Part shown: in pieces, positions 1 through 64,000 of the stretch
Layout of the letters: every line of letters begins with the position of its first letter
Numbering within the stretch: the first letter of the stretch is position 1
NCBI GenBank assembly: GCA_035556555.1
Contig: DATMES010000059.1
Location: 12,054 to 76,053 of the forward strand
DNA from: Frankiaceae bacterium
GTDB lineage: Bacteria; Actinomycetota; Actinomycetes; BP-191
Direction: 5' to 3'
Length of the DNA stretch: 64,000 nt
Made by a program: the position numbers and the translations under genes
Notes under the pieces: model-generated
The model's input: only the letters and a program-made list of their open reading frames with translations
Told to the model about the DNA's origin: nothing
Database searches by the model: none

Positions 1-95
1 ACCGTTCTACTACTTGCTACTGAACTAGTAGGAAGACGGTATCTTGCTACTGATCTGGTAGCAACTAGTAGAACGCTAGTAGTTAGTCCGCGACG
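1..95. repeat. AT-rich, CTAG-rich short-repeat cluster at the window edge (repeated CTTGCTACTGA and AACTAGTAG units plus short palindromes), sitting 3' of map
   Basis: Seen directly. GC drops sharply against the ~72% background. CTTGCTACTGA occurs twice and ACTAGTAG three times. ttgctac-tgatctg-gtagcaa forms a 7-bp hairpin. The window starts here, so the element may be truncated. Confidence 0.5.
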
Positions 96-1105
96 GTCAG
101 GACGTCGGCGCCGGTGTCGGTCACGACGAGGGTGTGCTCGAACTGCGCCGTACGGCGGCCGTCCACCGTGACCGCGGTCCAGCCGTCGTCCCACATCCGG
201 TGCTCCCACGCGCCCATCGTGATCATGGGCTCGATGGTGAACGTCATCCCCGGCAGCAGCACGGTCGTCGCGCTCGGGTCGTAGTAGTGCGGGATCTGCG
301 GGTCGGCGTGGAACGTCGTCCCGATCCCGTGCCCCACGAACGCCCGCACCACGCCGTAGCCGTTGGCCTCGGCGTGCGTCTGGATGGCGCGCCCGATGTC
401 GCGGACCATCCCGCCTGGGCGAACCGCCGCGATGCCGAGGTCGAGGCACTCGCGGGTCACCTCGACGAGCCGGCGCGACTCCTCGTCCACGTCCCCGCAG
501 AGGAACGTCGCGTTGGTGTCGCCGTGCACCCCGTCGAGGAAGATCGTGACGTCGCAGTTGACGATGTCGCCGTCGCGCAGCACGGTCGAGTCGGGGATGC
601 CGTGGCAGATGACCTCGTTGACGCTGGTGCACAGCGACTTCGGGTAGCCCTGGTAGTTGAGCGGGCTGGGGTAGCCGCCGCGACGTACGCACTCCTCGTG
701 CGCGATCGCGTCGAGCTCGTCGGTCGTCACACCGGGCCGTACGGCAGCACCGACGATCGCGAGGACCTCCGCCGCGGCACGTCCAGCGCGGCGCATGCGC
801 TCGATCTCGTCGGGCGTCTTCGGCTTGGCGGAGACGCGGGTACGGCTCGGCCGCCCGCTCTCGGCGTACTCGGGCCGGCCGATGTGTGCCGGCACCTCGC
901 GGCGCGGCGACAGCCTGCCGGGACGCACGCGTACGGCGGCGGCAGCGGCGGCGGCCTTCGCGGCGGCAGTGGCCGGGTCGAGGTCGGCGAGGCGGTGGCA
1001 GCGCTTGTACTTGCGGCCGCTGCCACACCAGCAGACGTCGTTGGCGCTGAGGGTCTGTGTGGTCATCAGGGCAACAGCGTAACTACGCGCGGCCCTGCAG
1101 GGCAC
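83..1105 (-). CDS. map: Type I methionine aminopeptidase with an N-terminal SEC-C zinc-finger motif
   Basis: 340-aa [16 protein letters not shown] near the N-terminus is a SEC-C motif. The rest shows the MetAP fold and metal-ligand regions ([16 protein letters not shown]...). Confidence 0.9.
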
Positions 1106-1985
1106 GTCTACGCCGATACGCGAGCCCGGCCATCACGCCCCCGGCCACGGCGCCGAGGCCCGCGGCGGTCGGCACGCCGATGAGGATCGCCTTGCGCCCG
1201 GTACGGAAGTCACGGACCTCCCAGCCCCGCTCGCGCGCGACGTCGCGCAGCTCGCCGTCGGGGTTGACGGCCACGGCATGGCCTACGACGGAGAGCATCG
1301 GGATGTCGTTGGCGGAGTCGCTGTACGCCGTGCACCGCGCGAGGTCGAGACCCTCGCGCTCGGCGAGCGCGCGCACCGCCTCGGCCTTCGCGGGCCCGTG
1401 CAGCGGCTCGCCGACGAGCCGGCCCGTGTACCGCCCGTCGCGCACCTCGCTGACGGTCCCCAGCGCGCCGGTGAGCCCGAGCCGCCGCGAGATGATCGTG
1501 GCGAGCTCGACGGGCGTGGCGGTGACGAGCCAGACGCGCTGTCCCTCGTCGAGGTGGAGCTGCGCGAGCGCGCGGGTGCCGGAGTAGATCCGCCCCGCCA
1601 TGAGCTCGTCGTAGATCTCCTCGCCGTACGCCACGATCTCGCCGACCTCACGGCCCGCCACGAAACCGAGCGCCGCCTCGCGCGCCTCGAGCATCGCGCC
1701 GTGCTGCTCGGTCCCGCTGAGCCGGAACCACAGCTGGTGCCACGCGAACCCCAGCAGGTCGCGGGTGGTGATGAGCTTGCGGCCGACGAGGCCCTTGGCG
1801 AAGTGGTAGATCGAAGCGCCGACCATCATCGTGTTGTCGCAGTCGAAGAACGCCGCCGCGGTCGGGTCGGGCGGCACGGTGAGCGCCGTCTCGACCTCGG
1901 CGGCCGCCGCGGAGGCGGCACCGGTGAGGACGTGCGTGACCTCCTCGTCCTCCGGCTTCCGCTTGCGGCTCCACATGATCGGCAA
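1083..1985 (-). CDS. HAD-IB family hydrolase (SerB-like phosphatase fold) with a C-terminal hydrophobic segment
   Basis: FFDCDNTMM matches HAD motif I (DxDxT). The ORF has a downstream [10 protein letters not shown] motif and a C-terminal TM-like stretch. Confidence 0.7.
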
Positions 1986-2069
1986 CGCTATCGGGTGGTC
2001 CGGGCAAAGCCGAAGGCCCCCCGCTTGCGCGGGGGGCCTTCGGTCGGAGGAGCGGGTGTGACGGGTGCC

Positions 2070-3509
2070 TTACGCCTCGACGGTGCGGCGGCGGCGGGCG
2101 ACGAGCGCGACACCGGCGAGGCCCGTGCCGAGGACCGCGAAGAGCGGGAGCTCCACACCGGTGCGGGCGAGCGGGGTCTTCTCCGGGGTCTTGACGGTCG
2201 GCGGGGTCACCTTGGTCGGCGGGTTGCCCTTGGGCGAGACCGCCGCGTTGACCGCGGTGCCGGCCGGGACCAGCTGGACCATCACCAGCGGCTTGGCGGC
2301 CTTGAGCGGGTTGACGATGATGCCAACGCCCTCGCTGCTGCTGCGGGCGAACTTGCCGTCCGGGTCGACGACCTTCTCGGTGGCGCCGTTGACGATCTGG
2401 ACGCCGGCCGTGGCGAGCACGCCGTTGACCGCGGTGATGACGTCCTGGACCGCGTCCTTCGCGACGTCGGGGAGGGCGTTGCCGAGGACGGTGCCCTCGA
2501 GGCCGTTCGACGTGAGCTTCAGGTCGAGGACGTCCGCGACCTTGAGGCCGAGGATGGTCGTCAGGGTGTCGGCCGCGGCCGCGCCCTTGCTGCCGTTCGC
2601 CGAGGAGACCGACTCGGTCTTGACGGCGTCGACCTTGACCAGGTCACCGAGGATCGACAGGCCGCCGACCTCGGAGGTCGCCTTGGAGGTGACCATGGAG
2701 CCGGCGCGGGTGATGTGCTCGGTGGACTTGAGCAGGCCCAGCTCGACCAGGTTGGTGTCGGCGCCGAGGTTGGCGATGGTCTCCTGGAGGGCGTCGAGCA
2801 GCGCGGTGAGCTGCGCCTTGACGGCCTCGACCTGCTGGACGACCGGGGCGGCCGCACCCTGCGTGGCCTCGTCGAGGATGCTCAGCGCGTTGTCGACGAC
2901 GCCGGTGACGGTGCCCTCGGCCTCGTCGACCGTGCCGTTCAGCGTCTCGATGACGCCGGCGAGGTCGGCCTTCAGGGGCAGGTCCGCCGGCAGGCCGGCG
3001 AGGCCGACCGTGAGGTTGGCGAGCGAGGCGCTGGAGGACGAGGTGAGGCCGGTGGTGGCCGTGTCGGGGAGCACGCTGGAGGTGAGCTCGCCGATGCCGA
3101 CCTTGATGAGGCCGAGGTCCTGGGCGAGGATCGAGTCGGTGTCGGTGGCCTTGCCGTCGAGGCTGGACTGCACCGCGAGGCCGAGCGCGTCCGAGAGGGC
3201 GACGACGTTGCCGTTGCCGAGGACGGCCTTGGCGACCGAGGTGGTCGTCGGCGCGATGCCCTTGGCGGTGTTGCCCTCGGTGAACGAGATGTCCTGCGTC
3301 AGCGACGTGATGTCGCCGAGCACGGGCAGGTTCACCGGCTGGGGCAGGTTGATCTCCAGGTGGATCGCGGTACCGCGCGCCGTGCCGCCGAACACGTCGG
3401 GAACGGCGACGGGGGCCGCGCCGGCCTGACCCGTGGCCGCTACGACGAGGGTGCCGGTGGCGAGGGCGAGAGCGGTGAGCCGCGCCCCCCGGCTGTTGTA
3501 CTTGGCCAT
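2070..3509 (-). CDS. Secreted cell-wall-anchored surface protein, a sortase substrate with a LARTG sorting signal
   Basis: N-terminal signal peptide (MAKYNSRGARLTALALATGTLVVAATGQAGA). Long Ala/Thr/Leu/Asp-rich body. C-terminal LARTG, then a hydrophobic stretch and an RRRR tail, the classic actinobacterial LAxTG sorting signal. Start taken at the internal Met (ORF 2070..3599). Confidence 0.65.
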   Translation of the reverse strand: MAKYNSRGARLTALALATGTLVVAATGQAGAAPVAVPDVFGGTARGTAIHLEINLPQPVNLPVLGDITSLTQDISFTEGNTAKGIAPTTTSVAKAVLGNGNVVALSDALGLAVQSSLDGKATDTDSILAQDLGLIKVGIGELTSSVLPDTATTGLTSSSSASLANLTVGLAGLPADLPLKADLAGVIETLNGTVDEAEGTVTGVVDNALSILDEATQGAAAPVVQQVEAVKAQLTALLDALQETIANLGADTNLVELGLLKSTEHITRAGSMVTSKATSEVGGLSILGDLVKVDAVKTESVSSANGSKGAAAADTLTTILGLKVADVLDLKLTSNGLEGTVLGNALPDVAKDAVQDVITAVNGVLATAGVQIVNGATEKVVDPDGKFARSSSEGVGIIVNPLKAAKPLVMVQLVPAGTAVNAAVSPKGNPPTKVTPPTVKTPEKTPLARTGVELPLFAVLGTGLAGVALVARRRRTVEA

Positions 3510-3768
3510 TCCCGACCTCCGAGTGTTGCCGGCTATCCCCAGCCAGCGCCTGATGAACGTGTGTATGTCGTCGTGTGGGTGGTACGACGTAGCCAACAAC
3601 GACTAGTTAGTCGTCGGGGTTACGGGTCCCCTTGAGGTTTTTTCCTGGGCAACTACCCCCGATCCGGGACGAACCGGACACGCATGGTAACTCAGCGTGA
3701 CCAGTGGGTCAGGGACCTTGGTCCCGTATCGGACGGTTCCCGGGAAAGGTTGAGCCGCGGACGAGCGG

Positions 3769-4995
3769 CTACTGGCCGGGCACCAGCGGCGCGGTGACGC
3801 CCGGCAGCGGCGGGATCGTCGGCAGCGGGGTCGGGAGGACTTCCTCGACCTCCTCGATGACGTCCTGCAGCGGCGACGCGACCGGCGTCGGCACCTGCGA
3901 CGGCACCGGGTAGCGCGACTTCGTCGGCGACGGCGTCGACGGGCTCGGCGACGGGGAGTTGGTCGGCGGCGGGTCGCTCGGCGCCGGCGGGTCGCTCGGC
4001 GGGGCCTGCTCGGACGGCGACGGGGTCGGCTCCGGCGTGGGCTCCGCGCCCGGGTCACCTGGGCAGGTGCACGGCACGGGGCCGAGGTCGTCGTACGTCG
4101 GCGTGGCCACCGGCGTCGGCGGCGTGGTGGCGCCGGGCGACGGGGCGACGGGCTTGAGGGCGGCGCAGTTCTCCGCGCCGCAGGTGCCGACCGCGATGAG
4201 CTGGGTGGCGCGCAGGTGGAGGTTGCTGACGAGCGAGAGCGAGGCCTCCGCGTCGTCGTACGCCTCCGCGGGCAGCGCGCTGATGACGGCGCCGAGGTGC
4301 TCGCGCTGGCGCGCGGTGAACTCCTGGACGTGGCGCAGCACGGCCTCGTCCTGCTCCTGGGTGTACGCCTCGAAGAGCAGGCGCGTGCCGTCGCGGGTCG
4401 AGTCGTCCATGGCGTGCAGGCCCTCGGCGACGCGGGCGGACTTGCTGCCTCCGAACGCCACCGTGATCTGCCCGGGACCGGTCGGCGCCGGCCCGAGCGC
4501 GATGTCCTCGCCGACGATCCGCGCGACCTCGTGCAGGCGGGTCTCGGCGTGCTGGAGGTGGCGCTTGCCGCGGTTGACCTCGTTGCGCGCCAGGCTGAGC
4601 TGGACGCCCTCGGCGCTGCGCTTCATGCCGTACAGCGCGTCGCCGGGTACGGAGCGGCTGGCGCCGACGCTGACACCGGTGAGGGCGACGACGCCGGCCA
4701 TGGAGGCGGCCGCGACCTGCATCGCGCGCTGGACGCGCCAGCCCTCGACCCACGTACGAGCGCGGTCGACGGGGCTCGGGACGGCGGCGGGCGAGGGCGC
4801 GACGGTGGCGACGGCGAGGAGGCGCTGGCGCAGCGTGTCGCGGAAGTCGGGGGCGGCCGCGAGCGGCACGGCCTGGAGGCCCTGCGCGAGGCTCAGCAGG
4901 GGCGCCAGGGCCGGGTCACGGCGCGCGGAGGCGACGCCACTGCCCTCGAGGGCGGCGGCGAACTCCTCTGCCAGACGAGCCGAACGGCGCATCAC
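3769..4995 (-). CDS. Membrane anti-sigma factor (DUF5667-like) with a Pro/Ser-rich C-terminal tail, cognate to the upstream ECF sigma
   Basis: Lies immediately downstream of the ECF sigma gene on the same strand. Has a single TM (AMQVAAASMAGVVALTGVSVGA) and a proline-rich C-terminus. Confidence 0.6.
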   Translation of the reverse strand: MMRRSARLAEEFAAALEGSGVASARRDPALAPLLSLAQGLQAVPLAAAPDFRDTLRQRLLAVATVAPSPAAVPSPVDRARTWVEGWRVQRAMQVAAASMAGVVALTGVSVGASRSVPGDALYGMKRSAEGVQLSLARNEVNRGKRHLQHAETRLHEVARIVGEDIALGPAPTGPGQITVAFGGSKSARVAEGLHAMDDSTRDGTRLLFEAYTQEQDEAVLRHVQEFTARQREHLGAVISALPAEAYDDAEASLSLVSNLHLRATQLIAVGTCGAENCAALKPVAPSPGATTPPTPVATPTYDDLGPVPCTCPGDPGAEPTPEPTPSPSEQAPPSDPPAPSDPPPTNSPSPSPSTPSPTKSRYPVPSQVPTPVASPLQDVIEEVEEVLPTPLPTIPPLPGVTAPLVPGQ

Positions 4996-5083
4996 CGGAG
5001 TGCCTCCTTCCGCATGCCCAACGACCTCGACACCGGAGAGTTACGGGAAGGTCGCGGGGATTCCTGCCGATGTGCACGGAGCG

Positions 5084-5818
5084 TCACAACATCAGCTCCT
5101 TCGGCAGCATCCGTCCCAGGGTGCGGACGGCGCGGTACTGCAGCGCCTTGATCGCGCCCTCGGACTTGTTCATGGCCTGGGCGGTCTCCAGGACCGACAT
5201 GCCCTGGAGGAACCGGAGCACGACGCACTCCATCTGCTCGTCGTTGAGCTTCTTGACGGCGTCGAGGAGGGCGGCGTTCGTGATGCCGTCGAGTACCTCG
5301 GACTCGATGCCCTCGTCGGCGCGGTCGGCGTCGATCATGTCCGCGGTCGAGACCTCGAGGCGGAACCGGCCGGACTTGTAGTGGTCGGCGATGATGTTGC
5401 GCGCGATCGTGATGAGCCACGCCGCGAAGTCGCGGCCCTGCCACTCGAACGTCCCGATGCGGCGCAGCGCCCGGAGGAACGTCTCGCTCACGAGGTCCTC
5501 GGCGAGCGCCTTGCCGCCGACGCGGTAGTAGACGTAGCGGTAGACGAGGTCGAGGTAGCGGTCGTACAGCTCCCCGAACGCCTCCGCGTCGCCCTGCTGT
5601 GCCTTGCGCACCAGCGCGACGACGTCGGGGCCGGCGCCGGACTCGTCGCCCGAGGGGAGCGTCACGTCGGGGCGCAGGGGGACGACGTTGCCGAACGACC
5701 CCAGGCCCGGCAACGGACGGCCAGGACCCTCGGCGAACGCGTTCGGCTCCGTGTGGAAGCGGACCAGCTCGGCGCGCAGGTCGTCGAGACCGCCGAGGCG
5801 GTTGCGGGGGCGGCTCAC
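5084..5818 (-). CDS. ECF (group IV) RNA polymerase sigma factor with an N-terminal extension (SigE-like)
   Basis: Sigma-70 region 2 (LVRKAQQGDAEAFGELYDRYLDLVYRYVYYRV...FAAWLITIARN) and region 4 (ECVVLRFLQGMSVLETAQAMNKSEGAIKALQYRAVRTL). Confidence 0.85.
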   Translation of the reverse strand: MSRPRNRLGGLDDLRAELVRFHTEPNAFAEGPGRPLPGLGSFGNVVPLRPDVTLPSGDESGAGPDVVALVRKAQQGDAEAFGELYDRYLDLVYRYVYYRVGGKALAEDLVSETFLRALRRIGTFEWQGRDFAAWLITIARNIIADHYKSGRFRLEVSTADMIDADRADEGIESEVLDGITNAALLDAVKKLNDEQMECVVLRFLQGMSVLETAQAMNKSEGAIKALQYRAVRTLGRMLPKELML

Positions 5819-6058
5819 CGGGTCACCCGTTCAGCCGCAGGACCTGGATCCCCGCGGCCACGAGGATGACGAGCGCGAGCAGCAGCACGCCGACGGCGGT
5901 CTGCGTGCGCATCGCGGCGCCTCCCTGGCGGGCGGGAAATCTGGGACTGGTCAGCCATGGTGAGGCCTTTGGTCACTCTTCGTCCAGAATCGGACAACTC
6001 AGAGTGTCGGGTGTCGCGGGACGTGCCTTGAGTGAACGGCGTGACGGACCGGCCTGCG

Positions 6059-6439
6059 CTACGCGTCGCCGGCGAGCTCGAGGGTCAGCCGGGAGATCTG
6101 GCGTTCGAGCTCGGGGAGGCCGTCGATCTTGCCCAGGCAGAGCGTGACGCCGACCTCCTTGGCCTGCGCCTCGATGACCGGGTCGAGGTACGCCGTGTAG
6201 AGGATGACCGCCTGGGTCGGGCGGGTCTCCTTGATGCGGCGCGTGCTCTCGAGCCCGTCGGTGCCCGGCATCTTCAGATCCATGACGATGACGTCCGGGT
6301 CGGCCTCGATGGCCAGGGCTACGGCCTCGTCGCCGTTGGCCGCCTGCGCCACGACCTCGAACCCGTCGAGCTCCAGCATCTCGGCCAGCATCGTGCGGAC
6401 GTGGTCCGTGTCGTCCACAACCATGACCCGCACGGCCAT
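6059..6439 (-). CDS. Single-domain response regulator (CheY-like receiver)
   Basis: 126 aa. MVVDDTDHVRTML...VIVMDLKMPGTDGLEST...ILYTAY is a receiver domain with the phospho-acceptor Asp. No output domain. Confidence 0.8.
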   Translation of the reverse strand: MAVRVMVVDDTDHVRTMLAEMLELDGFEVVAQAANGDEAVALAIEADPDVIVMDLKMPGTDGLESTRRIKETRPTQAVILYTAYLDPVIEAQAKEVGVTLCLGKIDGLPELERQISRLTLELAGDA

Positions 6440-6473
6440 CGGCTTGTCACACCTCCGTCGTACTCTTCGTCAC

Positions 6474-8702
6474 GTGGCCCAGACTCTCGCGCCTCGCGCG
6501 GCCGGTGGCAACCCCGGTCGCGGGCGCGGTCGCGCGCGCCGCCGCGGCAGGCGGTTCCCGTTCGTGCGCTGGACGCTGCTCGCGGCGGTGGTCGGGCTGC
6601 TGTCGTTCGTCGGCGGGCTGCTCGCCGCGCCGATCGACCTGACCGTGCCCGCGCGGCTGCCCGCCGCCCTGCTGCTCGACGCCAACGAGCGCTACTTCGC
6701 CTCCATCCGCGCGCCCGAGATCCGCGAGGACGTACCCGCCTCCGACATCCCGCAGGCGATGCGGCTCGCGATCATCGCCGCGGAGGACGAACGGTTCCTC
6801 TCGCACAAGGGCGTCGACCCGATCGCGATCATGCGGGCCGGCTACCGCGACATCGTCAACGACTCCCGGCAGGGCGGGTCGACGATCACGCAGCAGTACG
6901 TCAAGAACATCTACGTCGGCCGCGAGCGCACGTACATGCGGAAGATGCGCGAGGCCGCGGTGGCGTACCGCGCGGAGAAGAAGTTCGGCAAGGAAGAGAT
7001 CCTCATCCGCTACCTGAACTCCGTGTACCTCGGCAACGGCACGTACGGCGTGCAGGCCGCGAGCAAGTACTACTTCGGCGTGCCCATCAAGGACCTCGCG
7101 CTGCGCAAGGCGACGGGGGAGCGTTCGGAGACGCTGGAGCTGGCCCGCGCGGCGATCCTCGCCGGCATCGTCGCGGCACCGTCGAAGTACAACCCCGTCC
7201 ACGACATGACGCTCGCGAAGCAGCGGCAGTTCTACACGCTCGAGCGCATGAGCAAGAACGCCTTCATCACGCCGATCCAGGCCTCGCAGGCGTACCGCCA
7301 GCCGCTGGTGCTGGCCAAGCTGCGACCGCCGGCGGAGGCGACCGAGGCGCCGCTGTTCACCGACATGGTCACCGCGGAGCTGAAGGAGACGCTGCCCGAC
7401 GACGACCTCTACCGCGGCGGCCTGCGCATCAAGACGACGCTCGACCTGCTCATGCAGCGGGCGATGGAGCAGTCGGTCTTCGCGGCGCTCCCAGGGCTGA
7501 ATCCCGCGACGCCGAACGACACCGACCCCGACGCGGCGGTCGTCGCGATCGACCCGCGCAACGGCGACCTCAAGGCCGTCTACGCCTCCCGCTACACCCG
7601 CGGCGGTTTCAACACCGCGACCCAGGGCGGGCTGCAGACCGGGTCGGCGATCAAGCCGTTCACCCTCGCCGCCGCGCTCATGAACGGCAGGACGCTCGAC
7701 ACGGTCTACCAGGCGTCCACGTGCACGACCGTGCCGCACACGCCGCAGCCGTACCGGTTCTGCAACGCCGAGCGCGGCGAGACCGGCGGCTACACGCTGC
7801 GCCGCGCGCTCGCGGCCTCGGTCAACACCGTCTACGGCCGCCTCGCGCACGACGTCGGCCGCGCCAAGGTCAAGAAGGTCGCCGTCGACGCAGGCATGGG
7901 CCCGGCGCGCGGCATCGGCACCAACCCCGCCATGGCGCTCGGTGCGGTGTCGGTCACGCCGCTGTCGGTGGCGAAGGCGTACGCCACGCTCGCCGCGGGC
8001 GGCCGGCGCCACGACGTCCGCCTCATCCTCGAGGAGCGTCGCGACGCCGACACGAAGAAGACGTTCAGCGGCATCGAGGTATTCAAGGCGCCCGCGCGGC
8101 CGCGCGGCCGGCAGGTCATCCCCAAGCCCGTCGCCGACCAGGTCGTCGAGGCGATGTACGACGTCGTCGAGCGCGGCACCGGGGGCGGCGCCGCGGTGCC
8201 CGGCAAGCGGGTCTTCGGCAAGACCGGGACGACGAACAACTTCACGAACGCGTGGTTCGCGGGCTGCGTGCCCGAGCTCTGCGTCGTGACGTGGATGGGC
8301 TACAAGAACGCCTCCAACAAGGAGATGCGCAGCGTCCGCGGCGTCGGTCCGGTGTTCGGCGGCACGCTGCCGGCGGCGATCTTCCGCGGCTTCTTCACGA
8401 AGTACGAGGCGCTGAAGGCGGCCGAGGCACGGTCCGAGGACGCGGTGGCGTCGGCCTCGCCGTCGGCGACGCCGTTCCGCCGCCGGCCGACGCCGGTGCG
8501 TACGGTCGCCCCGCAGCCGCGCCCGTCCACGACGCCCAGCCCGACGCCGCGGCGTACGGCCACGCCGACCGCGAGCGCGACGCCCGCGCCGAGCGAGACG
8601 CCGCCGGTGACGACGCCTCCGCCGGAGCCGACCGTGACGGCGTCGTCGACGGGCGACCCGCCGGGCGGCGGCGGCGCGACCGGCCCGCCCGCGCCTCCGT
8701 AG
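6474..8702 (+). CDS. Class A penicillin-binding protein (bifunctional transglycosylase/transpeptidase) with a Pro/Thr-rich C-terminal tail
   Basis: Glycosyltransferase-51 motifs (RLAIIAAEDERFLSHKGVD, ITQQYVKN). Transpeptidase KTGTTNN motif. N-terminal cytoplasmic Arg-rich stretch plus one TM. Start set at an in-frame GTG after the overlapping opposite-strand gene (ORF 6204..8702). Confidence 0.85.
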   Translation: MAQTLAPRAAGGNPGRGRGRARRRGRRFPFVRWTLLAAVVGLLSFVGGLLAAPIDLTVPARLPAALLLDANERYFASIRAPEIREDVPASDIPQAMRLAIIAAEDERFLSHKGVDPIAIMRAGYRDIVNDSRQGGSTITQQYVKNIYVGRERTYMRKMREAAVAYRAEKKFGKEEILIRYLNSVYLGNGTYGVQAASKYYFGVPIKDLALRKATGERSETLELARAAILAGIVAAPSKYNPVHDMTLAKQRQFYTLERMSKNAFITPIQASQAYRQPLVLAKLRPPAEATEAPLFTDMVTAELKETLPDDDLYRGGLRIKTTLDLLMQRAMEQSVFAALPGLNPATPNDTDPDAAVVAIDPRNGDLKAVYASRYTRGGFNTATQGGLQTGSAIKPFTLAAALMNGRTLDTVYQASTCTTVPHTPQPYRFCNAERGETGGYTLRRALAASVNTVYGRLAHDVGRAKVKKVAVDAGMGPARGIGTNPAMALGAVSVTPLSVAKAYATLAAGGRRHDVRLILEERRDADTKKTFSGIEVFKAPARPRGRQVIPKPVADQVVEAMYDVVERGTGGGAAVPGKRVFGKTGTTNNFTNAWFAGCVPELCVVTWMGYKNASNKEMRSVRGVGPVFGGTLPAAIFRGFFTKYEALKAAEARSEDAVASASPSATPFRRRPTPVRTVAPQPRPSTTPSPTPRRTATPTASATPAPSETPPVTTPPPEPTVTASSTGDPPGGGGATGPPAPP

Positions 8703-8721
8703 GCCCCACCCCCACGCAAAC

Positions 8722-8778
8722 GATCACCTGTGTCCCCCCGCGTACGGCGGAAAGGTCCGCCAGGGGACACAGGTGATC
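8722..8778 (+). terminator. Strong hairpin just 3' of the PBP gene (16-bp perfect stem gatcacctgtgtcccc/ggggacacaggtgatc)
   Basis: A perfect inverted repeat seen directly, about 20 nt after the stop codon. Confidence 0.5.
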
Positions 8779-8885
8779 GTTCTTCGTGCCGGGGGGTGCG
8801 GGGGTGAGCGCTAGTAGCGCTTGGCGAAACGGCCCGATGGTGGCCGAGCGTGACCGGCCGCGTCCCAGGTGAGCGCCTTCGCTCT

Positions 8886-8995
8886 GATCGGGGTGCGATC
8901 TGCGCTTTTTCCCCGCACGGCCCGCAACCCGGTTGCGAAGCCGACCCAGACGCCGTCACCGCACGTGATCATGCGCGGCGTTTCGCCAAGCCCTC
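8886..8995 (+). repeat. Copy 1 of a ~110-bp intergenic repeat family (core GATCGGGGTGCGATCTGCGCTTTTTCCCCGCACGGCCCGCAACCCGGTTGCG) in a convergent 3' intergenic region
   Basis: Near-identical ~52-bp core to the copies at ~54884 and ~61579 (the latter in reverse orientation). Looser similarity extends ~60 bp further. Confidence 0.7.
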
Positions 8996-9691
8996 CTAGC
9001 GGGCGAGGGCGCTCATCGTGTCGGCGTACGCCGTCGCCTGCGCGAACGGGTTCGTGGCCTCGACGTTCTCCGTGGCGAGCGCGGTGAGGAAGCGGCTGGC
9101 GTCCGGGCGGACCGGCGCGGCCGGCGCGGGGCGCTTGGGGGCGACGGCGGCGGGCTTGGCGACCGGCTTGACGACGGGGCGCTGCACCGGGACGCGGACG
9201 ACGGAGCGGGAGACCTGCTTCCGCACCGGCGGCGTCACCTTCGGGGCGGCCATCGGGAGGCGGAAGACCTGGGTCATCCAGATGACGCCGCGGCTGTCGG
9301 TGACGGTGCCGATGCCGATCTCGGTGTACTCGGTGGCGAGGATGTTCGCGCGGTGCGCGGGGGAGTTCATGAGCGCGGTGTGGATGGAGTCGACGGAGCC
9401 GCCGTTGCCGACGTTCTCGCCGACGACCTGCCAGCCGGAGACCTCCGAGCCGAGGCTCGGGTTGTGGTAGAGCTTGCTCTGGGCGGCCATCCGCGCGCTG
9501 TGGCGGGCGGCGACGGCGGTGAGGTCGGACTTGACGACGAGGGCCCGCAGGCCGCGCGAGGTGCGCTCCGCGTTGGCCTTCGCGACGAACGAGCCGGCGT
9601 GCGGGTCGCCCGCGGCCGAGGCCTGCGTGGCGGCGGCGACGCCGAGGAAGAGCACCGGGGCGAGTACCAGGACCGCGAGCTTGCGGAGCAC
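8996..9691 (-). CDS. Secreted CAP/SCP/PR-1-like (YkwD-family) protein, paralog 1 of 3
   Basis: Signal peptide (VLRKLAVLVLAPVLFLGVAAATQASA). CAP-domain motifs (YHNPSLGSEVSGWQVVGENVG, ALMNSPAHRANIL, GIGTV). Start taken at an in-frame GTG (ORF 8996..9742). Confidence 0.8.
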   Translation of the reverse strand: MLRKLAVLVLAPVLFLGVAAATQASAAGDPHAGSFVAKANAERTSRGLRALVVKSDLTAVAARHSARMAAQSKLYHNPSLGSEVSGWQVVGENVGNGGSVDSIHTALMNSPAHRANILATEYTEIGIGTVTDSRGVIWMTQVFRLPMAAPKVTPPVRKQVSRSVVRVPVQRPVVKPVAKPAAVAPKRPAPAAPVRPDASRFLTALATENVEATNPFAQATAYADTMSALAR

Positions 9692-9913
9692 CGGGTTCTC
9701 CTTCGTTAGGCCGATCGTCAGGGCCATCAGTCCCACGACCACTGATCCGATCGGACTAACGCGCTCAGACCTTGAGGGTTACGGAGCGAGTTTTTTCGAC
9801 CACAGGGAGAGACGGCTTGTGTCCTGGTTCGCCGGAAAGGTCGTGCCCACCTGCCGCCCGGCAAGCCACAATGCAGGCTACGGACGCAGGGACTTAGGTC
9901 CCGAACCGCCTGG

Positions 9914-10603
9914 TCAGTCCGCCACGATCTTCGTGGTCCGGAGGAAGACCACCGCGCGGTCGAGCGACGTGACGGGCCGGGCCTTGCGGTACACGCGCCA
10001 CGCGGTGCGCAGCCGCGCCGGGGTCGGGTCGGCGACGACGCGCTTGCGCGCGGGCTTGCGGATGACGATCGGCTTGCGGGGGGCGCTACGGCTGGCCCGC
10101 TGGCGTACGACGGGGCGCTGGTAGACCGGCTTCGGCGCCGGGCGGGGGGCCGGCGGGGTGTACGACGCCCCGGAAGGACGGCGGAACACCTGCGACACGA
10201 ACAGCTCGCCGCTGCTCGACCGCGCCGTGCCCACGCCGAACTCCGTGAACGTCGTGCTGAGGATGTTCGAGCGGTGGGAGGACGAGTTCATGAACGCGTT
10301 GTGGATCGACGCGACGTCGGGTCCGCGGCCGACGTTCTCGCCGACGTTGCTCCACCCGCCGACCTCCGAGCCGAGGTTGGGGTTGTGGTACATCCGCCCC
10401 GACGCGGCCATCCGTGCGGCCTGGCGCCGCGCGACGGCCGTGAGGTCGCTGCGTACGGCGTAGGCGCGGATCCCGCGCGAGGTGCGGGCCCCGTTGGTCC
10501 GGGAGACGAACTCCGAGTCGCTCGACGCCGTGGCGGGCGTCGTCGCGGACAGGAGCGTCATCGGCAGGACGAGGGCGAGCAGGACGGCAACGCGGCGCAG
10601 CAA
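9914..10603 (-). CDS. Secreted CAP/SCP/PR-1-like (YkwD-family) protein, paralog 2 of 3
   Basis: Signal peptide plus the same CAP motifs (YHNPNLGSEVGGWSNVGENVG, FMNSSSHRSNIL). Clearly paralogous to the neighbouring two genes. Confidence 0.8.
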   Translation of the reverse strand: MLRRVAVLLALVLPMTLLSATTPATASSDSEFVSRTNGARTSRGIRAYAVRSDLTAVARRQAARMAASGRMYHNPNLGSEVGGWSNVGENVGRGPDVASIHNAFMNSSSHRSNILSTTFTEFGVGTARSSSGELFVSQVFRRPSGASYTPPAPRPAPKPVYQRPVVRQRASRSAPRKPIVIRKPARKRVVADPTPARLRTAWRVYRKARPVTSLDRAVVFLRTTKIVAD

Positions 10604-10781
10604 GACGGCAGTACCCCTGAGCGTTCGGGCCGGACGTGCAGGGCCGGCGACGGCAGACAGCTCCGGTCACGCCCTAGGTGCGGACGCGGCCGGATCCCAC
10701 CCCTCCGGGGGTCACCCTGCCAGACCATTAGCCCGAATGCCAGCAGATCGGACGAACGCGCCACTATCCGGACAGACCGGA

Positions 10782-10809
10782 CCCCGTTACTCCGAAGGGA
10801 GTAACGGGG
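10782..10809 (-). terminator. Perfect 12-bp stem hairpin (CCCCGTTACTCC-gaag-GGAGTAACGGGG) immediately 3' of CAP paralog 3
   Basis: Inverted repeat seen directly, ~25 nt downstream of the minus-strand stop. Confidence 0.6.
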
Positions 10810-10832
10810 TCCGGGAAGTCAGGAGCGGAGCG

Positions 10833-11552
10833 TCAGCCGAGCTTGGCCATCACGTCGACGTACGTCACGGCCCGGCCCAGCGCGCCGGTCTGGCCGGAGT
10901 TCGCGGCCACCAGGCTCGCGGCGGCGAGGCGCTTGCGGAGCGCGACCTTGGGGTCGACGGCCTTGCGGACGGGCTTGCTCACCGGCTTGGCGACCGGCGC
11001 GGCGGCGCGGGTGGCGACCGGAGCGGGGGCCGTGGCGGGCTTGTAGACGGCGCGCGGGCGGGGCGAGGCGGTGACGCGCGGCGCGGGGGCCGGGGCCGGG
11101 GCGGTCGAGCCCATCGGCTTGCGGAAGACCTGCGTGACGTAGAGGACGCCCTTGCTGTCGCGCGCCGTGCCCATGCCGACCTGCGTGAAGTCGCCGTCGA
11201 GGATGTTCGCGCGGTGCGCGGCCGAGTTCATGAACGCCTGGTGGATCGACGAGGCCGAGCCGCCCATGCCGACGTTCTCGCCGACGGCCTGCCAGCCGCT
11301 GACCTCGGAGCCGAGGTTCGGGTTGTGCCAGATCTTGCCGGCGGCGGCCATGCGCTGCGCGTGGCGGCGGGCGACGGCGACGAGGTCGCTCGCGACGCTG
11401 TAGGAGCGCAGGCCGCGGCTGGAACGCTCGCTGTTGGCCAGGGAGGTGAACTGCGACTCCTCCGTGCTCGCGTGGGCCGCGGGGGCCGTGACGGCGAGAC
11501 CGCCCACCGCGACGGCGGTGGTGACGAGAAGAGAAGCAAGTCGGCGAAGCAC
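10833..11552 (-). CDS. Secreted CAP/SCP/PR-1-like (YkwD-family) protein, paralog 3 of 3
   Basis: Signal peptide (VLRRLASLLVTTAVAVGGLAVTAPAAHAS). CAP motifs (WHNPNLGSEVSGWQAVGENVG, FMNSAAHRANIL). Start placed at the in-frame GTG before the signal peptide (ORF 10833..11669). Confidence 0.8.
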   Translation of the reverse strand: MLRRLASLLVTTAVAVGGLAVTAPAAHASTEESQFTSLANSERSSRGLRSYSVASDLVAVARRHAQRMAAAGKIWHNPNLGSEVSGWQAVGENVGMGGSASSIHQAFMNSAAHRANILDGDFTQVGMGTARDSKGVLYVTQVFRKPMGSTAPAPAPAPRVTASPRPRAVYKPATAPAPVATRAAAPVAKPVSKPVRKAVDPKVALRKRLAAASLVAANSGQTGALGRAVTYVDVMAKLG

Positions 11553-11790
11553 GCGCAGACACCTCCGGTGTGAACCCGAGGCGGCTGCCGTCTCAATGTG
11601 CTGAGTCGGTAGACCAGGGACTGGCCGTTGACCCTTCGGTGGGCTGGCTGACTGCCGGAGCAGTTCCATGCCTTTGCGGCCCGCACTCGCGTGCGGTGTG
11701 CCTTTGTCGAGGTCGGCGGTCGTCTCGGTGCTGTTGGCTGAACACCAGGTGTATCGGCCGGTCTAGGAAGAACTTGAACCGAAAGAGTGA

Positions 11791-12081
11791 TCAGGCAGGG
11801 ACTTTGGTCCCAACGGAGCAGCGATCTACCTCCGCGGCGGCGGCGACGGGCCTCGGCAGGCCGCAGAACCGGCCCAGCACGTCGGAGCTCTCCACCTCGA
11901 CGAGCGCGAGGTGGCGTTCGGCCGCGAGGCGGCGGACCGGCTCGGTCGCGGCGGCGGGTGCGTCGGCGGCGACGATGACGCGGCGTACGCCGCCGTCCCC
12001 CGCGGCAGCGCGCAGCACGGCCTTCGCCCCGACGACGAAGCCCTCGGGGATCCTGGGTACGGCGGACGGACCGTGCGCCAT
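11791..12081 (-). CDS. Putative L7Ae/L30e-family small RNA-binding protein (YlxQ-like)
   Basis: ~96 aa with GAKAVLRAAAGDGGVRRVIVAADA...LALVEVESSDVLGRFCG, matching the L7Ae/YlxQ fold pattern. It is standalone, and a GGGACTTTGGTCCC hairpin overlaps its last codons. Moderate-low confidence. Confidence 0.4.
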   Translation of the reverse strand: MAHGPSAVPRIPEGFVVGAKAVLRAAAGDGGVRRVIVAADAPAAATEPVRRLAAERHLALVEVESSDVLGRFCGLPRPVAAAAEVDRCSVGTKVPA

Positions 12082-12179
12082 GGCACCTCCTCCTTGGCTA
12101 CGTCGGGTGGCCGCGCGGGGACCTGTAGGGCCATGCGACACTTCCGACCGGGTGAGGGCGCGGACGAAGGGCGGGGCTC

Positions 12180-13703
12180 GTGAACCTGGCTGACCTCGTA
12201 CGCGAGGCGGCGCGCCGTTCCCCCGACAAGCCGGCGCTGCTCTACCGCGACTCGGCGATGACCTGGGGCGAGCTCGAGGACGCCGTCTCCTCCGTCGCCG
12301 CCGGCCTCGGCACGCTCGGCCTGTCGCCCGGCGACCGCGTCGCCGTCGCGCTCGGCAACACTCCCGGCTTCGTCGTCTCCTACTTCGGCGCGCTGCGCGG
12401 CGGGTACGTCGCCGTGCCCGTCAACACGACGTACACCCCCGCCGAGCTCGGGCACGTCCTCGGCGACTCCGGCGCGGCCGTCGTCATCGGCACCCGCAGC
12501 GCCGCGCCGGCGCTGCTCGCGCTGCGCGAGGACGTACCCACGCTGAAGCACGTCGTGGTGTCCGACGCCGCCGCGGCGCCCGAGGGGACGACCAGCCTCG
12601 ACGCGGTTCGCGCCGCGGGCGCGCCGGGGGTCGAGGCGTCGGAGCGCGGCGGCGAGGACCTCGCCGTCCTCATCTACACGTCCGGCACCTCGGGCCGGCC
12701 CAAGGGCGCGATGCTCAGCCACCGCGCGCTGCTCGCCAACCTCGACCAGTGCGCCGCCATCACGCCGCCCGTCGTCCAGGAGGACGACGTCGTGCTGCTC
12801 GTGCTGCCGCTGTTCCACATCTACGGCCTCAACCCCGCGCTCGGCATGGTCGCCAAGGCCGGCGCGACCGGCGTTCTCGTGGAGCGGTTCGACCCCGTCG
12901 ACACCCTCGGCGAGATCCACCGCCGGCACGTCACCAACGTCGTCGGCGCGCCGCCGATGTACGTCGCCTGGTCGATGCTGCCCGACCTCTCCGAGGCGTT
13001 CGCGTCGGTACGCCTGCTCGTGTCGGGCGCTGCGCCGCTGCCCGCCACCGCGCTCTCCTCGATCCTCGAGCGGACCGGCCAGCACGTCTTCGAGGGGTAC
13101 GGCCTCACCGAGACCTCGCCCGTCGTCACGACGACGCTCATGTCCGAGGTCGCGAAGCCCGGCTCGATCGGCCGCCCCGTCCCCGACGTCGAGCTCAAGC
13201 TCGTCGACGAGGCCGGCCACGAGACCGACGAGGAGGACCCCGGCGAGATCGTCGTCCGCGGCCCCAACGTCTTCTCCGGCTACTGGCCCGACGGCCACGA
13301 CGGCCCGGACGCGGCCGGATGGTTCGCGACCGGCGACGTGGCGTACGCCGACGCCGACGGCGACCTGTTCCTCGTCGACCGGCGCAAGGAGCTCGTTCTC
13401 GTCAGCGGGTTCAACGTGTACCCGCGCGAGGTCGAGGACGTGCTGCTGCGTCACCCCGACATCCAGGAGGCGGCGGTCCTCGGGATCCCGCACCCGTACA
13501 CCGGCGAGGCGGTCAAGGCGATCGTCGTCGTACGTCCCGGCGCGCAGCTGTCGGTCGAGGACGTCGTCGCGCACTGTCAGGTCTCGCTGGCGCGGTTCAA
13601 GTGCCCGACGGCCGTGGAGTTCGCGGACGAGCTGCCGCACTCGGCGACCGGCAAGGTGTCGAAGGGCCGGCTCCGCGAGAATGCCGGGCTCCTCGCGCGG
13701 TGA
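12180..13703 (+). CDS. fadD: Long-chain fatty-acid--CoA ligase (AMP-binding enzyme family)
   Basis: AMP-binding motifs LIYTSGTSGRPKGAML, YGLTET, GEIVVRGPNVFSGYW and PKSATGKVSKGRL. Confidence 0.85.
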   Translation: MNLADLVREAARRSPDKPALLYRDSAMTWGELEDAVSSVAAGLGTLGLSPGDRVAVALGNTPGFVVSYFGALRGGYVAVPVNTTYTPAELGHVLGDSGAAVVIGTRSAAPALLALREDVPTLKHVVVSDAAAAPEGTTSLDAVRAAGAPGVEASERGGEDLAVLIYTSGTSGRPKGAMLSHRALLANLDQCAAITPPVVQEDDVVLLVLPLFHIYGLNPALGMVAKAGATGVLVERFDPVDTLGEIHRRHVTNVVGAPPMYVAWSMLPDLSEAFASVRLLVSGAAPLPATALSSILERTGQHVFEGYGLTETSPVVTTTLMSEVAKPGSIGRPVPDVELKLVDEAGHETDEEDPGEIVVRGPNVFSGYWPDGHDGPDAAGWFATGDVAYADADGDLFLVDRRKELVLVSGFNVYPREVEDVLLRHPDIQEAAVLGIPHPYTGEAVKAIVVVRPGAQLSVEDVVAHCQVSLARFKCPTAVEFADELPHSATGKVSKGRLRENAGLLAR

Positions 13704-14404
13704 GGAGTCAGGCCGTACTCCCGCTCGTCGCGACCGTCATCGCGTGGGAGTTCGCGCTGGCGCTGTTCCGGCGGTGGCGGCGTTCGCGGCGGCCGTACCT
13801 CCGGTCCTGGGCGATCTCGCTGCTCTTCTTCGCGATGGGGTCGGCGTGCCTCTGGTACGGCACGGCGTTCGGCTGGAGCGAGCCCGTCTTCCGCGGCTAC
13901 TACGTCTGCGGCGCGCTGCTGTCCGTGCCGTGGCTCGCGATGGGCGAGATCGAGCTGCTCGCGCGGCCCGCACTGTCGCGCGCGGTCCTCGTCTTCCTCG
14001 TGCTGTTCTCGATCGACGCGGCGCTGGTGGTCGGGGTGTCGGACTTCGTCGACGGCAGGACGGTGTCGGGGTACGCCGCCCCCCACGGCTCCGACTACTT
14101 CGGCGTCCTGCCGCGGGTGCTCGTCGTCGTGTCCAACGCCGTGGGGACGTTCGTCGTCGTCGGCGGCACCTTGTGGTCGGGGTGGCGCGCGCGGCGGCAG
14201 GGCGCGGCCGCGCGGACCCGCTTCCGCGGCACCCTCGTCATCGCGCTCGGCGTCCTCGTCGCCGCGGCCGGCGGGACGCTGTCGTTCCTCTCGGCGGAGG
14301 ACAGCCAGGCCGCCACCCTCGCCGTCGGGGTCAGCGTCATGTACGCCGGCTTCGTCCTCGCCTCCCGCCGCCCCGGCGGTCGCGCGGACCCCGCCGTGGC
14401 CTGA
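13700..14404 (+). CDS. Integral membrane protein of unknown function (about 6 predicted TM segments), start-overlapping the fadD stop
   Basis: Hydrophobic ORF in the second half of ORF 12749..14404. A GTG start overlaps the fadD stop codon. Confidence 0.55.
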   Translation: MRSQAVLPLVATVIAWEFALALFRRWRRSRRPYLRSWAISLLFFAMGSACLWYGTAFGWSEPVFRGYYVCGALLSVPWLAMGEIELLARPALSRAVLVFLVLFSIDAALVVGVSDFVDGRTVSGYAAPHGSDYFGVLPRVLVVVSNAVGTFVVVGGTLWSGWRARRQGAAARTRFRGTLVIALGVLVAAAGGTLSFLSAEDSQAATLAVGVSVMYAGFVLASRRPGGRADPAVA

Positions 14405-14467
14405 TGGCGCCAGCGGACATCACGGCGTAGCGCACTCCTCGTACTGCGGGCCTCCGAGCCCGAAGGA

Positions 14468-14722
14468 GTGGTGCCCATGCGCCGCTGTGCCGTCCTGCTG
14501 TCCCTCGCCGTCGCGGCGAGTCTCGCGCCCGCGTCCGCCGCGCACGCCGGCGACTTCTGCGCGCGCGTCTGGACCGAGAACACGATCGGCCCGAACGTCG
14601 ACACCGCGCCCGCGGAGCCGTGCGTCGCGTACGACTACGGGCTGATCTGCCACTACGACGAGAACTACGTCCACCCGTACGTCGCCGTCTTCATCACGGT
14701 CTGCCACCCGCGCCCTATCTAG
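14468..14722 (+). CDS. Small secreted cysteine-containing protein (84 aa), hypothetical
   Basis: Signal peptide (MRRCAVLLSLAVAASLAPASAAHA) followed by 4 Cys. Its stop overlaps the convergent ECF sigma gene stop. Confidence 0.45.
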   Translation: MVPMRRCAVLLSLAVAASLAPASAAHAGDFCARVWTENTIGPNVDTAPAEPCVAYDYGLICHYDENYVHPYVAVFITVCHPRPI

Positions 14723-15600
14723 CAGACCGCCGTCAGCGCGCAGACGCCGGATTGCCCGTCCTCGTACTCGGCGCGGTACGCCTTCTCGACCGGGCCGTAC
14801 CCGGCCTCCGCCTCGACGGGGGAGTCCCCGGGACGCGGCTCGCGCTCGTGCGGCGCCGGGGTCGCGGCGGGACGTACGTCGTCCGCGCGCGGCGCCACGA
14901 GCCGCGCCGCCCTCGCCGGTTGTAGGGGCCGACCGGGGGCGGCGCGCCCGGCCGCCGGTCCGGCAGGTGCACTGCTTCGGCGCACCGCCGGGCCGGCGGC
15001 CACCTCCTGCCGTACGGCCGGTGCCGCCGGCGGCGCGGGCGCCTGCGCCAGCACCGCGCCCGCGACGACCGCCGCCGCGACCGGCTCGGGCCAGCGGCGC
15101 AGCCACCACAGCACGCCGCAGGCCCTGCCGCCCAGTGCGGTGTACGCCGCCGCCAGCCGGCGCCGCGCCCGGAACACCTGCTGGCGCAGCGTGTTCTCGC
15201 TCCGGCCGAACAGCGCCGACAACTCGAGGAACGTCAGGTCCTCGCACTCCCGCAGCACCAGCACGTCGCGGTCCGACTCGGACAGCCGGCCGAGCGCCGT
15301 ACGGACCAGGTGGCGTTCGGCGACGTCGGCGCAGGCGTCGGCCGACGCGCCCCCGACGTCGGGCACAGGCACCGGATGCGGGCGCGCGGCACGGTCGCGG
15401 GCGACGTTGCGGACGATCGCCGTGAGCCACCCCCAGGCGTCGCGCTCGCGGTCGTAGCGGGCGAAGGAGGCGTACGCCCGCAGCATCGCCTCCTGCACGA
15501 TGTCGTCGGCGTCGGCCCTGCCGTACGCCGCGATCGCGAAGCGGCGCAGGCGTGCCCGGTAGCGGGCGTAGAGCTCGTCGAACGCGACGTCGTGGGCCAT
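14719..15600 (-). CDS. ECF sigma factor fused to a C-terminal TM/proline-rich extension, likely a built-in anti-sigma-like domain
   Basis: Sigma-70 region 2 (DDIVQEAMLRAYASFARY...WLTAIVRNVARD) and region 4 (VLVLRECEDLTFLELSALFGRSENTLRQQVFRARRRL). A TM-like AAAVVAGAVLA stretch and Pro/Ala-rich tail follow. Start at the internal Met of ORF 14719..15906. Confidence 0.75.
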   Translation of the reverse strand: MAHDVAFDELYARYRARLRRFAIAAYGRADADDIVQEAMLRAYASFARYDRERDAWGWLTAIVRNVARDRAARPHPVPVPDVGGASADACADVAERHLVRTALGRLSESDRDVLVLRECEDLTFLELSALFGRSENTLRQQVFRARRRLAAAYTALGGRACGVLWWLRRWPEPVAAAVVAGAVLAQAPAPPAAPAVRQEVAAGPAVRRSSAPAGPAAGRAAPGRPLQPARAARLVAPRADDVRPAATPAPHEREPRPGDSPVEAEAGYGPVEKAYRAEYEDGQSGVCALTAVC

Positions 15601-15933
15601 GGCGGCCTCCCCCGTTCTCTCGCGCGCTGAGGCGGGCGCGTGACGCCCAGAGTGGCGCGAACAGGGCATAGCGGCAAGGCGCGCGGCAAACCTTCCGGCG
15701 ACAATGCCGTTACCCGGGAACGAATCGGACGGATCGCCGCTTACCGTCGTAGGAAGCAACGTCCCACGCTCGGCTACCACGATCGTCAGCGCCCAGACGC
15801 ACGGCAGGAGACGTCCTGACCGCGTCGAAGCCAGGCTAGGTAGGCCGTTTTCAGGGGCGGACCCAGCACCACTGGAACACAATTCACGTAACCCCTGTCT
15901 AGCCAAGCCCAGCCAGGCTGGCGAGGAGAGCTC

Positions 15934-18900
15934 ATGTCGTCTCGTGTCCGTTCCCGGTTCGTCGCCATCACGGCGGCGCTACCGCTTCTGGTCGTGGGTG
16001 GCCCCCTGGTCACGGCGGCCGACGCCGCCGACGGGGTCCGTCAGGCGGACATCGCCACCACCCAGGGCGCGCTGCGTATCGGCCCGCGCGCGGGCTTCCG
16101 CGGCGACGTAGCCCGCGGCATCAACGGGAACACCGCGATCGTCGCGATCGACGCCGCGTCGTCGACCACGCTCGAGAAGGTGTCCGTCTCCGTCACCCAG
16201 GGCGGGCCGTTCTCGATCTACGACGACTTCGACGCGACCGACGGCTTCGCGCTCTACAAGGACCTCAACGACGACGACCACCTCGACGTCGCCGACTACG
16301 AGGCCGGCCCCGTCTCCCTCCCGCGGTACGACATCGGCTTCAGCAACGGCGCCGTCGTCGTCACCGTCAACGCCGACCAGAGCAAGGCCACCGGCGAGGA
16401 CTCGTACCTGCTGACCGTGCACCCCTCGGCGAACATCTCCGACGAGCGCATCGTGAAGTTCGCGGTCCCGGCGAACGGCGTCGACACGACGTCCGGCACG
16501 TTCCCGTCCGCCACGGTGACCCTCGCGGACATCCTGCTGGACTCGCAGGCGCCCGCCGCGATCCCGCTCACGAACTTCGAGGCCGTCAGCCGCCCGCCGC
16601 TCGACACCTGCCCGGCCGGCGCGGCCGAGGGTGCGTGCGGCGACGACTCCTACAAGGTCTTCCGCTCGACCGCTGCCGAGACCGGTGAGCAGCTGGGCTT
16701 CTTCAACGCCCCCGGCGACCTCTCCGACGCGGCCCTCCTCGTCAAGCCGAACGGCAACTCGACGCTGCCGGCGCTGTACGACGTGAGCGGCATCAGCGGC
16801 TCGTCCGAGAGCCCGACCACGCTCTCCATCGGCAACGGCACCGGCCGCGACGCCAGCACCCCCGGCTCTCGCGCGCTGAACAACCAGGTCAGCGACGACG
16901 TCGTCGCCGTCCAGTGGGACCTCATGGGCAACACCGTCGCGACGGCGCTCAACAACACGCCGAACTGCGACCAGAACGTCACGACGCCCACCTGCGGCGT
17001 GCACGTTCCCCGCGGCAACGACGTCACCGCCCCGTCGCTCACGTACTCCGTGTCGATGGACCCGGTCAACGCCGCCTCGACGCCCAACGCCATCGCGGTC
17101 CGCGGGACCATCGGTTCCGGCAACGACGCCGGCGAGCACGCCTGGACCAAGCGCACGCCGGTCGAGCAGCTCGCCAAGCCGGAGCACGTCCGTCCGGTCG
17201 CCGGCTCCAACCCGGTCGAGTACACCGTCGTCGAAGGCCACGTCGGCACGGAGAAGCGCAGCGCCACGTCGTACACCCCCGGTGGTGCCGGCACGACGCT
17301 GATCACCAACGTCGACGTCTCCAACAACACGCTCTTCCCGCAGAACGAGCTGGTCCGCTCGCAGGCCCGCCTCGTCGACGCGGCCGGCAATGCCATGGCG
17401 CCCAAGGCGACCGCGCCGGTCCTCAAGGACACCATCGCGCCGAGCTTCGTCCGCATCTCGCTGATCGACGGCAACGGCGACGGCAACGCCGACGAGGGCG
17501 AGGTCTACCGCGTCGAGTTCGACGACCCGATGGACACTGCCGACATCACGAGCGGCAACGTCAACACCAACCTCAAGGTCAAGGACCCGCAGAAGGCCGC
17601 CTGCGACACCGTCACCATCGACGGGTACGTCCCGTGCGCCAACTGGGGTCAGGCTCCCACCGTCAGTTGGTCCGACGACGCGCGCATCGCGTCCATCACG
17701 CTGGGCGACCCGTGTGACGAGCTCGGCGAATGCGCCAAGGACACTGAACTGCCGCAGACGGGCTACCTCGTCACGGCGACCGGCGTCACCGACAAGAACC
17801 AGAACGCCCTGCTGAACCCGACGAACTTCCCGATCTCGGCGCCGAGCGTCCTCGCCTTCCAGGCGCGCACGATCGACTCCGGGAACGTAGGCACCCCGGT
17901 CTACAACACGGGCCGTGACGGCGTCCTCGACGCCATCGACGTCGAGTTCACCGCCCCGCTCAACACGTCCACCATCGCGGACGCGTCGAACGAGGGGCTG
18001 TTCGAGGTCACCTGGGCCGGCACCACGGTCGTCGCGACCGCCACCGCCGGCAGCGCCAGTGACATCGTCCACCTCACGTTCACGCTGCCGTCCGCGGCCC
18101 GGGCCGACTGGTCGACCGGCGCGCTCCCGGTCGTCGAGCTCAAGAACGACGGCAACGGCTCGACCCGCCTCAAGACCGCCACCAACTCGGCGATCGACGC
18201 GTTCAGCCTCACCAGCGTCGACCGCGCCGCCGCGGTCCCCGTCGCGATGACGACGAAGGACTCCAACGCCGACGGCAAGATCGACCAGGTGCACGTGAAG
18301 TACAGCGAGGCGATCGTCCACGCCGAGGGGAACCCCTGCGGGTACTCCGTGACGGGCTACGGCGACGCCAACTACAAGCCGGCCGGCTTCAACACCGTGC
18401 CGAGCGCGGCGTCCTGCCCGGCGGGCCAGCCCGGCAACGTCAACCGCAACGAGCCCAGCCCGGTCCCGGCCGGCGCCACGGCGAGCGACACCGTGTCGCT
18501 CAAGCTCGCGCCGGGTGCCAGCCCGGACACGAACGCCACCCCGGCGGTCGCGTACTCCGCCACCAACGCCACCCCGAGCTACGCCATCGGCGCGACCGCG
18601 CCCGACTGCATGAAGCCAGTGAGCCCGGTGGGTGCCACGACGCCGAACTGCCCGATCAACGACAGTGCGGGCAACGGCCTGGCGTCGTTCTCCGGCACGG
18701 CCGCGGACGGTGCGGGCCCGGCGATCATCGAGCGGACCACCGCTGACATCAACAGCGACGGCCGGCTCGACGAGATCCGCGTGAAGTTCAGCGAGACGCT
18801 GTCGACGCCGTCGATTGCGAACGCGCTGTTCTCGGTCTCCGACCCGTCGTACACGATCCTGTCGCTGGCCGTTCTGAGCGACAAGGACCTGGCGATCCGG

Positions 18901-20913
18901 CTCGAGAACATCGCGCCGCGCCAGGGCGACACCGGGGTCAAGCCGAAGCTCACGTTCTTCGGCGGCACCACCGACATGGCCGACCCGCCCGCCGCCTCGC
19001 CCGCCGACAACGGCGTCGTGGTGACGGACAAGGCCGGCCCGGCGCTCCTCGGGGCCTGTGCCTCGTCCGCGGCGGGGACCAACGGCAACTGCCCGGTCGA
19101 CGACGCGGCCAACGACAAGGTGACCGTGTTCCTCTCCGAGGCTGTCGACCCGGCAACGGTCACGTCGAGCGACTTCGTCGTCGAACAGCCGGCGGGCACC
19201 GCGAAGACGCAGACGGCGGCGCCGGCGTTCGAGGACTCGAACAAGCGCGTGGTGCTGACGTTCGCCCAGGGCTCGATCGACTCCGCGGTAGAGGGTGTCG
19301 TCCGGCTCGCGACCGGAGCGGCCGACAGCGGTATCAAGGACCCGGCCGCGGCCGGTGCCAACCCGAGCACGCAGACGACGAACGTGCCGATCTACCCGGC
19401 GCCGTCCGTCACGATCGACCTGACGTGCCCGACGCCGGCCAACCCCGGCTACTGCTCGGCCGACAAGGTCAACACCGGTGCGGCCGGCACGGCGGCGGTC
19501 AGCCGCTGGAGGCTCTCCGAGACCGCGCGGACGGCGACGCCGGCGGACTCGGAGTACACCGAGGGCATCCCGACGGTCTACCCGGCCTCCGGTGTCATCA
19601 CCGAGGGCACGCACACGCTGTACCTCTCCGGCAAGGACGACTTCGGTCGCCTGACGCCCGAGGTCAGCGACACGATCACCGTCTACAAGGCGCCGAAGAT
19701 CCTCAACGTGCAGTTCGTCAACAGCGCCATCCGCGGCGCGGGGACGTTCGCCAAGACGTCCACCGTCATGGACGGCGACACGCTGCACATCGGCGCCGAC
19801 GCCTACGGCACCGACGCCGCGCAGTGGGCGGCCAACAACGCCCCGGCCGGCGGCGGCTGCCTGGTGTCGCACATGTCGATCAACCTCAAGGCGCTGACCG
19901 GCGCGAACAACCACACCGCCGTTCCGCCGACGAAGTGCGACCTGCGGACCACGACGGAGCAGCCGTTCCGCCAGATGCAGTTCCCGGTGGTCAAGGCCGC
20001 GGGTACGACCAAGTACCCGGTCGGCACCGTCCTCAAGGTGACCGACAGCGATCCGGGCTCGATGATCGTGGACGGCCCCGGCGGCACCATCCGCCGTCGC
20101 CAGTTCATCTCGGTCAACGCGCGCCGCAGCTGGATGATCACCGACGCGTCGGTCATCAAGGTCCCGACCACGCTCGTCAACGCGATCCCGCGCCTGACGA
20201 ACCTCGGGTACCGCAACGGCGCGATCCTGAGGGCGACCAGCGGCTACTACTACATGCACAACGGCACCAAGCGACCGGTCAGCACGACCCAGCTGGCCGC
20301 TTGGAGGATCTCGACGGCGCGGGCGTACGCACCGACGTCGACCGAGCTCAAGGCCATGCCGACGGGCACCCGGATCACGGGTGCGGCGCACGCCGCCGGC
20401 ACGTGGATCAAGTACACGGACGGCCGGATCTACCAGCTCGTCACGAATGCCCAGGGCGCGACGGTCCGTCGCCAGCTGGCGAACAGCGGCGCGCTGCGCA
20501 CGCTGGTTCCGTCGACCCAGGTCTACCCGGCCAACTCGTCGGACTCGAAGATCGCGATCGACACGTGGCTGCGTGGCTACCGTGACGGCACGGTGCTCAA
20601 GCTGGCGTCCGGCGGCTACGCCGTCGTCGCCCGCGGCGCGCTGCGGAAGTTCGCGAACAGCACGACGTTCAACACCCTCGGGTACAGCACGTCGAATGCC
20701 ATCGCGGCGAACGGCGCGGCCATCCCGCGGGTGAAGGGTCAGGCGTACCGCACCGGCGTTCCGATCGACCGTTACAAGATCTCCACGGTCGTCATCAAGG
20801 TGACGAACAAGGCGGGTGCCAGCGACGAGGAGATCGTGATCCCGAGCCTGTCCGGCATCTACGCGGTCGGCACGCTCGACCCGGCCCCGAACGGCTGGGA
20901 CGTAACCCGCTAG
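15934..20913 (+). CDS. Giant (1659 aa) secreted surface/S-layer-like protein with three tandem ~100-aa C-terminal repeats resembling cell-wall-binding (CWB2-like) domains
   Basis: Signal peptide (VAITAALPLLVVGGPLVTAADAADG). Very long Thr/Ser/Asn/Asp/Gly-rich body suggestive of Ig-like/adhesin folds. The C-terminal ~300 aa hold three repeats of the pattern G-Y...R..V......A (e.g. RNGAILRATSGYYY / RDGTVLKLASGGYAV). The domain assignment is inferred, not computed. Confidence 0.7.
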   Translation: MSSRVRSRFVAITAALPLLVVGGPLVTAADAADGVRQADIATTQGALRIGPRAGFRGDVARGINGNTAIVAIDAASSTTLEKVSVSVTQGGPFSIYDDFDATDGFALYKDLNDDDHLDVADYEAGPVSLPRYDIGFSNGAVVVTVNADQSKATGEDSYLLTVHPSANISDERIVKFAVPANGVDTTSGTFPSATVTLADILLDSQAPAAIPLTNFEAVSRPPLDTCPAGAAEGACGDDSYKVFRSTAAETGEQLGFFNAPGDLSDAALLVKPNGNSTLPALYDVSGISGSSESPTTLSIGNGTGRDASTPGSRALNNQVSDDVVAVQWDLMGNTVATALNNTPNCDQNVTTPTCGVHVPRGNDVTAPSLTYSVSMDPVNAASTPNAIAVRGTIGSGNDAGEHAWTKRTPVEQLAKPEHVRPVAGSNPVEYTVVEGHVGTEKRSATSYTPGGAGTTLITNVDVSNNTLFPQNELVRSQARLVDAAGNAMAPKATAPVLKDTIAPSFVRISLIDGNGDGNADEGEVYRVEFDDPMDTADITSGNVNTNLKVKDPQKAACDTVTIDGYVPCANWGQAPTVSWSDDARIASITLGDPCDELGECAKDTELPQTGYLVTATGVTDKNQNALLNPTNFPISAPSVLAFQARTIDSGNVGTPVYNTGRDGVLDAIDVEFTAPLNTSTIADASNEGLFEVTWAGTTVVATATAGSASDIVHLTFTLPSAARADWSTGALPVVELKNDGNGSTRLKTATNSAIDAFSLTSVDRAAAVPVAMTTKDSNADGKIDQVHVKYSEAIVHAEGNPCGYSVTGYGDANYKPAGFNTVPSAASCPAGQPGNVNRNEPSPVPAGATASDTVSLKLAPGASPDTNATPAVAYSATNATPSYAIGATAPDCMKPVSPVGATTPNCPINDSAGNGLASFSGTAADGAGPAIIERTTADINSDGRLDEIRVKFSETLSTPSIANALFSVSDPSYTILSLAVLSDKDLAIRLENIAPRQGDTGVKPKLTFFGGTTDMADPPAASPADNGVVVTDKAGPALLGACASSAAGTNGNCPVDDAANDKVTVFLSEAVDPATVTSSDFVVEQPAGTAKTQTAAPAFEDSNKRVVLTFAQGSIDSAVEGVVRLATGAADSGIKDPAAAGANPSTQTTNVPIYPAPSVTIDLTCPTPANPGYCSADKVNTGAAGTAAVSRWRLSETARTATPADSEYTEGIPTVYPASGVITEGTHTLYLSGKDDFGRLTPEVSDTITVYKAPKILNVQFVNSAIRGAGTFAKTSTVMDGDTLHIGADAYGTDAAQWAANNAPAGGGCLVSHMSINLKALTGANNHTAVPPTKCDLRTTTEQPFRQMQFPVVKAAGTTKYPVGTVLKVTDSDPGSMIVDGPGGTIRRRQFISVNARRSWMITDASVIKVPTTLVNAIPRLTNLGYRNGAILRATSGYYYMHNGTKRPVSTTQLAAWRISTARAYAPTSTELKAMPTGTRITGAAHAAGTWIKYTDGRIYQLVTNAQGATVRRQLANSGALRTLVPSTQVYPANSSDSKIAIDTWLRGYRDGTVLKLASGGYAVVARGALRKFANSTTFNTLGYSTSNAIAANGAAIPRVKGQAYRTGVPIDRYKISTVVIKVTNKAGASDEEIVIPSLSGIYAVGTLDPAPNGWDVTR

Positions 20914-20927
20914 GCAACTCCGTACGA

Positions 20928-20968
20928 CCCGAAGGCGTCTCCGGCCATCACGGCCGGGGCGCCTTCGG
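20928..20968 (+). terminator. Hairpin (ccgaaggcg...cgccttcgg) just 3' of the giant surface protein gene
   Basis: Inverted repeat seen ~15 nt after the stop. Confidence 0.4.
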
Positions 20969-20991
20969 CGTTTCCGGGGGAGACTGCTCGC

Positions 20992-21234
20992 GTGCCGGAC
21001 CACCTCGTCACCCTGCTGGGCAAGCCGGGCTGCCACCTGTGCGATGACGCGCGCGCCTTGGTCGTGCGGGTCGCGACGGATCTCGGCGTGGCGTGGGAGG
21101 AGCGCGACGTGACGACCGAAGACGCGCTGTACGAGGAGTACGCCGACCGCATCCCCGTCGTCCTCGTCGATGGCAAGGAGCACGGCTACTGGACAGTCGA
21201 CGAAGGTCGCCTGCGCCGCGCCCTCGCCCGCTGA
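20992..21234 (+). CDS. Glutaredoxin-family small thiol-disulfide protein (CxxC: CHLC)
   Basis: 80 aa. KPGCHLCDDA thioredoxin-fold active site with a conserved VDG...GYW C-terminal region. Confidence 0.75.
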   Translation: MPDHLVTLLGKPGCHLCDDARALVVRVATDLGVAWEERDVTTEDALYEEYADRIPVVLVDGKEHGYWTVDEGRLRRALAR

Positions 21235-21385
21235 ACCCCCATTGATCGCACCCAGCTGCTCCGCTACCCTGCGCCCTTCGTCGGCGCGCATGTTGTGCGC
21301 CGGTTTCGCGCTGCGCGCGTCTCTCGAGGGGGTTGGGTTCTTGTCCAGTTCGTCCCTGCATGCTCTGCGCCGGATTGGCCGATGG

Positions 21386-23104
21386 ATGGTCTCGTTGTCC
21401 GTGATAGCCGCGGGAACCGCGGTGGGAGTGGCGGCGACCGCACCGCCATCGATGGCAGCCACGACGACCCGATTCGACTGCGTCGGTGTGGCAGAGTCGT
21501 ACGTCGTGCCGCCGGCTGTCGTCGCGCTCGACGTGCTCCTCGCCGGCGCGTCAGGCGGCACTAACGAGACGGCAGGCCTCGGAGGAACCGTGGCGGCGCG
21601 GATCAACGTCGCCCCCGGCACGGTCCTCACCGTGAACGCGGGATGCGCTAACGGGTACAACGGCGGTGGCCTCGCACGCTACCGCCGGAACGGAGGAGGA
21701 GCTTCGGATATCCGTACCGGTGCCGCGACGCTCAACGACCGGATCGTCGTCGCGGGTGCCGGCGGCGGTGCCGGCCATCTGGATGGCGCGGCCGGAGGGT
21801 CAGGCGGATTCATTGGCACGCGTGGCGCCTTCGGCGTAGACCGACAGACAGGAGCCGTGCTGTACGGCGGGGACGGTGGCAGCCGAACCCACGGCGGTTC
21901 CGCTGGTCGTGTGTTGATCGGATCCCGCTGTCAGCTCGTCGACTACCCGGGCGACGGCGAGTTCGGTTCGGGTGGTGGCGGCGCGGTCCCCGTGCCCGGC
22001 TCCGGCGGGACGGGCGGCGGTGGAGGCGGCGGGTACTACGGGGGCGGCGGGGGTGACGCGACATGCAACGGCGGCGGTGCCGGTGGCGGCGGTTCAAGCT
22101 TCGGTCCGCCCGACGCGGTGTTCGCCACCGGCGTGAACCTGGGTGACGGGTACGTCGAGATCACGCCCGCGTCCGCGCCGGCGGTCAGCACGCCCTCTCC
22201 GACGTTCGCGTCCGATGACTGCGCCGGGGGCACTTTGATCGCCGACGTCATCGCCGCGGACGACACGCGCGTCCGTGTCCTCTCGCGCCAGCCCGACTCG
22301 CAGACGCTCTGGGTCTGCGTCCGTGCCGACGGGTCGGCGGTTCGTACGGGCGGGAAGTTCGTCGTCACGGCGCCAACCGGCATCGGCGGGCGGCCGACGG
22401 TCGACTCGGCGTCGAACGCGTGCACGGCGACGCCGGGTAACGGCGTTCCGACGCCGCATCCGCTGCTCTCCGGCGCTGTCGGCGATCCCGCGGATCCCAC
22501 GACGTTTCTGCCGTACCTCCTCGACGCCTACAGCGGCGCGCAAGGCACCTGGGTCTGCGTCGGAGTCGGTCCTGTCCAGACGCGGTTCGTCGTGCCTTCG
22601 GGCATTGGTGTGTCACCCGCGCCGGTGACGTTCGTCGCCGATCCGCCTGGCCCGCACCCGCTGGCGCCGGTCCCCGCAGGCACCATCCCGTCTGGCGAGT
22701 GCCAGTCTCGTCCGAGCAACAACGCGTACCTCGATGTGGCGAGTGACGCCGGGCGGGTGTTAGTCCACCAGCGTCCGGTCGCAGAGAACGAGGTGGCGAT
22801 CTGCGTCCGTGCGGAGTCGGTGGCCGCGGTCGGCGGCAGGCTGACGGTGCGCGTCGCCGGTGCAGAGGGGCTCCTCCCGTCTGTCACGACGAGCTCGACG
22901 GACATGTCTCCGTGCACCGTCCAGGTCTTCCACAACGACGCCCCGCTGATCGACATACGCCGCAGTTCGACCGGTGCCGTGCCCGCGTCGCTCTGCGTCA
23001 CGGTCGGCACGGACTCGCTGCGCGTCACCGTGGGCACCGGCAGCGGCGGCGCGCCCGCCGACGTCACGTGGACCCCCGACCCCGGCACGCCCGGGCTGCC
23101 GTAA
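21386..23104 (+). CDS. Secreted glycine-rich repeat protein (predicted beta-helix/Gly-rich domain)
   Basis: Signal peptide, then GGxGG-rich tracts (GGGGAVPVPGSGGTGGGGGGGYYGGGGGDATCNGGGAGGGGSS) and a Thr/Pro/Val-rich C-terminus. The start is uncertain: the first ATG after the glutaredoxin stop was used (ORF 21170..23104), and an alternative TTG sits ~45 nt upstream. Confidence 0.6.
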   Translation: MVSLSVIAAGTAVGVAATAPPSMAATTTRFDCVGVAESYVVPPAVVALDVLLAGASGGTNETAGLGGTVAARINVAPGTVLTVNAGCANGYNGGGLARYRRNGGGASDIRTGAATLNDRIVVAGAGGGAGHLDGAAGGSGGFIGTRGAFGVDRQTGAVLYGGDGGSRTHGGSAGRVLIGSRCQLVDYPGDGEFGSGGGGAVPVPGSGGTGGGGGGGYYGGGGGDATCNGGGAGGGGSSFGPPDAVFATGVNLGDGYVEITPASAPAVSTPSPTFASDDCAGGTLIADVIAADDTRVRVLSRQPDSQTLWVCVRADGSAVRTGGKFVVTAPTGIGGRPTVDSASNACTATPGNGVPTPHPLLSGAVGDPADPTTFLPYLLDAYSGAQGTWVCVGVGPVQTRFVVPSGIGVSPAPVTFVADPPGPHPLAPVPAGTIPSGECQSRPSNNAYLDVASDAGRVLVHQRPVAENEVAICVRAESVAAVGGRLTVRVAGAEGLLPSVTTSSTDMSPCTVQVFHNDAPLIDIRRSSTGAVPASLCVTVGTDSLRVTVGTGSGGAPADVTWTPDPGTPGLP

Positions 23105-23119
23105 GCGGGAACGCACCCA

Positions 23120-23158
23120 CCAGGGGCCGTCGGCACAACACCTCGCCGACGGCCCCTG
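23120..23158 (+). terminator. 13-bp stem hairpin (caggggccgtcggc...gccgacggcccctg) 3' of the glycine-rich protein gene
   Basis: Perfect inverted repeat seen directly. Confidence 0.55.
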
Positions 23159-23176
23159 GCGTGCGTACGCCCGACT

Positions 23177-23194
23177 TTGTGCAGGCGTTCACAA
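23177..23194 (+). promoter_or_regulatory. Candidate Rex operator TTGTGCAGGCGTTCACAA, ~100 nt upstream of rex
   Basis: Matches the actinobacterial Rex operator consensus TTGTGAA-N4-TTCACAA with one mismatch. Sits ahead of the rex-hem operon as in Streptomyces. Confidence 0.6.
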
Positions 23195-23297
23195 GGCGTA
23201 TTCTCAATGGCACAAGCGAGCGGCCCGGACTCGGAGTGTGGCCGGGACCAAGGCTCGCGCGAGGGAGATCCGTGCGTACGCGAGCCTGGGGCGGGGC

Positions 23298-23963
23298 GTG
23301 AAAAGCTCGCGCGGCATACCCGAGGCCACGGTCGCCCGGCTGCCCGTCTACCTCCGCGCGCTGGCCGGCCTGGCCGACGGCGGCTCCGAGACGGTCTCCT
23401 CCGACGCCCTCGCTCTCGCGGCGGGCGTCAACTCCGCCAAGGTGCGCAAGGACCTCTCCCACCTCGGCTCGTACGGCACCCGCGGCGTCGGCTACGACGT
23501 CAACTACCTCGTCCACCAGATCTCCCGCGAGCTCGGCCTCACGCAGGACTGGGCCGTCGTCATCGTCGGCATCGGCAACCTGGGCCACGCGCTCGCCAAC
23601 TATGGTGGGTTCGCCGAACGCGGCTTCCGCATCGCCGCCCTCGTCGACGCGGACCGCCGGCGAGTCGGCGAGGAGCTCGCCGGGGTCAACGTCAGCCACA
23701 TGGACGACCTCGACGCGATCGTCCGCGAGTCGAAGGTCTCCATCGGCGTCATCGCCACTCCCGCGCACGCCGCGCAGGACGTGTGCGACCGTCTGGTGGC
23801 GGCCGGCGTGACGAGCATCCTCAACTTCGCCCCCGTCGTCATCAACGTCCCCGCGGGCGTCGACCTCCGCAAGGTGGACCTGTCGATCGAGCTGCAGATC
23901 CTGTCGTTCCACGAGCAGCGCAAGGCCGCGATGTCGCGCCTGCGAACGGCGGTGGAGTCGTGA
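23298..23963 (+). CDS. rex: Redox-sensing transcriptional repressor Rex
   Basis: RGIPEATVARLPVYLRAL winged-helix N-terminus. Rossmann NADH-binding region (VVIVGIGNLGHALANY). Conserved position directly upstream of hemA. Confidence 0.85.
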   Translation: MKSSRGIPEATVARLPVYLRALAGLADGGSETVSSDALALAAGVNSAKVRKDLSHLGSYGTRGVGYDVNYLVHQISRELGLTQDWAVVIVGIGNLGHALANYGGFAERGFRIAALVDADRRRVGEELAGVNVSHMDDLDAIVRESKVSIGVIATPAHAAQDVCDRLVAAGVTSILNFAPVVINVPAGVDLRKVDLSIELQILSFHEQRKAAMSRLRTAVES

Positions 23964-25264
23964 GCGTCCTCGTCGTCGGCCTCTCCCACAAGACCGCCCC
24001 TGTCGACCTGCTCGAACGCGTCGCGATCCCCGCCGACCACGTGGCCAAGGCACTGAACGACCTCCAGGCCGGGCTGCACGTCGTCGAGTCCGCCGTCCTC
24101 TCCACGTGCAACCGCGTCGAGGTCTACGCGCACGTCACCCGTTTCCACGGCGGTGTCCAGGAGGTCAGCGACCTGCTGTCGCGGCTGTCCGGCGTTCCCC
24201 TCGAGGACCTATCCGACCACCTCTACGTCCACTACGAGGAGCGCGCGGTCCAGCACCTGTTCGCGGTCGCGTCCGGGCTCGACTCGATGGTCGTCGGCGA
24301 GGGGCAGATCCTCGGCCAGGTCCGCGGCGCGTTCAAGGTCGCGCAGGACGAGGGCAGCGTCTCGCGGGTGCTCGGCGAGCTGTTCCGCCACTCGCTGCGC
24401 GTCGGCAAGCGGGTCCGTACGGAGACCGCCATCGGCCGCGCCGGCGCCTCGCTCGTCGGGATCGGGCTGCGCGTCGCGCAGGCCACCCTCGGCCCCCTCG
24501 GCCCCGACACCAAGGCGCTCATCGTCGGCGCGGGCTCGATGGGCGCGCTGGCCGGTACGACGCTGCGCCGCGAGGGCGTCACCGACCTCGTCGTCGCCAA
24601 CCGCACCGCCGACCGCGCCGCCGCCCTGGCCGGCACGCTGGACGGCCGTGGGATCGGCCTCGACGACCTCGCTGCCGCCATGGCCGGCGCCGACCTCGTG
24701 ATCTCCTCGACCGGCGCCTCCGGCCTGGTGATCGAGGCCGATGCCGTACGCCGCGCCGTCGAGCAGCGTGAAGGCCGCCCGCTCTTCCTGCTCGACCTCG
24801 CGCTGCCCCGCGACGTCGATCCCGCCGTCCGCGAGATACCCGGCGTACGCCTCGCCGACCTCGACGCGCTGCGCGCCGTCCTCGACACCGAGGAGACCGG
24901 CGCCGACCTCGACGACGCGCGCGACATCGTGGCCGAGGAGGTCATGGCGTTCCTCGCGTGGCAGCGTTCGATGCGGGTCGCGCCGACGGTGGTCGCCCTG
25001 CGCGCCAAGGCCGACGCCCTCATCGCCGGTGAGCTCGAACGCCTCACCGCCCGCGTCCCCGACCTCGACGCGCGCTCGCGTACGGAGGTCGAGACCGCCG
25101 TACGCCGCGTCGTCGACAAGCTCCTGCACGCCCCGACGGTGCGCGTGAAGGAGCTGGCCGAGTCGCCCGGCGGCGACCAGTACGCCGAGGCGCTGCGCGA
25201 GCTGTTCATGCTCGATCCGCAGGTCGCCGAGGCCGTCATCGTGCCCGACGAGGTGACGCCGTGA
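23960..25264 (+). CDS. hemA: Glutamyl-tRNA reductase
   Basis: VLVVGLSHKTAPVDLLE...STCNRVEVY...LIVGAGSMG are hallmark HemA motifs. A GTG start overlaps the rex stop. Confidence 0.9.
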   Translation: MSVLVVGLSHKTAPVDLLERVAIPADHVAKALNDLQAGLHVVESAVLSTCNRVEVYAHVTRFHGGVQEVSDLLSRLSGVPLEDLSDHLYVHYEERAVQHLFAVASGLDSMVVGEGQILGQVRGAFKVAQDEGSVSRVLGELFRHSLRVGKRVRTETAIGRAGASLVGIGLRVAQATLGPLGPDTKALIVGAGSMGALAGTTLRREGVTDLVVANRTADRAAALAGTLDGRGIGLDDLAAAMAGADLVISSTGASGLVIEADAVRRAVEQREGRPLFLLDLALPRDVDPAVREIPGVRLADLDALRAVLDTEETGADLDDARDIVAEEVMAFLAWQRSMRVAPTVVALRAKADALIAGELERLTARVPDLDARSRTEVETAVRRVVDKLLHAPTVRVKELAESPGGDQYAEALRELFMLDPQVAEAVIVPDEVTP

Positions 25265-26166
25265 CGCTGCGCCTGGGCACGAGGAGGAGCGCGCTCGCGA
25301 TGGCGCAGAGCGGCGGCGTCGCGGCCACGCTCATCGCCACCACGGGCCAGGACGTCGAGCTGGTCGAGATCACCACGCGCGGCGACACCGACCCCGGCGC
25401 GATCACGCAGATCGGCGGTACGGGCGTCTTCGTCTCCGCGCTGCGCGACGCGCTGCTCGCCGGCGAGGTCGACCTCGCGGTGCACTCGCTCAAGGACCTC
25501 CCGACCGAGCCCGCCGAGGGGTTGGTGGTCGCCGCGATCCCGACGCGCGAGGACCCGCGCGACGTGCTCTGCTCGCCCGCCGGGCTGACGCTCGGCGAGC
25601 TGCCGACCGGCGCCCGCGTCGGTACGGGCTCGCCGCGACGCGCCGCGCAGCTGCTCGCGCTGGGCCTGGGCATCGAGGTCGTCCCGATCCGCGGCAACGT
25701 CGACACCCGCCTCAAGAAGGCCATCGACGGCGAGGTCGACGCGGTCGTCCTCGCCCGCGCCGGACTGGCCCGGCTCGACCGGCTCGACGCTGTGAGCGAG
25801 GTGCTCGACCCGATCCAGCTGCTCCCGGCGCCCGGCCAGGGCGCGCTCGCGGTCGAGTGCGTCGCGGGGTCGCCGGTCGCCGACCTGCTGCGAGCCCTGG
25901 ACGACCCCGACACCCGCGCCTGCGTCACCGCCGAGCGGGCGCTGCTCCGCGCGCTGGAGGCCGGCTGCACCGCGCCGGTCGGCGCGCTGGCAGACCTGGC
26001 CGACGACGAGATCTACCTGCGGGCCGCGGCCTGCGCCCCGGACGGCTCCGACGTCCTGCGGCAGAGCCTGACCGGACCCATGACGGAGCCGGAGGAGCTG
26101 GGGCGCCGGCTCGCGGCGATCCTGCTCGACGACGGCGCCGCGGAACTGATGGGGGAGCGCCCATGA
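25261..26166 (+). CDS. hemC: Hydroxymethylbilane synthase (porphobilinogen deaminase)
   Basis: LRLGTRRSALAMAQS...VHSLKDLPT...GALAVE motifs. Translationally coupled to hemA. Confidence 0.9.
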   Translation: MTLRLGTRRSALAMAQSGGVAATLIATTGQDVELVEITTRGDTDPGAITQIGGTGVFVSALRDALLAGEVDLAVHSLKDLPTEPAEGLVVAAIPTREDPRDVLCSPAGLTLGELPTGARVGTGSPRRAAQLLALGLGIEVVPIRGNVDTRLKKAIDGEVDAVVLARAGLARLDRLDAVSEVLDPIQLLPAPGQGALAVECVAGSPVADLLRALDDPDTRACVTAERALLRALEAGCTAPVGALADLADDEIYLRAAACAPDGSDVLRQSLTGPMTEPEELGRRLAAILLDDGAAELMGERP

Positions 26167-27866
26167 GCGCCCGCAAGCCGAAGGGGTCGGTCGCGCTGGT
26201 CGGTGCGGGTCCCGGTGACCCGGGCCTGCTGACGCTGCGCGGCCGTGAGCTGCTCGAGCACGCCGACGTGGTCGTCATCGACCGCCTCGCGCCGCTCGCG
26301 CTGCTGGCGTACTGCAGGACCGACGTCGAGGTCATCGACGCAGGCAAGGCGCCGCACGGCGAGGGCATGACCCAGGCCGACATCAACGCCCTGCTCGTCG
26401 CGCACGCCAAGGACGGCAAGCACGTCGTACGCCTCAAGGGCGGCGACCCGTTCGTCTTCGGCCGCGGCGGCGAGGAGGCCGAGGCCTGCGTCAAGGCGCG
26501 CATCCCCTGGGAGGTCGTGCCGGGCGTGACGTCGGCGGTGGCCGTGCCTGCGTACGCCGGCGTCCCCGTCACACACAGGGGCCGTACGCAGGACTTCGCC
26601 GTCGTCTCCGGTCACGTCGACCCGAGCGCGCCCGACAGCACCGTCGACTGGCGCGCGCTCGCGACCGGCCCCGGCACCGTCGTGCTCCTCATGGGCGTCG
26701 AGAAGATCGGCAAGATCGCCGCCAAGCTCATCGAGCACGGCAAGGCCGGCGACACCCCCGTCGCGATGACGCAGTGGGGCACCACCGCGCGGCAGCGCAC
26801 CGTCGTCGCCGACCTCAACACCATCGAGGAGACGGCCAACGCCGCCGGCATGAAGGCGCCCGCCGTCACCGTCATCGGCGAGGTCGTCAAGCTGCGCGAC
26901 AAGCTCAACTGGTACGAGTCCCGCCCGCTGTTCGGCATGACCGTGCTCGTCCCGCGGACCCGTCAGCAGGCGGGGACGCTGTCGTACGAGGTCCGCGCGC
27001 TCGGCGGCTCGCCGCTCGAGGTCCCGACCATCGCCATCGAGCCGCCGCGCAACCCCGAGCCGATGCGCCGCGCCGTCAGCGGGCTGGTGCAGGGGCGGTA
27101 CCAGTGGGTGGCGTTCACCTCGGTCAACGCCGTCCGCGCCGTCCGCGAGGGGCTGGAGTCCGTGGGTCTCGACCCCCGCGCGCTGGCCGGCGTGAGGATC
27201 GCCGCCGTGGGCGACGCAACCGTGGAAGCGTTGCGGGAGTGGGGACTCCGGGCCGACCTCGTGCCCGACGCCGCGATGTCGTCGGAGGAGCTGGGCAAGG
27301 TCTGGCCGCCGTACGACCCGCAGCTCGACTTCCTCGATCGCGTCCTGCTGCCGCGCGCCGACATCGCGACCGAGACGCTCGTCGCGGCTGTGAAGGCGAA
27401 GGGCTGGGCGGTCGACGAGGTCACGGCGTACCGCACCGTCCGCGCGCAGCCGCCGGCCGACGAGGTCAAGGCCGCCGTCCGCAACGGCGACGTCGACGCC
27501 GTCGTCTTCACGTCGTCCTCGACCGTCAAGAACCTCGTCGCGCTCTGCGGCAAGCCGCACGAGCGGACGCTCGTCGCGGCCATCGGCCCGCAGACCGCCG
27601 CCGCCGCGCGCGAGGCGGGCCTGCGCGTCGACGTCGAGTCCAAGGTGGCGACCGTCGCGGCCGTCACCAAGGCGCTCGGCGACTTCGTGGTGGCGGGCCG
27701 TACGGCCGCGCTCGAGGCCGCCGCGAAGCCTGCCCGCAAGGCGCCCGCGAAGAAGCCCGTTGCGAAGGCCGTGCCCGTCAAGAAGGCGCCGGCCAAGAAG
27801 GCTCCTGCCAAGGCCGCCCCTGCCAAGGCCGCCCCTGCCAAGGCCAAGGCGCGGACGAAGCGATGA
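26163..27866 (+). CDS. hemD: Bifunctional uroporphyrinogen-III C-methyltransferase / uroporphyrinogen-III synthase (CobA-HemD fusion) with a Lys/Ala/Pro-rich basic C-terminal tail
   Basis: N-terminal SUMT motifs ([36 protein letters not shown]). C-terminal HemD-like half. Final ~50 aa are [47 protein letters not shown]. Confidence 0.85.
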
Positions 27867-28852
27867 CGACGCCGCCGCCGTTCCCCGTGTCGAGGCCGCG
27901 GCGGCTGCGCCGTACGCCCGCTCTCCGCAGGCTCGCCGCCGAGACGCGGCTGCACCCGAGCGACCTCGTGCTGCCGCTGTTCGTCAAGGAGGGCATCGCC
28001 GACCCCGCGCCCGTCGCGTCGATGCCGGGTGTCGTCCAGCACACCCGCGACTCGCTGCGGAAGGCCGCCGTCGAGGCGGTCGAGGCCGGCGTCGGCGGGC
28101 TGATCCTCTTCGGCATCCCCGCGGTCAAGGATGCGCGCGGCTCGGCCGCCGACGACCCCGACGGCATCGTCCAGGTGGCGCTGCGCGACCTCGTCTCCGA
28201 GCTGGGCGACAGCACGGTGCTCATGACCGACTGCTGCCTCGACGAGTACACCGACCACGGCCACTGCGGCCTGCTCCGCGAGGACGGCTCCGTCGACAAC
28301 GACGCCACGCTCGCCCGCTACGCCGCCGCCGCCGTCGCGCAGGCTCGTGCCGGGTCCGCCGTCGTCGCGCCGAGCGGGATGATGGACGGCCAGGTCGCCG
28401 CGATCCGCGATGCCTTGGATGCCAACGGCTTCGACGAGGTCGCGATCCTCGCGTACAGCGCGAAGTACGCCAGCGCGTTCTACGGCCCGTTCCGGGACGC
28501 GGCCGAGTGCGCACCCCAGTTCGGTGACCGGGCGGCGTACCAGCAGGACCCGGCCAACGCCGGCGAGGCCGTCCGCGAGGTGCTGCTCGACCTCGCCGAG
28601 GGCGCCGACATGGTCATGGTGAAGCCGGCGATGGCGTACCTCGACGTCGTCCGCCGCGTCGCCGACGTGTCCGGGGTCCCTGTGGCGGCGTACCAGGTGT
28701 CGGGGGAGTACGCGATGGTCGAGGCCGCCGCCGCCAACGGCTGGCTCGACCGCGACCGCACGATCCTCGAGACGCTGACGTCGATCCGCCGCGCGGGTGC
28801 CGACATCGTGCTGACGTACTGGGCCACCGAGGTCGCGCGCGCGCTCCGGTAG
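27863..28852 (+). CDS. hemB: Porphobilinogen synthase (delta-aminolevulinic acid dehydratase)
   Basis: [15 protein letters not shown]-terminus. Active-site region ([32 protein letters not shown]). Confidence 0.9.
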
Positions 28853-28886
28853 GTACGCGGCGGCCTCACGCCGAATCTCCCAGGGC

Positions 28887-30539
28887 ATGAAGCGCCTGGT
28901 CGCCGTCCTCGCGGCTCTCTTGCTCGCCACGCCCGCCGCGCCGCCGTCGGCTGCGGCCGACGTGACGTACGAGTCGGTGTACTTCCCTTCGGCGGACGGC
29001 ACGCTGCTGCACGCCGAGGTCTTCCGGCCCGCCGGCGGGGGCCGCGCGCCCGTGGTGCTCCTCGTCTCGCCGTACAACAACGGCACCAGCGTCACGGTGG
29101 ACGACCGGCAGCCGGGCAACCTGCACTACGCGCCGTTTCAGACGCTGCTCGACCAGGGGTACGCCGTCGTCCAGGCCAGCCTGCGCGGCTACAGCGCGAG
29201 CGGCGGCTGCGGCGACTGGGGCGGCAAGGGCGAGCAGGCCGACGCCAAGGCCGCAGTGGAGTGGGCCGCGAGCCAGCGCTGGTCCACCGGGCGTGTGGGG
29301 ATGTACGGCATCTCGTACGACGGGTGGACGCAGATCATGGCGCTCGCCACGAAGCCGCGCGGGCTCGCGGCGGTCGTCGCGCAGGCGCCGCTCACCGACG
29401 GGTACCGCGCGTTCTGGATGAACGGCTCGCACTACCAGGGCGCCTGGTGGATCTCGGCGACGGTCGGCTACGGGACGACCGACCTCAAGCCGCCGAACCA
29501 GGCCCAGGGCCCCGAGGGACTCGTCAACGCCACCACCGGCACCGCTCTCAACCCGCACTGCTACGCGTCCAACGCGGCGTTCACCGCGACGGGCGACAAG
29601 TCGCTGCCGTACTGGCGGGAGCGCGACATCGTCGCGCGCGCGGCGGAGTCGAGGGTGCCGGTGCTGTGGTCGCAGGGCTTCCGCGACATCCAGGTGAAGC
29701 CCGACAACTTCGCGGTGCTGTATCCGAGGCTGCGCGGTCCGAAGCGGACGTGGGTCGGCCAGTTCACCCACCGCGCGCCCAACCACGCCGGCGTCGAGGC
29801 CGTCGCCGCGCGCTACGTCAGCGAGGCGATCGACTGGTTCGACGCGTACGTGAAGCGCGACCCCGCCGCGCTCGCGCGCGTCGAGGCCGAGCCCGAGGCA
29901 GTCGTGCAGGAGGGCGACGGCCGCTGGCGCACCGACACGGCGTGGCCGCCGCGCGACGCGCGCGCGACCTCACTGAGGCTGCGTTCGGGGACGTACTTCG
30001 AGGACCCGCGCGACGACGGCAAGCAGCCGACCGACGAGGGCGACATCGTCTGGTCGGTCAGCAGGCCGCTGCCGTACGCCGTGCACCTCGCGGGCATCCC
30101 GCGCGTGACGCTCACCGCGCAGGGCATCGGTCCCGCGCAGGTCGTCGTCAAGGTCTACGACGTCGACCCGGCCGGCCAGGCCCGCATGGTGACGCGCGCC
30201 GTCCACGCGAACGTCAGCGGCAAGGTGTCGTTCGACCTGTACCCGCAGGACTGGCGGTTCGAGCCGGGCCACCGCATCGCGGTCGGCGTGCAGGGCAGCG
30301 ACACGTTCTGGTCGGGGCCGCGCTCGCACTACCCGCCGGGCACCGACTTCGTCCGCGTCGCGACCGGCGGCAACGTCGCCGTCAGCGGTGCGTCGCTGAC
30401 GGTGCCCGCGCTGCGCGACGAGCGGACGACGTTCCTCTTCCCGCAGCGCATCGCGGCGGTCGCGCCGGAGCTGACGCTGACGGCGGCGCAGCTCGCGGCG
30501 TACGAGACGGCGTTCCGGCTCCCGGCGAGGATGCGCTGA
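28887..30539 (+). CDS. Secreted CocE/NonD-family alpha/beta hydrolase (S15 X-Pro dipeptidyl-peptidase-like), tandem paralog 1 of 3
   Basis: Signal peptide. Nucleophile elbow GISYDGW, then the CocE/NonD beta-sandwich C-domain. ~75% identical to paralog 2 by eye. Confidence 0.8.
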   Translation: MKRLVAVLAALLLATPAAPPSAAADVTYESVYFPSADGTLLHAEVFRPAGGGRAPVVLLVSPYNNGTSVTVDDRQPGNLHYAPFQTLLDQGYAVVQASLRGYSASGGCGDWGGKGEQADAKAAVEWAASQRWSTGRVGMYGISYDGWTQIMALATKPRGLAAVVAQAPLTDGYRAFWMNGSHYQGAWWISATVGYGTTDLKPPNQAQGPEGLVNATTGTALNPHCYASNAAFTATGDKSLPYWRERDIVARAAESRVPVLWSQGFRDIQVKPDNFAVLYPRLRGPKRTWVGQFTHRAPNHAGVEAVAARYVSEAIDWFDAYVKRDPAALARVEAEPEAVVQEGDGRWRTDTAWPPRDARATSLRLRSGTYFEDPRDDGKQPTDEGDIVWSVSRPLPYAVHLAGIPRVTLTAQGIGPAQVVVKVYDVDPAGQARMVTRAVHANVSGKVSFDLYPQDWRFEPGHRIAVGVQGSDTFWSGPRSHYPPGTDFVRVATGGNVAVSGASLTVPALRDERTTFLFPQRIAAVAPELTLTAAQLAAYETAFRLPARMR

Positions 30540-32167
30540 TGCACCGCCTCGTCGGCGTCCTCGCGGCCCTCCTGCTCGCGGTCCCCGCCGCGCCGTCGTC
30601 GGTCGCGGCGACGACGACGTACGAGACGGCGTACTTCCCCTCGGGCGACGGCACGATGCTGCACGCCGAGGTCTACCGCCCCGCCGGCTCCGGCAAGGTG
30701 CCGGTCGTGCTGCTGCTGTCGCCGTACAACAACGGCACCGGCGTCCTGTTCGAGGACCGGGGGCCAGGCAAGCTGCACTACCCGCAGCTTCAGACGTTGC
30801 TTGACCGCGGCTACGCCGTCGCGCAGGTCACGCTGCGCGGGTTCGGCGCGAGCGGCGGCTGCGGCGACCTCGGCGGCAACGGCGAGCAGGCCGACGCGAA
30901 GGCGTCCGTCGAGTGGGCGGCGTCGCGGCCGTGGTCCACGGGCCGAGTGGGCATGTGGGGCATCTCGTACGACGGGTGGACGCAGATCATGGCGCTCGCC
31001 ACGAAACCGCGAGGCCTCGCGGCGGTCGTCGCGCAGGCGCCGCTGTCGGCGGGCTACCGCGGCTTCTGGATGAACGGCTCCCACTACATGCACGGCTGGT
31101 GGCTCACCGCCGCCAACGGCTACGGGCTGCTCGACCTGAAGCCGCCGAACCAGGCGTACGGCCCCGAGGGTGTCGTGAACGCCGGCACCGGCACGGCCAC
31201 GAGCCCGCACTGCTATGCCACCAACGCCTCCATGACCGCAGTCGGCGACCCGTCGATCCCGTACTGGCGCGAGCGCGACCTCGTCGCGCGCGCCGCGCAG
31301 TCGACGGTGCCGGTGCTGTGGTCGCACGGCTTCCGCGACCCGTCGGTGAAGCCCGACAACATGACCGCGCTCTATCCGCTGCTGCGCGGGCCGAAGCGCG
31401 CGTGGGTCGGCCAGTTCGGCCACCGCGCGCCGCAGGACCCCAACGACCCGGCCGTCCTCGCGCGGTACAGCGCCGAGGCCGTCGACTGGCTCGACGCGTA
31501 CGTCCGCCAGGACCCGGCGGCTCTCGAGCGCGTCACCGCCGCGCCGGAGGCGGTCGTGCAGGAGGGCGACGGCCGTTGGCGCAACGACACCGCGTGGCCG
31601 CCCCGCGACGCCCGCGCGACGTCGCTGCGGCTGCGGGAGGGGACGTACGTCGAGGACCCGCGCGACGACGGCACCCAGCCGGCCGACGACGGCGAGGTGC
31701 TGTGGTCGGTGAGCAGGCCGCTGCCGTACGCCGTGCACCTCTCGGGGGTGCCGCGCGTGACGCTCACCGCGCGGGGTACCGGTCCGGCGCAGGTGGTCGT
31801 CAAGGTGTTCGACGTCGACCCGACCGGCGCGGCCCGCGTCGTCACGCGCGGCGTGCACGCGGCGGTGGCAGGGCGCGTGTCGTTCGAGCTCTATCCGCAG
31901 GACTGGCGCTTCGAGCCGGGCCATCGCATCGCCGTCGCGGTGCAGGGCAGCGACACGTACTGGTCGTACCCGTACGCCAACGCCCGCCCCGCCACCGGCC
32001 TCACCGTCGGCGTCGACGACGCCGCGCTGGCGGTGCCCGCGCTGCGGCAGGAGCGGACGGCGTTCCTGCACACCGCGCGTACCGACGTCGCACCCGAGCT
32101 GACGCTCACGCCGGCGCGAGTGGCGGCGGCCGAGACGGCGTTCCGGCTGCCGCCGAGGATGCGCTGA
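30539..32167 (+). CDS. Secreted CocE/NonD-family alpha/beta hydrolase, tandem paralog 2 of 3
   Basis: Same architecture and motifs (GISYDGW). Its start overlaps the paralog 1 stop. Confidence 0.8.
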   Translation: MHRLVGVLAALLLAVPAAPSSVAATTTYETAYFPSGDGTMLHAEVYRPAGSGKVPVVLLLSPYNNGTGVLFEDRGPGKLHYPQLQTLLDRGYAVAQVTLRGFGASGGCGDLGGNGEQADAKASVEWAASRPWSTGRVGMWGISYDGWTQIMALATKPRGLAAVVAQAPLSAGYRGFWMNGSHYMHGWWLTAANGYGLLDLKPPNQAYGPEGVVNAGTGTATSPHCYATNASMTAVGDPSIPYWRERDLVARAAQSTVPVLWSHGFRDPSVKPDNMTALYPLLRGPKRAWVGQFGHRAPQDPNDPAVLARYSAEAVDWLDAYVRQDPAALERVTAAPEAVVQEGDGRWRNDTAWPPRDARATSLRLREGTYVEDPRDDGTQPADDGEVLWSVSRPLPYAVHLSGVPRVTLTARGTGPAQVVVKVFDVDPTGAARVVTRGVHAAVAGRVSFELYPQDWRFEPGHRIAVAVQGSDTYWSYPYANARPATGLTVGVDDAALAVPALRQERTAFLHTARTDVAPELTLTPARVAAAETAFRLPPRMR

Positions 32168-33693
32168 TGCGCAGGGTCGCCCTCGCGCTCGCGGCGCTCG
32201 TCCTCGCCGCGCTGCCCGTCCCCGCGTCGGCCGCGACGACGTACGAGGAGACGTACATCGCCTCGGCCGACGGCACGCGGCTGCACACCGAGATCTTCCG
32301 GAAGCGGACGGGTCGGCTGCCGGTGGCGCTCATCGTGTCGCCGTACCTGCACGGGGACGCGTACCTGCGCGGCCCGGAGGCCGAGGCGCTGCTCGACCGC
32401 GGCTACGCCGTCGTGCAGACGGCGCTGCGCGGCTACGGCGGCAGTGACGGCTGCAGCGACCTCGGCGGCAAGGGCGAGCAGTCCGACGTGAAGGCCGCGG
32501 TCGAGTGGGCGGCGCGGCAGTCGTGGTCGACCGGCCGCGTCGGCATGTGGGGGCTGTCGTACGAAGGCTGGACGCAGGTCATGGCGCTCGCCACCCGACC
32601 GCGCGGGCTCGCGGCCGTCGCGATCCAGTCACCGCTGGTGAGCCTGTACCACGGCCTCTACATGAACCGCGCGCACTACGGCGGCGTCTGGTGGGCCATG
32701 CCGGCGTCGTACGGCGCCGACGACCTCGGCGGCACCGGCTCGCCCCAGCCCACCGACGCGACCTGCTACGCCGCGAACCTCACCGAGACGACGGGCGCCG
32801 ACCCGGACACGGCGTACTACCGCGAGCGCGACCTGATCGCCCGCGCCAGGACGTCGCGGGTGCCGGTGCTCTGGTCGCACGGGTTCAACGACGTCAACAC
32901 CAAGCCCGACAACCTCTCGGCGCTGTATCCGCTGCTGCGCGGGCCGAAGCGCGCGTGGGTCGGGCAGTTCCCGCACGTGACGCCGCCGGGCGGCGTCGGG
33001 CCGCGGTACCTGCGCGAGGTCGTGGACTGGTTCGACGCGTACGTCCGCGGCGACCGCGCCGCGCTCCGCCGGGTGACCGCCGCCCCGCGCGCGGTCGTGC
33101 AGCAGGGCGACGGGCGCTGGCGTACGGACTCGGCGTGGCCGCCGCGCGACGCGCGCGCCGTGACGTCGCGGCTGCGTTCGGGGACGTTCACCGACATCCC
33201 CGCCAACGACGGCAGCCAGGGCCACGAGGACGGCGCGGTGCTGTGGTCGTTCAGCCAGCGGCTGCCGTACGCCGTGCACCTCTCCGGCGCGCCGCGCGTG
33301 ACGGTCACGGTGCGCGGCACGGCGCCCGCGCAGGTCGTCGTCAAGGTGTACGACGTCGGCCCGGAGGGCGAGGCCGTGCCGGTGACCCGCGGCGTGCACG
33401 CTCTGGTGGACGGCAAGGCGTCGTTCGAGCTGTACCCGCAGGACTGGCGGTTCGCGCCTGGACACCGGATCGGGGTCGCGGTGCTCGGCAGCGACGGGAC
33501 GTTCTGGTCGCCCGCGGCGGGCGGGCAGGTGACGGTGAGCGGCGCGTCCCTGGCGGTGCCCGCTCTGCGCTACGAGCGCGGCGCGTCGTTCGCGGACACG
33601 TCGTCCACGAAGCCGGCGCAGTTCACGGTGGTCCCGGACGTCGTGAAGGCGGGCGAGACGACGTTCCGCCTCCCGCCGCGAATGCGCCCCTGA
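32167..33693 (+). CDS. Secreted CocE/NonD-family alpha/beta hydrolase, tandem paralog 3 of 3 (more diverged)
   Basis: Signal peptide plus a GLSYEGW nucleophile elbow. Start overlaps the paralog 2 stop. Confidence 0.8.
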   Translation: MRRVALALAALVLAALPVPASAATTYEETYIASADGTRLHTEIFRKRTGRLPVALIVSPYLHGDAYLRGPEAEALLDRGYAVVQTALRGYGGSDGCSDLGGKGEQSDVKAAVEWAARQSWSTGRVGMWGLSYEGWTQVMALATRPRGLAAVAIQSPLVSLYHGLYMNRAHYGGVWWAMPASYGADDLGGTGSPQPTDATCYAANLTETTGADPDTAYYRERDLIARARTSRVPVLWSHGFNDVNTKPDNLSALYPLLRGPKRAWVGQFPHVTPPGGVGPRYLREVVDWFDAYVRGDRAALRRVTAAPRAVVQQGDGRWRTDSAWPPRDARAVTSRLRSGTFTDIPANDGSQGHEDGAVLWSFSQRLPYAVHLSGAPRVTVTVRGTAPAQVVVKVYDVGPEGEAVPVTRGVHALVDGKASFELYPQDWRFAPGHRIGVAVLGSDGTFWSPAAGGQVTVSGASLAVPALRYERGASFADTSSTKPAQFTVVPDVVKAGETTFRLPPRMRP

Positions 33694-33735
33694 CCCCGTT
33701 TCGGCGGGGGTGGCGCGGGCTGGGAGGATGGGAGG

Positions 33736-35037
33736 GTGATGTACCCAGCCGACGCCCCCGCCTCCGAGGCACTGTTCGAGCGCGCCAAGCGCGTGACCCC
33801 CGGTGGGGTCAACTCGCCGGTCCGCGCGTTCGGCGCCGTCGGCGGCGCGCCGCGGTTCATGGTCTCCGGCGACGGCGCGTACCTCACCGACGCGGACGGG
33901 CGGACGTACGTCGACCTCGTCTGCTCGTGGGGCCCGATGATCCTCGGCCACCGGCACCCCGCGGTGCAGGAGGCGATCGCCGGCGCCGCCACGCAGGGCA
34001 CGAGCTTCGGCACGCCCACGCCCGGCGAGGTCGAGCTGGCCGAGCACATCACCGGGCGCGTGGACTTCGTCGAGCAGGTCAGGCTCGTCTCCTCCGGCAC
34101 CGAGGCGACGATGTCCGCGGTACGCCTCGCGCGCGGCTTCACCGGTCGCTCCAAGGTCGTGAAGTTCGCCGGCTGCTACCACGGCCACGTCGACGCGCTG
34201 CTCGCCAGCGCGGGCAGCGGCGTGGTGACGTTCGGGCTGCCGGACACGCCGGGCGTCACCGGCGCCAGCGCCGCCGACACGATCGTGCTGCCGTACAACG
34301 ACGTCGCCGCGGTCGAGGCGGCGTTCGAGGTGCACGGCAACGACATCGCCTGCGTCATCACCGAGGCCGCCGCCGCCAACATGGGCGTCGTCGCGCCGCT
34401 GCCCGGCTTCAACGCCGCCCTCCGCGACCTGACCACGCGGTACGGAGCGCTGCTGATCATCGACGAGGTCCTCACCGGCTTCCGCGTCAGCCCGACCGGC
34501 TGGTACGGCCTGGAGGGCGTACGGCCCGACCTCGCGACGTTCGGCAAGGTGATGGGCGGGGGGCTGCCGGCGGCGGCGTTCGGCGGGCGGGCCGACGTCA
34601 TGGGGCACCTCGCGCCCGCGGGCCCGGTCTACCAGGCGGGCACGCTCTCCGGTAACCCCGTCGCTGTCGCCGCCGGCCTGACGACCCTGCGGCACTGCAC
34701 CGACGACGTCTACGCGCACGTCGGCAAGACGGCGGAGACCGTGGCGGCCCTGGTGACCCAGGCCCTCACCGAGGCCGGCGTCGCACACCGGCTCAACACC
34801 GCGGGCAGCCTGTTCTCGGTCTTCTTCACGGAGCAGGCCGTCGTGGACTACGCCACCGCGAAGACCACGGACACGAAGCGGTACGGCGCGTTCTTCCACG
34901 AGTGCCTGCGCCGCGGCGTCTACCTGCCGCCGAGCGCGTACGAGGCGTGGTTCCTCTCCGCGGCGCACGACGACGCGGCCGTCGAGCGCATCGCCGAGGC
35001 CCTCCCGCATGCCGCTAGAGCCGCGGCGGCGCAGTGA
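33736..35037 (+). CDS. hemL: Glutamate-1-semialdehyde 2,1-aminomutase
   Basis: [21 protein letters not shown]-terminus. Class III aminotransferase motifs with the PLP Lys region ([18 protein letters not shown]). Confidence 0.9.
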
Positions 35038-35672
35038 CCGTCGTCACCCGGGTCCACCTGCTGCGGCACGGCGAGGTGCACAACCCAGGCAAGGTGCTGT
35101 ACGGCCGCCTGCCCGGCTTCCGGCTCTCGGACACCGGCGAGGCGATGGCGGTCATGGCCGCCGCGGCGCTGACCGGCCGTGACGTCACGCTGCTGCTCAC
35201 CTCGCCGCTCGAACGCGCCCAGCAGACCGCCGAGCCGCTGGCGAAGGTGCTCGACCTCACGCCGCGCGTCGACGACCGGCTGATCGAGAGCGGCAACAAG
35301 TTCGAGGGGCGCACCGTCGACCGCGGCTGGAAGTCGTTCACCGACCCGGCGGCGCTCACGCTGCTGCGCAACCCGTTCGAGCCGTCGTGGGGGGAGCCCT
35401 ACGCGGAGACGGCCCAGCGCATGCTCGAGGCCGTGACCGACGCGCGAGACGAGGCGTACGGGCACGAGGCCGTGGCGGTCAGCCACCAGCTCCCGATCTA
35501 CGTGCTGCGCCGCTTCGTCGAGGGGCGCCGCCTCGCGCACCGCCCCGACAAGCGGCAGTGCGGATTGGCGAGCTACACGACGCTGACCTGGCACGACCGC
35601 CGGCTCGCGTCGGTGACGTACACCGAGCCGGCCGGCGCGCTCTCCCGCAAGCCGGCTACGCCGGGGGCGTAG
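35034..35672 (+). CDS. Histidine phosphatase (phosphoglycerate-mutase-like) family protein
   Basis: [11 protein letters not shown] is the RHG catalytic motif. Conserved position after hemL as in mycobacteria and Streptomyces. Confidence 0.8.
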
Positions 35673-35841
35673 GCCAGCCGGGAGCCGGGGGGCCTGGCGG
35701 GTTCTTGCGGCGGCTGCGCTTCACGAGCAGCACGACGATGAGCACGACCGTGCCCACGACGAGGGCGAGGAACGCCAGCAGGATCAGGCCGACGATGGCG
35801 AGTCCGGCGCCCGTCGGGGCGGCGTCGGCGAGGGGGATCAT
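35656..35841 (-). CDS. Small single-TM membrane protein (about 61 aa), hypothetical
   Basis: MIPLADAAPTGAGLAIVGLILLAFLALVVGTVVLIVVLLVKRSRRK... Low confidence: it is a short ORF. Confidence 0.3.
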   Translation of the reverse strand: MIPLADAAPTGAGLAIVGLILLAFLALVVGTVVLIVVLLVKRSRRKNPPGPPAPGWPTPPA

Positions 35842-36680
35842 GCGGGTACCTCTCTCGGTCGGAACACCACGAGCGCCAGGACCGCGTACTCGACGTACGC
35901 GTGGTAGCTCGCGAGGGACGTATAGGCGATTTTGGTACCGGTCCACGCGGTCATGTAGCCGAACGCGAAAACTGCCGCCACCGCCGCCACGCCGACCCAC
36001 GCGATGCGCGGGAGGCGGGCCTGCGCGGGGCCGTTGCGCGGCAGGAACCAGCACCAGAACACGTAGTGCAGCACCTGGAGGAACGCGAACACCGCCAGCA
36101 GCCGCGCCGCCTCCGGCCCGCGCCACTCCGGCGGCGCGACCGTCGCGACGTGCCCCGACATCGGCCCCGCGAACGACACCGACTGGGACGACAGCGACGG
36201 CACGGGCAGCGCGCCGGTGAGCAGCAGCGCCGGCACGACGAGCAGCCAGGCGACCTGCACCGCGCGGAACGCCGTCCGCGCGCGGCCTGCCAGCCGGCGC
36301 GACCAGTCCCAGAGGAAGACGAACGGCACGAGGTTGTGCAGGTACGTCACCGCGACGAAGTAGTGGTCGAGGTGCGTCCACGCGATCACGCCGGCGACGA
36401 CGACGGCGGGCAGGCCGAACGCCGCGAGCACGGGCCGCGACCGCGCGCCCCACGCCATGCCGAATGCCAGGATCGCGAAGCCCGCGACGACCTCCACCCG
36501 CCGGCCAGGGGCGCCCACGAGGCGGGTCATGGCGATGACCGTGACCAGCGCGAGCACGCCGACCCGGAAGACGCCCGCGAACGACCCCGCCCACCGGGCC
36601 AGCACGTAGCGGAGCTCGAGGACGTTGTGCAGAATCCCCAGCACCATGAGCCCGACGACCGAGGCGAGCAGCGGCGCGCG
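35838..36680 (-). CDS. Polytopic integral membrane protein of unknown function; start uncertain
   Basis: Continuous run of hydrophobic helices in the C-terminal ~280 aa of ORF 35838..37100. The N-terminal part of that ORF is Arg/Asp-rich and looks spurious. Confidence 0.45.
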   Translation of the reverse strand, partial: RAPLLASVVGLMVLGILHNVLELRYVLARWAGSFAGVFRVGVLALVTVIAMTRLVGAPGRRVEVVAGFAILAFGMAWGARSRPVLAAFGLPAVVVAGVIAWTHLDHYFVAVTYLHNLVPFVFLWDWSRRLAGRARTAFRAVQVAWLLVVPALLLTGALPVPSLSSQSVSFAGPMSGHVATVAPPEWRGPEAARLLAVFAFLQVLHYVFWCWFLPRNGPAQARLPRIAWVGVAAVAAVFAFGYMTAWTGTKIAYTSLASYHAYVEYAVLALVVFRPREVPA

Positions 36681-36738
36681 CGCCGCGAGCACGGCCGCGA
36701 TCGCGACGTACCCAGCTGTCTCCGCGACGGGCCGCCAC

Positions 36739-37073
36739 GGATGAGCGGCTACGTCGCCGCGCTGCTCCTGACGCTGGCCGTCGAGCCGCCGCTGTACGCG
36801 CTCGCGCTGCGGCTGGGACTCGGCGTGCGGCCGCGGCGCGGGTACGTGGAAGGTCTGCTCGCCAACGCCACTAGTCATCCGCTCACCTGGCTCTTCCTCT
36901 TCCCGCTGACGGAGGGGTCGCTGGCCGCCGCCGCGCTGGTGGAGCTGTTCGTCGTGGCCTGGGAGGCCGGGCTGCTGCGCGTACGGCTTGGGCGCGACCT
37001 GCCGCTGCTGGTCGGGGTGTCGTTCGTCGTCAACGCCGTCTCGCTCGCGCTCGGCGCCGCCGTCCTCCGATGA
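36739..37073 (+). CDS. Small (~111 aa) membrane protein with 3 predicted TM segments, divergent from the preceding membrane gene
   Basis: [28 protein letters not shown]... hydrophobic segments. The upstream part of ORF 35901..37073 is antisense to another gene and is discounted. Confidence 0.4.
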
Positions 37074-37162
37074 AAGCAAACGGCGCGCACGTGCGAGCAT
37101 CGATTCGTGAAAGAAACCCCACGACAGCGCTCGCTGCGCTCACGCTGCCGCGGGGGCCCCGG

Positions 37163-37726
37163 ATGAGATTGGTCCTGGCCTCGGCGTCACCGGCGCGGCT
37201 GCGGCTGCTGCGTGACGCGGGGTTCGACCCCGAGGTCGTCGTCAGCGGCGTACAGGAGGACGTGGACGACGTCGAGGAGCTCGCGGTCCGCAAGGCTCTC
37301 GCCGTCGCCGATCGGGTGAGCGACGCGCTCGTCGTCGGGTGCGACTCCATGCTGCTGCTGAACGGCACCCTGGCAGGCAAGCCGCGCGACGCCGCGGAGG
37401 CGACCGAGCGCTGGCGGGCCATGCGCGGCACGACCGGCGCGCTGCTGACGGGCCACTGCGTCGTCGACACGGGCTCCGGCCGCCGCGTGTCCGCGACCGC
37501 CGAGACGGCCGTGCGTTTCGGCACGCCGACCGACGCCGAGATCGACGCGTACGTCGCCAGCGGCGAGCCGCTGCGCGTCGCGGGGGCGTTCACGATCGAC
37601 GGGCGCGGGGCGGCGTTCGTGGAGTCGATCGACGGCGACCACGGCAACGTCGTCGGCCTCTCGCTGCCGCTGCTGCGCCGCCTCCTCGCCGACCTCGGCC
37701 ACTCGGTGGTGGACCTGTGGGCCTGA
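37163..37726 (+). CDS. maf: Maf-like nucleoside triphosphate pyrophosphatase (septum-formation protein Maf)
   Basis: [15 protein letters not shown]...SGVQE...GCDSML...VGLSLPLL is a typical Maf signature. Confidence 0.85.
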
Positions 37727-38796
37727 CCATCGGGCCGATCACCGTGGACCCGCCCGTCGTCCTCGCGCCGATGGCCGGCATCACGAACGCGGCGTTCCGC
37801 CGGCTCTGCCGCTCGTACGGCGGCGGGCTCTACGTCAGCGAGATGGTCTCCGCGCGGGCGCTGCTGGAGGGTGGGTCGGCGCAGGCGGCGTTCGACGCCG
37901 ACGAGTCGCCGCGCAGCGTGCAGCTCTACGGCGTCGACCCCGTCACGGTCGCGAGCGCCGTACGGCACATGGCCGAGGTCTGGCAGGTGGACCACGTCGA
38001 CCTCAACATGGGCTGCCCCGTCCCGAAGGTCACGCGCAAGGGCGGCGGGGCCGCGCTGCCGGTGCACACGAGCGCGTTCAGCAACGTCGTCCGCGCCGCC
38101 GTCCGCGCCGCCGAGGGCAGGCCGGTCACGGTGAAGATGCGGATGGGCGTGGACGCGGACACGCTGACCTACCTCGACGCCGGCCGTGCCGCCGAGGACG
38201 CGGGCGCCGCCGCCGTGACGCTGCACGCGCGCACCGCCGAGCAGCTCTACTCGGGCACCGCCGACTGGGCCGCGATCGCGAAGCTCGCGGCCGCGCTGAA
38301 CATCCCCGTCCTCGGCAACGGCGACGTGTGGGTCGCCGACGACGCCGTACGGATGGTGCGCGAGACGGGCTGCGACGGCGTCGTCGTGGGGCGCGGCTGC
38401 CTGGGGCGGCCGTGGCTGTTTCGGGACCTCGAGGACGCGTTCGCGGGGCGTCCCGTGCGGCCGGCGCCGACCCTCGGCGAGGTCGCCGAGACCATGCGCG
38501 AGCACGTACGGCTGCTCGGCGACGTCCGCGGCTTCCGCAAGCACGCGCGCTGGTACCTCACAGGCTACGACGCGCCCGAGGCCGAGGCGGCCATCCGGCG
38601 CGCGGAGACCGTCGGGGACGTGGACGCCGCCCTCGCGTCACTCGACCCGGAGCGGCGGCCCGAGCCTGGCTCCGACGCGCGCCCGCGCGGCGTCACCGAC
38701 GGGCCGCGCCGGGTCGTGCTGCCCGACCGCTGGCGCGAGTGCGCGGACGACCCGACGCCGCCGTACGACGCGGACGTGCTGGTCTCGGGAGGCTGA
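37717..38796 (+). CDS. dus: tRNA-dihydrouridine synthase
   Basis: [16 protein letters not shown]...[10 protein letters not shown]...VTVKMRMG are Dus FMN-binding motifs. A GTG start overlaps the end of maf. Confidence 0.85.
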
Positions 38797-38841
38797 CCCG
38801 CGTCTTGCGAAGCGGGGGCGCGCCGACCGGACGTGCCGCGG

Positions 38842-39456
38842 CTAGCCGGGCTTGACGCAGGAGCGGGCGCCGGCGACGTACGGCTTGCCGCCGGTCGCGC
38901 GGTCGGCCTCGCGCGAGTCGTGCGCGTACACCTGCGGGGTCGCGTACGCCCCGACCCACCGGAAGGCGAACGCCGTCAGGCCGGTGATCCGCGCGCCGCG
39001 GGTGAACCTCCCGTACGCCCGCAGCGCGTCGACGGGCACGGTGAGGTGGACGGCGTTGCCGGCGACGCGGGCGGTGGCGTAGCCGAGGTTGGTCTCGGTC
39101 TCGCCGGCGTCGTCGTAGAGCCCGTACTTCGCGACGCCGCCGGTGGGGGTCAGGACGTACCAGACGAACACCGCAAGCGTCCCGCCCTGCCCGCTGAACC
39201 GCACGAGGTACCGGTGCCCCGCGGGCGAGGTCGGGCCGAACACCGACGGCGACCCCGCGACCCGGACGACCGCGGTGATGCGCCGCGCGTCGGAGACGAC
39301 GTCGGCGCTGAGCACGTCGAGGGAGGGGGTGTCGGCCAGGGCCGTGTCGCCGCGCGCGTCGACCAGCAGCCGGCAGTACGGCTTCGTGGCCGCGCCGGCG
39401 GGCGAGGCGCCGAGCAGCGCCAGCAGCGCGGCAGCGCAGACGGAACGGACTCGCAT
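38842..39456 (-). CDS. Secreted hypothetical protein (204 aa)
   Basis: Signal peptide (MRVRSVCAAALLALLGASPAGAA). No recognisable catalytic motif. Confidence 0.55.
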   Translation of the reverse strand: MRVRSVCAAALLALLGASPAGAATKPYCRLLVDARGDTALADTPSLDVLSADVVSDARRITAVVRVAGSPSVFGPTSPAGHRYLVRFSGQGGTLAVFVWYVLTPTGGVAKYGLYDDAGETETNLGYATARVAGNAVHLTVPVDALRAYGRFTRGARITGLTAFAFRWVGAYATPQVYAHDSREADRATGGKPYVAGARSCVKPG

Positions 39457-39551
39457 CGCGGGGCTCCCACCGTCGGACGTACGTCCCCGCGACTTCCGCC
39501 CGGCGGCGCCCTGTCCTGCGCCCCTCGGCGCCGCACTCGCGCCAGTGGCGT

Positions 39552-40379
39552 CTAGACGCCGACGGCGACGCGTTCCGGGGCGCCCTGCGGCTGCGGGATG
39601 CGGCGCAGCTCGTAGATCACGAGGCCGGCGAGGTGCACGAGGAAGAGCACGAGGAACAGCAGGATCGACCAGTACGTCGGCGTGGCCAGCGAGCCGGTGT
39701 TGAGGACCAGGGTCATCGTCTTCGGCTTGATCTTGGCCTTGAGCTCCTTGGCCGGCTCGTTGTCGGTCGCGGTGACGTCGGCGGGCCCGAACGTCACGCG
39801 GGCGTACTTGTAGCGGCCCTCGTCACGCGCGAGGCGGGTCTCGGTGATCTTGATGACGTTGGGCACGGTGATGTCGGCGGCGCCGACGCCGAGCTCGACG
39901 GCGTACTCCTCGGAGATCCGCTCGGCCGCGGCGGACTCGGCGGAGGCCTTGTCGCCCGCGGCCGACGTCACGGAGTCGTCGATCGCGATGAACGCGTCGC
40001 GGCCGGGCCCCTCCTCGAACTCCTTGAACTCACTCTGCAGCGCCGCGGGTCCGTTGGGGGAGGCGACCTCCCAGCGTTGCTCGGCGCCCTGCGGGCCGTA
40101 GTACTTCGGCGTCGACCGCGGGATGCCGAGCGGCTCGAAGCCGGGCACGCCGAACAGCCAGATCAGCGACAGCACCAGCCACGAGCCCCAGAACGCGACG
40201 CCCGAGACGAGGTACGCCTGCTTCGGCCCGAACGACGACTGCAGCAGCATCCACACGCCGCCGCAGAGGATGAGGAACATCAGGACGGTGCCGAAGACCG
40301 CGCGCGGGCCCTTGGTCTTGACCTCCTCCTGCGCCAGCAGCACCACCGGGTTGGCGGTCAGGGCGTACACGTTGGGCAC
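39552..40379 (-). CDS. Membrane protein of unknown function, last gene of the b6f-type operon (2 N-terminal TM, a soluble Ala/Glu-rich domain, 1 C-terminal TM)
   Basis: Hydrophobic segments (VFGTVLMFLILCGGVWMLL; WSILLFLVLFLVHLAGLVI). Start placed at an in-frame GTG 17 nt after the cytochrome c stop. Confidence 0.5.
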   Translation of the reverse strand: MPNVYALTANPVVLLAQEEVKTKGPRAVFGTVLMFLILCGGVWMLLQSSFGPKQAYLVSGVAFWGSWLVLSLIWLFGVPGFEPLGIPRSTPKYYGPQGAEQRWEVASPNGPAALQSEFKEFEEGPGRDAFIAIDDSVTSAAGDKASAESAAAERISEEYAVELGVGAADITVPNVIKITETRLARDEGRYKYARVTFGPADVTATDNEPAKELKAKIKPKTMTLVLNTGSLATPTYWSILLFLVLFLVHLAGLVIYELRRIPQPQGAPERVAVGV

Positions 40380-40395
40380 GACGAGCCTTCCTAGG

Positions 40396-41085
40396 TCAGT
40401 GAGCGGCGGCGAACGCGATGAGGCGCGAGAACGGTCCCGGCTGGTTGCCCAGAGCAAGCTCCGCGGCGTCCTCCTCCGGCAGCCCCTCCTGGATCGAGAT
40501 GAGGAAGTTGACGACGTCCTCGATCTGCTGGTCGTTCATCGGGCCGCCGTAGCCCAGGCCCCACGTCGGCATCGGGGTGCCGGGCCGGCCCTGCGCGATG
40601 GTGTCGTAGACGAAGCGGTACGCGTCGCGGACCGACTTGTTCTGGTCGATCATCTGGCGCTTGAAGATCTCGTGGAGGTTGGGCACCGGGTAGTCGGTGG
40701 CCTCGGCGTCGGCGTTGGCCTTGTACTGCGGCACGACACCGCCGCCGGCGAACGTCCCGTGACAGCGCGCGCACCCGGCCTGGAAGCCGTGCGCCCCGGG
40801 CTCGGCCTGCGCGTAGATGAACGCCCCGCGCTCGATCGACTCCTCGCGCTGCTCGAGCGCGGCGTCGTTGGAGCGCTGGTTCTCGAAGAACACGAAGTAG
40901 ATCGGCAGGTACAGCGCCAGGAACACGACGAGCAGCGTGCCCCAGCCCTGCCAGCGCTCGAGGATGTTGGTCTCGAGCTCGTCGTCGGAGGGCGCGGGGC
41001 GGAAGCCGATGGGGATGGAGAGCGGCTTGCGGCGCCGGACGACGGCGCCCTTGGCACGCTCGCCGCGCGGGGTGATGTCGCTCAT
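40396..41085 (-). CDS. Membrane-anchored monoheme c-type cytochrome (single CxxCH: CARCH)
   Basis: N-terminal TM (WGTLLVVFLALYLPIYFVFF), one CARCH heme-binding motif and a candidate Met axial ligand region (GTPMPTW). Confidence 0.7.
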   Translation of the reverse strand: MSDITPRGERAKGAVVRRRKPLSIPIGFRPAPSDDELETNILERWQGWGTLLVVFLALYLPIYFVFFENQRSNDAALEQREESIERGAFIYAQAEPGAHGFQAGCARCHGTFAGGGVVPQYKANADAEATDYPVPNLHEIFKRQMIDQNKSVRDAYRFVYDTIAQGRPGTPMPTWGLGYGGPMNDQQIEDVVNFLISIQEGLPEEDAAELALGNQPGPFSRLIAFAAAH

Positions 41086-41122
41086 CGTGCTTCCGCTCTC
41101 TCCTTCTATCGGTCAGGCCTGG

Positions 41123-41683
41123 TCAGCCCGTGCAGTGAGCGCCTTCGGGGTTCTGGTTGATCGTGTCCGTGCCGCGCGGGGGGCCGTCCTTGGGGTCGGC
41201 CGTGTCGACGATGACGTTGCCGCCGTCGATGACGATCGGGAAGTGCTGCAGGCCGGTCGGCGCGGGGCCGAACTCGTACTCGCCGGCCTTGTTGTAGCGG
41301 GAGCCGTGGCACGGGCACTCGAACCAGCCGCTGGTCTCGCACTGCGGGACCTTGCAGCCGAGGTGCGCGCACTTCTGGTAGACGGCGAGGAAGCCCTCGG
41401 CGGCGACGCCCTTGTAGAACGCCTCCTGGCCGGCGACCGGCTTGTACGCGACGAGGTACGTGCGCGCCTCGGCGTAGTACTTCCAGCCGTGCGGGATGGC
41501 GGCGAGCTCGCCCTTCAGATCGTCGACCTTGCCGAGGTTGATCTTCGCGCCGAAGCCGCCGCGCAGGCTCGGCCAGAGCATGCCGAGGCTCGCGGCGGCG
41601 AAGCCGCCCAGCCCGACCGCGGAACCGCCGAGCATGCTCAGCCGGAAGAAGTCCCGGCGGGACATGCCCTTCTTCTTGGCCAT
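41123..41683 (-). CDS. Rieske [2Fe-2S] iron-sulfur protein with a Tat signal
   Basis: Twin-arginine motif SRRDFFRL. Rieske boxes CAHLGC and CPCHGS. Confidence 0.85.
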   Translation of the reverse strand: MAKKKGMSRRDFFRLSMLGGSAVGLGGFAAASLGMLWPSLRGGFGAKINLGKVDDLKGELAAIPHGWKYYAEARTYLVAYKPVAGQEAFYKGVAAEGFLAVYQKCAHLGCKVPQCETSGWFECPCHGSRYNKAGEYEFGPAPTGLQHFPIVIDGGNVIVDTADPKDGPPRGTDTINQNPEGAHCTG

Positions 41684-41695
41684 CGTTGCGCCGCC

Positions 41696-42577
41696 TTAGA
41701 ACTCGAAGTAGAGGCCCTTTTGCCACGGGAACACGAAGTTGTATCCGGGTCCGCGGAACAGGGAGCCGATGGTCGACAGGATGGCCGAGAACATCATGAA
41801 CCAGGTGAACAGCATGATCGCGAACTTGCGGTTGGCGGGCCGCATCGACGGGTTCTTGTCGAGGTACGGGAACGCCATGAGGATGCCGAGCCCGATGCCG
41901 GGGATGAGCACGCCCGCGATCATCGGGTGGTAGTACCTCAGCAGCTCCTGGAGGCCCAGGAAGTACCAGGGCGCCTTGGAGGGGTTCGGCGTGAGGTTGA
42001 CATTGGCGAGGTCGAGCAGCGGGGCGTCGACCAGCGTCGAGAACACCGTGAGGAACGCCAGGCAGGCCAGCACCGCGACGAACTCCTCGAGGAGCAGGTG
42101 CGGCCAGACGTTGACCTTGTCGTCCTGGGTGCGCTCGACGCGCTGGATGCCCTCCGGCGGGACCATCGCCAGCAGGCGGTGGGTCATCTCGCCGGACAGC
42201 CCGCGGCCGCCGCCGCCCTTGCCCGCCGTGGCCGCGGCGACGCGGGCCTGGCGCTCGGCGGGGGACAGCGGGGTGGCGCGGGTGAGCGTGCTCGTACCGC
42301 CGCCGGCGGCGGCAGGAGCGGCTGCGGCAGCGGCGGCCGGAGCCGGGGCGGCAGCGGCGGGTGCGTCGGCCGTCGCGGCTGCGGCGGCGGGGGGCGCGGC
42401 GGCGGCGGGCGCTGACGCGGCGGCGGCGGCCTGCTGGGCCGGCGACGGGATGCCGGCGGCCTTGCGGGCCTTCTTCACCGCGGCGGACTTCGCCTTGGCG
42501 CGCGCCATCCGCTCCGAGTCGCCCGCGGCGATGGCGGCCGCGTAGACCTCGGGATCCGGCGTGATCTCTTCGCTCAT
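41696..42577 (-). CDS. Cytochrome b6f subunit IV (PetD)-like protein with an ~130-aa Ala/Pro-rich N-terminal extension
   Basis: C-terminal half matches subunit IV / the C-terminal cytochrome b (PWYFLGLQELLRYYHPMIAGVLIPGIGLGILMAFPYL, three TM helices). The N-terminus is low-complexity Ala-rich. Confidence 0.8.
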   Translation of the reverse strand: MSEEITPDPEVYAAAIAAGDSERMARAKAKSAAVKKARKAAGIPSPAQQAAAAASAPAAAAPPAAAAATADAPAAAAPAPAAAAAAAPAAAGGGTSTLTRATPLSPAERQARVAAATAGKGGGGRGLSGEMTHRLLAMVPPEGIQRVERTQDDKVNVWPHLLLEEFVAVLACLAFLTVFSTLVDAPLLDLANVNLTPNPSKAPWYFLGLQELLRYYHPMIAGVLIPGIGLGILMAFPYLDKNPSMRPANRKFAIMLFTWFMMFSAILSTIGSLFRGPGYNFVFPWQKGLYFEF

Positions 42578-42587
42578 GTCGACTCCC

Positions 42588-43385
42588 TTACAGAGGCCCG
42601 GAGATCCCGCCGTCCTTGCGGATCCGCCAGAAGTGGACGGCCATGAAGATGACCGCCACGAACGGCAGCGCGAGGACGTGGAGGACGTACCAGCGGAGAA
42701 GCGTCGGAGGCCCGATCTCGACCCCGCCGAGGAGGACGAACCGCACCTCCTTGCCGAACACGGGGGTGTAGCCCATCATCTGCGTGCCGACGGCGACGGC
42801 CCAGATGGCCAGCTGGTCCCACGGCAGCAGGTAGCCGGTGAACGACAGCAGCAGCGTCAGCAGCAGCAGGATGACGCCGACGACCCAGTTGAACTCTCTC
42901 GGGGCCTTGTACGCGCCGTGGTAGAAGACGCGCGCCATGTGCAGGAACACCGTGAACACCATGGCGTGCGCGGACCACCGGTGCATGTTGCGTACGAGCT
43001 GGCCGAACGCGATGCCGGACGAGAGGTTCTGGATGTCCTTGTACGCGAGCTCCTGGCCGAAGCCGGCGGAGGGCCGGTAGAAGAACATCAGGTAGATGCC
43101 GGTGACCGTCAGCAGGATGAAGAGGAAGAACGACAGCCCGCCGAGGCAGTACGTGTAGGTGAGCTTGAGGCCGTGACGCTTCAGCTTCACCGGGTGCAGG
43201 TGGTAGAGGACGTTGTTCATCGTCGCGAGCGCGCGGTCGCGCGACGTGTCCCGGTAGCCGGGGCGGTAGATCGAGCCCGGGCGGAAGATCGACTTCCAGA
43301 CCGCGCCGTCGCGCGGGTCCTTGGGCTTGACCATCTCCTCGAGGTGCTGCCGCACCTCGGCCTTGCGCCCGTCCTTGTCGGCCAC
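42588..43385 (-). CDS. Cytochrome b6-type (split cytochrome b, N-terminal four-helix) subunit
   Basis: Unmistakable b6 signatures: CLGG...HRWSAH, FLHMARVFY, GYLLPWDQLAIWAV, RWYVLHVLALP, HFWRIRKDGGISGPL, with four His heme ligands. Start at a GTG preceded by AAGGAAGG (ORF 42588..43643). Confidence 0.85.
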   Translation of the reverse strand: MADKDGRKAEVRQHLEEMVKPKDPRDGAVWKSIFRPGSIYRPGYRDTSRDRALATMNNVLYHLHPVKLKRHGLKLTYTYCLGGLSFFLFILLTVTGIYLMFFYRPSAGFGQELAYKDIQNLSSGIAFGQLVRNMHRWSAHAMVFTVFLHMARVFYHGAYKAPREFNWVVGVILLLLTLLLSFTGYLLPWDQLAIWAVAVGTQMMGYTPVFGKEVRFVLLGGVEIGPPTLLRWYVLHVLALPFVAVIFMAVHFWRIRKDGGISGPL

Positions 43386-43402
43386 GTCGGGTCGTACCTT
43401 CC

Positions 43403-43756
43403 TTATCGCTTCGGGCGAGCGGCGGCTTCGCCGATCTTCGAGTAGAACAGGGCGCCCGGCGGGCAGCGGTCGACGCAGATGCCGCAGCGGGTGCACTCGT
43501 TGTCGTCGATGATGAAGATCGCGCCCGCCGTCTCCGACAGGGTCTTCAGCTCGCTGTTCTCGGCGCCGGCGACGATCTCCGGGGACATCATGTAGATGCA
43601 CTCCCACGGGCAGACGTCCTCGCACGCGCGGCAGAGGATGCACAGCTCCGGGGACAGCGCGATGTGGCGCTTCGGCTTGACCCGCTCCTGCAGCCAGTTG
43701 GGGTCGACGGTGCCGAGGACGTAGTCGTCGTAGATCTCGACGCGGTTGTCGGTCAT
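43403..43756 (-). CDS. Dicluster 2x[4Fe-4S] ferredoxin
   Basis: Two CxxCxxCxxxCP motifs (CILCRACEDVCP and CTRCGICVDRCP). Confidence 0.8.
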   Translation of the reverse strand: MTDNRVEIYDDYVLGTVDPNWLQERVKPKRHIALSPELCILCRACEDVCPWECIYMMSPEIVAGAENSELKTLSETAGAIFIIDDNECTRCGICVDRCPPGALFYSKIGEAAARPKR

Positions 43757-43765
43757 GTCGACGCC

Positions 43766-44080
43766 CTAACGGTAGCCACCGGCGTCGCGCTTCATCTCGT
43801 CAGCGTCGGCGTTGACCGGGTTCATGCGCTGGTAGAGAGCGAAGGCGACGAACGTGACCGGGGTGATGGCGCCGTAGTAACCGACGACGATGAGGTCGCG
43901 CAGGCGCGGGCCGAGACCGAGGATGCCGAACGTCTTGGGCGCGAGCACCCAGCTCCAGTCGTTGGACCAGGTCAGGAGCGCGCTGGGGACGGACGCGAAG
44001 AAGATCATGAACAGCACGGTGAAGATGAACGACCCGATGCTCGCGCGGAGCCATGCCGACCGCTGGAGCAGGTTGCCCAT
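43766..44080 (-). CDS. Small membrane protein (about 104 aa, 2-3 TM), first gene of the b6f-type operon
   Basis: MGNLLQRSAWLRASIGSFIFTVLFMIFFASVPSALL... Start at the internal Met of ORF 43766..44272. Confidence 0.4.
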   Translation of the reverse strand: MGNLLQRSAWLRASIGSFIFTVLFMIFFASVPSALLTWSNDWSWVLAPKTFGILGLGPRLRDLIVVGYYGAITPVTFVAFALYQRMNPVNADADEMKRDAGGYR

Positions 44081-44279
44081 GAGCGCCTTCCTCGTGTGGA
44101 TGAGCACGCCGGAGCGCGAGCCCCGGCCGCCAGCGATACTACGTCCCTGGGCAGAGCGCCCGCGAATCCATCCGCCGCCCGCGCGCCGCGCGTCGCGGCC
44201 CGCCCCGTGATCGCCCCCGACAGCCAGGAAGGCCGGCTCCCCGTGCCCCGCCCCGCCACCCCCGCGGCCCACCCCCGGC

Positions 44280-44392
44280 GGTTACTGGTGAGTAGCGGCG
44301 CGCCGTATGGGGGAACTGGTGAGCCACGACGTCGCTACTCACCAGTAACCGCGGGTCGGCGGCGGCTCGCGGGCCGGGTACTGCCGGGCGCG
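44280..44392 (+). repeat. Structured repeat, copy A: 18-bp perfect inverted arms (GGTTACTGGTGAGTAGCG / CGCTACTCACCAGTAACC) around a 35-bp spacer, plus a shared tail. Lies in the divergent promoter region between the b6f-type operon and resA, and overlaps the resA 5' end
   Basis: Seen directly. A second copy at ~48198-48292 has identical arms, the first 20 nt of the spacer inverted, and a shared tail (GCGGG...CTGCCGGGCGCG). The ACTGGTGAG motif occurs three times per copy. Confidence 0.7.
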
Positions 44393-44944
44393 GTGGCGGC
44401 GGTCGTGCTCGTGGCCGGGTGCACCGGCGGGGGGTCGGAGACCACGTCCGGTACGCAGCGTTTCGTCGCAGGGGACGGGGTCGTGCACTACGTCCCCGCG
44501 GCCAACCGCGAGCCCGGTCCCGACATCGCCGGCGAGACGCTCGACGGGGAACGGCTCGACGTCGGCACGCTGCGCGCGGGCGGCGTCGCGGTCGTCAACA
44601 TCTGGGGCTCCTGGTGCGCCCCCTGCAAGAAGGAGCAGGGCGCGCTGGAACGCGTCGCCCGCGCGACCCGTTCCCGAGGGGTGCGGTTCGTCGGCATCAA
44701 CATCCGGGACTCCTCGAAGACCGCGGCGAGGATGCACGTGACGAAGTACGACGTGACGTACCCCTCGCTCTACGACCCCTCGGCCCGGCTGCTGCCACGC
44801 TTCGAGATCGCGCCCAAGACGATCCCCAGCACGTACGTCATCGACCCCGGCGGGCGCATCGCGGCGTACGTCTACGGCCCCATCGAGGAGCAGCCGCTGA
44901 CCGACCTCGTGGACCGGGTGCTCGCGGAGGCGGGCCCGGCGTGA
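44393..44944 (+). CDS. resA: Thioredoxin-like thiol-disulfide oxidoreductase ResA/TlpA family (lipoprotein-type signal, WCxxC)
   Basis: VLVAGC lipobox-like signal. The WCAPCKKE thioredoxin motif. Conserved position before ccdA. The start is uncertain: no canonical start lies upstream of the n-region RRRLAGR because the repeat arm occupies it. Shown from the first in-frame GTG. Confidence 0.7.
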   Translation: MAAVVLVAGCTGGGSETTSGTQRFVAGDGVVHYVPAANREPGPDIAGETLDGERLDVGTLRAGGVAVVNIWGSWCAPCKKEQGALERVARATRSRGVRFVGINIRDSSKTAARMHVTKYDVTYPSLYDPSARLLPRFEIAPKTIPSTYVIDPGGRIAAYVYGPIEEQPLTDLVDRVLAEAGPA

Positions 44945-45708
44945 ACGGCATCCAGGACACCGTCCTCAACGGCTCGCTGCTCGCGGCGCTGCCGCTGGCG
45001 CTGCTGGCGGGGCTGGTGTCGTTCCTCTCGCCGTGCGTGCTGCCGCTGGTCCCCGGCTACCTCTCGTACATCACCGGCCTCACCGGCGCCGACCTCGCCG
45101 AGGAGGAGGCCGGCGGCCGCGCGAAGCGCCGGGCGATGATCGGCGCGCTGCTGTTCGTGGGCGGGTTCTCGGTCGTGTTCGTCAGCGCGGGGGCGGCGTT
45201 CGGGGCGGCGGGTTCGTTCTTCGCGGACTACGCCACCGTCATCACGCGCGTGCTGGGCGTCGTGACGATCGTGCTCGGGCTGGCGTTCATGGGGGCGATG
45301 CAGCGGATCCCGTTCTTCTCGCGGGAGTTCAAGGTCCACAAGCTGCCGGCGACGGGGCTGGCGGGGGCGCCGTTCCTCGGGGTGCTGTTCGGGATCGGCT
45401 GGACGCCGTGCGCCGGACCGACGCTGACCGCGGTCAACTCGCTCGCGTACTCCACCGGCACGGCGGGCCGCGGGGCGGTGCTGTCGCTGGCGTACTGCCT
45501 CGGTCTCGGGCTGCCGTTCATCCTCGCGGGGCTGGCGTTCGAGAAGTCGATGTCGATGTTCGCGGTCGTCAAGCGGCACTACGCGCTGGTGACGCGGATC
45601 GGCGGCGGGCTGCTCGTCGTCATCGGCCTGCTGCTCGTGACCGGCTTCTGGGACCGGATCGTGGCGTACATGCAGGTCTGGGTCGGCGGCTTCGAGACGG
45701 TCGTATGA
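44941..45708 (+). CDS. ccdA: Cytochrome c-type biogenesis thiol:disulfide interchange membrane protein CcdA
   Basis: DsbD-beta core with the two conserved Cys (FLSPCVLPLVPGY and GWTPCAGP). Confidence 0.85.
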   Translation: MNGIQDTVLNGSLLAALPLALLAGLVSFLSPCVLPLVPGYLSYITGLTGADLAEEEAGGRAKRRAMIGALLFVGGFSVVFVSAGAAFGAAGSFFADYATVITRVLGVVTIVLGLAFMGAMQRIPFFSREFKVHKLPATGLAGAPFLGVLFGIGWTPCAGPTLTAVNSLAYSTGTAGRGAVLSLAYCLGLGLPFILAGLAFEKSMSMFAVVKRHYALVTRIGGGLLVVIGLLLVTGFWDRIVAYMQVWVGGFETVV

Positions 45709-47228
45709 CGGCCACGCTCTCGACGTCGCCGGAGGAGCGCGAGGTCTCGCCTCGCCGCGTCCGGCCGCTCCGCCGCGCCTGGGGCCAGCTGACGTCGATG
45801 CGGACGGCGCTGCTGCTGCTGTTCCTGCTGGCGCTGGCCGCGGTGCCCGGCTCGCTGCTGCCGCAGCGCAACCTCGACCTGCTCGCGGTGCAGACGTACT
45901 ACGCCGAGCACCCCTCGCTCGCGCCGACGCTGGACCGGCTGTACCTGTTCGACGTGTACGCCTCGCCGTGGTTCATGGCGATCTACCTCGCGCTGATGAT
46001 CTCGCTGGTCGGCTGCCTCGCGCCGCGGATCCGGCTGCACGCGCGGGCACTCGTACGCCGTCCGCCCGCGCCGCCCGCGCACCTCTCGCGTCTCCCCGCC
46101 TACCGGTCCTGGGTGACGGACGCGGCGCCGGCCGAGGTGGAGGCGTCGGCCGCGAAGGCGCTGCGGCGCTGGCGGGTGCGCTCGTACGACGGCCGCGGCG
46201 TCGCCGCCGAGCGCGGCTACCTCCGCGAGACCGGCAACCTCCTCTTCCACGTGGCCCTGCTCACGCTGCTCGTCGGCATCGGGATCGGCGCGGCGTACGG
46301 CTACCAGGGCGCGGTGCTGGTGGTGGAGGGCGACACGTTCGTCAACACGCCCGCCGCCTACGACGAGCTCCGTCCAGGCCGGCTGAACTCGGTGGAGGAC
46401 CTGCCGCCGTTCGAGGTCACACTCGACGACTTCCGGGCGACCTATCTGGACAACGGGGCGCCGACGTCGTTCGCGGCGGATGTCCGGTGGCGCCCCTCGC
46501 CCGACGACGCGGTGCGGCCGCGGACGGTGAAGGTGAACGAGCCCCTCACCGTCGACGGCGCGCGCGTCTACCTGCTCGACCACGGCTACGCGCTGCACTT
46601 CACCGCCACGCTGCCCGACGGCACCGTGATCTACGACCAGTGGCAGCCGTTCCTCCCCGAGCGCGGCGACCCGAACCTCGCCTCCGACGGGGCGTTGAAG
46701 ATCACCGACCTGCCCGGCGGGCTGCCGGACATCGGGCTGCGGGGTCTGTTCACGCCGACGCTGGGGGTGCGGCAGGGGTTCGCGTACTCGCAGTTCCCCG
46801 CGGCGCACCTGCCGGCGTTCGCGTACGAGGTCTGGGCCGGCGACCTCGGCCTGTCGAGCGGCGTACCCCAGTCGGTCTACGACCTCGACACGTCGAAGAT
46901 GACGAAGACGAGCAACGGCATCGTCTTCGAGGGCCAGACCATCGAACGGCTGCCCGGCGGGGCCACGCTGACGTTCGACGGGGTGAAGGACTTCGCGGTC
47001 TTCCAGGTGACGGTGGACCCGGGCAAGTACCTCGTGCTCGGCTCGGCCGTCGCGGCGCTGACCGGTCTCGTGCTGTCGCTGCGGGTACGGCGGCGGCGGG
47101 TCTGGGTGCGGGCGACGCCGACCGAGGCCGGTACCCTCGTGGAGGTCGGCGGGCTGGCCCGGCAGGACCCCGAGGCGTTCGCGCCCGAGGTCGCCAGGCT
47201 CGCCGAACGAATGGGAGGACCACCCTGA
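45705..47228 (+). CDS. resB: Cytochrome c biogenesis protein ResB/CcsB
   Basis: ResB architecture: N-terminal TMs (MRTALLLLFLLALAAVPGSLLPQ), a large soluble domain and a C-terminal TM. Sits between ccdA and ccsA. Confidence 0.85.
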   Translation: MTATLSTSPEEREVSPRRVRPLRRAWGQLTSMRTALLLLFLLALAAVPGSLLPQRNLDLLAVQTYYAEHPSLAPTLDRLYLFDVYASPWFMAIYLALMISLVGCLAPRIRLHARALVRRPPAPPAHLSRLPAYRSWVTDAAPAEVEASAAKALRRWRVRSYDGRGVAAERGYLRETGNLLFHVALLTLLVGIGIGAAYGYQGAVLVVEGDTFVNTPAAYDELRPGRLNSVEDLPPFEVTLDDFRATYLDNGAPTSFAADVRWRPSPDDAVRPRTVKVNEPLTVDGARVYLLDHGYALHFTATLPDGTVIYDQWQPFLPERGDPNLASDGALKITDLPGGLPDIGLRGLFTPTLGVRQGFAYSQFPAAHLPAFAYEVWAGDLGLSSGVPQSVYDLDTSKMTKTSNGIVFEGQTIERLPGGATLTFDGVKDFAVFQVTVDPGKYLVLGSAVAALTGLVLSLRVRRRRVWVRATPTEAGTLVEVGGLARQDPEAFAPEVARLAERMGGPP

Positions 47229-48169
47229 TGCCGATCGACGCCGGCCTGGCGAGCGCGAGCGACAACCTGCTCTTCGCGGCCGTCGTGGCGTACGTCGTCG
47301 CGATGCTCGGCTACTTCGTCGAGTTCGCGTCCGGTCGTCGCGTGCCCTTGCCGATCGCGGGTGGCGCCACGGACACCGCTCTCCCGCCGTCGTACGTGGC
47401 GTCGGTCGAGTCCGCGTCGCGGCGCGGGCGGCTCGGGCTGTGGTGCGGCCGTGGCGCTGTGGCGCTGACGGTGGTGGGCTGGGGGCTGCACGCTGGTGCC
47501 GCCGTGCTGCGCGGCCTCGCGACCGACCGGGTGCCGTGGGGGAACATGTACGAGTTCTCCTCGATGGTCTGCCTGATCGGCGTGACGTCGTTCCTCGTGC
47601 TGCTGGTACGGCAGCCGGTGCGCTACCTCGGCGGCTTCGTGATGCTGCCGGTGGTGCTGACGCTGGGGCTCGCGTCGTCGGTGCTGTACGCGCCCGCGGC
47701 TCCTTTGGTACCCGCGCTCAACTCGTACTGGATCAAGATCCACGTGGTCGCGGCGATGACGGCGTTCGGCGTGTTCATGGTGGGGATCGTGGCGACGCTG
47801 CTGTATCTGGTGGCTGTGCGGCTGGAGGCCCGGGGGCGCGGTGCGTCGCGGCTGCCGGCCGCCGCCTCGCTGGACCGGGTCGCCTACAGGACGATCGCCT
47901 TTGCCTTCCCGATCTGGACCTTTGCCGTGATGGCCGGCGCGGTGTGGGCCGAGGCGTCGTGGGGGCGGTACTGGGGCTGGGACCCCAAGGAGACGTGGTC
48001 GTTCATCACGTGGGTGCTCTACGCGGGCTACCTGCACGCGCGCGCGACGGCCGGGTGGCGCGGGTCCCGCGCGGCCTGGGTGGCGGTCGCCGGCTTCGTG
48101 GCGCTGATGTTCACGTACTACGGCGTCAACATCTGGATCCCCGGCCTCCACTCGTACTCGGGCGTGTAG
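47228..48169 (+). CDS. ccsA: Cytochrome c-type biogenesis protein CcsA/ResC (heme exporter/lyase subunit)
   Basis: WWD-domain region (WGRYWGWDPKETWSFITW) with the conserved His residues. Confidence 0.85.
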   Translation: MPIDAGLASASDNLLFAAVVAYVVAMLGYFVEFASGRRVPLPIAGGATDTALPPSYVASVESASRRGRLGLWCGRGAVALTVVGWGLHAGAAVLRGLATDRVPWGNMYEFSSMVCLIGVTSFLVLLVRQPVRYLGGFVMLPVVLTLGLASSVLYAPAAPLVPALNSYWIKIHVVAAMTAFGVFMVGIVATLLYLVAVRLEARGRGASRLPAAASLDRVAYRTIAFAFPIWTFAVMAGAVWAEASWGRYWGWDPKETWSFITWVLYAGYLHARATAGWRGSRAAWVAVAGFVALMFTYYGVNIWIPGLHSYSGV

Positions 48170-48197
48170 GTCGCGCGCCCGACCCGGCGCCGCCGGA

Positions 48198-48292
48198 GGT
48201 TACTGGTGAGTAGCGACGTCGCGGCTCACCAGTTCGTGCTCGCTGTTTGTCGCTACTCACCAGTAACCGCGGGCCCACTGCCGGGCGCGCCG
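48198..48292 (+). repeat. Structured repeat, copy B: same 18-bp inverted arms as copy A, 35-bp spacer with an inverted core, shared tail. Lies between ccsA and the CcoN-like gene
   Basis: Seen directly. The arms are identical to copy A. Spacer ACGTCGCGGCTCACCAGTTC is the reverse complement of the copy A spacer segment GAACTGGTGAGCCACGACGT (1 mismatch). Confidence 0.7.
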
Positions 48293-48360
48293 GTTTCAGC
48301 CCAGCGCGGCGCGCCGACTATCCTCTGCGTCGCTCGCCCGACGCGTTCCCGGAGGCTCCT

Positions 48361-49749
48361 GTGACTGTCACGACGTCGGCGTCGACGGCGTCGGAGCGGG
48401 AGGCCGCCGCCTGGGAGGCGCCGTACGGTCCCGCGCTGACGTACCTCGTCGCCGGCACGTTCTGCCTCGCCATCGGCGGCCTGCTCATGCTGCTCGCCGC
48501 GGCGCAGACGGTGTCGCCGGACCTGTTCACGATCGGCGGGTCGACGTCGTTCGGCCGCATCCGCCCGGCGGCCCACCTGCTGCTCGTCTACGGCGGCCTC
48601 GGCATGGTGGGCAACGGCGTCGCCCTCGACGTCGCGCGCCGCGCCGCCAAGGCCCCCGCGAGCCTCGACAAGCTGGTCCGCGCCGCGGGCGCCGTGACGA
48701 CGATCGGCGTCGTCGGGAGCGTCGCCGCGGTCCTGCTCGGGCACTCGACGGGGCGCGTCGGCTTCGAGATGCCGCGCCCGTTCGCGGCGCTGCTCGCGCT
48801 CGGCCAGCTTCTCGTGCTGCTGGCGGTGCTGCGTACGCTCTCTCGCCGCACGACGAGCGACCTGCACCCGTCGCTGTGGTTCGTGGTGGCGGCGCTGTTC
48901 TGCGCGCCGTTCGTCATCCTCGCGGGCTCGCTGCCCGCCGTCCGCGGCATCAACGACGAGATCGTGCTGTCGTTCGGCATCTCCGGGCTGAAGCTGCTCT
49001 GGCTGATCCCGCTCGGCATCGGCGCCGCGCTCTACGTCGTCCCCAACGCCGGCCGCGCCGCGCTGCACAGCCGCCAGCTGGCGCTGGTGGCGTTCTGGGG
49101 CTGGTTCCTCTTCGCGCCGTTCGCCGGGCCGATGCGCCTCGTGTCGGGCCCCGCGCAGGAGTGGCTCGAGACGGTCGGCGTCGCCGCGTCGATCGCGCTC
49201 GGCGCGCCGTTGCTCGCGGTCGTCGTGCTGCTCCTCGCGACGTACTCCCGGCGTACGTCGCTCGCCCACGGTGCCGACCTGCGCCTCGCCCTCGCGGGCG
49301 TGGGGCTGCTGGCGTTCTGGGGGCTCACGTCGATGCTGACGGCGGGCCGTACGGCCGGCGCCCTCCTGCACGGCTCGGTCGCGGCGGACGGGCTCGCCGA
49401 GCTGGCGCTGTTCGGGGTCGCGGGGGCGCTGCTGCTGGCGGGGGTGTTCCACGCGCTGCCGAGCGTCACGGGCGACCGCATCGCCAACGTCCGCGTGGCC
49501 GGCTCCACCGTCTGGCTGCTCGCGGCCGGCGCCGCTCTCGTCGCGCTGTCGCTGCTCGTCGGCGGCTACGTCCAGGGGATGCTCCTGGAGCAGGGCGTCC
49601 GCACCGGCGGCGAGTCGTTCGCCGAGGTCGCCGACGCGATCGAGCCGATGCTCTGGCTCCGCGTCGTAGGCGAGGCGCTCGTCGCGCTGGCCTGGGTGAT
49701 GGCGTTCCAGCAGGTGTTCTCGACGTCGACCGCGAGCGACGGGGAGTAG
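48361..49749 (+). CDS. 12-TM heme-copper-oxidase-like (CcoN/NorB-like) membrane subunit lacking the canonical adjacent His-His CuB pair
   Basis: 462 aa with 12 predicted TM helices. 7 His spread across helices but no HH dipeptide. GTG start preceded by GGAGG. Translationally coupled to a bona fide CcoO-like gene. Confidence 0.55.
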   Translation: MTVTTSASTASEREAAAWEAPYGPALTYLVAGTFCLAIGGLLMLLAAAQTVSPDLFTIGGSTSFGRIRPAAHLLLVYGGLGMVGNGVALDVARRAAKAPASLDKLVRAAGAVTTIGVVGSVAAVLLGHSTGRVGFEMPRPFAALLALGQLLVLLAVLRTLSRRTTSDLHPSLWFVVAALFCAPFVILAGSLPAVRGINDEIVLSFGISGLKLLWLIPLGIGAALYVVPNAGRAALHSRQLALVAFWGWFLFAPFAGPMRLVSGPAQEWLETVGVAASIALGAPLLAVVVLLLATYSRRTSLAHGADLRLALAGVGLLAFWGLTSMLTAGRTAGALLHGSVAADGLAELALFGVAGALLLAGVFHALPSVTGDRIANVRVAGSTVWLLAAGAALVALSLLVGGYVQGMLLEQGVRTGGESFAEVADAIEPMLWLRVVGEALVALAWVMAFQQVFSTSTASDGE

Positions 49750-49751
49750 CG

Positions 49752-50264
49752 ATGCCGAGCCTGTTCCCCGTGATCGCCGGGCCAGCGCTGCTCGTCGCCG
49801 CCGGCTACGGCGTCACCGTCGTCGCGCCGGCCACCGAGCGGACCAACACCGTCCGCACCGAGGAGACCCGCGAGTACACCGTCGGCGCCGGCAAGGGCCG
49901 CGAGATCTACGCCGCCAACGGCTGCGTCTACTGCCACTCGCTGCAGCGCCGCGACACGTACGCCGACGCCGCGCTCGGGCCCGCGCCGTCCTCGAACAAG
50001 GAGGCGCTGAACGACCGACCGGCGATGCTCGGCGACGTCCGCTACGGCCCCGACCTCTCCTGCGCCGGCGACCATGTGCCCGGTGCCGCCGAGGACGCCG
50101 ACACCGACGCGCGGATCGACGCGATGGTCGCGTACCTGGAGCACCCGGAGCGCGCGCACGAGGGGTCGACGATGCCGTCGTACGCCTTCCTGAAGCACGA
50201 CGACCTGCGCCGGCTGGCGTCGTACCTCGTCGAGCACACCTGCGCCGCGGAGGCCGCCGAATGA
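49752..50264 (+). CDS. Membrane-anchored monoheme cytochrome c subunit of cbb3/NOR type (CcoO/FixO-like)
   Basis: N-terminal TM, then GREIYAANGCVYCHS (CxxCH) and the FixO-like motifs GPDLSCAGD and MPSYAFL. Strong family resemblance to cbb3 subunit II. Confidence 0.7.
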   Translation: MPSLFPVIAGPALLVAAGYGVTVVAPATERTNTVRTEETREYTVGAGKGREIYAANGCVYCHSLQRRDTYADAALGPAPSSNKEALNDRPAMLGDVRYGPDLSCAGDHVPGAAEDADTDARIDAMVAYLEHPERAHEGSTMPSYAFLKHDDLRRLASYLVEHTCAAEAAE

Positions 50265-50491
50265 CCGAGCGCATGCCCGACCGCCCGCTGTTCATCGACC
50301 CGATCGCCGTCGGGTCCGGCGACGAGGTCGACGACGCGCCCGCGCCGCGCTGGTTCCTGCTCGTGGCGCTGGTGATCCTGGCCGCGGCGGGCTACTACCT
50401 CGCGACGTTCCTGTCCGGCCCGAGCGAGTCGTCGGAGCACCGCTTCCAGCCGGGCCGCGAGGTCTACGAGCAGGTGTCCCGCTCGGAGTGA
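50261..50491 (+). CDS. Small single-TM protein (76 aa), possible CcoQ-like accessory subunit
   Basis: Single hydrophobic helix (WFLLVALVILAAAGYYLATFL). Overlaps both neighbours, which suggests translational coupling. Confidence 0.4.
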   Translation: MTERMPDRPLFIDPIAVGSGDEVDDAPAPRWFLLVALVILAAAGYYLATFLSGPSESSEHRFQPGREVYEQVSRSE

Positions 50492-50919
50492 CCCGCGTCG
50501 AGAAGGCGTACGCGTACGTCGTCTCCGCGGGCAGGCTGCTCGTCTTCACGCACCGCGACGTGTCCCTGCTGGAGACCGGCGTGCAGGTGCCCGGCGGCAC
50601 CGTACGACCGGGGGAGGCGCCGGAGGCCGCGGTCCTGCGCGAGGTCCGCGAGGAGACCGGCTACGAGACGTTCGAGGTACGCCGCGCGCTCGGCACCGCC
50701 GACTACCGCGTCGGCGACGTCACGCACCACCGGCACTTCTTCCAGCTCGCGCCGACCGCGCCGCTGCCGGAGACGTGGGAGGCGGCCGAACGCCACGACG
50801 GCCTGCGCGCGCCGACGGCGTTCGTCCTCTCGTGGCTCCCGCTGGCGCACGGGCACGTGCTGGCGGCCGGGCTGGGGGCGCTGCTGCACGGCGTTCAGGA
50901 CACCGGTGTCCAGGGGTAG
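50488..50919 (+). CDS. NUDIX hydrolase
   Basis: Nudix box GGTVRPGEAPEAAVLREVREETG. Confidence 0.8.
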   Translation: MTRVEKAYAYVVSAGRLLVFTHRDVSLLETGVQVPGGTVRPGEAPEAAVLREVREETGYETFEVRRALGTADYRVGDVTHHRHFFQLAPTAPLPETWEAAERHDGLRAPTAFVLSWLPLAHGHVLAAGLGALLHGVQDTGVQG

Positions 50920-51114
50920 CGGCCGCGGACGACGACGTTGAACGTCCGCCCGATCGACTCCGACTTCAGCAGCGACTCGTGCACGGCGCGCGGGACAGCG
51001 AAGTAGCGGTAGACGCCGCCGCCCTCGAACTCCACCTCCAGCGTGCTGGTGGCGGGGTCGTAGCCGAGGGAGGCGATGCTGGCGGAGGTGATCGGAATCC
51101 GTTGCACGCCAGGC
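50895..51114 (-). CDS. KTSC-domain small protein
   Basis: SLGYDPATSTLEVEFEGGGVYRYFAVPRAVHESLLKSESIGRTFNVVVRGRYPW matches the KTSC domain. Start placed at an in-frame GTG (ORF 50895..51173). Confidence 0.55.
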
Positions 51115-51121
51115 CATACGG

Positions 51122-52636
51122 GTGAGCGACCCGCGCCGTGACAGCCCTGGCACGCGCGCGCCAGCGGTGGCACGGGATACTGCCCCCGTGGCGTACGCCG
51201 ACCTCCGCGACTTCCTCACGCGACTCGACCGCGGGGGCGACCTGCGCCGTGTCCGGGCCAAGGTGGACCCGTACCTCGAGGTCACCGAGATCGTGCAGCG
51301 CGTCACGCGCGCGGGCGGCCCGGCGCTGGTGTTCGAGGACGTCCTCGGCTCGTCGATGCCGCTGGCCATCAACGTCTTCGGCACCGAACGCCGCATGGCG
51401 CTCGCCCTCGGCGTCGACCGGCTGGACGAGATCGGCGAACGCATCGGCGACCTCGTCAAGCCCGAGCTGCCGCACGGGTTCTCCGGCATGCGCGAGAGCA
51501 TCGGCAAGCTGCTCTCGCTGAAGGCCGTACCGCCGAAGAAGGTCAAGACCGCGCCGTGCCAGGAGGTCGTCCGGATGGGCGACCAGGTCGACCTGTACGA
51601 GCTGCCCGCGCTGCACACGTGGCCGCTCGACGGCGGCGCGTTCATGAACCTCGGCCTCACCAACACGCGCCACCCCACCGAGGGCACGCGCAACGTCGGC
51701 ATGTACCGCCTGCAGCGCCACGACCAGCGCACGGTGGGCATGCACTGGCAGATCCACAAGGACTCCAACGCCCACCACGCCGTCGCCGAACGCCGCGGCG
51801 AGCGACTGCCCGTCGCGATCGCGTTCGGCTGCGACCCGGCCGTGACCTACGCGGCGTCCGCGCCGCTGCCGGGCATCGACGAGTACCTGTTCGCGGGCTT
51901 CCTCCGCGGCGAACGCGTCGAGCTCGTCGACTGCAAGACGGTGCCGCTGCAGGTCCCCGCCAACGCCGAGATCGTCCTCGAAGGCTGGCTGGAGCCCGGC
52001 GTACGGCTGCCCGAGGGGCCGTTCGGCGACCACACCGGCTTCTACACGCCGGTCGAGCCGTTCCCCGCGCTGACCGTGGACTGCATGACGATGCGGCGGA
52101 ACCCGCTGTTCCAGACGATCGTCGTCGGCCGGCCTCCGCAGGAGGACCAGTGGCTCGGCAAGGCGACCGAGCGGATCTTCCTGCCGCTGATCCGGATGAC
52201 GGTGCCGGAGATCGTCGACTACGACCTGCCGGTCGAGGGCGTGTTCCACAACTGCGCGATCGTCTCCATCGAGAAGCGCTACCCGAAGCACGCGCAGAAG
52301 GTCATGAACGCCATCTGGGGCGCGGGCCTCCTCTCGCTCACCAAGCTCGTCGTCGTGGTCGACGCCGACTGCGACGTGCACGACTACTCCGAGGTGGCGT
52401 GGCGGGCGTTCGGCAACGTCGACTACGCCCACGACCTGCTGCTCTCCACGGGCCCTGTCGACCACCTGGACCATGCTGCGTACCAGCAGTTCTGGGGCGG
52501 CAAGGCCGGCATCGACGCGACCCGCAAGCTGCCCACCGAGGGGTACGCGCGCGACGGCGGCTGGCCCCCGGAGATCGAGCAGGACCCGTCGATCGTGTCG
52601 CGCGTAACGGACCGCTGGAACGAGCTCGGCCTGTGA
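51122..52636 (+). CDS. UbiD-family decarboxylase (menaquinone/futalosine-pathway-associated prenyl-FMN decarboxylase)
   Basis: UbiD-family N-terminus (YADLRDFLTRLDRGGDLRRV...EVTEIVQRV). Genomic context of a UbiA-like then a UbiX gene, as in the Streptomyces SCO4490-4492 cluster. Confidence 0.85.
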   Translation: MSDPRRDSPGTRAPAVARDTAPVAYADLRDFLTRLDRGGDLRRVRAKVDPYLEVTEIVQRVTRAGGPALVFEDVLGSSMPLAINVFGTERRMALALGVDRLDEIGERIGDLVKPELPHGFSGMRESIGKLLSLKAVPPKKVKTAPCQEVVRMGDQVDLYELPALHTWPLDGGAFMNLGLTNTRHPTEGTRNVGMYRLQRHDQRTVGMHWQIHKDSNAHHAVAERRGERLPVAIAFGCDPAVTYAASAPLPGIDEYLFAGFLRGERVELVDCKTVPLQVPANAEIVLEGWLEPGVRLPEGPFGDHTGFYTPVEPFPALTVDCMTMRRNPLFQTIVVGRPPQEDQWLGKATERIFLPLIRMTVPEIVDYDLPVEGVFHNCAIVSIEKRYPKHAQKVMNAIWGAGLLSLTKLVVVVDADCDVHDYSEVAWRAFGNVDYAHDLLLSTGPVDHLDHAAYQQFWGGKAGIDATRKLPTEGYARDGGWPPEIEQDPSIVSRVTDRWNELGL

Positions 52637-53580
52637 CGACGATCGCCGAGCCGATCGCGCACCAGGGGGGCGTGAAGGGCTTCCTGCGGCTGGTCGTCAT
52701 CGAGCACTCGGTGTTCGCGCTGCCGTTCGCGTACATCGCCGCGCTCACCGCGATGCTCTCCACCACCGGCATCGGCGACGTCGGCTGGCGCGACCTGCTC
52801 GTCGTGACGGTCGCGATGGTGGCGGCGCGGACGTTCGCCATGGCGGCCAACCGCGTCATCGACCGCGAGATCGACGCCCGCAACCCGCGTACGGCGCAGC
52901 GCGAGCTCGTCACGGGCGCGCTGCCGCTCCGTACGGCGTACTACGGAATGGGCGTCTCGCTCGCCGTCTTCTTCCTCGCGGCGTGGTGGCTCGCGCCGAT
53001 CTGCCTGCTGCTCTCGCCGGTCGCGCTGGCGCCGCTCGTGCTCTACCCGTACGCCAAGCGGTTCACCTGGGCGTGCCACTACGTCCTCGGCTTCGCGCAG
53101 GCCGTCGCTCCGGTCGGCGCCTGGGTCGCCATCGCGAACGGCTTCGGCCGCGCGGAGGTGCAGGGCGTCGCGGAGTCCGCGCCGTTCCTCAGCGCGATCT
53201 GGCTGGGCCTCGCGGTCGGCACGTGGATCGCCGGCTTCGACCTCATCTACGCCTGCCAGGACGTCGAGTCCGACCGCCGCGAGGGCGTCCACTCGCTCCC
53301 CGCGCGCTTCGGCGTCGCGGCGGCGCTGCGGGTGAGCATCGCGACGCACGTCGTCACGCTCGTCCTGCTCGTGCTCTTCGGCGTCACCGCCGGCTTCGGG
53401 GTGCTCTGGTGGGTTGGCGTCGCGCTCACAGCGGGTGCGCTCGCGTACGAGCACGCGATCGTCAAGCCCACGGACCTCTCGCGCGTCAACAGAGCGTTCT
53501 TCACGGTCAACGGCTACGTCGGCATCGGGCTGTTCGCCTTCGCCGTCGCGGACCTCGTACGGCGGGGGCTGACGCCATGA
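52633..53580 (+). CDS. UbiA-family aromatic prenyltransferase (menaquinone-pathway-associated)
   Basis: Polytopic membrane protein with UbiA Asp-rich motifs (NRVIDREIDARNPRT; DLIYACQDVESDRREG). Confidence 0.85.
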   Translation: MTTIAEPIAHQGGVKGFLRLVVIEHSVFALPFAYIAALTAMLSTTGIGDVGWRDLLVVTVAMVAARTFAMAANRVIDREIDARNPRTAQRELVTGALPLRTAYYGMGVSLAVFFLAAWWLAPICLLLSPVALAPLVLYPYAKRFTWACHYVLGFAQAVAPVGAWVAIANGFGRAEVQGVAESAPFLSAIWLGLAVGTWIAGFDLIYACQDVESDRREGVHSLPARFGVAAALRVSIATHVVTLVLLVLFGVTAGFGVLWWVGVALTAGALAYEHAIVKPTDLSRVNRAFFTVNGYVGIGLFAFAVADLVRRGLTP

Positions 53581-54200
53581 GGGTGCCGTACGTCGTCGGC
53601 GTGAGCGGCGCGAGCGGCACGCCGTACGCCAAGGCCGTCATCACGGCGCTCCTCGCGGCACAGCAGCCGGTGGACCTCATCGTGAGCCGCGCCGCGCGGC
53701 TGACGATTCTCGACGAGACCGGCCTCGCCTGGCACGACACAGCGGAGGACCTGGCGGCGTGGCTGGGGCCGGTGGAGGGGGACGTACGCCACTGGGGTCC
53801 CGCCGACCTCGCGGCCGGGCCGAGCAGCGGGAGCTACGTCACGCGCGGGATGGTCGTCGTGCCGGCGAGCACCGCGTCGGTGGCCGGCATCGCGCAGGGG
53901 CTGTCGAAGGACCTGTTGCAGCGGGCGGCGGACGTGACGTTGAAGGAACGGCGCCGGCTCGTCGTCGTGCCGCGCGAGACGCCGTTGTCGCGCGGGCACC
54001 TGGTCTCGCTGCTGGCTCTGCACGACGCGGGGGCCGTCGTGCTCCCGGCGAGCCCGGCGTTCTACACCGGGCCCACGGAGCTGCAGCAGCTCGTGGACTT
54101 CGTGGCGGGCCGGGTGCTGGACGCGCTGGGCGTCGAGCACGACCTGTACCGCCGGTGGACGGGCGACCTCGGGGCCGCCCGCCGCGCCGAGGAGTCCTAG
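53577..54200 (+). CDS. ubiX: Flavin prenyltransferase UbiX (prenyl-FMN synthase)
   Basis: VVGVSGASGTPYA...VVPASTASVAGIA are flavoprotein UbiX/Pad1 motifs. Confidence 0.9.
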   Translation: MRVPYVVGVSGASGTPYAKAVITALLAAQQPVDLIVSRAARLTILDETGLAWHDTAEDLAAWLGPVEGDVRHWGPADLAAGPSSGSYVTRGMVVVPASTASVAGIAQGLSKDLLQRAADVTLKERRRLVVVPRETPLSRGHLVSLLALHDAGAVVLPASPAFYTGPTELQQLVDFVAGRVLDALGVEHDLYRRWTGDLGAARRAEES

Positions 54201-54397
54201 CCCGCCGCGGCGATGGGCGCCCGGGGCTCGCCGCGCAGCAGCGCGCGCACCTCGGACTCGCGGAAGCGGCGGTGACCACCCGGCGTACGGACGCTGCCGA
54301 TCCGCCCGGCGACGGCCCAGCGCGTCACCGTCTTCGGGTCGACGCGGAACAGGGTGGCGACCTCGCCTGGGGTCATGAGCCGGTCGCGGCCTTCCAT
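54197..54397 (-). CDS. bldC: BldC-like small MerR/excisionase-family DNA-binding protein
   Basis: 66 aa. LMTPGEVATLFRVDPKTVTRWAVAGRIGSVRTPGGHRRFRESEVRALL closely resembles Streptomyces BldC (…LLTPAEVATMFRVDPKTVTRWAKAGKL…GGHRRY…EVRALL). Confidence 0.7.
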   Translation of the reverse strand: MEGRDRLMTPGEVATLFRVDPKTVTRWAVAGRIGSVRTPGGHRRFRESEVRALLRGEPRAPIAAAG

Positions 54398-54578
54398 GGC
54401 GTCCTCCTGGAGTCCCGCGCCGGAGCCCCTACAACTCCGGCGTCACTGGCCTCAACGACCGACTCGGTCAGGAGTGACGGGTAGTGCGAAAAGTCGTTCG
54501 GCCGCCCAAATCGGGCGCCCGGAACCGGACGGCGCGGGACGAACCCGTGAGAGCGGGAGAGGCGTAGCGTCCGAGGGC

Positions 54579-54839
54579 ATGACCGAACCCGAGGCCCACG
54601 TGGACGTTCTCCTGGCTGAGTTCAAGCGCCGCCTCACGGATGGGCGCGACGTGCTCCTCAACGCCCCGGAGACGGTCGACTTCGCGACGTACGACGCGTT
54701 CCGCGTGCGGCTCTCGGAGGCGCGGAACGTCCTCGACGCGCTGCACAGCGAGCTCGAGCGAGTGCTCACGCTCGCGGACGCCCTCTTCGCGGAGGGGTCT
54801 GCCGACCGGCGGGAGATCGCGGAGCGCCTTCACATCTGA
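54579..54839 (+). CDS. Hypothetical small helical protein (86 aa)
   Basis: ORF with an internal Met start that avoids overlap with bldC. No motifs. Confidence 0.3.
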   Translation: MTEPEAHVDVLLAEFKRRLTDGRDVLLNAPETVDFATYDAFRVRLSEARNVLDALHSELERVLTLADALFAEGSADRREIAERLHI

Positions 54840-54883
54840 GGCGGCGGGGTGACGGGGCGTGCCCCTGGGCGCTCGCCCCTCGC

Positions 54884-54998
54884 GATCGGGGTGCGATCTG
54901 CGCTTTTTCCCCGCACGGCCCGCAACCGGGTTGCGGACGTGACCGGCGGTGCCGTCACCGGGGGTGATCGCGGGCGGCGTCCCCCGAGCCGCTCCTAG
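54884..54998 (+). repeat. Copy 2 of the ~110-bp intergenic repeat family (same core as 8886 and 61579), in a convergent intergenic region
   Basis: Core GATCGGGGTGCGATCTGCGCTTTTTCCCCGCACGGCCCGCAACCGGGTTGCGG is near-identical to copy 1. The downstream ~60 bp is also similar. Confidence 0.7.
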
Positions 54999-55189
54999 CG
55001 GGCGGTGAGGCGGCGCAGCGCGGCGCGCAGGGCGCCGGGGTAGCCGCGGCCCTCGTTCGCGTGGCGGTAGTCGTGGCGCAGCTCGGCGAACCGAGCCTCG
55101 AAGATGTCCTGGTAGACCATGGGGTCCCTCCCCTTGACGTTCGTTCCCTTACAGATCGACACTCTACCAGTCCAACGCCGAACAATCAA
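54995..55189 (-). CDS. Small hypothetical ORF divergent from the Lrp/AsnC regulator (41-64 aa)
   Basis: ORF only. Its C-terminal codons lie within repeat copy 2. Doubtful. Confidence 0.2.
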   Translation of the reverse strand: MIVRRWTGRVSICKGTNVKGRDPMVYQDIFEARFAELRHDYRHANEGRGYPGALRAALRRLTAR

Positions 55190-55198
55190 AGGTATTCC

Positions 55199-55705
55199 AT
55201 GCCTAGTGCCGATGGATCAGCAGGCCGTACGCCCGCACGGCCGAATGTCGACGCCACGGACAGGGCGCTCATCGCGGCCCTGCGGGCCAACGCGCGAGCG
55301 ACGTTCGCCGAGCTGGCGCGCACGGTGGGGCTGTCCGCGCCGGCCGTCCACGAGCGCGTACGCCGCCTGGAGACGGCAGGGATCGTCACCGGCTACCACG
55401 CGTCGGTGGCGCCCGCGGCGCTCGGCCTCGGCGTCTCCGCCCTGGTCGGCATCCACCAGTCCGACGACGTCGAGCAGGACGACCTCGCCGCCAGGCTGGC
55501 GGAGGTGCCGGTCATCGAGGACTGCTGGTTCGTGGCCGGGGAGGAGGCGTTCGTCGTCAAGGTGCGGGTGCCCGACGTGGACGCGCTCGAGCACACGCTC
55601 GCCGTCCTGCGCCGCATCCCCGGCGTGGCCCGTACGCGGACGACGGTCGTGCTCTCGACGCGCTGGGAGGGCCGTGTGCAGGTGGAGGACGCACCGACCG
55701 CCTGA
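55199..55705 (+). CDS. Lrp/AsnC-family transcriptional regulator
   Basis: HTH (LDATDRALIAALRANARATFAELARTVGLSAPAVHERVRRLE) plus a RAM/AsnC-C ligand-binding domain. Confidence 0.85.
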   Translation: MPSADGSAGRTPARPNVDATDRALIAALRANARATFAELARTVGLSAPAVHERVRRLETAGIVTGYHASVAPAALGLGVSALVGIHQSDDVEQDDLAARLAEVPVIEDCWFVAGEEAFVVKVRVPDVDALEHTLAVLRRIPGVARTRTTVVLSTRWEGRVQVEDAPTA

Positions 55706-55824
55706 CCCGTCGGGGTGGAGTGACTAGAGCGGAAATGGCCCCATCTCGCCATGGCTCAAATCGGGCAGATCGCGAAGGCTTGCCCGAAGTCCTCCCATAC
55801 GGCCATCACGACAGGGGGCGCGTC

Positions 55825-57489
55825 ATGCGCTTGCACCGTCCGGTACTCGCCGGCCTCGTTCTTGGTACGGCAGTCCTTCCCGTGACCGCGGCGAACGCCG
55901 CCACCGGTGTGACCGCGGCAGGTAGCGCCGTGTCCACCGCCACGCTCGCCACCTTCTCGGTGGGCGCGTTGGCCGACCTCGTCGAGGCGCAGAGCGTCTC
56001 GATCGGGTCGCTCGCCGCGACCGCTCAGACGGTGACGAACGCCGCTCCGTCGGTGACGTTCGTCCCGATCACGCTGAACGGCGTCAAGACCGGCGCCGTC
56101 ACCGTGACCGCGGCGAACAGCCCGCAGACCGTGGGCGCCGTCAACACCAACGACCTCGGAGTCCTCTCCGCGACCAGCCCGGGCGCGACGCTCATGGCCG
56201 ACGACTCGTCCTCGGCGCTCGAGACGTCCCTCGGGTCGCTCAGCGTGCTCGGCCTTCCCGTGACGCTGGACGGCGGCCTCGACGTCGGCTCGGCGACGAG
56301 CGCGACGCAGTCGCAGGCCGGCAAGGCGCTCAGCATCTCCAACGTCGAGCTGCCGAACCTCGCCGACCTCCTCGCGGCCCTCGGCCTCGACCTCACCAAG
56401 CTTCCCGCCGACACGCTCAACGGCCTCATCGAGGACCTCAACGTCGCGCTCGACGGCGCGCAGCAGACCGCGATGGACAACGCCAACACGGCGATCGGCC
56501 TCGCGCAGCAGGCCGTCGACGACGCGGACGGCGACGTCGCCGACGCGACGACCGCGCTCTCCGCGGCCGCGGCCACGCTGACGTCCGAGCTGTCCAGCGC
56601 GAACTACCCGATCGGCACCTCGCCGATGACGGCCGAGGAGTGGGCGGCGCTCGACGCGACCGTGCAGGCCACCATCCTGGCGCTGAACGTCGGCGACACC
56701 GGCCTGGCCGACGCGATCACGGCGTACGACGCCGCCGTCGCCGCGCTCGCGCTCGCCGAGGACGCCATCGCGCCGCTCACCGAGGCGCTCGCCAACGCCA
56801 TCGCCGCGCTCGGCGGCATCGTGGACGGCATCCTCCAGGGCCTGCCGCTGCTCGAGGTCGGCGCCGCCGAGATCTCGACCAAGGCGCTCGTCGGCTCCGC
56901 CAAGACCGCGAACGTCACCGGCACCATCAGCGGCGTCAAGGTCCTCGGTACGGACATCCTCGAGACCGTCACGGGCGACAGCGAGCTCGACGTGGCAGGC
57001 CTCGTGGGCGATGTCGCCGACGACGTCAACGCCGCGCTCGGCACCGTCTCCGCCGCGCTCTCCGACGTCCTGTCCAGCGTGACCGGCGCCACCGGCCTCG
57101 TCGTTCCGGCTCCGGAGATCGCGCTCATGGAGAAGACGACGGCAACGGGTACGGACGGCGCGTTCGGCACCGCCGACGCGACCGTGACGGCGCTGTCGGT
57201 CAGCCTCGGCTCGGTGACCGTTCCCGCGATCTACGCCCTCGACGACGCCGCCGCCCTGCCGGGCCTCGGCGCCATCACCGGCGGCTTCCAGACGGCGCCG
57301 CTGTCCATGAAGGTCGGCTCGCTCGTCGAGTCGGCGCGGTTCCGCCCCGGTGCCGCGGCACCGAACGCGCCGACCCCCGGCAACACCGGCTCGCTGCCCT
57401 CGACCGGTGGCCCTGAGGGCCTCGCGATCGTCGCGGTGATCGGCACGGCGCTCGCCGTCGGCATCCGCCGGATGCGTACGCAGCAGTAA
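55825..57489 (+). CDS. Secreted cell-wall-anchored surface protein (LPSTG sortase motif), paralogous in architecture to the 2070-3509 protein
   Basis: Signal peptide (MRLHRPVLAGLVLGTAVLPVTAANAATG). Ala/Thr/Leu/Asp-rich body. C-terminal LPSTGG, a hydrophobic stretch and RRMRTQQ. Confidence 0.65.
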   Translation: MRLHRPVLAGLVLGTAVLPVTAANAATGVTAAGSAVSTATLATFSVGALADLVEAQSVSIGSLAATAQTVTNAAPSVTFVPITLNGVKTGAVTVTAANSPQTVGAVNTNDLGVLSATSPGATLMADDSSSALETSLGSLSVLGLPVTLDGGLDVGSATSATQSQAGKALSISNVELPNLADLLAALGLDLTKLPADTLNGLIEDLNVALDGAQQTAMDNANTAIGLAQQAVDDADGDVADATTALSAAAATLTSELSSANYPIGTSPMTAEEWAALDATVQATILALNVGDTGLADAITAYDAAVAALALAEDAIAPLTEALANAIAALGGIVDGILQGLPLLEVGAAEISTKALVGSAKTANVTGTISGVKVLGTDILETVTGDSELDVAGLVGDVADDVNAALGTVSAALSDVLSSVTGATGLVVPAPEIALMEKTTATGTDGAFGTADATVTALSVSLGSVTVPAIYALDDAAALPGLGAITGGFQTAPLSMKVGSLVESARFRPGAAAPNAPTPGNTGSLPSTGGPEGLAIVAVIGTALAVGIRRMRTQQ

Positions 57490-57569
57490 CGACGTAAGGC
57501 ACACGGCTACGCCCCGCGACCGCTGGCAGGAGGGGAGTCGCGGGGCGTCGCCATGTCCGGCCCCGTATC

Positions 57570-58736
57570 GTGACGTTCATGGACGCCGGGCTGATGCGCG
57601 AGATCGAGAGCAAGGTCGCCAACGAGGAGCGGCTGTCGTACGACGACGGCGTCGCCCTCTACGAGTGCGACGACCTCATGTGGCTCGGGTCGCTGGCCCA
57701 CTCGGTGCGGACGCGGCTCAACGGCGACCGCGTGATGTTCAACGTCAACCGCCACCTCAACCTCACGAACGTCTGCACGGCGTCGTGCGCGTACTGCTCG
57801 TTCCAGCGGAAGCCGGGGGAGAAGGACGCGTACACGATGCGCGTCGAGGAGGCCGTGCGCCTCGCGTCCGCGATGTCGGGCGAGGGGCTGACGGAGCTGC
57901 ACATCGTCAACGGCCTGCACCCCACGCTGCCGTGGCGCTACTACCCGCGGGTGCTGCGCGAGCTCAAGGCGGCGCTGCCCGGGGTGGCGTTGAAGTGCTT
58001 CACGGCGACCGAGATCCACTTCTTCGAGCGGCTGTCGGGCATGTCCGCCTCGGATGTGCTGGACGAGCTCATCGACGCCGGGCTCGAGTCGCTCACCGGC
58101 GGCGGCGCGGAGATATTCGACTGGGAGATCCGCCAGCAGATCGTCGACCACGACACCCACTGGGAGGACTGGTCGCGCATCCACCGGCTCGCCCATGCGA
58201 AGGGGCTGCGTACGCCGGCGACCATGCTCTACGGCCACATCGAGGAGCCGCGGCACCGGGTCGACCACGTGCTGCGGCTGCGCGAGCTGCAGGACGAGAC
58301 CGGCGGCTTCGTGGTGTTCATCCCGCTGCGGTACCAGCACGACCGCGACCTCGACCCGCGCAACCGGCTGCAGTCGCGCACCGTCATGGCGACGGGCGCG
58401 GAGGCGCTGAAGACGTTCGCCGTGTCGCGGCTGCTGTTCGACAACGTGCCGCACCTCAAGAACTTCTGGGTCATGCACGGCCTGTCGACGGCGCAGCTGT
58501 CGCTGTCGTTCGGGGCAGACGACCTCGACGGCTCGGTGGTCGAGTACAAGATCACCCACGACGCCGACCGCTTCGGCACGCCCGACAAGATGACGCGCGA
58601 GGACCTGCTCGACGTCATCCGCGACGCCGGCTTCACGCCGGTCGAGCGCAACACGCGGTACGAGGTCATCCGCGAGTTCGACGGTCCGGTGCCCCTGGCC
58701 GAGCGCCGCGCGGAGCCCCAGCCCATCTGGGCCTAG
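57570..58736 (+). CDS. mqnE: Radical-SAM menaquinone biosynthesis enzyme of the futalosine pathway (aminofutalosine synthase MqnE / MqnC family)
   Basis: CxxxCxxC cluster motif (CTASCAYC). MqnE-like N-terminus (MDAGLMREIESKV...LYECDDLMWLG). The SCO4494-like context next to the UbiD/UbiA/UbiX genes favours MqnE over MqnC. Confidence 0.75.
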   Translation: MTFMDAGLMREIESKVANEERLSYDDGVALYECDDLMWLGSLAHSVRTRLNGDRVMFNVNRHLNLTNVCTASCAYCSFQRKPGEKDAYTMRVEEAVRLASAMSGEGLTELHIVNGLHPTLPWRYYPRVLRELKAALPGVALKCFTATEIHFFERLSGMSASDVLDELIDAGLESLTGGGAEIFDWEIRQQIVDHDTHWEDWSRIHRLAHAKGLRTPATMLYGHIEEPRHRVDHVLRLRELQDETGGFVVFIPLRYQHDRDLDPRNRLQSRTVMATGAEALKTFAVSRLLFDNVPHLKNFWVMHGLSTAQLSLSFGADDLDGSVVEYKITHDADRFGTPDKMTREDLLDVIRDAGFTPVERNTRYEVIREFDGPVPLAERRAEPQPIWA

Positions 58737-58834
58737 CCCGGCGAGCCGCGCACGCCCCTCTTCCGTGCGGCGTTTCGTTCACGCAACGTGCCACGGTCTG
58801 CGTTCCGTCGACGAAACGCCGCACCGTGGCGGCG

Positions 58835-59722
58835 CTACGCCCCGGCCAGCAGGCGGTCGCGCAACGACGCCGGGTCGATGTGCGCGGGCTCCGTCGTCTC
58901 CAGGAAGTCCGCGAGCAGCCGCGCGAACCGCACCGGCTCGTCCACGTGCGGGAAGTGCCCGGAGTTCTCGAACACCTCGAGCCGCGCCGTCGGCACCAGC
59001 GACGTGAAGTGCGCCGCGTGCGCGACAGGGATGAACGAGTCCCGCCCGCCCCAGACCACCAAGGTAGGCAGCTCGGTGGCGAGGTAGAGCCGGTCGCTCG
59101 CGTCGACCCGCTGCCCGCCGACGTCCATGACGCTGCGCGCCGTGTGCACGAACGCCGCCCGCGCCTGCGTGTCGACCAGCGACGCGTACCCCCGTGCCAC
59201 CTCGCTGAGAGCGGGGCGCGCGGGCACCCACCGCGTGTACCGGCCCGCCCACCGCAGAGCCGACAGCACCTTCCGGTGCGCGATGACCGGCAGCACGACC
59301 TCCGCCCCCGGCAAGGTCACCGCGCGCAGCAACGGCGTCACCTCGCGCCCGAGCCCGCCGCTGTCGACGAGCACGAGGCGTTCGCACATCTCGGGGAACT
59401 GGTACGCGAACTGCATCGCCACCCCACCGCCGAGCGAGTGCCCGACGACGGTCGCGGACGACACGTCGAGAGCCGCCAGGAGGTCGCGTACGCCGCTCGC
59501 GTACGCCCCCAGCGAGTAGTCGCCGCGCGGCTTGGCCGACTCGCCGTGGCCGAGCAGGTCGGGCGCGATGACGCGTGCCGAGGCGGAGAGCAGCGGCAGC
59601 ACCGCGTCCCACGCGTGGCCGCACCCGGCGATGCCGTGCAGGAGGAGGACGACAGGCCCGTCGGACCCGGCCTCCGTGTAGGTGACGCGGTGTCCGTGCA
59701 GCGTGATCTCGCGGCGTTCCAT
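58835..59722 (-). CDS. Alpha/beta-fold hydrolase
   Basis: HGxxG oxyanion region (LLLHGIAGCG) and a GHSLGG nucleophile elbow. Start at the internal Met of ORF 58835..60709. Confidence 0.8.
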   Translation of the reverse strand: MERREITLHGHRVTYTEAGSDGPVVLLLHGIAGCGHAWDAVLPLLSASARVIAPDLLGHGESAKPRGDYSLGAYASGVRDLLAALDVSSATVVGHSLGGGVAMQFAYQFPEMCERLVLVDSGGLGREVTPLLRAVTLPGAEVVLPVIAHRKVLSALRWAGRYTRWVPARPALSEVARGYASLVDTQARAAFVHTARSVMDVGGQRVDASDRLYLATELPTLVVWGGRDSFIPVAHAAHFTSLVPTARLEVFENSGHFPHVDEPVRFARLLADFLETTEPAHIDPASLRDRLLAGA

Positions 59723-59741
59723 GAGCGTATGGTCCCCCACG

Positions 59742-60719
59742 ATGGCCGGGGACGAACACGACGCGATGCTCGCGGAGACGGCGGAGGCGATTCTCGGCCC
59801 CGCGAGGTACACGCGCGAGCAGGCCGCCGAGGCCGCCGGGGTGCCCCACGAGCGGGCCACGCGGCTGTGGCGCGCGATGGGCTTCCCCGAGGTGTCGTAC
59901 GACGAGGTGCTCTTCACGGAGCAGGACGTCGCCGCCCTGCGGACCGCGGAGTCGCTGCGCGCCAACGGTGTCGTGGACGAGGACGGCCTCGTCGCGCTCG
60001 CGCGGTCGATGGCACAGGCGCTGTCGCGGCTCGCGGTCTCGCACGCGGCCATCGCGGGCGAGTACATGCTGCGTACGGCCGCCGGTGACGTCGACACGGA
60101 GACCGCGATGCACCAGGCCGAGTCGCTGGTGCCGGAGGTCGGGGAGCTGCTGTCGTTCGTCTGGCGCAGGCACCTCGTCGCGGCCGCGGAGACGACGCTC
60201 GTCACGCTCCTCGGTGACACCTCGCCGGACGCGCCCGTCGTCGTGGGTTTCGCCGACCTCGCCGGCTTCACGGAGGCCTCGCGCAACCTCGACGCGGCCG
60301 CGCTGGACGCGCTGGTCGAACGCTTCGAGGCCAACGCCACCCACCTCGTCACCGGCCGCGGCGGACGCGTGGTCAAGACGCTCGGCGACGAGGTGTTGTT
60401 CACGGTCGACGACGTCCGCGCCGGCGTCGGCATCGCGCTGGACCTGGCTGAGAACGCCGACACGCTCGGCGGGGAGGTGCGTGTCGGGGCGGCGTACGGG
60501 CCGGTGCTCGCCCGGCTCGGCGACGTGTTCGGGCCCACCGTCAACCTCGCCAGCCGCCTCACCGGCATCGCCCATCCCGGCACCGTCCTCGTCGACCGTG
60601 AAGCCGCGCAGGCGCTGCGCGACGACGCGGCGTACGACGTCTCGCCGATCGCGCGGCGTTCGGTGCGGGGATATGCCCACCTCGCCCCGTTCCGTGTCCG
60701 CAGGGCCACCCGGAACTAG
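59742..60719 (+). CDS. Class III adenylate/guanylate cyclase domain protein with an N-terminal helical (HTH-like) region
   Basis: Cyclase homology domain motifs (VVGFADLAGFTE...KTLGDEVLF...VGAAYGPV...GPTVNLASRL). Start approximate. Confidence 0.75.
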   Translation: MAGDEHDAMLAETAEAILGPARYTREQAAEAAGVPHERATRLWRAMGFPEVSYDEVLFTEQDVAALRTAESLRANGVVDEDGLVALARSMAQALSRLAVSHAAIAGEYMLRTAAGDVDTETAMHQAESLVPEVGELLSFVWRRHLVAAAETTLVTLLGDTSPDAPVVVGFADLAGFTEASRNLDAAALDALVERFEANATHLVTGRGGRVVKTLGDEVLFTVDDVRAGVGIALDLAENADTLGGEVRVGAAYGPVLARLGDVFGPTVNLASRLTGIAHPGTVLVDREAAQALRDDAAYDVSPIARRSVRGYAHLAPFRVRRATRN

Positions 60720-60755
60720 CTCAACGACCCCGCGCAACGCGTCGACAAGAGACGC

Positions 60756-61523
60756 ATGCGTCTCCGCCTGGCCCTGACCTGCCTGGTCGCCCTCACCCCC
60801 GTCACCGTCGCCGCGCCGGCCCAGGCCGCGCCGTGCGCCACCGCCACCCGCACGATCACAGGAACGCTGCGCGGCGAGGACGGCAGGTACGTCGACGCCA
60901 TGCTCGGCTTCGACCTCATCCGCGTCGTCGGCGACCAGCGGCTGCACATCAACGGCCGCGACGGCGCCGACAACTGGGGCTGCGCCGGCCACAAGGGGTA
61001 CGGCCAGGTGCTGCGGGTCAACCCCGACGTCCCCGCGACGGGCTCCACGACGACCGGCACGCAGTACTGGAGCGTCAAGATCCCGGCGATCGTCAACCAG
61101 GTCATCATCGAGGTCTGGCCGCGCGCGGCCGGCACCGGCCCCGTCGACGACCGCCGCTACAGCGGCGCGCTGCGCTGGAAGGTGCCGATCCCGTACGGCC
61201 GCAACATCAACATCAAGCTGCCGCTCGTCTGCGCGGCGGGCGGGCGTACCGGCTACATCGCCGGCAAGGCCACCAAGAACGGCGCGCCCGTCAACGTCGA
61301 CTTCGTCGGCGCGTGGTCGGCGGCGAAGGACAACAACTCCGCGAACCCCATCCAGGGCTTCCGCACGGGCTACGGCACCGACCGCGGCACGTGGATCGTC
61401 CGCAACCTCGCCAGCGGGCAGCCGTACACCATGATCTGGATCGAGAACGGCGTCCGCCGCCAGCGCTACTCCATCGCCGTCAGCGCCTGCCAGGGCACGG
61501 CCGTGAGCACCGTCCGCTTCTAG
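60756..61523 (+). CDS. Secreted hypothetical protein (255 aa, 4 Cys)
   Basis: Signal peptide (MRLRLALTCLVALTPVTVAAPAQAA). Confidence 0.5.
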   Translation: MRLRLALTCLVALTPVTVAAPAQAAPCATATRTITGTLRGEDGRYVDAMLGFDLIRVVGDQRLHINGRDGADNWGCAGHKGYGQVLRVNPDVPATGSTTTGTQYWSVKIPAIVNQVIIEVWPRAAGTGPVDDRRYSGALRWKVPIPYGRNINIKLPLVCAAGGRTGYIAGKATKNGAPVNVDFVGAWSAAKDNNSANPIQGFRTGYGTDRGTWIVRNLASGQPYTMIWIENGVRRQRYSIAVSACQGTAVSTVRF

Positions 61524-61578
61524 GGCTTGGCAGGACGCCGCAGGCGACCACCCGCGGTGACGGCGCCGCCGACATCTC

Positions 61579-61680
61579 CGCAACCGGGTTGCGGGCCGTG
61601 CGGCGAAAAAGCGCAGACCGCACCCCGATCACGTGCGGAGGTCGTCACCGGAACGCGAACGGTCACGCCCGGTCACCAGC
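61579..61680 (-). repeat. Copy 3 of the ~110-bp intergenic repeat family, reverse orientation, in a convergent intergenic region
   Basis: The reverse complement, GATCGGGGTGCGGTCTGCGCTTTTTCGCCGCACGGCCCGCAACCCGGTTGCGG, matches copies 1 and 2. Confidence 0.7.
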
Positions 61681-61700
61681 CAGTCCGTTTCGCCGAGCCT

Positions 61701-62645
61701 CTACGAGAGGCCGGTCGCGACCTCGTCGACGGGACGGCGCGGGGTCGGCGCGCCGTCGCTGCCGACGCCGAGCCGGAGGACGAGCTGCGGGAAGCCGGGC
61801 AGCATCAGCTCCTGGCGCAGCTTCGCGCGCATCGCGGGCAGCTCGATCGGCTGGTTGAGGAACGACGCCGACACCCCCAGCACCGTCGCGCGCAGCAGCA
61901 CCGCCTCCAGCGCCATCCCCGCGCGCAGCCAGTCGGCGGGCCGGTCGCCGTCGGTCCAGAGCACCGCGGCGAGGGGGCGGTCGACGCCGTACGTCGTCGC
62001 GCGCGGCACATCACCGGTCAGGTCGAAGTCGCGCTGCACGTACGCCGCGCGGTACGACCCCGTCGCGCCCGGCCCGCGTGCGGCGACCGGGATGCCGTCG
62101 GACCACTCGCGCAGCTCCGCCTCGAACGCCGGGTCCCGCGACCAGACCCGGTCCGCGCGGCCGATGAGCGCCGCGAGCGTCTGCCGTAGTCCCGGCGTCG
62201 CGACCAGGTGCAGCGTCGCGCCCTCCGCCTCGGCGGCGTCCTGCAGAAGGAACGGCGCGCCGGGCTCCATGGCGTCGGCGTCGAGCGGCCCGCGGTCGGT
62301 GTGCCGCACGGGGATCGCGGCGTACGCCGCCATGTCGGACACGGTGGGGGACACGGGCCGGCCCGGCGTGACGCGTGCGAGCAGGCTGAAGCCCGCCCCC
62401 TCGGGGAAGAGCGCGGTGACCGGTTCGCGTCCCTCGCAGCGCATGGCGAGGCGCAGGGCGTACAGCGCGGCGCCGCACGAGATCACCAGCTCGCGCCCTT
62501 GCGGGTCGGAGACGGGCATCGCGCGGGAGCCGTCGGCGTGCAGCTCGACCACGCCGTCGGCGATCTCGAACCGCCACGGCTGCGCGTTGTGCTTGGACGG
62601 GGCGTGGGTGGCGGCCTCGACGCAGCGCCGCAAAAGGTCGGTCAT
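61701..62645 (-). CDS. Acg-like tandem nitroreductase-fold protein (FMN-binding family, DosR-regulon type)
   Basis: Nitroreductase-family N-terminus (RCVEAATHAPSKHNAQPWRF). Two-domain length (~314 aa). Context of a USP and a NarL-type regulator. Confidence 0.7.
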   Translation of the reverse strand: MTDLLRRCVEAATHAPSKHNAQPWRFEIADGVVELHADGSRAMPVSDPQGRELVISCGAALYALRLAMRCEGREPVTALFPEGAGFSLLARVTPGRPVSPTVSDMAAYAAIPVRHTDRGPLDADAMEPGAPFLLQDAAEAEGATLHLVATPGLRQTLAALIGRADRVWSRDPAFEAELREWSDGIPVAARGPGATGSYRAAYVQRDFDLTGDVPRATTYGVDRPLAAVLWTDGDRPADWLRAGMALEAVLLRATVLGVSASFLNQPIELPAMRAKLRQELMLPGFPQLVLRLGVGSDGAPTPRRPVDEVATGLS

Positions 62646-63472
62646 GTGCGCTCCCCTGGGATGACGACGACCGGGCAGCGGGACCGCTGCACGACCGCGG
62701 TGGTGGTCGAGCCGAGCAGGAACCTCGCCAGCGCGCCGTCCCCGTGCGCCCCGACGACGAGCAGGTCGGCCGAACCCGCCGCGTCGAGCAGCGCGGCGGC
62801 CGGCTGCTGCCACGACAGCGCGCCCTCGACGTCGCCGCCGGCCGCGGCCCGGGTCTCCGTGACCACGTCGGCGAGGAACGCCCGCGCGGTCTCGTCGGTG
62901 TACGGCACGGCGGCGCCCGGCACCGCGCTCGCGACGACCGGCGGCGGCGCGGCGTGGACGATCGTCAGCGGCACCCGCCGGCGTACGGCCTCCGCGACCG
63001 CCCAGGCCACGGCGGCCGCGGCGGTGCTCGAGCCGTCGGTGCCCGTGACGATCCGGCGGGCGACGGCGTCGCGGGTCCCCGGCGGTACGACGGCGACCGG
63101 GCACGGCGCCGCACGAACGACGTCGTTGGTCGTCGAGCCCATGATCAGGCGCTTCACGGCGCCGGCGCCGTGCCTGCCGAGGACGAGGAGCTCGGCGAGC
63201 GCGCCCGCGCCCACCAGCCCCTCGGCGGGCGGGCCGTCCACGACCGACGTCGTGACGTCGCTGTCTCCCAGCGTCTCGCGTACGAACGCCACGAGCGTGG
63301 GCAGCAGTGCCGCGCGGCGCTCCTCGGCGTACGGCGTGTGCGCGACGAGGTCGTACACCGGCGGCCCCACGTGCACGGCCGTCAACGGCGTGCCGCGCAT
63401 CGCCGCCTCGCCCTCGGCCCAGCGCAGCGCGGCGCGGGCGTCATCGGAGTAGTCGACGCCGACGACGATCAC
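62642..63472 (-). CDS. Tandem-domain universal stress protein (UspA family)
   Basis: Two USP domains (MIVVGVDYSDDARAALRWA...GSTTNDVVRAAPCPVAVV; VTGTDGSSTAAAAVAWA...GSTTTAVVQRSRCPVVVI). Confidence 0.85.
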   Translation of the reverse strand: MIVVGVDYSDDARAALRWAEGEAAMRGTPLTAVHVGPPVYDLVAHTPYAEERRAALLPTLVAFVRETLGDSDVTTSVVDGPPAEGLVGAGALAELLVLGRHGAGAVKRLIMGSTTNDVVRAAPCPVAVVPPGTRDAVARRIVTGTDGSSTAAAAVAWAVAEAVRRRVPLTIVHAAPPPVVASAVPGAAVPYTDETARAFLADVVTETRAAAGGDVEGALSWQQPAAALLDAAGSADLLVVGAHGDGALARFLLGSTTTAVVQRSRCPVVVIPGERT

Positions 63473-64000
63473 CGCGCACCGGCTCGTGCCGGGGCAGCGG
63501 CCGCCGCGAGGCGGGCGCCGAACACGGCGACCTCGCTGCGGTGCGCCATGCCGAGCTTGGCGAGGACGTTCGAGACGTAGTTCTTCACGGTCTTCTCCGA
63601 CAGGCCGAGGTGCTCGCCGATCTGCCTGTTGGTCAGCCCTTCGGTGACGAGCGCGACGACGCGGCGCTCCTGCGGCGTCAGGCCCGAGTCGTCGGCGGCG
63701 CGCAGCCGCGCGGAGACGTACTCGGCGGTCCGCGGGTCGAGCAGCGACCGGCCGTGCGCGACGTCGCGGACCGCGCGGACCAGCGCGTCGCCGCCGGCCT
63801 CCTTGAGGACGTACGCCGCCACGCCCACCTCGGCGGCGTGCAGCAGCGCGTCGTCGTCGGCGTACGCCGTCAGCACGACGCAGCGCACGTCCGGCGCGAC
63901 ACCGCCCAGGTCGGCGCAGAGGTCGACCCCGTCGCCGTCGGGCAGCCGTACGTCCACGACGGCGACGTCGGGCGCGGCCAGCGGGACCTCCGTGAGCGCG
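63469..64000 (-). CDS. NarL/LuxR-family two-component response regulator (DosR/DevR-like), N-terminus beyond the window edge
   Basis: Receiver fragment plus a LuxR HTH (LTPQERRVVALVTEGLTNRQIGEHLGLSEKTVKNYVSNVLAKLG). The ORF runs off the window. Confidence 0.8.
   Translation of the reverse strand, partial: ALTEVPLAAPDVAVVDVRLPDGDGVDLCADLGGVAPDVRCVVLTAYADDDALLHAAEVGVAAYVLKEAGGDALVRAVRDVAHGRSLLDPRTAEYVSARLRAADDSGLTPQERRVVALVTEGLTNRQIGEHLGLSEKTVKNYVSNVLAKLGMAHRSEVAVFGARLAAAAAPARAGAR

Follow-up and report, generated by a model that had tools for sequence, protein, structure and literature searches.

The cytochrome c maturation genes in the window analysed here, a stretch of 64,000 nucleotides from a Frankiaceae bacterium, are bracketed by two structured repeats, and the locus raises the question of what these repeats are. 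A first-pass annotation had proposed three roles for them: an operator shared by respiratory operons, a small invertible switch and a REP/MITE-like mobile hairpin. Both repeats proved to be real, and only the last of the three roles fits the evidence. The repeats, designated copy A and copy B, are very probably two independent members of a family of dispersed, non-coding, hairpin-forming repeats of uncultured Frankiaceae-like actinobacteria.

Copy A is a palindromic repeat of 71 bp at positions 44280 to 44350, lying on the minus strand relative to the family consensus (72.5 bits with the nhmmer family profile), and copy B is a palindromic repeat of the same length at 48198 to 48268, lying on the plus strand (80.9 bits). 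As annotated before, the arm GGTTACTGGTGAGTAGCG has four exact occurrences in the window. These are the left arms of copy A (44280-44297, +) and copy B (48198-48215, +) and, on the minus strand, the two right arms at 44333-44350 (on the plus strand CGCTACTCACCAGTAACC) and 48251-48268. In shuffled sequences 0.06 matches are expected, even with three mismatches allowed. The arms of both copies are indeed separated by exactly 35 bp. The site ACTGGTGAG was found six times in the 64-kb window against 0.29 expected by chance, always within copies A and B and in the orientations described earlier. The arms had been proposed to form a stem, and both copies fold as long hairpins (segment z-scores of −4.2 to −6.6), with a predicted folding energy of −48 to −56 kcal/mol for their 81-nt cores. 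In copy B, the arm and the inner site together make up a 90% palindrome.

The first 20 nt of the spacer were previously described as present in opposite orientation in the two copies. A shared 20-mer in opposite orientation is present, with one mismatch, but it does not form the first 20 nt in both. It occupies the last 20 nt of the spacer in copy A (GAACTGGTGAGCCACGACGT, 44313-44332, +, with the third ACTGGTGAG site at 44315-44323) and the first 20 nt in copy B (ACGTCGCGGCTCACCAGTTC, 48216-48235, +, with the third site CTCACCAGT at 48225-48233). The reverse complement of copy A matches copy B base for base along the alignment, so the whole element is reversed and not its centre alone. Since the arms are exact reverse complements of each other, either placement gives identical ends and a seemingly flipped centre. 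Oriented alike, copies A and B are 83% identical, while copy A is 91.5% identical to the copy in L046 and copy B 95.8% identical to that in L031. The two therefore represent different sub-lineages (83% mutual identity versus 92-96% to copies elsewhere). The inverted spacer thus reflects no more than a symmetric-armed element standing in opposite orientations at two independent sites.

A small programmed switch, in which the 35-bp core would flip through recombination between the arms, is consistent with the opposite inner parts of A and B. In addition, the 3' end of rsgA is occupied in two genomes (L015 and L048) by copies in opposite orientation, which suggests that a flip in place over evolutionary time is possible. 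However, with symmetric arms a reversal of the whole element looks just like a core inversion, copies A and B represent separate sub-lineages, and each orientation is well represented in the family (30 versus 15). No recombinase or transposase genes were found within 10 kb on either side of the copies, no promoter-like site was found in the 35-bp core, and native flank makes up part of the tail of copy B, which is the sole marker of orientation outside the element. With the orientation at the window loci read from the one assembly on record, a programmed switch is considered very improbable.

This tail had been reported as shared by the two copies. The 13-mer ACTGCCGGGCGCG is indeed exact at 44380-44392 (+) beside copy A, where it codes for part of the ResA signal peptide, and at 48277-48289 (+) beside copy B, where its 3' part overlaps native flank conserved in relatives. 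It occurs nowhere else in the window, and the chance probability of such a match is about 0.0016 per pair of flanks, which weighs against the favoured reading of the repeats. The GCGCGCCGGTTTC part of the tail in copy B, however, is native flank that is also conserved in relatives without the element. The 13-mer was rejected as a part of the element, as it is not a feature of the repeat family.

Copy A had been assigned to a divergent promoter region, with no canonical start codon upstream of the ResA signal peptide. It was found instead within the 5' end of the resA coding sequence. An RBS (AGGAAGG, 44226-44232, +) and a GTG start (44243-44245, +) lie upstream and are conserved in orthologues, the same RBS followed by ATG or GTG being found at the resA start of L011, L013, L058 and L059. 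Copy A begins 37 nt after this conserved start, and the GTG at 44243 is in frame with ResA right through the repeat. On this reading resA would extend from 44243 to 44944 (+, 233 aa), while the pipeline call from 44405 leaves ResA without its signal peptide. Residues 14-36 of ResA (LLVSSGAPYGGTGEPRRRYSPVT), ahead of the lipobox LVAGC, are encoded by copy A. Only one of the three frames of copy A is free of stop codons and resA uses that frame; copy A probably persisted in resA because the insertion fell in this sole stop-free frame. Through copy A, the signal peptide of the lipoprotein ResA would gain approximately 23-36 residues in its n-region, and a hairpin with a folding energy near −50 kcal/mol would stand in the resA ORF, 37 nt from its start.

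Copy B was correctly positioned between ccsA and the COX1-like gene, more precisely between the ccsA stop codon and conserved boxes upstream of the COX1-like gene. The ccsA/ccsB gene (47228 to 48169, +) is 100% identical to P0001 and its stop codon ends 28 nt ahead of copy B. The boxes CCGGTTTC (48290-48297) and GACTATCCTCTG (48316-48327), together spanning 48290 to 48327 on the plus strand, precede the start of the COX1-like gene at 48361. Both boxes are kept in L011, L013 and L058, and L010 has the second box only, the element being absent from this site in all four; the boxes are native flank that lies outside the repeat. At this position copy B would supply a stable hairpin past the ccsA stop, and it may shield the 3' end of the operon or insulate it from the next promoter.

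Orthologous sites in relatives were compared. The copy B site is empty in L010, L011, L013 and L058, with the same gene order kept. The copy A site is empty in L011, L013 and L059, and the element is absent from L010 too; copy A is missing from four of the five relatives with the same gene order. In L058, a non-sister relative, the same resA site is occupied by a diverged copy that carries two identical substitutions in all three sites. In the spacer between pfk and the DUF1028 gene, L001 has three copies and L016 has none. Gain or loss was seen both between L001 and L016 and between L021 and L001, in regions too rearranged to fix the ends of the element. The occupied resA site in L058 and the occupied rsgA 3' end in two genomes are not predicted by random insertion.

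To determine the extent of the family, metagenomes were scanned with the pattern ACTGGTGAGTA-N20-50-TACTCACCAGT, which returned 42 loci. In 38 of them the two cores are exactly 41 nt apart and the architecture is that of copies A and B; these loci represent 40 copies. L018, L032, L049 and L050 have the 11-mer cores in common but are unrelated palindromes and were discarded. One related assembly, assumed to be a single genome, accounts for 32 of the 40 copies, distributed over 23 of its largest contigs (1.86 Mb). Dispersal by the dozen, unconnected with respiratory genes, is the finding that according to the first-pass annotation would imply a generic REP/MITE, and it was thus seen in a related genome; in the source genome, two copies were seen within 64 kb. 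Copies are also carried by L001 and L009, two Frankiaceae MAGs of the genome collection. An exact scan of 185,579 species genomes, the source species not among them, for the 18-mer gave nine single matches, of which four were in low-GC or non-actinobacterial records, as chance predicts. The product of the ferredoxin gene, looked up as an exact sequence, gave no record. No match to the repeat was found in viral contigs, plasmids or phages, nor in Rfam at the gathering threshold, the E-value threshold giving generic miRNA-precursor hairpins far below the cut-offs. A literature search on the arm sequences yielded no paper, and one on RAYT, REPIN or MITE in actinobacteria or Frankia nothing relevant. 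The family is apparently an undescribed REP/REPIN- or MITE-like family of Frankiaceae.

Most copies are located 10-60 nt past a stop codon, beside unrelated housekeeping genes. Among 27 classifiable copies, 12 lie between convergent genes, 11 between tandem and four between divergent genes, without strand bias. The 77 proteins flanking the copies fall into 112 Pfam families with at most two members each; none of these is respiratory and no enrichment was observed. Some copies are paired at a distance of 1.3-1.5 kb, enclosing rsgA and an aquaporin/phosphatase pair. The family is dispersed in the genome, mostly just 3' of stop codons, and is gained and lost at orthologous sites.

These distributions bear on the proposed shared operator, through which a dimeric regulator would control the haem-copper oxidase jointly with the b6f-like complex and the maturation of cytochrome c. 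The copies do stand on either side of the res/ccs operon in this one genome, with two further respiratory operons nearby. Relatives nevertheless keep the same three operons without the element, the 40 further copies adjoin unrelated genes, nearly half of the classifiable ones between convergent genes, and two copies per 64 kb fit the background density of the family (approximately one per 56 kb). Moreover, copy A does not lie in a promoter region as supposed: it falls within the resA ORF, and the distance from it to the start of the leading gene of the qcr-like operon is 200 nt. A shared operator has hardly any likelihood, and neither copy A nor copy B appears to be a dedicated regulator of respiration.

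The repeat unit measures 71 bp, or approximately 81 bp with a variable outer stem. The arm GGTTACTGGTGAGTAGCG(AC) comes first; next is a stretch of about 10 nt with the palindrome GCGACGTCGC at its centre, and then the arm core occurs for a third time (TCACCAGTTC). A variable linker, about 15 nt long, separates this third core from the inverted arm. Each element has three half-sites: the arm and inner site form one palindrome and the other side is an arm alone. The full 71 nt of the family align without gaps at a mean column identity of 82%. Conservation is much higher in the arms than in the linker; it peaks in the inner arm and decays toward the tips. The inner site is conserved at 84-100% per column in 45 copies, with a CACC core invariant in 45 of 45; it was not required by the search pattern and this conservation was not selected for. 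In the stem, columns 10/78 are GC in 41 copies and CG in four, and columns 11/77 are UA in 33 copies and CG in six. None of 500 shuffles reached the observed covariation score, and the stem is preserved through compensatory changes. In the same DNA, 45 copies with perfect cores were counted versus about seven degenerate ones, and arm conservation is far above the prediction for neutral decay. Such an excess might reflect a function for the host instead of selfish spread.

Two further explanations were considered. The repeats may be genome-wide binding sites of one protein, nucleoid-associated or a TetR-like dimer, with the three ACTGGTGAG sites under selection. All three sites are highly conserved between variable linkers, and the L058 copy, with its same two substitutions in every site, agrees with this. 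The motif GTGAGTA resembles the SlmA half-site, a likeness that was given no weight as evidence. On the other hand, covariation in the stem extends beyond the core, a sign of pairing rather than of recognition of particular bases, and homology covers the spacing and all 71 nt, as in a copied element. No gene for a candidate protein is linked to the copies, and the single-arm relatives L007 and L008 differ in loop length. Binding sites of a single protein are therefore regarded as unlikely.

The second explanation is that the hairpins were recruited by the host at gene ends as bidirectional terminators, stabilisers of mRNA 3' ends or insulators, similar to the role proposed for the TRIT (Tuberculosis Rho-independent terminator) motif of Mycobacterium (Gardner et al. 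2011, PMC3152330). The location of most copies shortly past a stop codon, including copy B at 28 nt from that of ccsA, the 12 of 27 copies between convergent genes, the arms that are far better conserved than the linker and the very stable folds all argue for it. However, no U-tract follows the hairpins and a terminator scan found none, four of the 27 copies lie between divergent genes and one copy in a coding region, and a terminator has no need of the conserved third site in the loop. For the TRIT motif itself, Term-seq of M. tuberculosis gave minimal overlap with mapped 3' ends (10.1101/2022.06.01.494293). Recruitment by the host is a possibility to be entertained tentatively. It is compatible with a mobile origin.

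Compared by description and not by consensus sequence, TRIT and the window family are both sequence-conserved palindromic, hence bidirectional, hairpins tied to gene termini, TRIT with about 147 copies per genome and in a related high-GC actinobacterial lineage. TRIT centres about 8 nt inside the coding end, whereas the window family mostly starts 10-60 nt past the stop, and TRIT is reported as restricted to Mycobacterium.

As a mobile hairpin, the family resembles two groups of elements. Like the REP/BIME/REPIN sequences of Proteobacteria, which are served by RAYT, a Y1 HUH transposase, it consists of short, dispersed and mostly extragenic palindromes in tens to hundreds of copies. Hairpins, an inverted-repeat architecture with a variable spacer, the lack of a target-site duplication, clustering at gene 3' ends, persistence across related species and compensatory stem changes are also held in common. 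The copy number and dispersal typical of REP/REPIN were found in the related assembly (32 exact-core copies on 23 contigs). The window family differs in that it has three half-sites and not a pair of complete REP palindromes, in its actinobacterial host and in the absence of a RayT homologue from the 460 kb examined. The part of PMC5581495 that gives the RAYT groups names Proteobacteria, Clostridia, Cyanobacteria, Chlorobia and Caldilineae and does not mention Actinobacteria.

The second group comprises MITEs, such as the Correia elements of Neisseria, and the Rickettsia palindromic elements (RPE), which are likewise small, non-coding, bounded by terminal inverted repeats and polymorphic between relatives. 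The window family has arms that are perfect over 18-20 bp, a unit of 71-81 bp and no coding capacity, in agreement with a MITE. RPE can sit in frame in a protein-coding gene and add a peptide to its product, and copy A, in frame and adding to the ResA signal peptide, is alike in this respect. In contrast to DDE-MITEs, the family has no target-site duplication, and its conservation peaks in the inner arm and decays to the tips, the opposite of termini cut by a transposase. No parent IS with matching ends was found among the paired copies.

Around the 45 copies, no direct repeat of at least 3 nt was enriched at any pair of offsets. A phmmer search with E. coli RayT against all ORFs of at least 70 aa in approximately 460 kb gave no match with E <1. 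No insertion sequence sharing the arms was found in the genome collection scan or among the paired copies, and the paired arms enclose no transposase, only rsgA and the aquaporin/phosphatase genes. The single adjacent IS (DDE_Tnp_1_4), in L019, has a complete element alongside and not as its end. An IS630-type MITE with TA duplication was rejected, since the bases outside the possible TA are conserved and covary and hence belong to the element. An integron attC site was rejected as well, the copies sitting among core housekeeping genes.

The family would spread as a non-autonomous element. Either the hairpin or the three matching sites would be the feature recognised, and the mode of spread would most likely be that of REP/REPIN elements. 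A more specific picture, put forward as doubtful, is a REPIN-like replicator of Actinomycetota whose 2+1 sites permit two mutually exclusive hairpins, the arm pairing either with the inner site or with the other arm. It would be moved without target-site duplication by an enzyme not recognisable as RayT. Such a replicator would settle repeatedly, in separate lineages, at particular places: in the window and L058 at the resA codons for the signal peptide, in L015 and L048 at the 3' end of rsgA. The orientation of its core might also flip in place by arm-to-arm template switching.

These findings remove a false lead, in that no shared operator or switch joins the oxidase to the b6f-like complex and to cytochrome c maturation. 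The start of resA is to be corrected from the pipeline's 44405 to 44243, and its signal peptide, like that of the L058 orthologue, bears an in-frame repeat insertion. Repeats of this kind mislead gene callers, break assemblies and pass for regulatory palindromes. The enzyme that mobilises the family, if found, would extend REPIN-type biology to a new phylum.

The arm 18-mer GGTTACTGGTGAGTAGCG was found four times in the window, as two inverted pairs at 44280-44297/44333-44350 and 48198-48215/48251-48268, with 35 bp between the arms in each; shuffled sequence gave 0.06 matches with three mismatches allowed. The pairs delimit copy A (44280-44350, minus strand relative to the family consensus) and copy B (48198-48268, plus strand), both of which folded into very stable hairpins. 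All six occurrences of ACTGGTGAG in the window lie within these copies (0.29 expected). A relaxed 13-mer-core search over the 64 kb gave no other convincing match, and a whole-family profile search zero further copies. The first-pass annotation, which had described arms, spacing and 9-mers correctly, also reported the first 20 nt of the spacer in opposite orientation in the two copies. The inversion was confirmed, but not the position, as the 20-mer stands at the start of the spacer in B and at its end in A. Copy B aligned base for base with the reverse complement of A, as arm, ACGTCG[T/C]GGCTCACCAGTTC, 15 nt and arm. Because the arms are exact mutual reverse complements, identical arms around a flipped centre are what a reversed whole element looks like. 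In the same orientation A and B are 83% identical; the nearest copies are those at the loci L046 for A (91.5%) and L031 for B (95.8%), and the linkers of A and B belong to different sub-lineages. A and B are thus independent members of one family, and a small invertible switch, suggested by the flipped centre, is not supported.

The family was sampled by scanning metagenomes with the pattern ACTGGTGAGTA-N20-50-TACTCACCAGT. Of 42 loci, 38 matched the architecture of A and B, their cores separated by exactly 41 nt, and held 40 copies. A single assembly accounted for 32 of these, on 23 of its largest contigs (together 1.86 Mb). Two copies per 64 kb correspond to the background density of the family, about one per 56 kb. 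In the species collection copies were also present in two Frankiaceae MAGs, and one large metagenome contig (source of locus L016) is orthologous to a copy-bearing Frankiaceae MAG at 82–88% nucleotide identity. Forty-five copies, including the two of the window, aligned without gaps with a mean column identity of 82% and an orientation split of 30 versus 15. Their consensus is (G/A)GTTACTGGTGAGTAGCGACGTCGCnGyTCACCAGTTCGTGCTCGGCnnnnGTCGCTACTCACCAGTAAC(C/T), often extended by CCGGA...TCCGG. Matches in other metagenomes (L018 2564-2635, L032 684-743, L049 669-714 and L050 1127-1182) were four unrelated near-perfect palindromes with only the two cores in common, probably picked up by chance from among generic hairpins. 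Shorter relatives were seen in Hamadaea and a Mycobacteriales MAG (L007 6932-6976 and L008 4595-4638), adjoining accA-like and fadE-like genes; one form consists of an arm with a degenerate partner 12–15 nt away, the other of two diverged arms about 10 nt apart. Both may represent the family in singlet or deleted form. Neither plasmids and phages nor the literature search yielded the repeat, and no Rfam family matched it. Over the whole window Rfam gave a single family above threshold, a c-di-GMP-I riboswitch aptamer (RF01051; 11635-11712, minus strand; 50.3 bits, gathering score 35).

The genes next to the copies show no respiratory link. The 77 flanking proteins matched 112 Pfam families, with at most two members each, among them PFK, DXP synthase, GluRS, DnaE, SucC, NDK, CorA and RsgA. 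Of 27 copies with orientable neighbours, 12 had convergent, 11 tandem and four divergent genes on either side, the tandem cases without bias relative to transcription (7 versus 4). Many copies start 10–60 nt past a stop codon, and several ORFs terminate at a TAG within the arm. Elsewhere, paired copies 0.7–1.5 kb apart flank, for example, rsgA (L015) and an aquaporin/phosphatase pair (L026), so the bracketing of the res/ccs operon is not special. Dozens of dispersed copies without a link to respiratory genes, named in the first-pass annotation as an observation that would refute its reading, are what was found in a related assembly.

The gene layout was confirmed by Pfam: cytochrome c, Rieske protein, split cytochrome b, a 4Fe-4S ferredoxin and a 104-aa protein on the minus strand, and resA, ccdA, resB, ccsA and a COX1-like gene with a FixO-like partner on the plus strand. 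The COX1-family gene (48361-50264 and downstream) and the following FixO-like cytochrome c subunit form a cbb3-like CcoN/CcoO pair, adjoining the split-cytochrome-b/Rieske/ferredoxin operon in this Frankiaceae MAG and in every relative compared. The CcsB of the window is 100% identical to that of a Frankiaceae bacterium MAG. Six relative loci with CcsB 81–85% identical (L010, L011/L012, L013, L058 and L059) were compared, all of which keep the synteny. Copy B is missing from all four loci that span its site (L010, L011, L013 and L058), and L011, L013 and L059 have no element at site A. A shared operator coordinating the respiratory operons is therefore not supported, given copies beside unrelated genes and empty sites in syntenic relatives. 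The spacer between ccsA and the COX1-like gene (48170-48360) is a variable slot: L011 has an SMR gene there and L013 a Fic gene and a small gene, whereas it is short and without cargo in L010 and L058. Upstream of the COX1-like gene, the boxes CCGGTTTC and GACTATCCTCTG are conserved across these relatives (in L010 the second box) and may be its promoter.

The 13-mer ACTGCCGGGCGCG follows both copies, exactly and on the same side, at differing distances (44380-44392 and 48277-48289), and folds as a small GC hairpin each time. A 13-mer common to both flanks has a chance of about 0.0016 per pair of flanks. It is absent beside other family members and is no family feature; the match may reflect chance, target preference or local gene conversion. 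Since the two boxes are conserved in relatives without the element, the 3′ part of the tail of B is native flank.

Copy A lies inside resA. Orthologous resA genes start with ATG or GTG, 9–10 nt 3′ of AGGAAGG. The window has this ribosome binding site at 44226-44232 and a GTG at 44243, 37 nt before the element, with the frame open into ResA, which refutes the claim that no canonical start precedes the ResA signal peptide. Each strand of the element has exactly one stop-free frame, reading LLVSS...RYSPVT. Of the 45 copies, 44 keep to this on one strand and 38 on the opposite strand, and resA uses this frame. From the start at 44243 a 233-aa lipoprotein precursor is predicted, with VPRPATPAAHPRR, 23 element-encoded residues and then AGRRRLAGRVLPGAVAAVVLVAGC. 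We infer from this open frame that translation of resA would read through copy A. The public pipeline places the start at 44405 (MLVAGC..., no signal peptide), and the hairpin insertion probably misled the gene caller. Among known systems, the nearest parallel to copy A is in-frame insertion of the RPE type.

The stem covaries: columns 10/78 were GC in 41 copies, CG in four and unpaired in none, and columns 11/77 UA in 33 and CG in six, with a covariation score that none of 500 shuffles attained. Per-column identity is 84–100% in the inner third site, against 44–70% in the linker, and all 45 copies share the CACC core of this site, although the search pattern did not demand it. In the same 442 kb, about seven copies with degenerate arms were found versus 45 with perfect cores, which points either to constraint on the arms or to a young family. 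No target-site duplication was found around copies, and no RayT homologue among the ORFs of the roughly 460 kb examined. The lone transposase adjoining a copy stands beside a complete element rather than having it as its terminus. Together, these features argue for a REP/REPIN-like hairpin element as a better fit than a cut-and-paste MITE.

Several observations are not predicted by a simple dispersed-repeat picture, the shared 13-mer of A and B among them. In L058, a non-sister relative, a diverged 71-bp homologue (1218-1289) stands at the same 5′ place in resA, in frame and in the same orientation, with CGTGGG in place of GGTGAG, the same two substitutions, in each arm and in the inner site. 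Its resA gene call is likewise truncated. ResB and CcsB of L058 are 82.4% identical to the window, those of L011, the closest relative, whose site A is empty, 85.5%. Either the resA insertion is old, with at least two precise losses, or there were two separate hits. The 3′ end of rsgA is occupied just past the stop codon in both L015 (3840-3910) and L048 (1989-2059), loci with RsgA 77% identical, by copies that differ in orientation and sub-lineage, which could reflect re-use of the site or flipping in place. In L001 (3741-4000), the spacer from pfk to a DUF1028 gene, natively a palindrome of 25 nt (GACCCTA-T-TAGGGTC), is split by three tandem copies and extra sequence; its counterpart in the orthologous locus L016 (~5033-5060) is intact, with no copy.

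Copies A and B thus belong to a family of dispersed palindromic repeats, a real and non-random object of an ordinary kind. REP/BIME/REPIN elements are closest to it in behaviour, and the TRIT hairpins of Mycobacterium are the nearest likeness inside the phylum. TRIT palindromes are conserved and stand at the ends of genes, in 147 copies (PMC3152330), and TRIT predictions overlapped few real 3′ ends in Term-seq (10.1101/2022.06.01.494293), which calls for caution on a terminator role here. No U-tract was found 3′ of the family's hairpins. What remains is of modest interest: a repeat family of actinobacteria, three-site in architecture and apparently undescribed; an element inserted in frame in the signal peptide of ResA; and hints that sites are re-used.

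Follow-up and report, generated by a model that had tools for sequence, protein, structure and literature searches.

Subunit I of the heme-copper oxidases (HCOs) binds its metals through six histidines, which in P. stutzeri numbering are H60 and H347 at the low-spin heme, H345 at the high-spin heme and H207, H257 and H258 at CuB or FeB; in cbb3 oxidases, Y251 of helix VII serves as the cross-linked active-site tyrosine. To our knowledge these six histidines are regarded as universally conserved, and we know of no NOR or oxidase family that has given up the heme ligands. Loss of a cofactor within an HCO is familiar from qNOR, in which it affects one domain, a NorC-like domain without heme c. 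That cbb3 associates with complex III, genetically as well as physically, is established, for example by the bc1–cbb3 supercomplexes 6XKW and 8SMR, and bacteria whose complexes III and IV are linked by membrane-anchored carriers are mostly without soluble cytochrome c. In gNOR, one active-site His is replaced by Asp, a change described as the first of its kind (Murali et al. 2024, PMC11214002). 'cbb3 oxidase' genes lying next to Alternative Complex III (ACIII) were reported for Verrucomicrobia and Opitutaceae, according to the passages of PMC8498564 that cite Refojo et al. 2010.

Here we describe a three-gene module that resembles cbb3 in fold and gene order and whose subunit I has none of the six histidines. 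It lies in the window, the whole 64,000-nucleotide stretch of DNA from a Frankiaceae bacterium that we analysed, and consists of the following genes:

48361..49749, + strand: CcoN-like HCO subunit-I homologue, 462 aa, 12 TM (Pfam COX1, phmmer, AF2, Foldseek)
49752..50264, + strand: CcoO/FixO-like monoheme cytochrome c, 170 aa, with an N-terminal TM anchor (Pfam FixO, PDB CcoO chains)
50261..50491, + strand: 76-aa single-TM protein with a D..P.PRWF motif (tblastn orthologues, weak FixP_N match)

Fold and ligand positions of the CcoN-like subunit

The CcoN-like gene starts with a GTG at 48361, has GGAGG 6 nt ahead of it, ends at the TAG 49747-49749 and shows a GC3 of 0.96, typical for real genes of the window. 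Its product is an HCO subunit I that belongs to the C branch and is nearest to cbb3, with cNOR next. It matched Pfam COX1 (PF00115) at E = 9e-30 (104 bits; cutoff 34.8), and in the PDB phmmer ranked cbb3 CcoN first, with alignments spanning the full length and the top four chains at 2.5e-15 to 5e-10. The AF2 model was confident (pLDDT 89, pTM 0.90), contained 12 long helices and matched 3mk7_A in Foldseek with a TM of 0.88 and an rmsd of 2.3. The match to cNOR was lower (TM about 0.80), and 6xkw and 8smr, the supercomplexes with cbb3 docked on bc1, were among the fold matches.

We read the ligand columns from three independent phmmer alignments to solved cbb3 structures and from two MAFFT alignments with 9-13 canonical cbb3 anchors. 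At H60, H207, H257, H258, H345 and H347 the CcoN-like protein carries A, S/I, M, R, L and E, and at Y251 it carries A, in the same alignments in which canonical cbb3 sequences read HHHHHH. The protein has exactly seven histidines (72, 128, 169, 236, 303, 337 and 364), no two of them adjacent, and none falls within the FGISGL or AGPMRLVSGP segments that make up its CuB-ligand region. The loss extends to the relatives: the six columns held 0 His in 157 scored sequences, every member of the window's own family included, and neither the six ligands nor Tyr251 was conserved among 57 close homologues. Several ligand columns vary freely within the family. The column neighbouring H60, occupied by H72 of the window protein, reads F/H/T/Y/L/M across 51 aligned family members; position 257 reads M/L/V/A/T/G across the 57 homologues; the H345 column is L/V/A/I in nearly all of the window's family; and the Y251 column is Ala in every family member present there. 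Miscounted histidines or misalignment can be dismissed, as the phmmer and MAFFT alignments agree and canonical sequences score as expected. Because the ligands of heme b, heme b3 and CuB are lost, the CcoN-like subunit is most likely cofactor-free and, to judge from sequence, the module most likely cannot reduce O2.

A first-pass annotation of this DNA had proposed a 462-aa, 12-TM CcoN-like protein with seven histidines and no HH pair. Coordinates, His count and AF2 model confirmed that description, the comparison with 3MK7 that it called for upheld the CcoN fold, and the loss proved to go beyond the HH pair to all six canonical ligands and the cross-link Tyr. It had also allowed that the six canonical histidines might be present after all, or that the protein might belong to a non-HCO 12-TM family such as NnrS; the aligned columns show none of the former, and COX1 was the sole Pfam family at E ≤ 1, with NCBIfam returning ccoN models only. 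Its suggestion that the pair may belong to a divergent NOR-like family whose active site is altered found no support: with six ligands replaced, no active site is left.

Could the protein still be an enzyme, built on a new non-His site (Arg258/Glu347, His337) with another metal or cofactor and receiving electrons from the CcoO-like heme c? Arg258 occurs in 56 of 57 window-clade homologues and also in the P0075 group and P0340, all of which have Glu/Asp347; the heme c donor is retained; and Glu is an FeB ligand in NORs (PMC11214002). We nevertheless judge such a site quite improbable. Neither the Acidimicrobiia nor the ACIII-linked groups have the R/E pair, their columns being variable or Q/P/A; no heme axial position has a conserved His, Met, Cys, Lys or Tyr, Arg is no metal ligand, and 6 of 51 members carry Q/G/N in place of His337.

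Conservation bears on whether the gene is a functionless remnant of a cbb3 oxidase that is being lost. That would fit the disappearance of all catalytic ligands and the raised dN/dS, 0.28-0.42 (0.28 for the CcoN-like gene) against 0.05-0.21 for the neighbours, or two to six times that of the b6, Rieske and Ccs genes; these ratios refer to the closest pair, deeper divergence being uninformative because a GC3 of 96% constrains synonymous sites. The idea is hardly credible, however, as the ratios stay below 1, the AF2 model is confident, and synteny, coupling and fusions are conserved. There are 57 intact CcoN-like homologues (49-92% identity), and intact ORFs occur in >50 independent assemblies with identity down to 49%, all members found coming from metagenomes or MAGs. 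Related ligand-less forms exist in Actinomycetota, Verrucomicrobiota and Acidobacteriota, and the CcoN-like protein diverges at a rate similar to ResB, CcdA and Rieske. Judged by its intact homologues, dN/dS, divergence rates and coupling, the CcoN-like gene is not decaying.

Heme c partner and gene neighbourhood

The second gene encodes the CcoO/FixO-like monoheme subunit that the first reading had recognized: it matched Pfam FixO at E = 7e-16 (58.8 bits; cutoff 29.6) and PDB CcoO chains at 5e-9 to 1e-6. Its CVYCH, GPDLSCAGD and MPSYAFL motifs are invariant or nearly so in orthologues, with CxxCH, GPDL and MPSY invariant in 10 of them and a Cys pair also conserved. The translational coupling noted earlier is likewise borne out by a gap of 2 nt between the CcoN-like stop and the ATG at 49752, and the TGA of the CcoO-like gene overlaps the ATG of the 76-aa ORF (ATGA at 50261).

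Orthologues of the 76-aa ORF (tblastn, 41-90% identity) come immediately after the CcoO-like gene in each of the 11 Frankiaceae-type loci whose sequence extends that far, two of which, L002 and L010, are the same contig. FixP_N (PF14715) was matched by 7 of 10 orthologues, at a best E of 0.003 and below the gathering score (window copy, 12.8 bits; cutoff 24.9), whereas FixQ/CcoQ (PF05545) was matched by 1 of 10, weakly and below threshold; a PDB profile search with the ORF found nothing. We do not adopt the name CcoQ for it; the protein could possibly be a remnant of the CcoP N-terminal anchor. Thus, of the 'CcoQ-sized single-TM ORF' described at first pass, the ORF itself and its conservation stand, but FixP_N is the more frequent match. 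The accompanying statement that CcoP is missing was correct: no further c-type cytochrome gene follows the CcoO-like gene, and the 76-aa ORF is without CxxCH, leaving no diheme CcoP.

The module thus shares with cbb3 CcoN/CcoO/CcoP (C-family HCO; PDB 3MK7, 5DJQ) the 12-TM subunit-I fold, a CcoO partner with TM anchor, CxxCH and Met ligand, the gene order N-O-small subunit and a conserved Glu equivalent to P. stutzeri E125 in the CcoN-like protein. It differs in having neither the six His ligands nor Tyr251 nor the diheme CcoP, of which at most the anchor is present. With cNOR NorB/NorC it has in common the C-branch HCO fold and a monoheme c small subunit, but NORs keep both b hemes and a three-His-plus-Glu FeB site, the His columns of which are replaced in the module. 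qNOR presents the opposite case, as here the ligands are lost in the catalytic subunit and the heme is kept in the small one. Like gNOR and other recent HCO families, the module emerged from genome mining as an HCO member with a non-canonical active site; unlike in gNOR, all six His are replaced, heme axial ligands included.

The neighbouring features in the window are:

44207..48169, + strand: System II cytochrome c maturation genes resA (start uncertain), ccdA (44941-45708), resB (45705-47228) and ccsA (47228-48169) (Pfam of the syntenic locus L001; tblastn 80-94% identity)
48198..48268, no strand: 71-nt perfect inverted repeat with 20-nt arms; second copy at 44280-44350
39552..44080, - strand: divergent operon, proposed functional partner of the module (Pfam of syntenic loci), with the seven genes below
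43766-44080, - strand: small membrane protein
43403-43756, - strand: 2x[4Fe-4S] ferredoxin
42588-~43391, - strand: cytochrome b6 (PDB matches)
41696-42577, - strand: subunit IV
41123-41683, - strand: Rieske protein
40396-41085, - strand: monoheme cytochrome c
39552-40457, - strand: 301-aa membrane protein

The cytochrome b6 has its best PDB matches in chloroplast and cyanobacterial b6 (3e-44) and conserves the heme-ci Cys. There is no terminal oxidase within the window. The Fd-b6-SUIV-Rieske-cytochrome c operon adjoins the module wherever an actinobacterial locus has sufficient flanking sequence (L001-L019, L021-L024, L029, L030), an adjacency that spans Frankiaceae-type loci, Acidimicrobiia and two further lineages.

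In the window, the Frankiaceae-type loci, L019, L029 and L030, the module also lies on the same strand directly downstream of ccsA, at the end of resA-ccdA-resB-ccsA, and this position would suit a protein that assists in maturing cytochrome c or in handling heme. We consider that role very unlikely. No ccs genes adjoin the module in most Acidimicrobiia, where they are absent between module and b6 operon (in L015 a ccsA-like gene lies elsewhere in the locus), or in any ACIII-linked locus; ccsA is followed by a 191-nt gap with a strong hairpin, and the gap widens to 0.8-2.3 kb in L006 and L008; and a simpler account of the Ccs genes is that they supply the two c-type cytochromes encoded nearby. 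The first-pass placement of the pair directly after the ccs genes is therefore real, but ccs adjacency was rejected as the key functional link: the lineage-conserved link is the Rieske/cytochrome b6 operon, and ccs adjacency is secondary.

The inverted repeat sits within the 191 nt that separate ccsA from the CcoN-like gene, and its arm has 4 matches against 0.01 expected. It is conserved no further than the closest relative, which has one copy, and the idea of a shared operator that co-regulates the resA and CcoN-like operons found no support, the repeat being missing in all other relatives; a REP-like element seems more likely. An Rfam search gave no match in the locus.

Related modules in other lineages

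Comparison with relatives, which the first-pass annotation had recommended, placed the module consistently beside complex-III-type operons. The N and O parts form a single polypeptide of ~650 aa in the P0075 group and, among 11 loci from Acidimicrobiia MAGs, in 9; of the remaining two, one has a truncated or frameshifted ORF closely followed by FixO and the other was not extracted. In L030, the ligand-less scaffold carries a fused type-1-copper cupredoxin in place of CcoO, with a complete caa3 operon immediately downstream.

A far larger group without ligands stands at the end of ACIII operons, in Verrucomicrobiota and Acidobacteriota where the sources name a taxon. ActABCDEF operons end with CcoN-like and FixO genes in 4 of 4 looked-up contigs and in 37 of 37 metagenome loci with upstream sequence, FixO lies downstream of the CcoN-like gene in every case (51/51), and ccs genes lie beside none of these loci. 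Their layout (ActA-F, CcoN-like, FixO, cytochrome c) is that of the ACIII-'cbb3' clusters as the cited passages report them. Those passages treat the clusters as functional C-type oxidases, whereas the metagenomic ACIII-linked members examined here have no ligands.

Proposed role and consequences for annotation

The ligands are lost, yet the module is conserved and its monoheme cytochrome c partner and quinol-oxidising 'complex III' neighbour are constant. On these grounds we hold, with moderate confidence, that the module is probably a cbb3-derived pseudo-oxidase anchoring a one-electron carrier beside a complex-III-type enzyme, that is, a non-catalytic electron-relay scaffold and not an oxidase. 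The three-gene module would no longer reduce O2 or NO, and the CcoN-like subunit would keep its 12-helix fold as a cofactor-free scaffold. The heme c of the CcoO-like protein, placed by its motifs at the outer membrane face, would be attached by the Ccs system encoded immediately upstream. The module would work with the adjacent ferredoxin/cytochrome b6/Rieske/cytochrome c complex as a membrane-anchored one-electron relay or docking platform, in which electrons may pass from the complex's monoheme cytochrome c to the CcoO-like heme and on to a true terminal oxidase or other acceptor. The relay role is drawn from gene neighbourhood, natural fusions and domain swaps, and neighbourhood speaks to association, not to the direction of electron flow. 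Cytochrome cy, Bacillus c550/c551, the second heme of actinobacterial QcrC and auracyanin with ACIII offer parallels for a proposed tethered one-electron carrier partnered with a quinol:cytochrome c oxidoreductase; they are held by a single helix or lipid anchor, whereas here the anchor would be a complete oxidase-derived 12-helix subunit.

The scaffold might instead provide a redox-independent ion or proton pathway, or act as a structural adaptor for a complex III–complex IV supercomplex, leaving the heme c a minor or regulatory part. HCO subunit I generally houses proton channels, conserved charged residues lie within the membrane, cbb3 is docked on bc1 in the solved supercomplexes found as fold matches, and the L030 gene lies between a b6 operon and the caa3 operon. 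We regard this as unlikely, since the ligand-less groups share no conserved polar pathway and every lineage examined keeps a carrier domain on the periplasmic side, with heme c or type-1 Cu, which argues that electron transfer is the selected function. For the relay scaffold, we see an even chance that it extends to ligand-less CcoN-like proteins at large, which would be membrane platforms for a tethered carrier (CcoO-type heme c or blue-copper) built into quinol:cytochrome c oxidoreductase operons, Fd-b6-Rieske in Actinomycetota and ACIII in the group of Verrucomicrobiota/Acidobacteriota type.

If a non-catalytic relay is the right reading, the module would serve as a clear case of a respiratory pseudoenzyme, a conserved and widespread clade that lost six His while keeping fold, heme c partner and operon place. 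It would suggest a way of wiring complex-III-type enzymes to acceptors for which we found no description in the literature searched; nor did the full-text papers searched describe an HCO subunit I without ligands. A hypothesis on how ACIII and b6-type supercomplexes are built becomes directly testable, and the ACIII-'cbb3' clusters discussed since 2010 would need re-reading. Automated annotation labels these genes 'cbb3-type cytochrome c oxidase subunit I', and genome papers take 'cbb3' calls as evidence of high-affinity, microaerobic respiration (for example, PMC8357290, PMC5900883 and PMC8498564), where genes of either kind are possible. Many 'cbb3-type high-affinity oxidases' in metabolic reconstructions of these phyla would then not be oxidases, and checking the ligand columns offers a simple guard against such misannotation.

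As a separate observation, the pair of Arg258 and Glu/Asp347, which lies inside the membrane and is conserved across the window's clade, P0340 and the P0075 group, could point to a new functional site rather than to residues that simply fill the pocket.

The CcoN-like subunit and its ligand positions

Nucleotides 48361-50491 of the window, which has a GC content of ~72% and whose closest relatives are uncultured Frankiaceae/Mycobacteriales MAGs, hold three tightly coupled ORFs on one strand:

48361-49749 (+): CcoN-like ORF, 462 aa, GTG start with GGAGG 6 nt upstream, ending in TAG
49752-50264 (+): CcoO-like ORF, 170 aa, ATG start 2 nt past the TAG of the CcoN-like ORF
50261-50491 (+): 76-aa ORF, third of the module, its ATG overlapping the TGA of the CcoO-like ORF

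The first two exceed the Pfam thresholds for COX1 (E=9e-30) and FixO (E=7e-16), respectively, and their NCBIfam ccoN and ccoO matches are sub-threshold only. The first-pass annotation had counted seven histidines and no HH pair in the CcoN-like protein, and we arrived at the same count. Using phmmer against the PDB, this protein matched cbb3 CcoN chains only, aligning end to end (9g6b, 2.5e-15; 3mk7, 5.6e-12; also 8smr and 6xkw). We reconstructed P. stutzeri CcoN residues 28-454 from the phmmer output, with all six ligand histidines at the expected indices, and aligned them with the window protein, its homologues and canonical cbb3 sequences.

Table. Residues of the window CcoN-like protein in the columns of the P. 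stutzeri CcoN ligands (heme b, heme b3, CuB) and cross-link Tyr (Y251)
H60: A
H207: S (I in the phmmer alignment)
Y251: A
H257: M
H258: R
H345: L
H347: E

All canonical cbb3 sequences read HHHHHH in those same alignments. No His occurs in IVLSFGISGLKLLW or FAPFAGPMRLVSGPAQEW, where the CuB histidines would be expected; H72, the neighbour of the H60 column, varies among F, H, T, Y, L and M across the family; and the conserved histidines H169, H303, H337 and H364 lie at loop ends or at non-ligand His positions of cbb3. The lack of an HH pair is thus the outward sign of a complete loss, read from the alignments, of the heme b, heme b3 and CuB sites.

AlphaFold2, run on a 52-sequence alignment, gave a model (mean pLDDT 89.1, pTM 0.90) with 12 long helices, whose top Foldseek match is cbb3 CcoN (3mk7_A, TM 0.88, rmsd 2.3 Å), ahead of cNOR (~0.80) and then A- and B-type oxidases. 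The subunit has the C-branch fold of heme-copper oxidases (HCOs) and belongs to that superfamily by sequence and fold. Each cofactor-defining HCO feature was tested and each failed, and for want of them neither cbb3 oxidase nor NOR is a suitable label for the protein. The module is very probably not an O2 or NO reductase. One rival reading would build a novel active site from residues other than His, centred on the clade-specific Arg258/Glu347 pair, which occupies two of the lost ligand columns. Another makes the subunit an ion pathway or a purely structural adaptor.

Partner proteins and selection

The CVYCH, GPDLSCAGD and MPSYAFL motifs reported earlier for the CcoO-like protein held up on rereading of the sequence. 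Its N-terminal helix, NGCVYCH heme-attachment site, RYGPDL and MPSY (the Met ligand region by alignment to CcoO) are all kept across ten orthologues. CcoO-like proteins of the clade also carry a lineage-specific pair of invariant Cys outside CxxCH (DLSC-AGD and a C-terminal H/L-x-C), which could form a lineage-specific disulfide.

The 76-aa ORF lies directly 3' of the CcoO-like gene in 11/11 Frankiaceae-type loci with sequence there (L002 and L010 being one contig), at 41-90% identity, and has an RPxFIDP...D..P.P.W motif ahead of its single helix. Pfam FixP_N, the CcoP membrane anchor, matches weakly and below threshold in 7/10 orthologues (best E 0.003), FixQ matches in one of the ten, and a PDB profile search gave no matches; descent from a CcoP anchor, as a remnant, is a lead only. 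A NUDIX-domain ORF (50488-50919, 143 aa, GC3 0.96) overlaps the stop of the 76-aa ORF through GTGA; it is missing here in the closest relative, 92%-identical L001, where an opposite-strand KTSC-domain gene stands instead.

Searching 5.8 billion proteins returned 57 CcoN-like homologues, all intact, at 49-92% identity, below which the identity of matches falls sharply to 30%. Relative to L001, dN/dS is 0.28 for the CcoN-like, 0.42 for the CcoO-like and 0.29 for the small gene, versus 0.05 for b6, 0.15 for resB and 0.21 for ccdA; the module genes are thus under purifying selection, though in relaxed form. Among more divergent relatives, CcoN-like identities parallel those of ResB, CcdA and Rieske. 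A further rival reading takes the module for a relic; the relaxation speaks for it, the intact homologues and purifying selection against it.

Complex III-type neighbours and a proposed role

As the first-pass annotation had it, the module directly follows ccs genes: resA-ccdA-resB-ccsA precede it, divergent from a ferredoxin/b6/Rieske operon:

39552-44080 (-): b6-type operon encoding a small membrane protein, 2x[4Fe-4S] ferredoxin, cytochrome b6, subunit IV, Rieske protein, monoheme cytochrome c and a 301-aa membrane protein

The best PDB matches of this b6 are chloroplast and cyanobacterial b6 (3e-44), ahead of actinobacterial QcrB (~1e-24), and its heme ci-binding Cys is conserved; we classify it as b6f-type. 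The complex has split b6 and subunit IV, to which the 2x[4Fe-4S] ferredoxin is added as an extra subunit, along with the monoheme cytochrome c and two uncharacterised membrane proteins; it is distinct from canonical actinobacterial QcrCAB.

The operon is conserved from Frankiaceae-type MAGs through Acidimicrobiia, and the window layout is repeated in all Frankiaceae-type loci, down to 54% CcoN-like identity. Acidimicrobiia MAGs (~30% identity) encode both parts, CcoN-like and CcoO-like, as a single ~650-aa polypeptide in 9/11 loci, equally ligand-less, whose gene is directly divergent from the Fd-b6-SUIV-Rieske-cytochrome c operon. A role as Ccs accessory would fit the adjacency to ccs genes in the window; in most Acidimicrobiia loci, ccs genes do not lie between the fusion gene and the b6 operon. 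A third lineage, the P0075/P0337 group of fused proteins, served to test the neighbourhood prediction: its ligand columns read F, Q, I, R, N, E, and it likewise lies in a b6/ResA-ResB-CcsA neighbourhood. The conserved neighbour of the module is a complex-III-type enzyme, and in the window lineage the b6 operon and the module appear to have been inserted around the ccs cluster. Ahead of the ccs genes, 22974-35672 holds Rex, hemC, a cysG/hemD fusion, hemL and a histidine-phosphatase, a typical actinobacterial heme-biosynthesis neighbourhood.

Searched with a profile, 1.84 billion cluster representatives yielded 1937 matches; among the best 150, only 13 have all six His and ~130 have 0-2. A second profile, made from 30 ligand-poor sequences, retrieved at least 1136 clusters, mostly auto-named 'cytochrome c oxidase cbb3-type subunit 1' and, where the source gives a taxon, from Verrucomicrobiota or Acidobacteriota; in 103 of the best 118, none of the six ligand columns holds a His, and in the remainder 1-2 do. 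All four contigs looked up (L025-L028) carry ActA-ActB-ActC-ActD-ActE-ActF-(~125 aa)-CcoN-like-FixO-(cytochrome c) as a single operon. Across 80 metagenome loci (L031-L110), ActF/ActC lies upstream of the ligand-less CcoN-like gene wherever at least 2.5 kb of upstream sequence is present (37/37), FixO lies downstream wherever at least 1 kb follows (51/51), and every near-full-length CcoN-like protein has 0-2 His at the ligand columns (68/68). A single residue, E136 in the window protein (P. stutzeri E125), is a Glu kept in almost all ligand-less groups and in canonical cbb3. In these loci of Verrucomicrobiota/Acidobacteriota type, the ActABCDEF operon (Alternative Complex III, ACIII) closes at its 3' side with a ligand-less CcoN-like gene and FixO, often with another cytochrome c; clusters of this kind go under the name of ACIII plus cbb3 oxidase in the literature. 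Reviews count the 'cbb3' genes that adjoin ACIII in Verrucomicrobia among the functional C-type oxidases (PMC8498564), and genome papers deduced microaerobic respiration from cbb3-type gene calls (PMC8357290, PMC5900883). Murali et al. (2024, PMC11214002) present gNOR, in which Asp stands in for one active-site His, as the first case of such a replacement. Our full-text literature search, with key subscription papers outside its reach, turned up no account of a subunit I lacking its ligands.

The carrier itself is exchanged in one further lineage:

9001-16858 of JGI metagenome contig Ga0598072_000108: locus L030, with P0340, a ligand-less CcoN-like and cupredoxin fusion

Here a cupredoxin with the type-1 copper motif His...Cys-x2-His-x2-Met (QHNF...FCDVHPNM) takes the place of CcoO at the C-terminal end of the ligand-less scaffold. 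On one side of the fusion gene is a b6/Rieske operon with ResA-ResB-CcsA. Directly behind it comes a complete caa3 operon (COX2-COX1-COX3-COX4-CtaG), with a free FixO gene beyond.

Throughout the family, whose members all come from MAGs or metagenomes, a heme c (or type-1 Cu) domain is retained with the ligand-less scaffold, and scaffold and carrier are fused in several lineages. The module is an obligate neighbour of a quinol:cytochrome c oxidoreductase of either kind, synteny being evidence of association and not of the direction of electron flow. We propose that the 12-helix subunit would serve as a cofactor-free scaffold, and that the tethered carrier would receive electrons from the complex next to it, which in the window has a monoheme cytochrome c of its own, and hand them on, perhaps to an A-type oxidase as L030 suggests. 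Such an arrangement would be akin to the two-heme relay of actinobacterial QcrC and to cbb3 docked on bc1 in the solved supercomplexes 6xkw and 8smr. We give this relay or scaffold role roughly an even chance.

Repeat element and other features of the window

The window carries two copies of a 71-nt element whose 20-nt inverted arms, GGTTACTGGTGAGTAGCGAC, are perfect:

44280-44350: copy in the divergent promoter region between the b6 operon and resA
48198-48268: copy in the gap between ccsA and the CcoN-like gene

Its 31-nt loop holds a third ACTGGTGAG-like half-site, oppositely oriented in the two copies, and arm matches number 4, where 0.01 would be expected. L001 has just one copy and more distant relatives have none; with such poor conservation, the element looks REP- or MITE-like, unlike a conserved operator.

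Elsewhere, a c-di-GMP-I riboswitch aptamer (Rfam RF01051, 50.3 bits; gathering score 35) lies at 11635-11712 (-), upstream of an ORF ending at 10833. Two ORFs of 1659 aa (15934-20913, +) and 509 aa (2070-3599, -) have coding-like GC3 (0.96-0.97) and no Pfam match at E<=1e-5. At 55720-57489 (+), a 589-aa Ala/Thr/Gly-rich secreted protein ends in LPSTGG, a hydrophobic tail and RRMR, in translation a predicted sortase-type cell-wall anchor signal.
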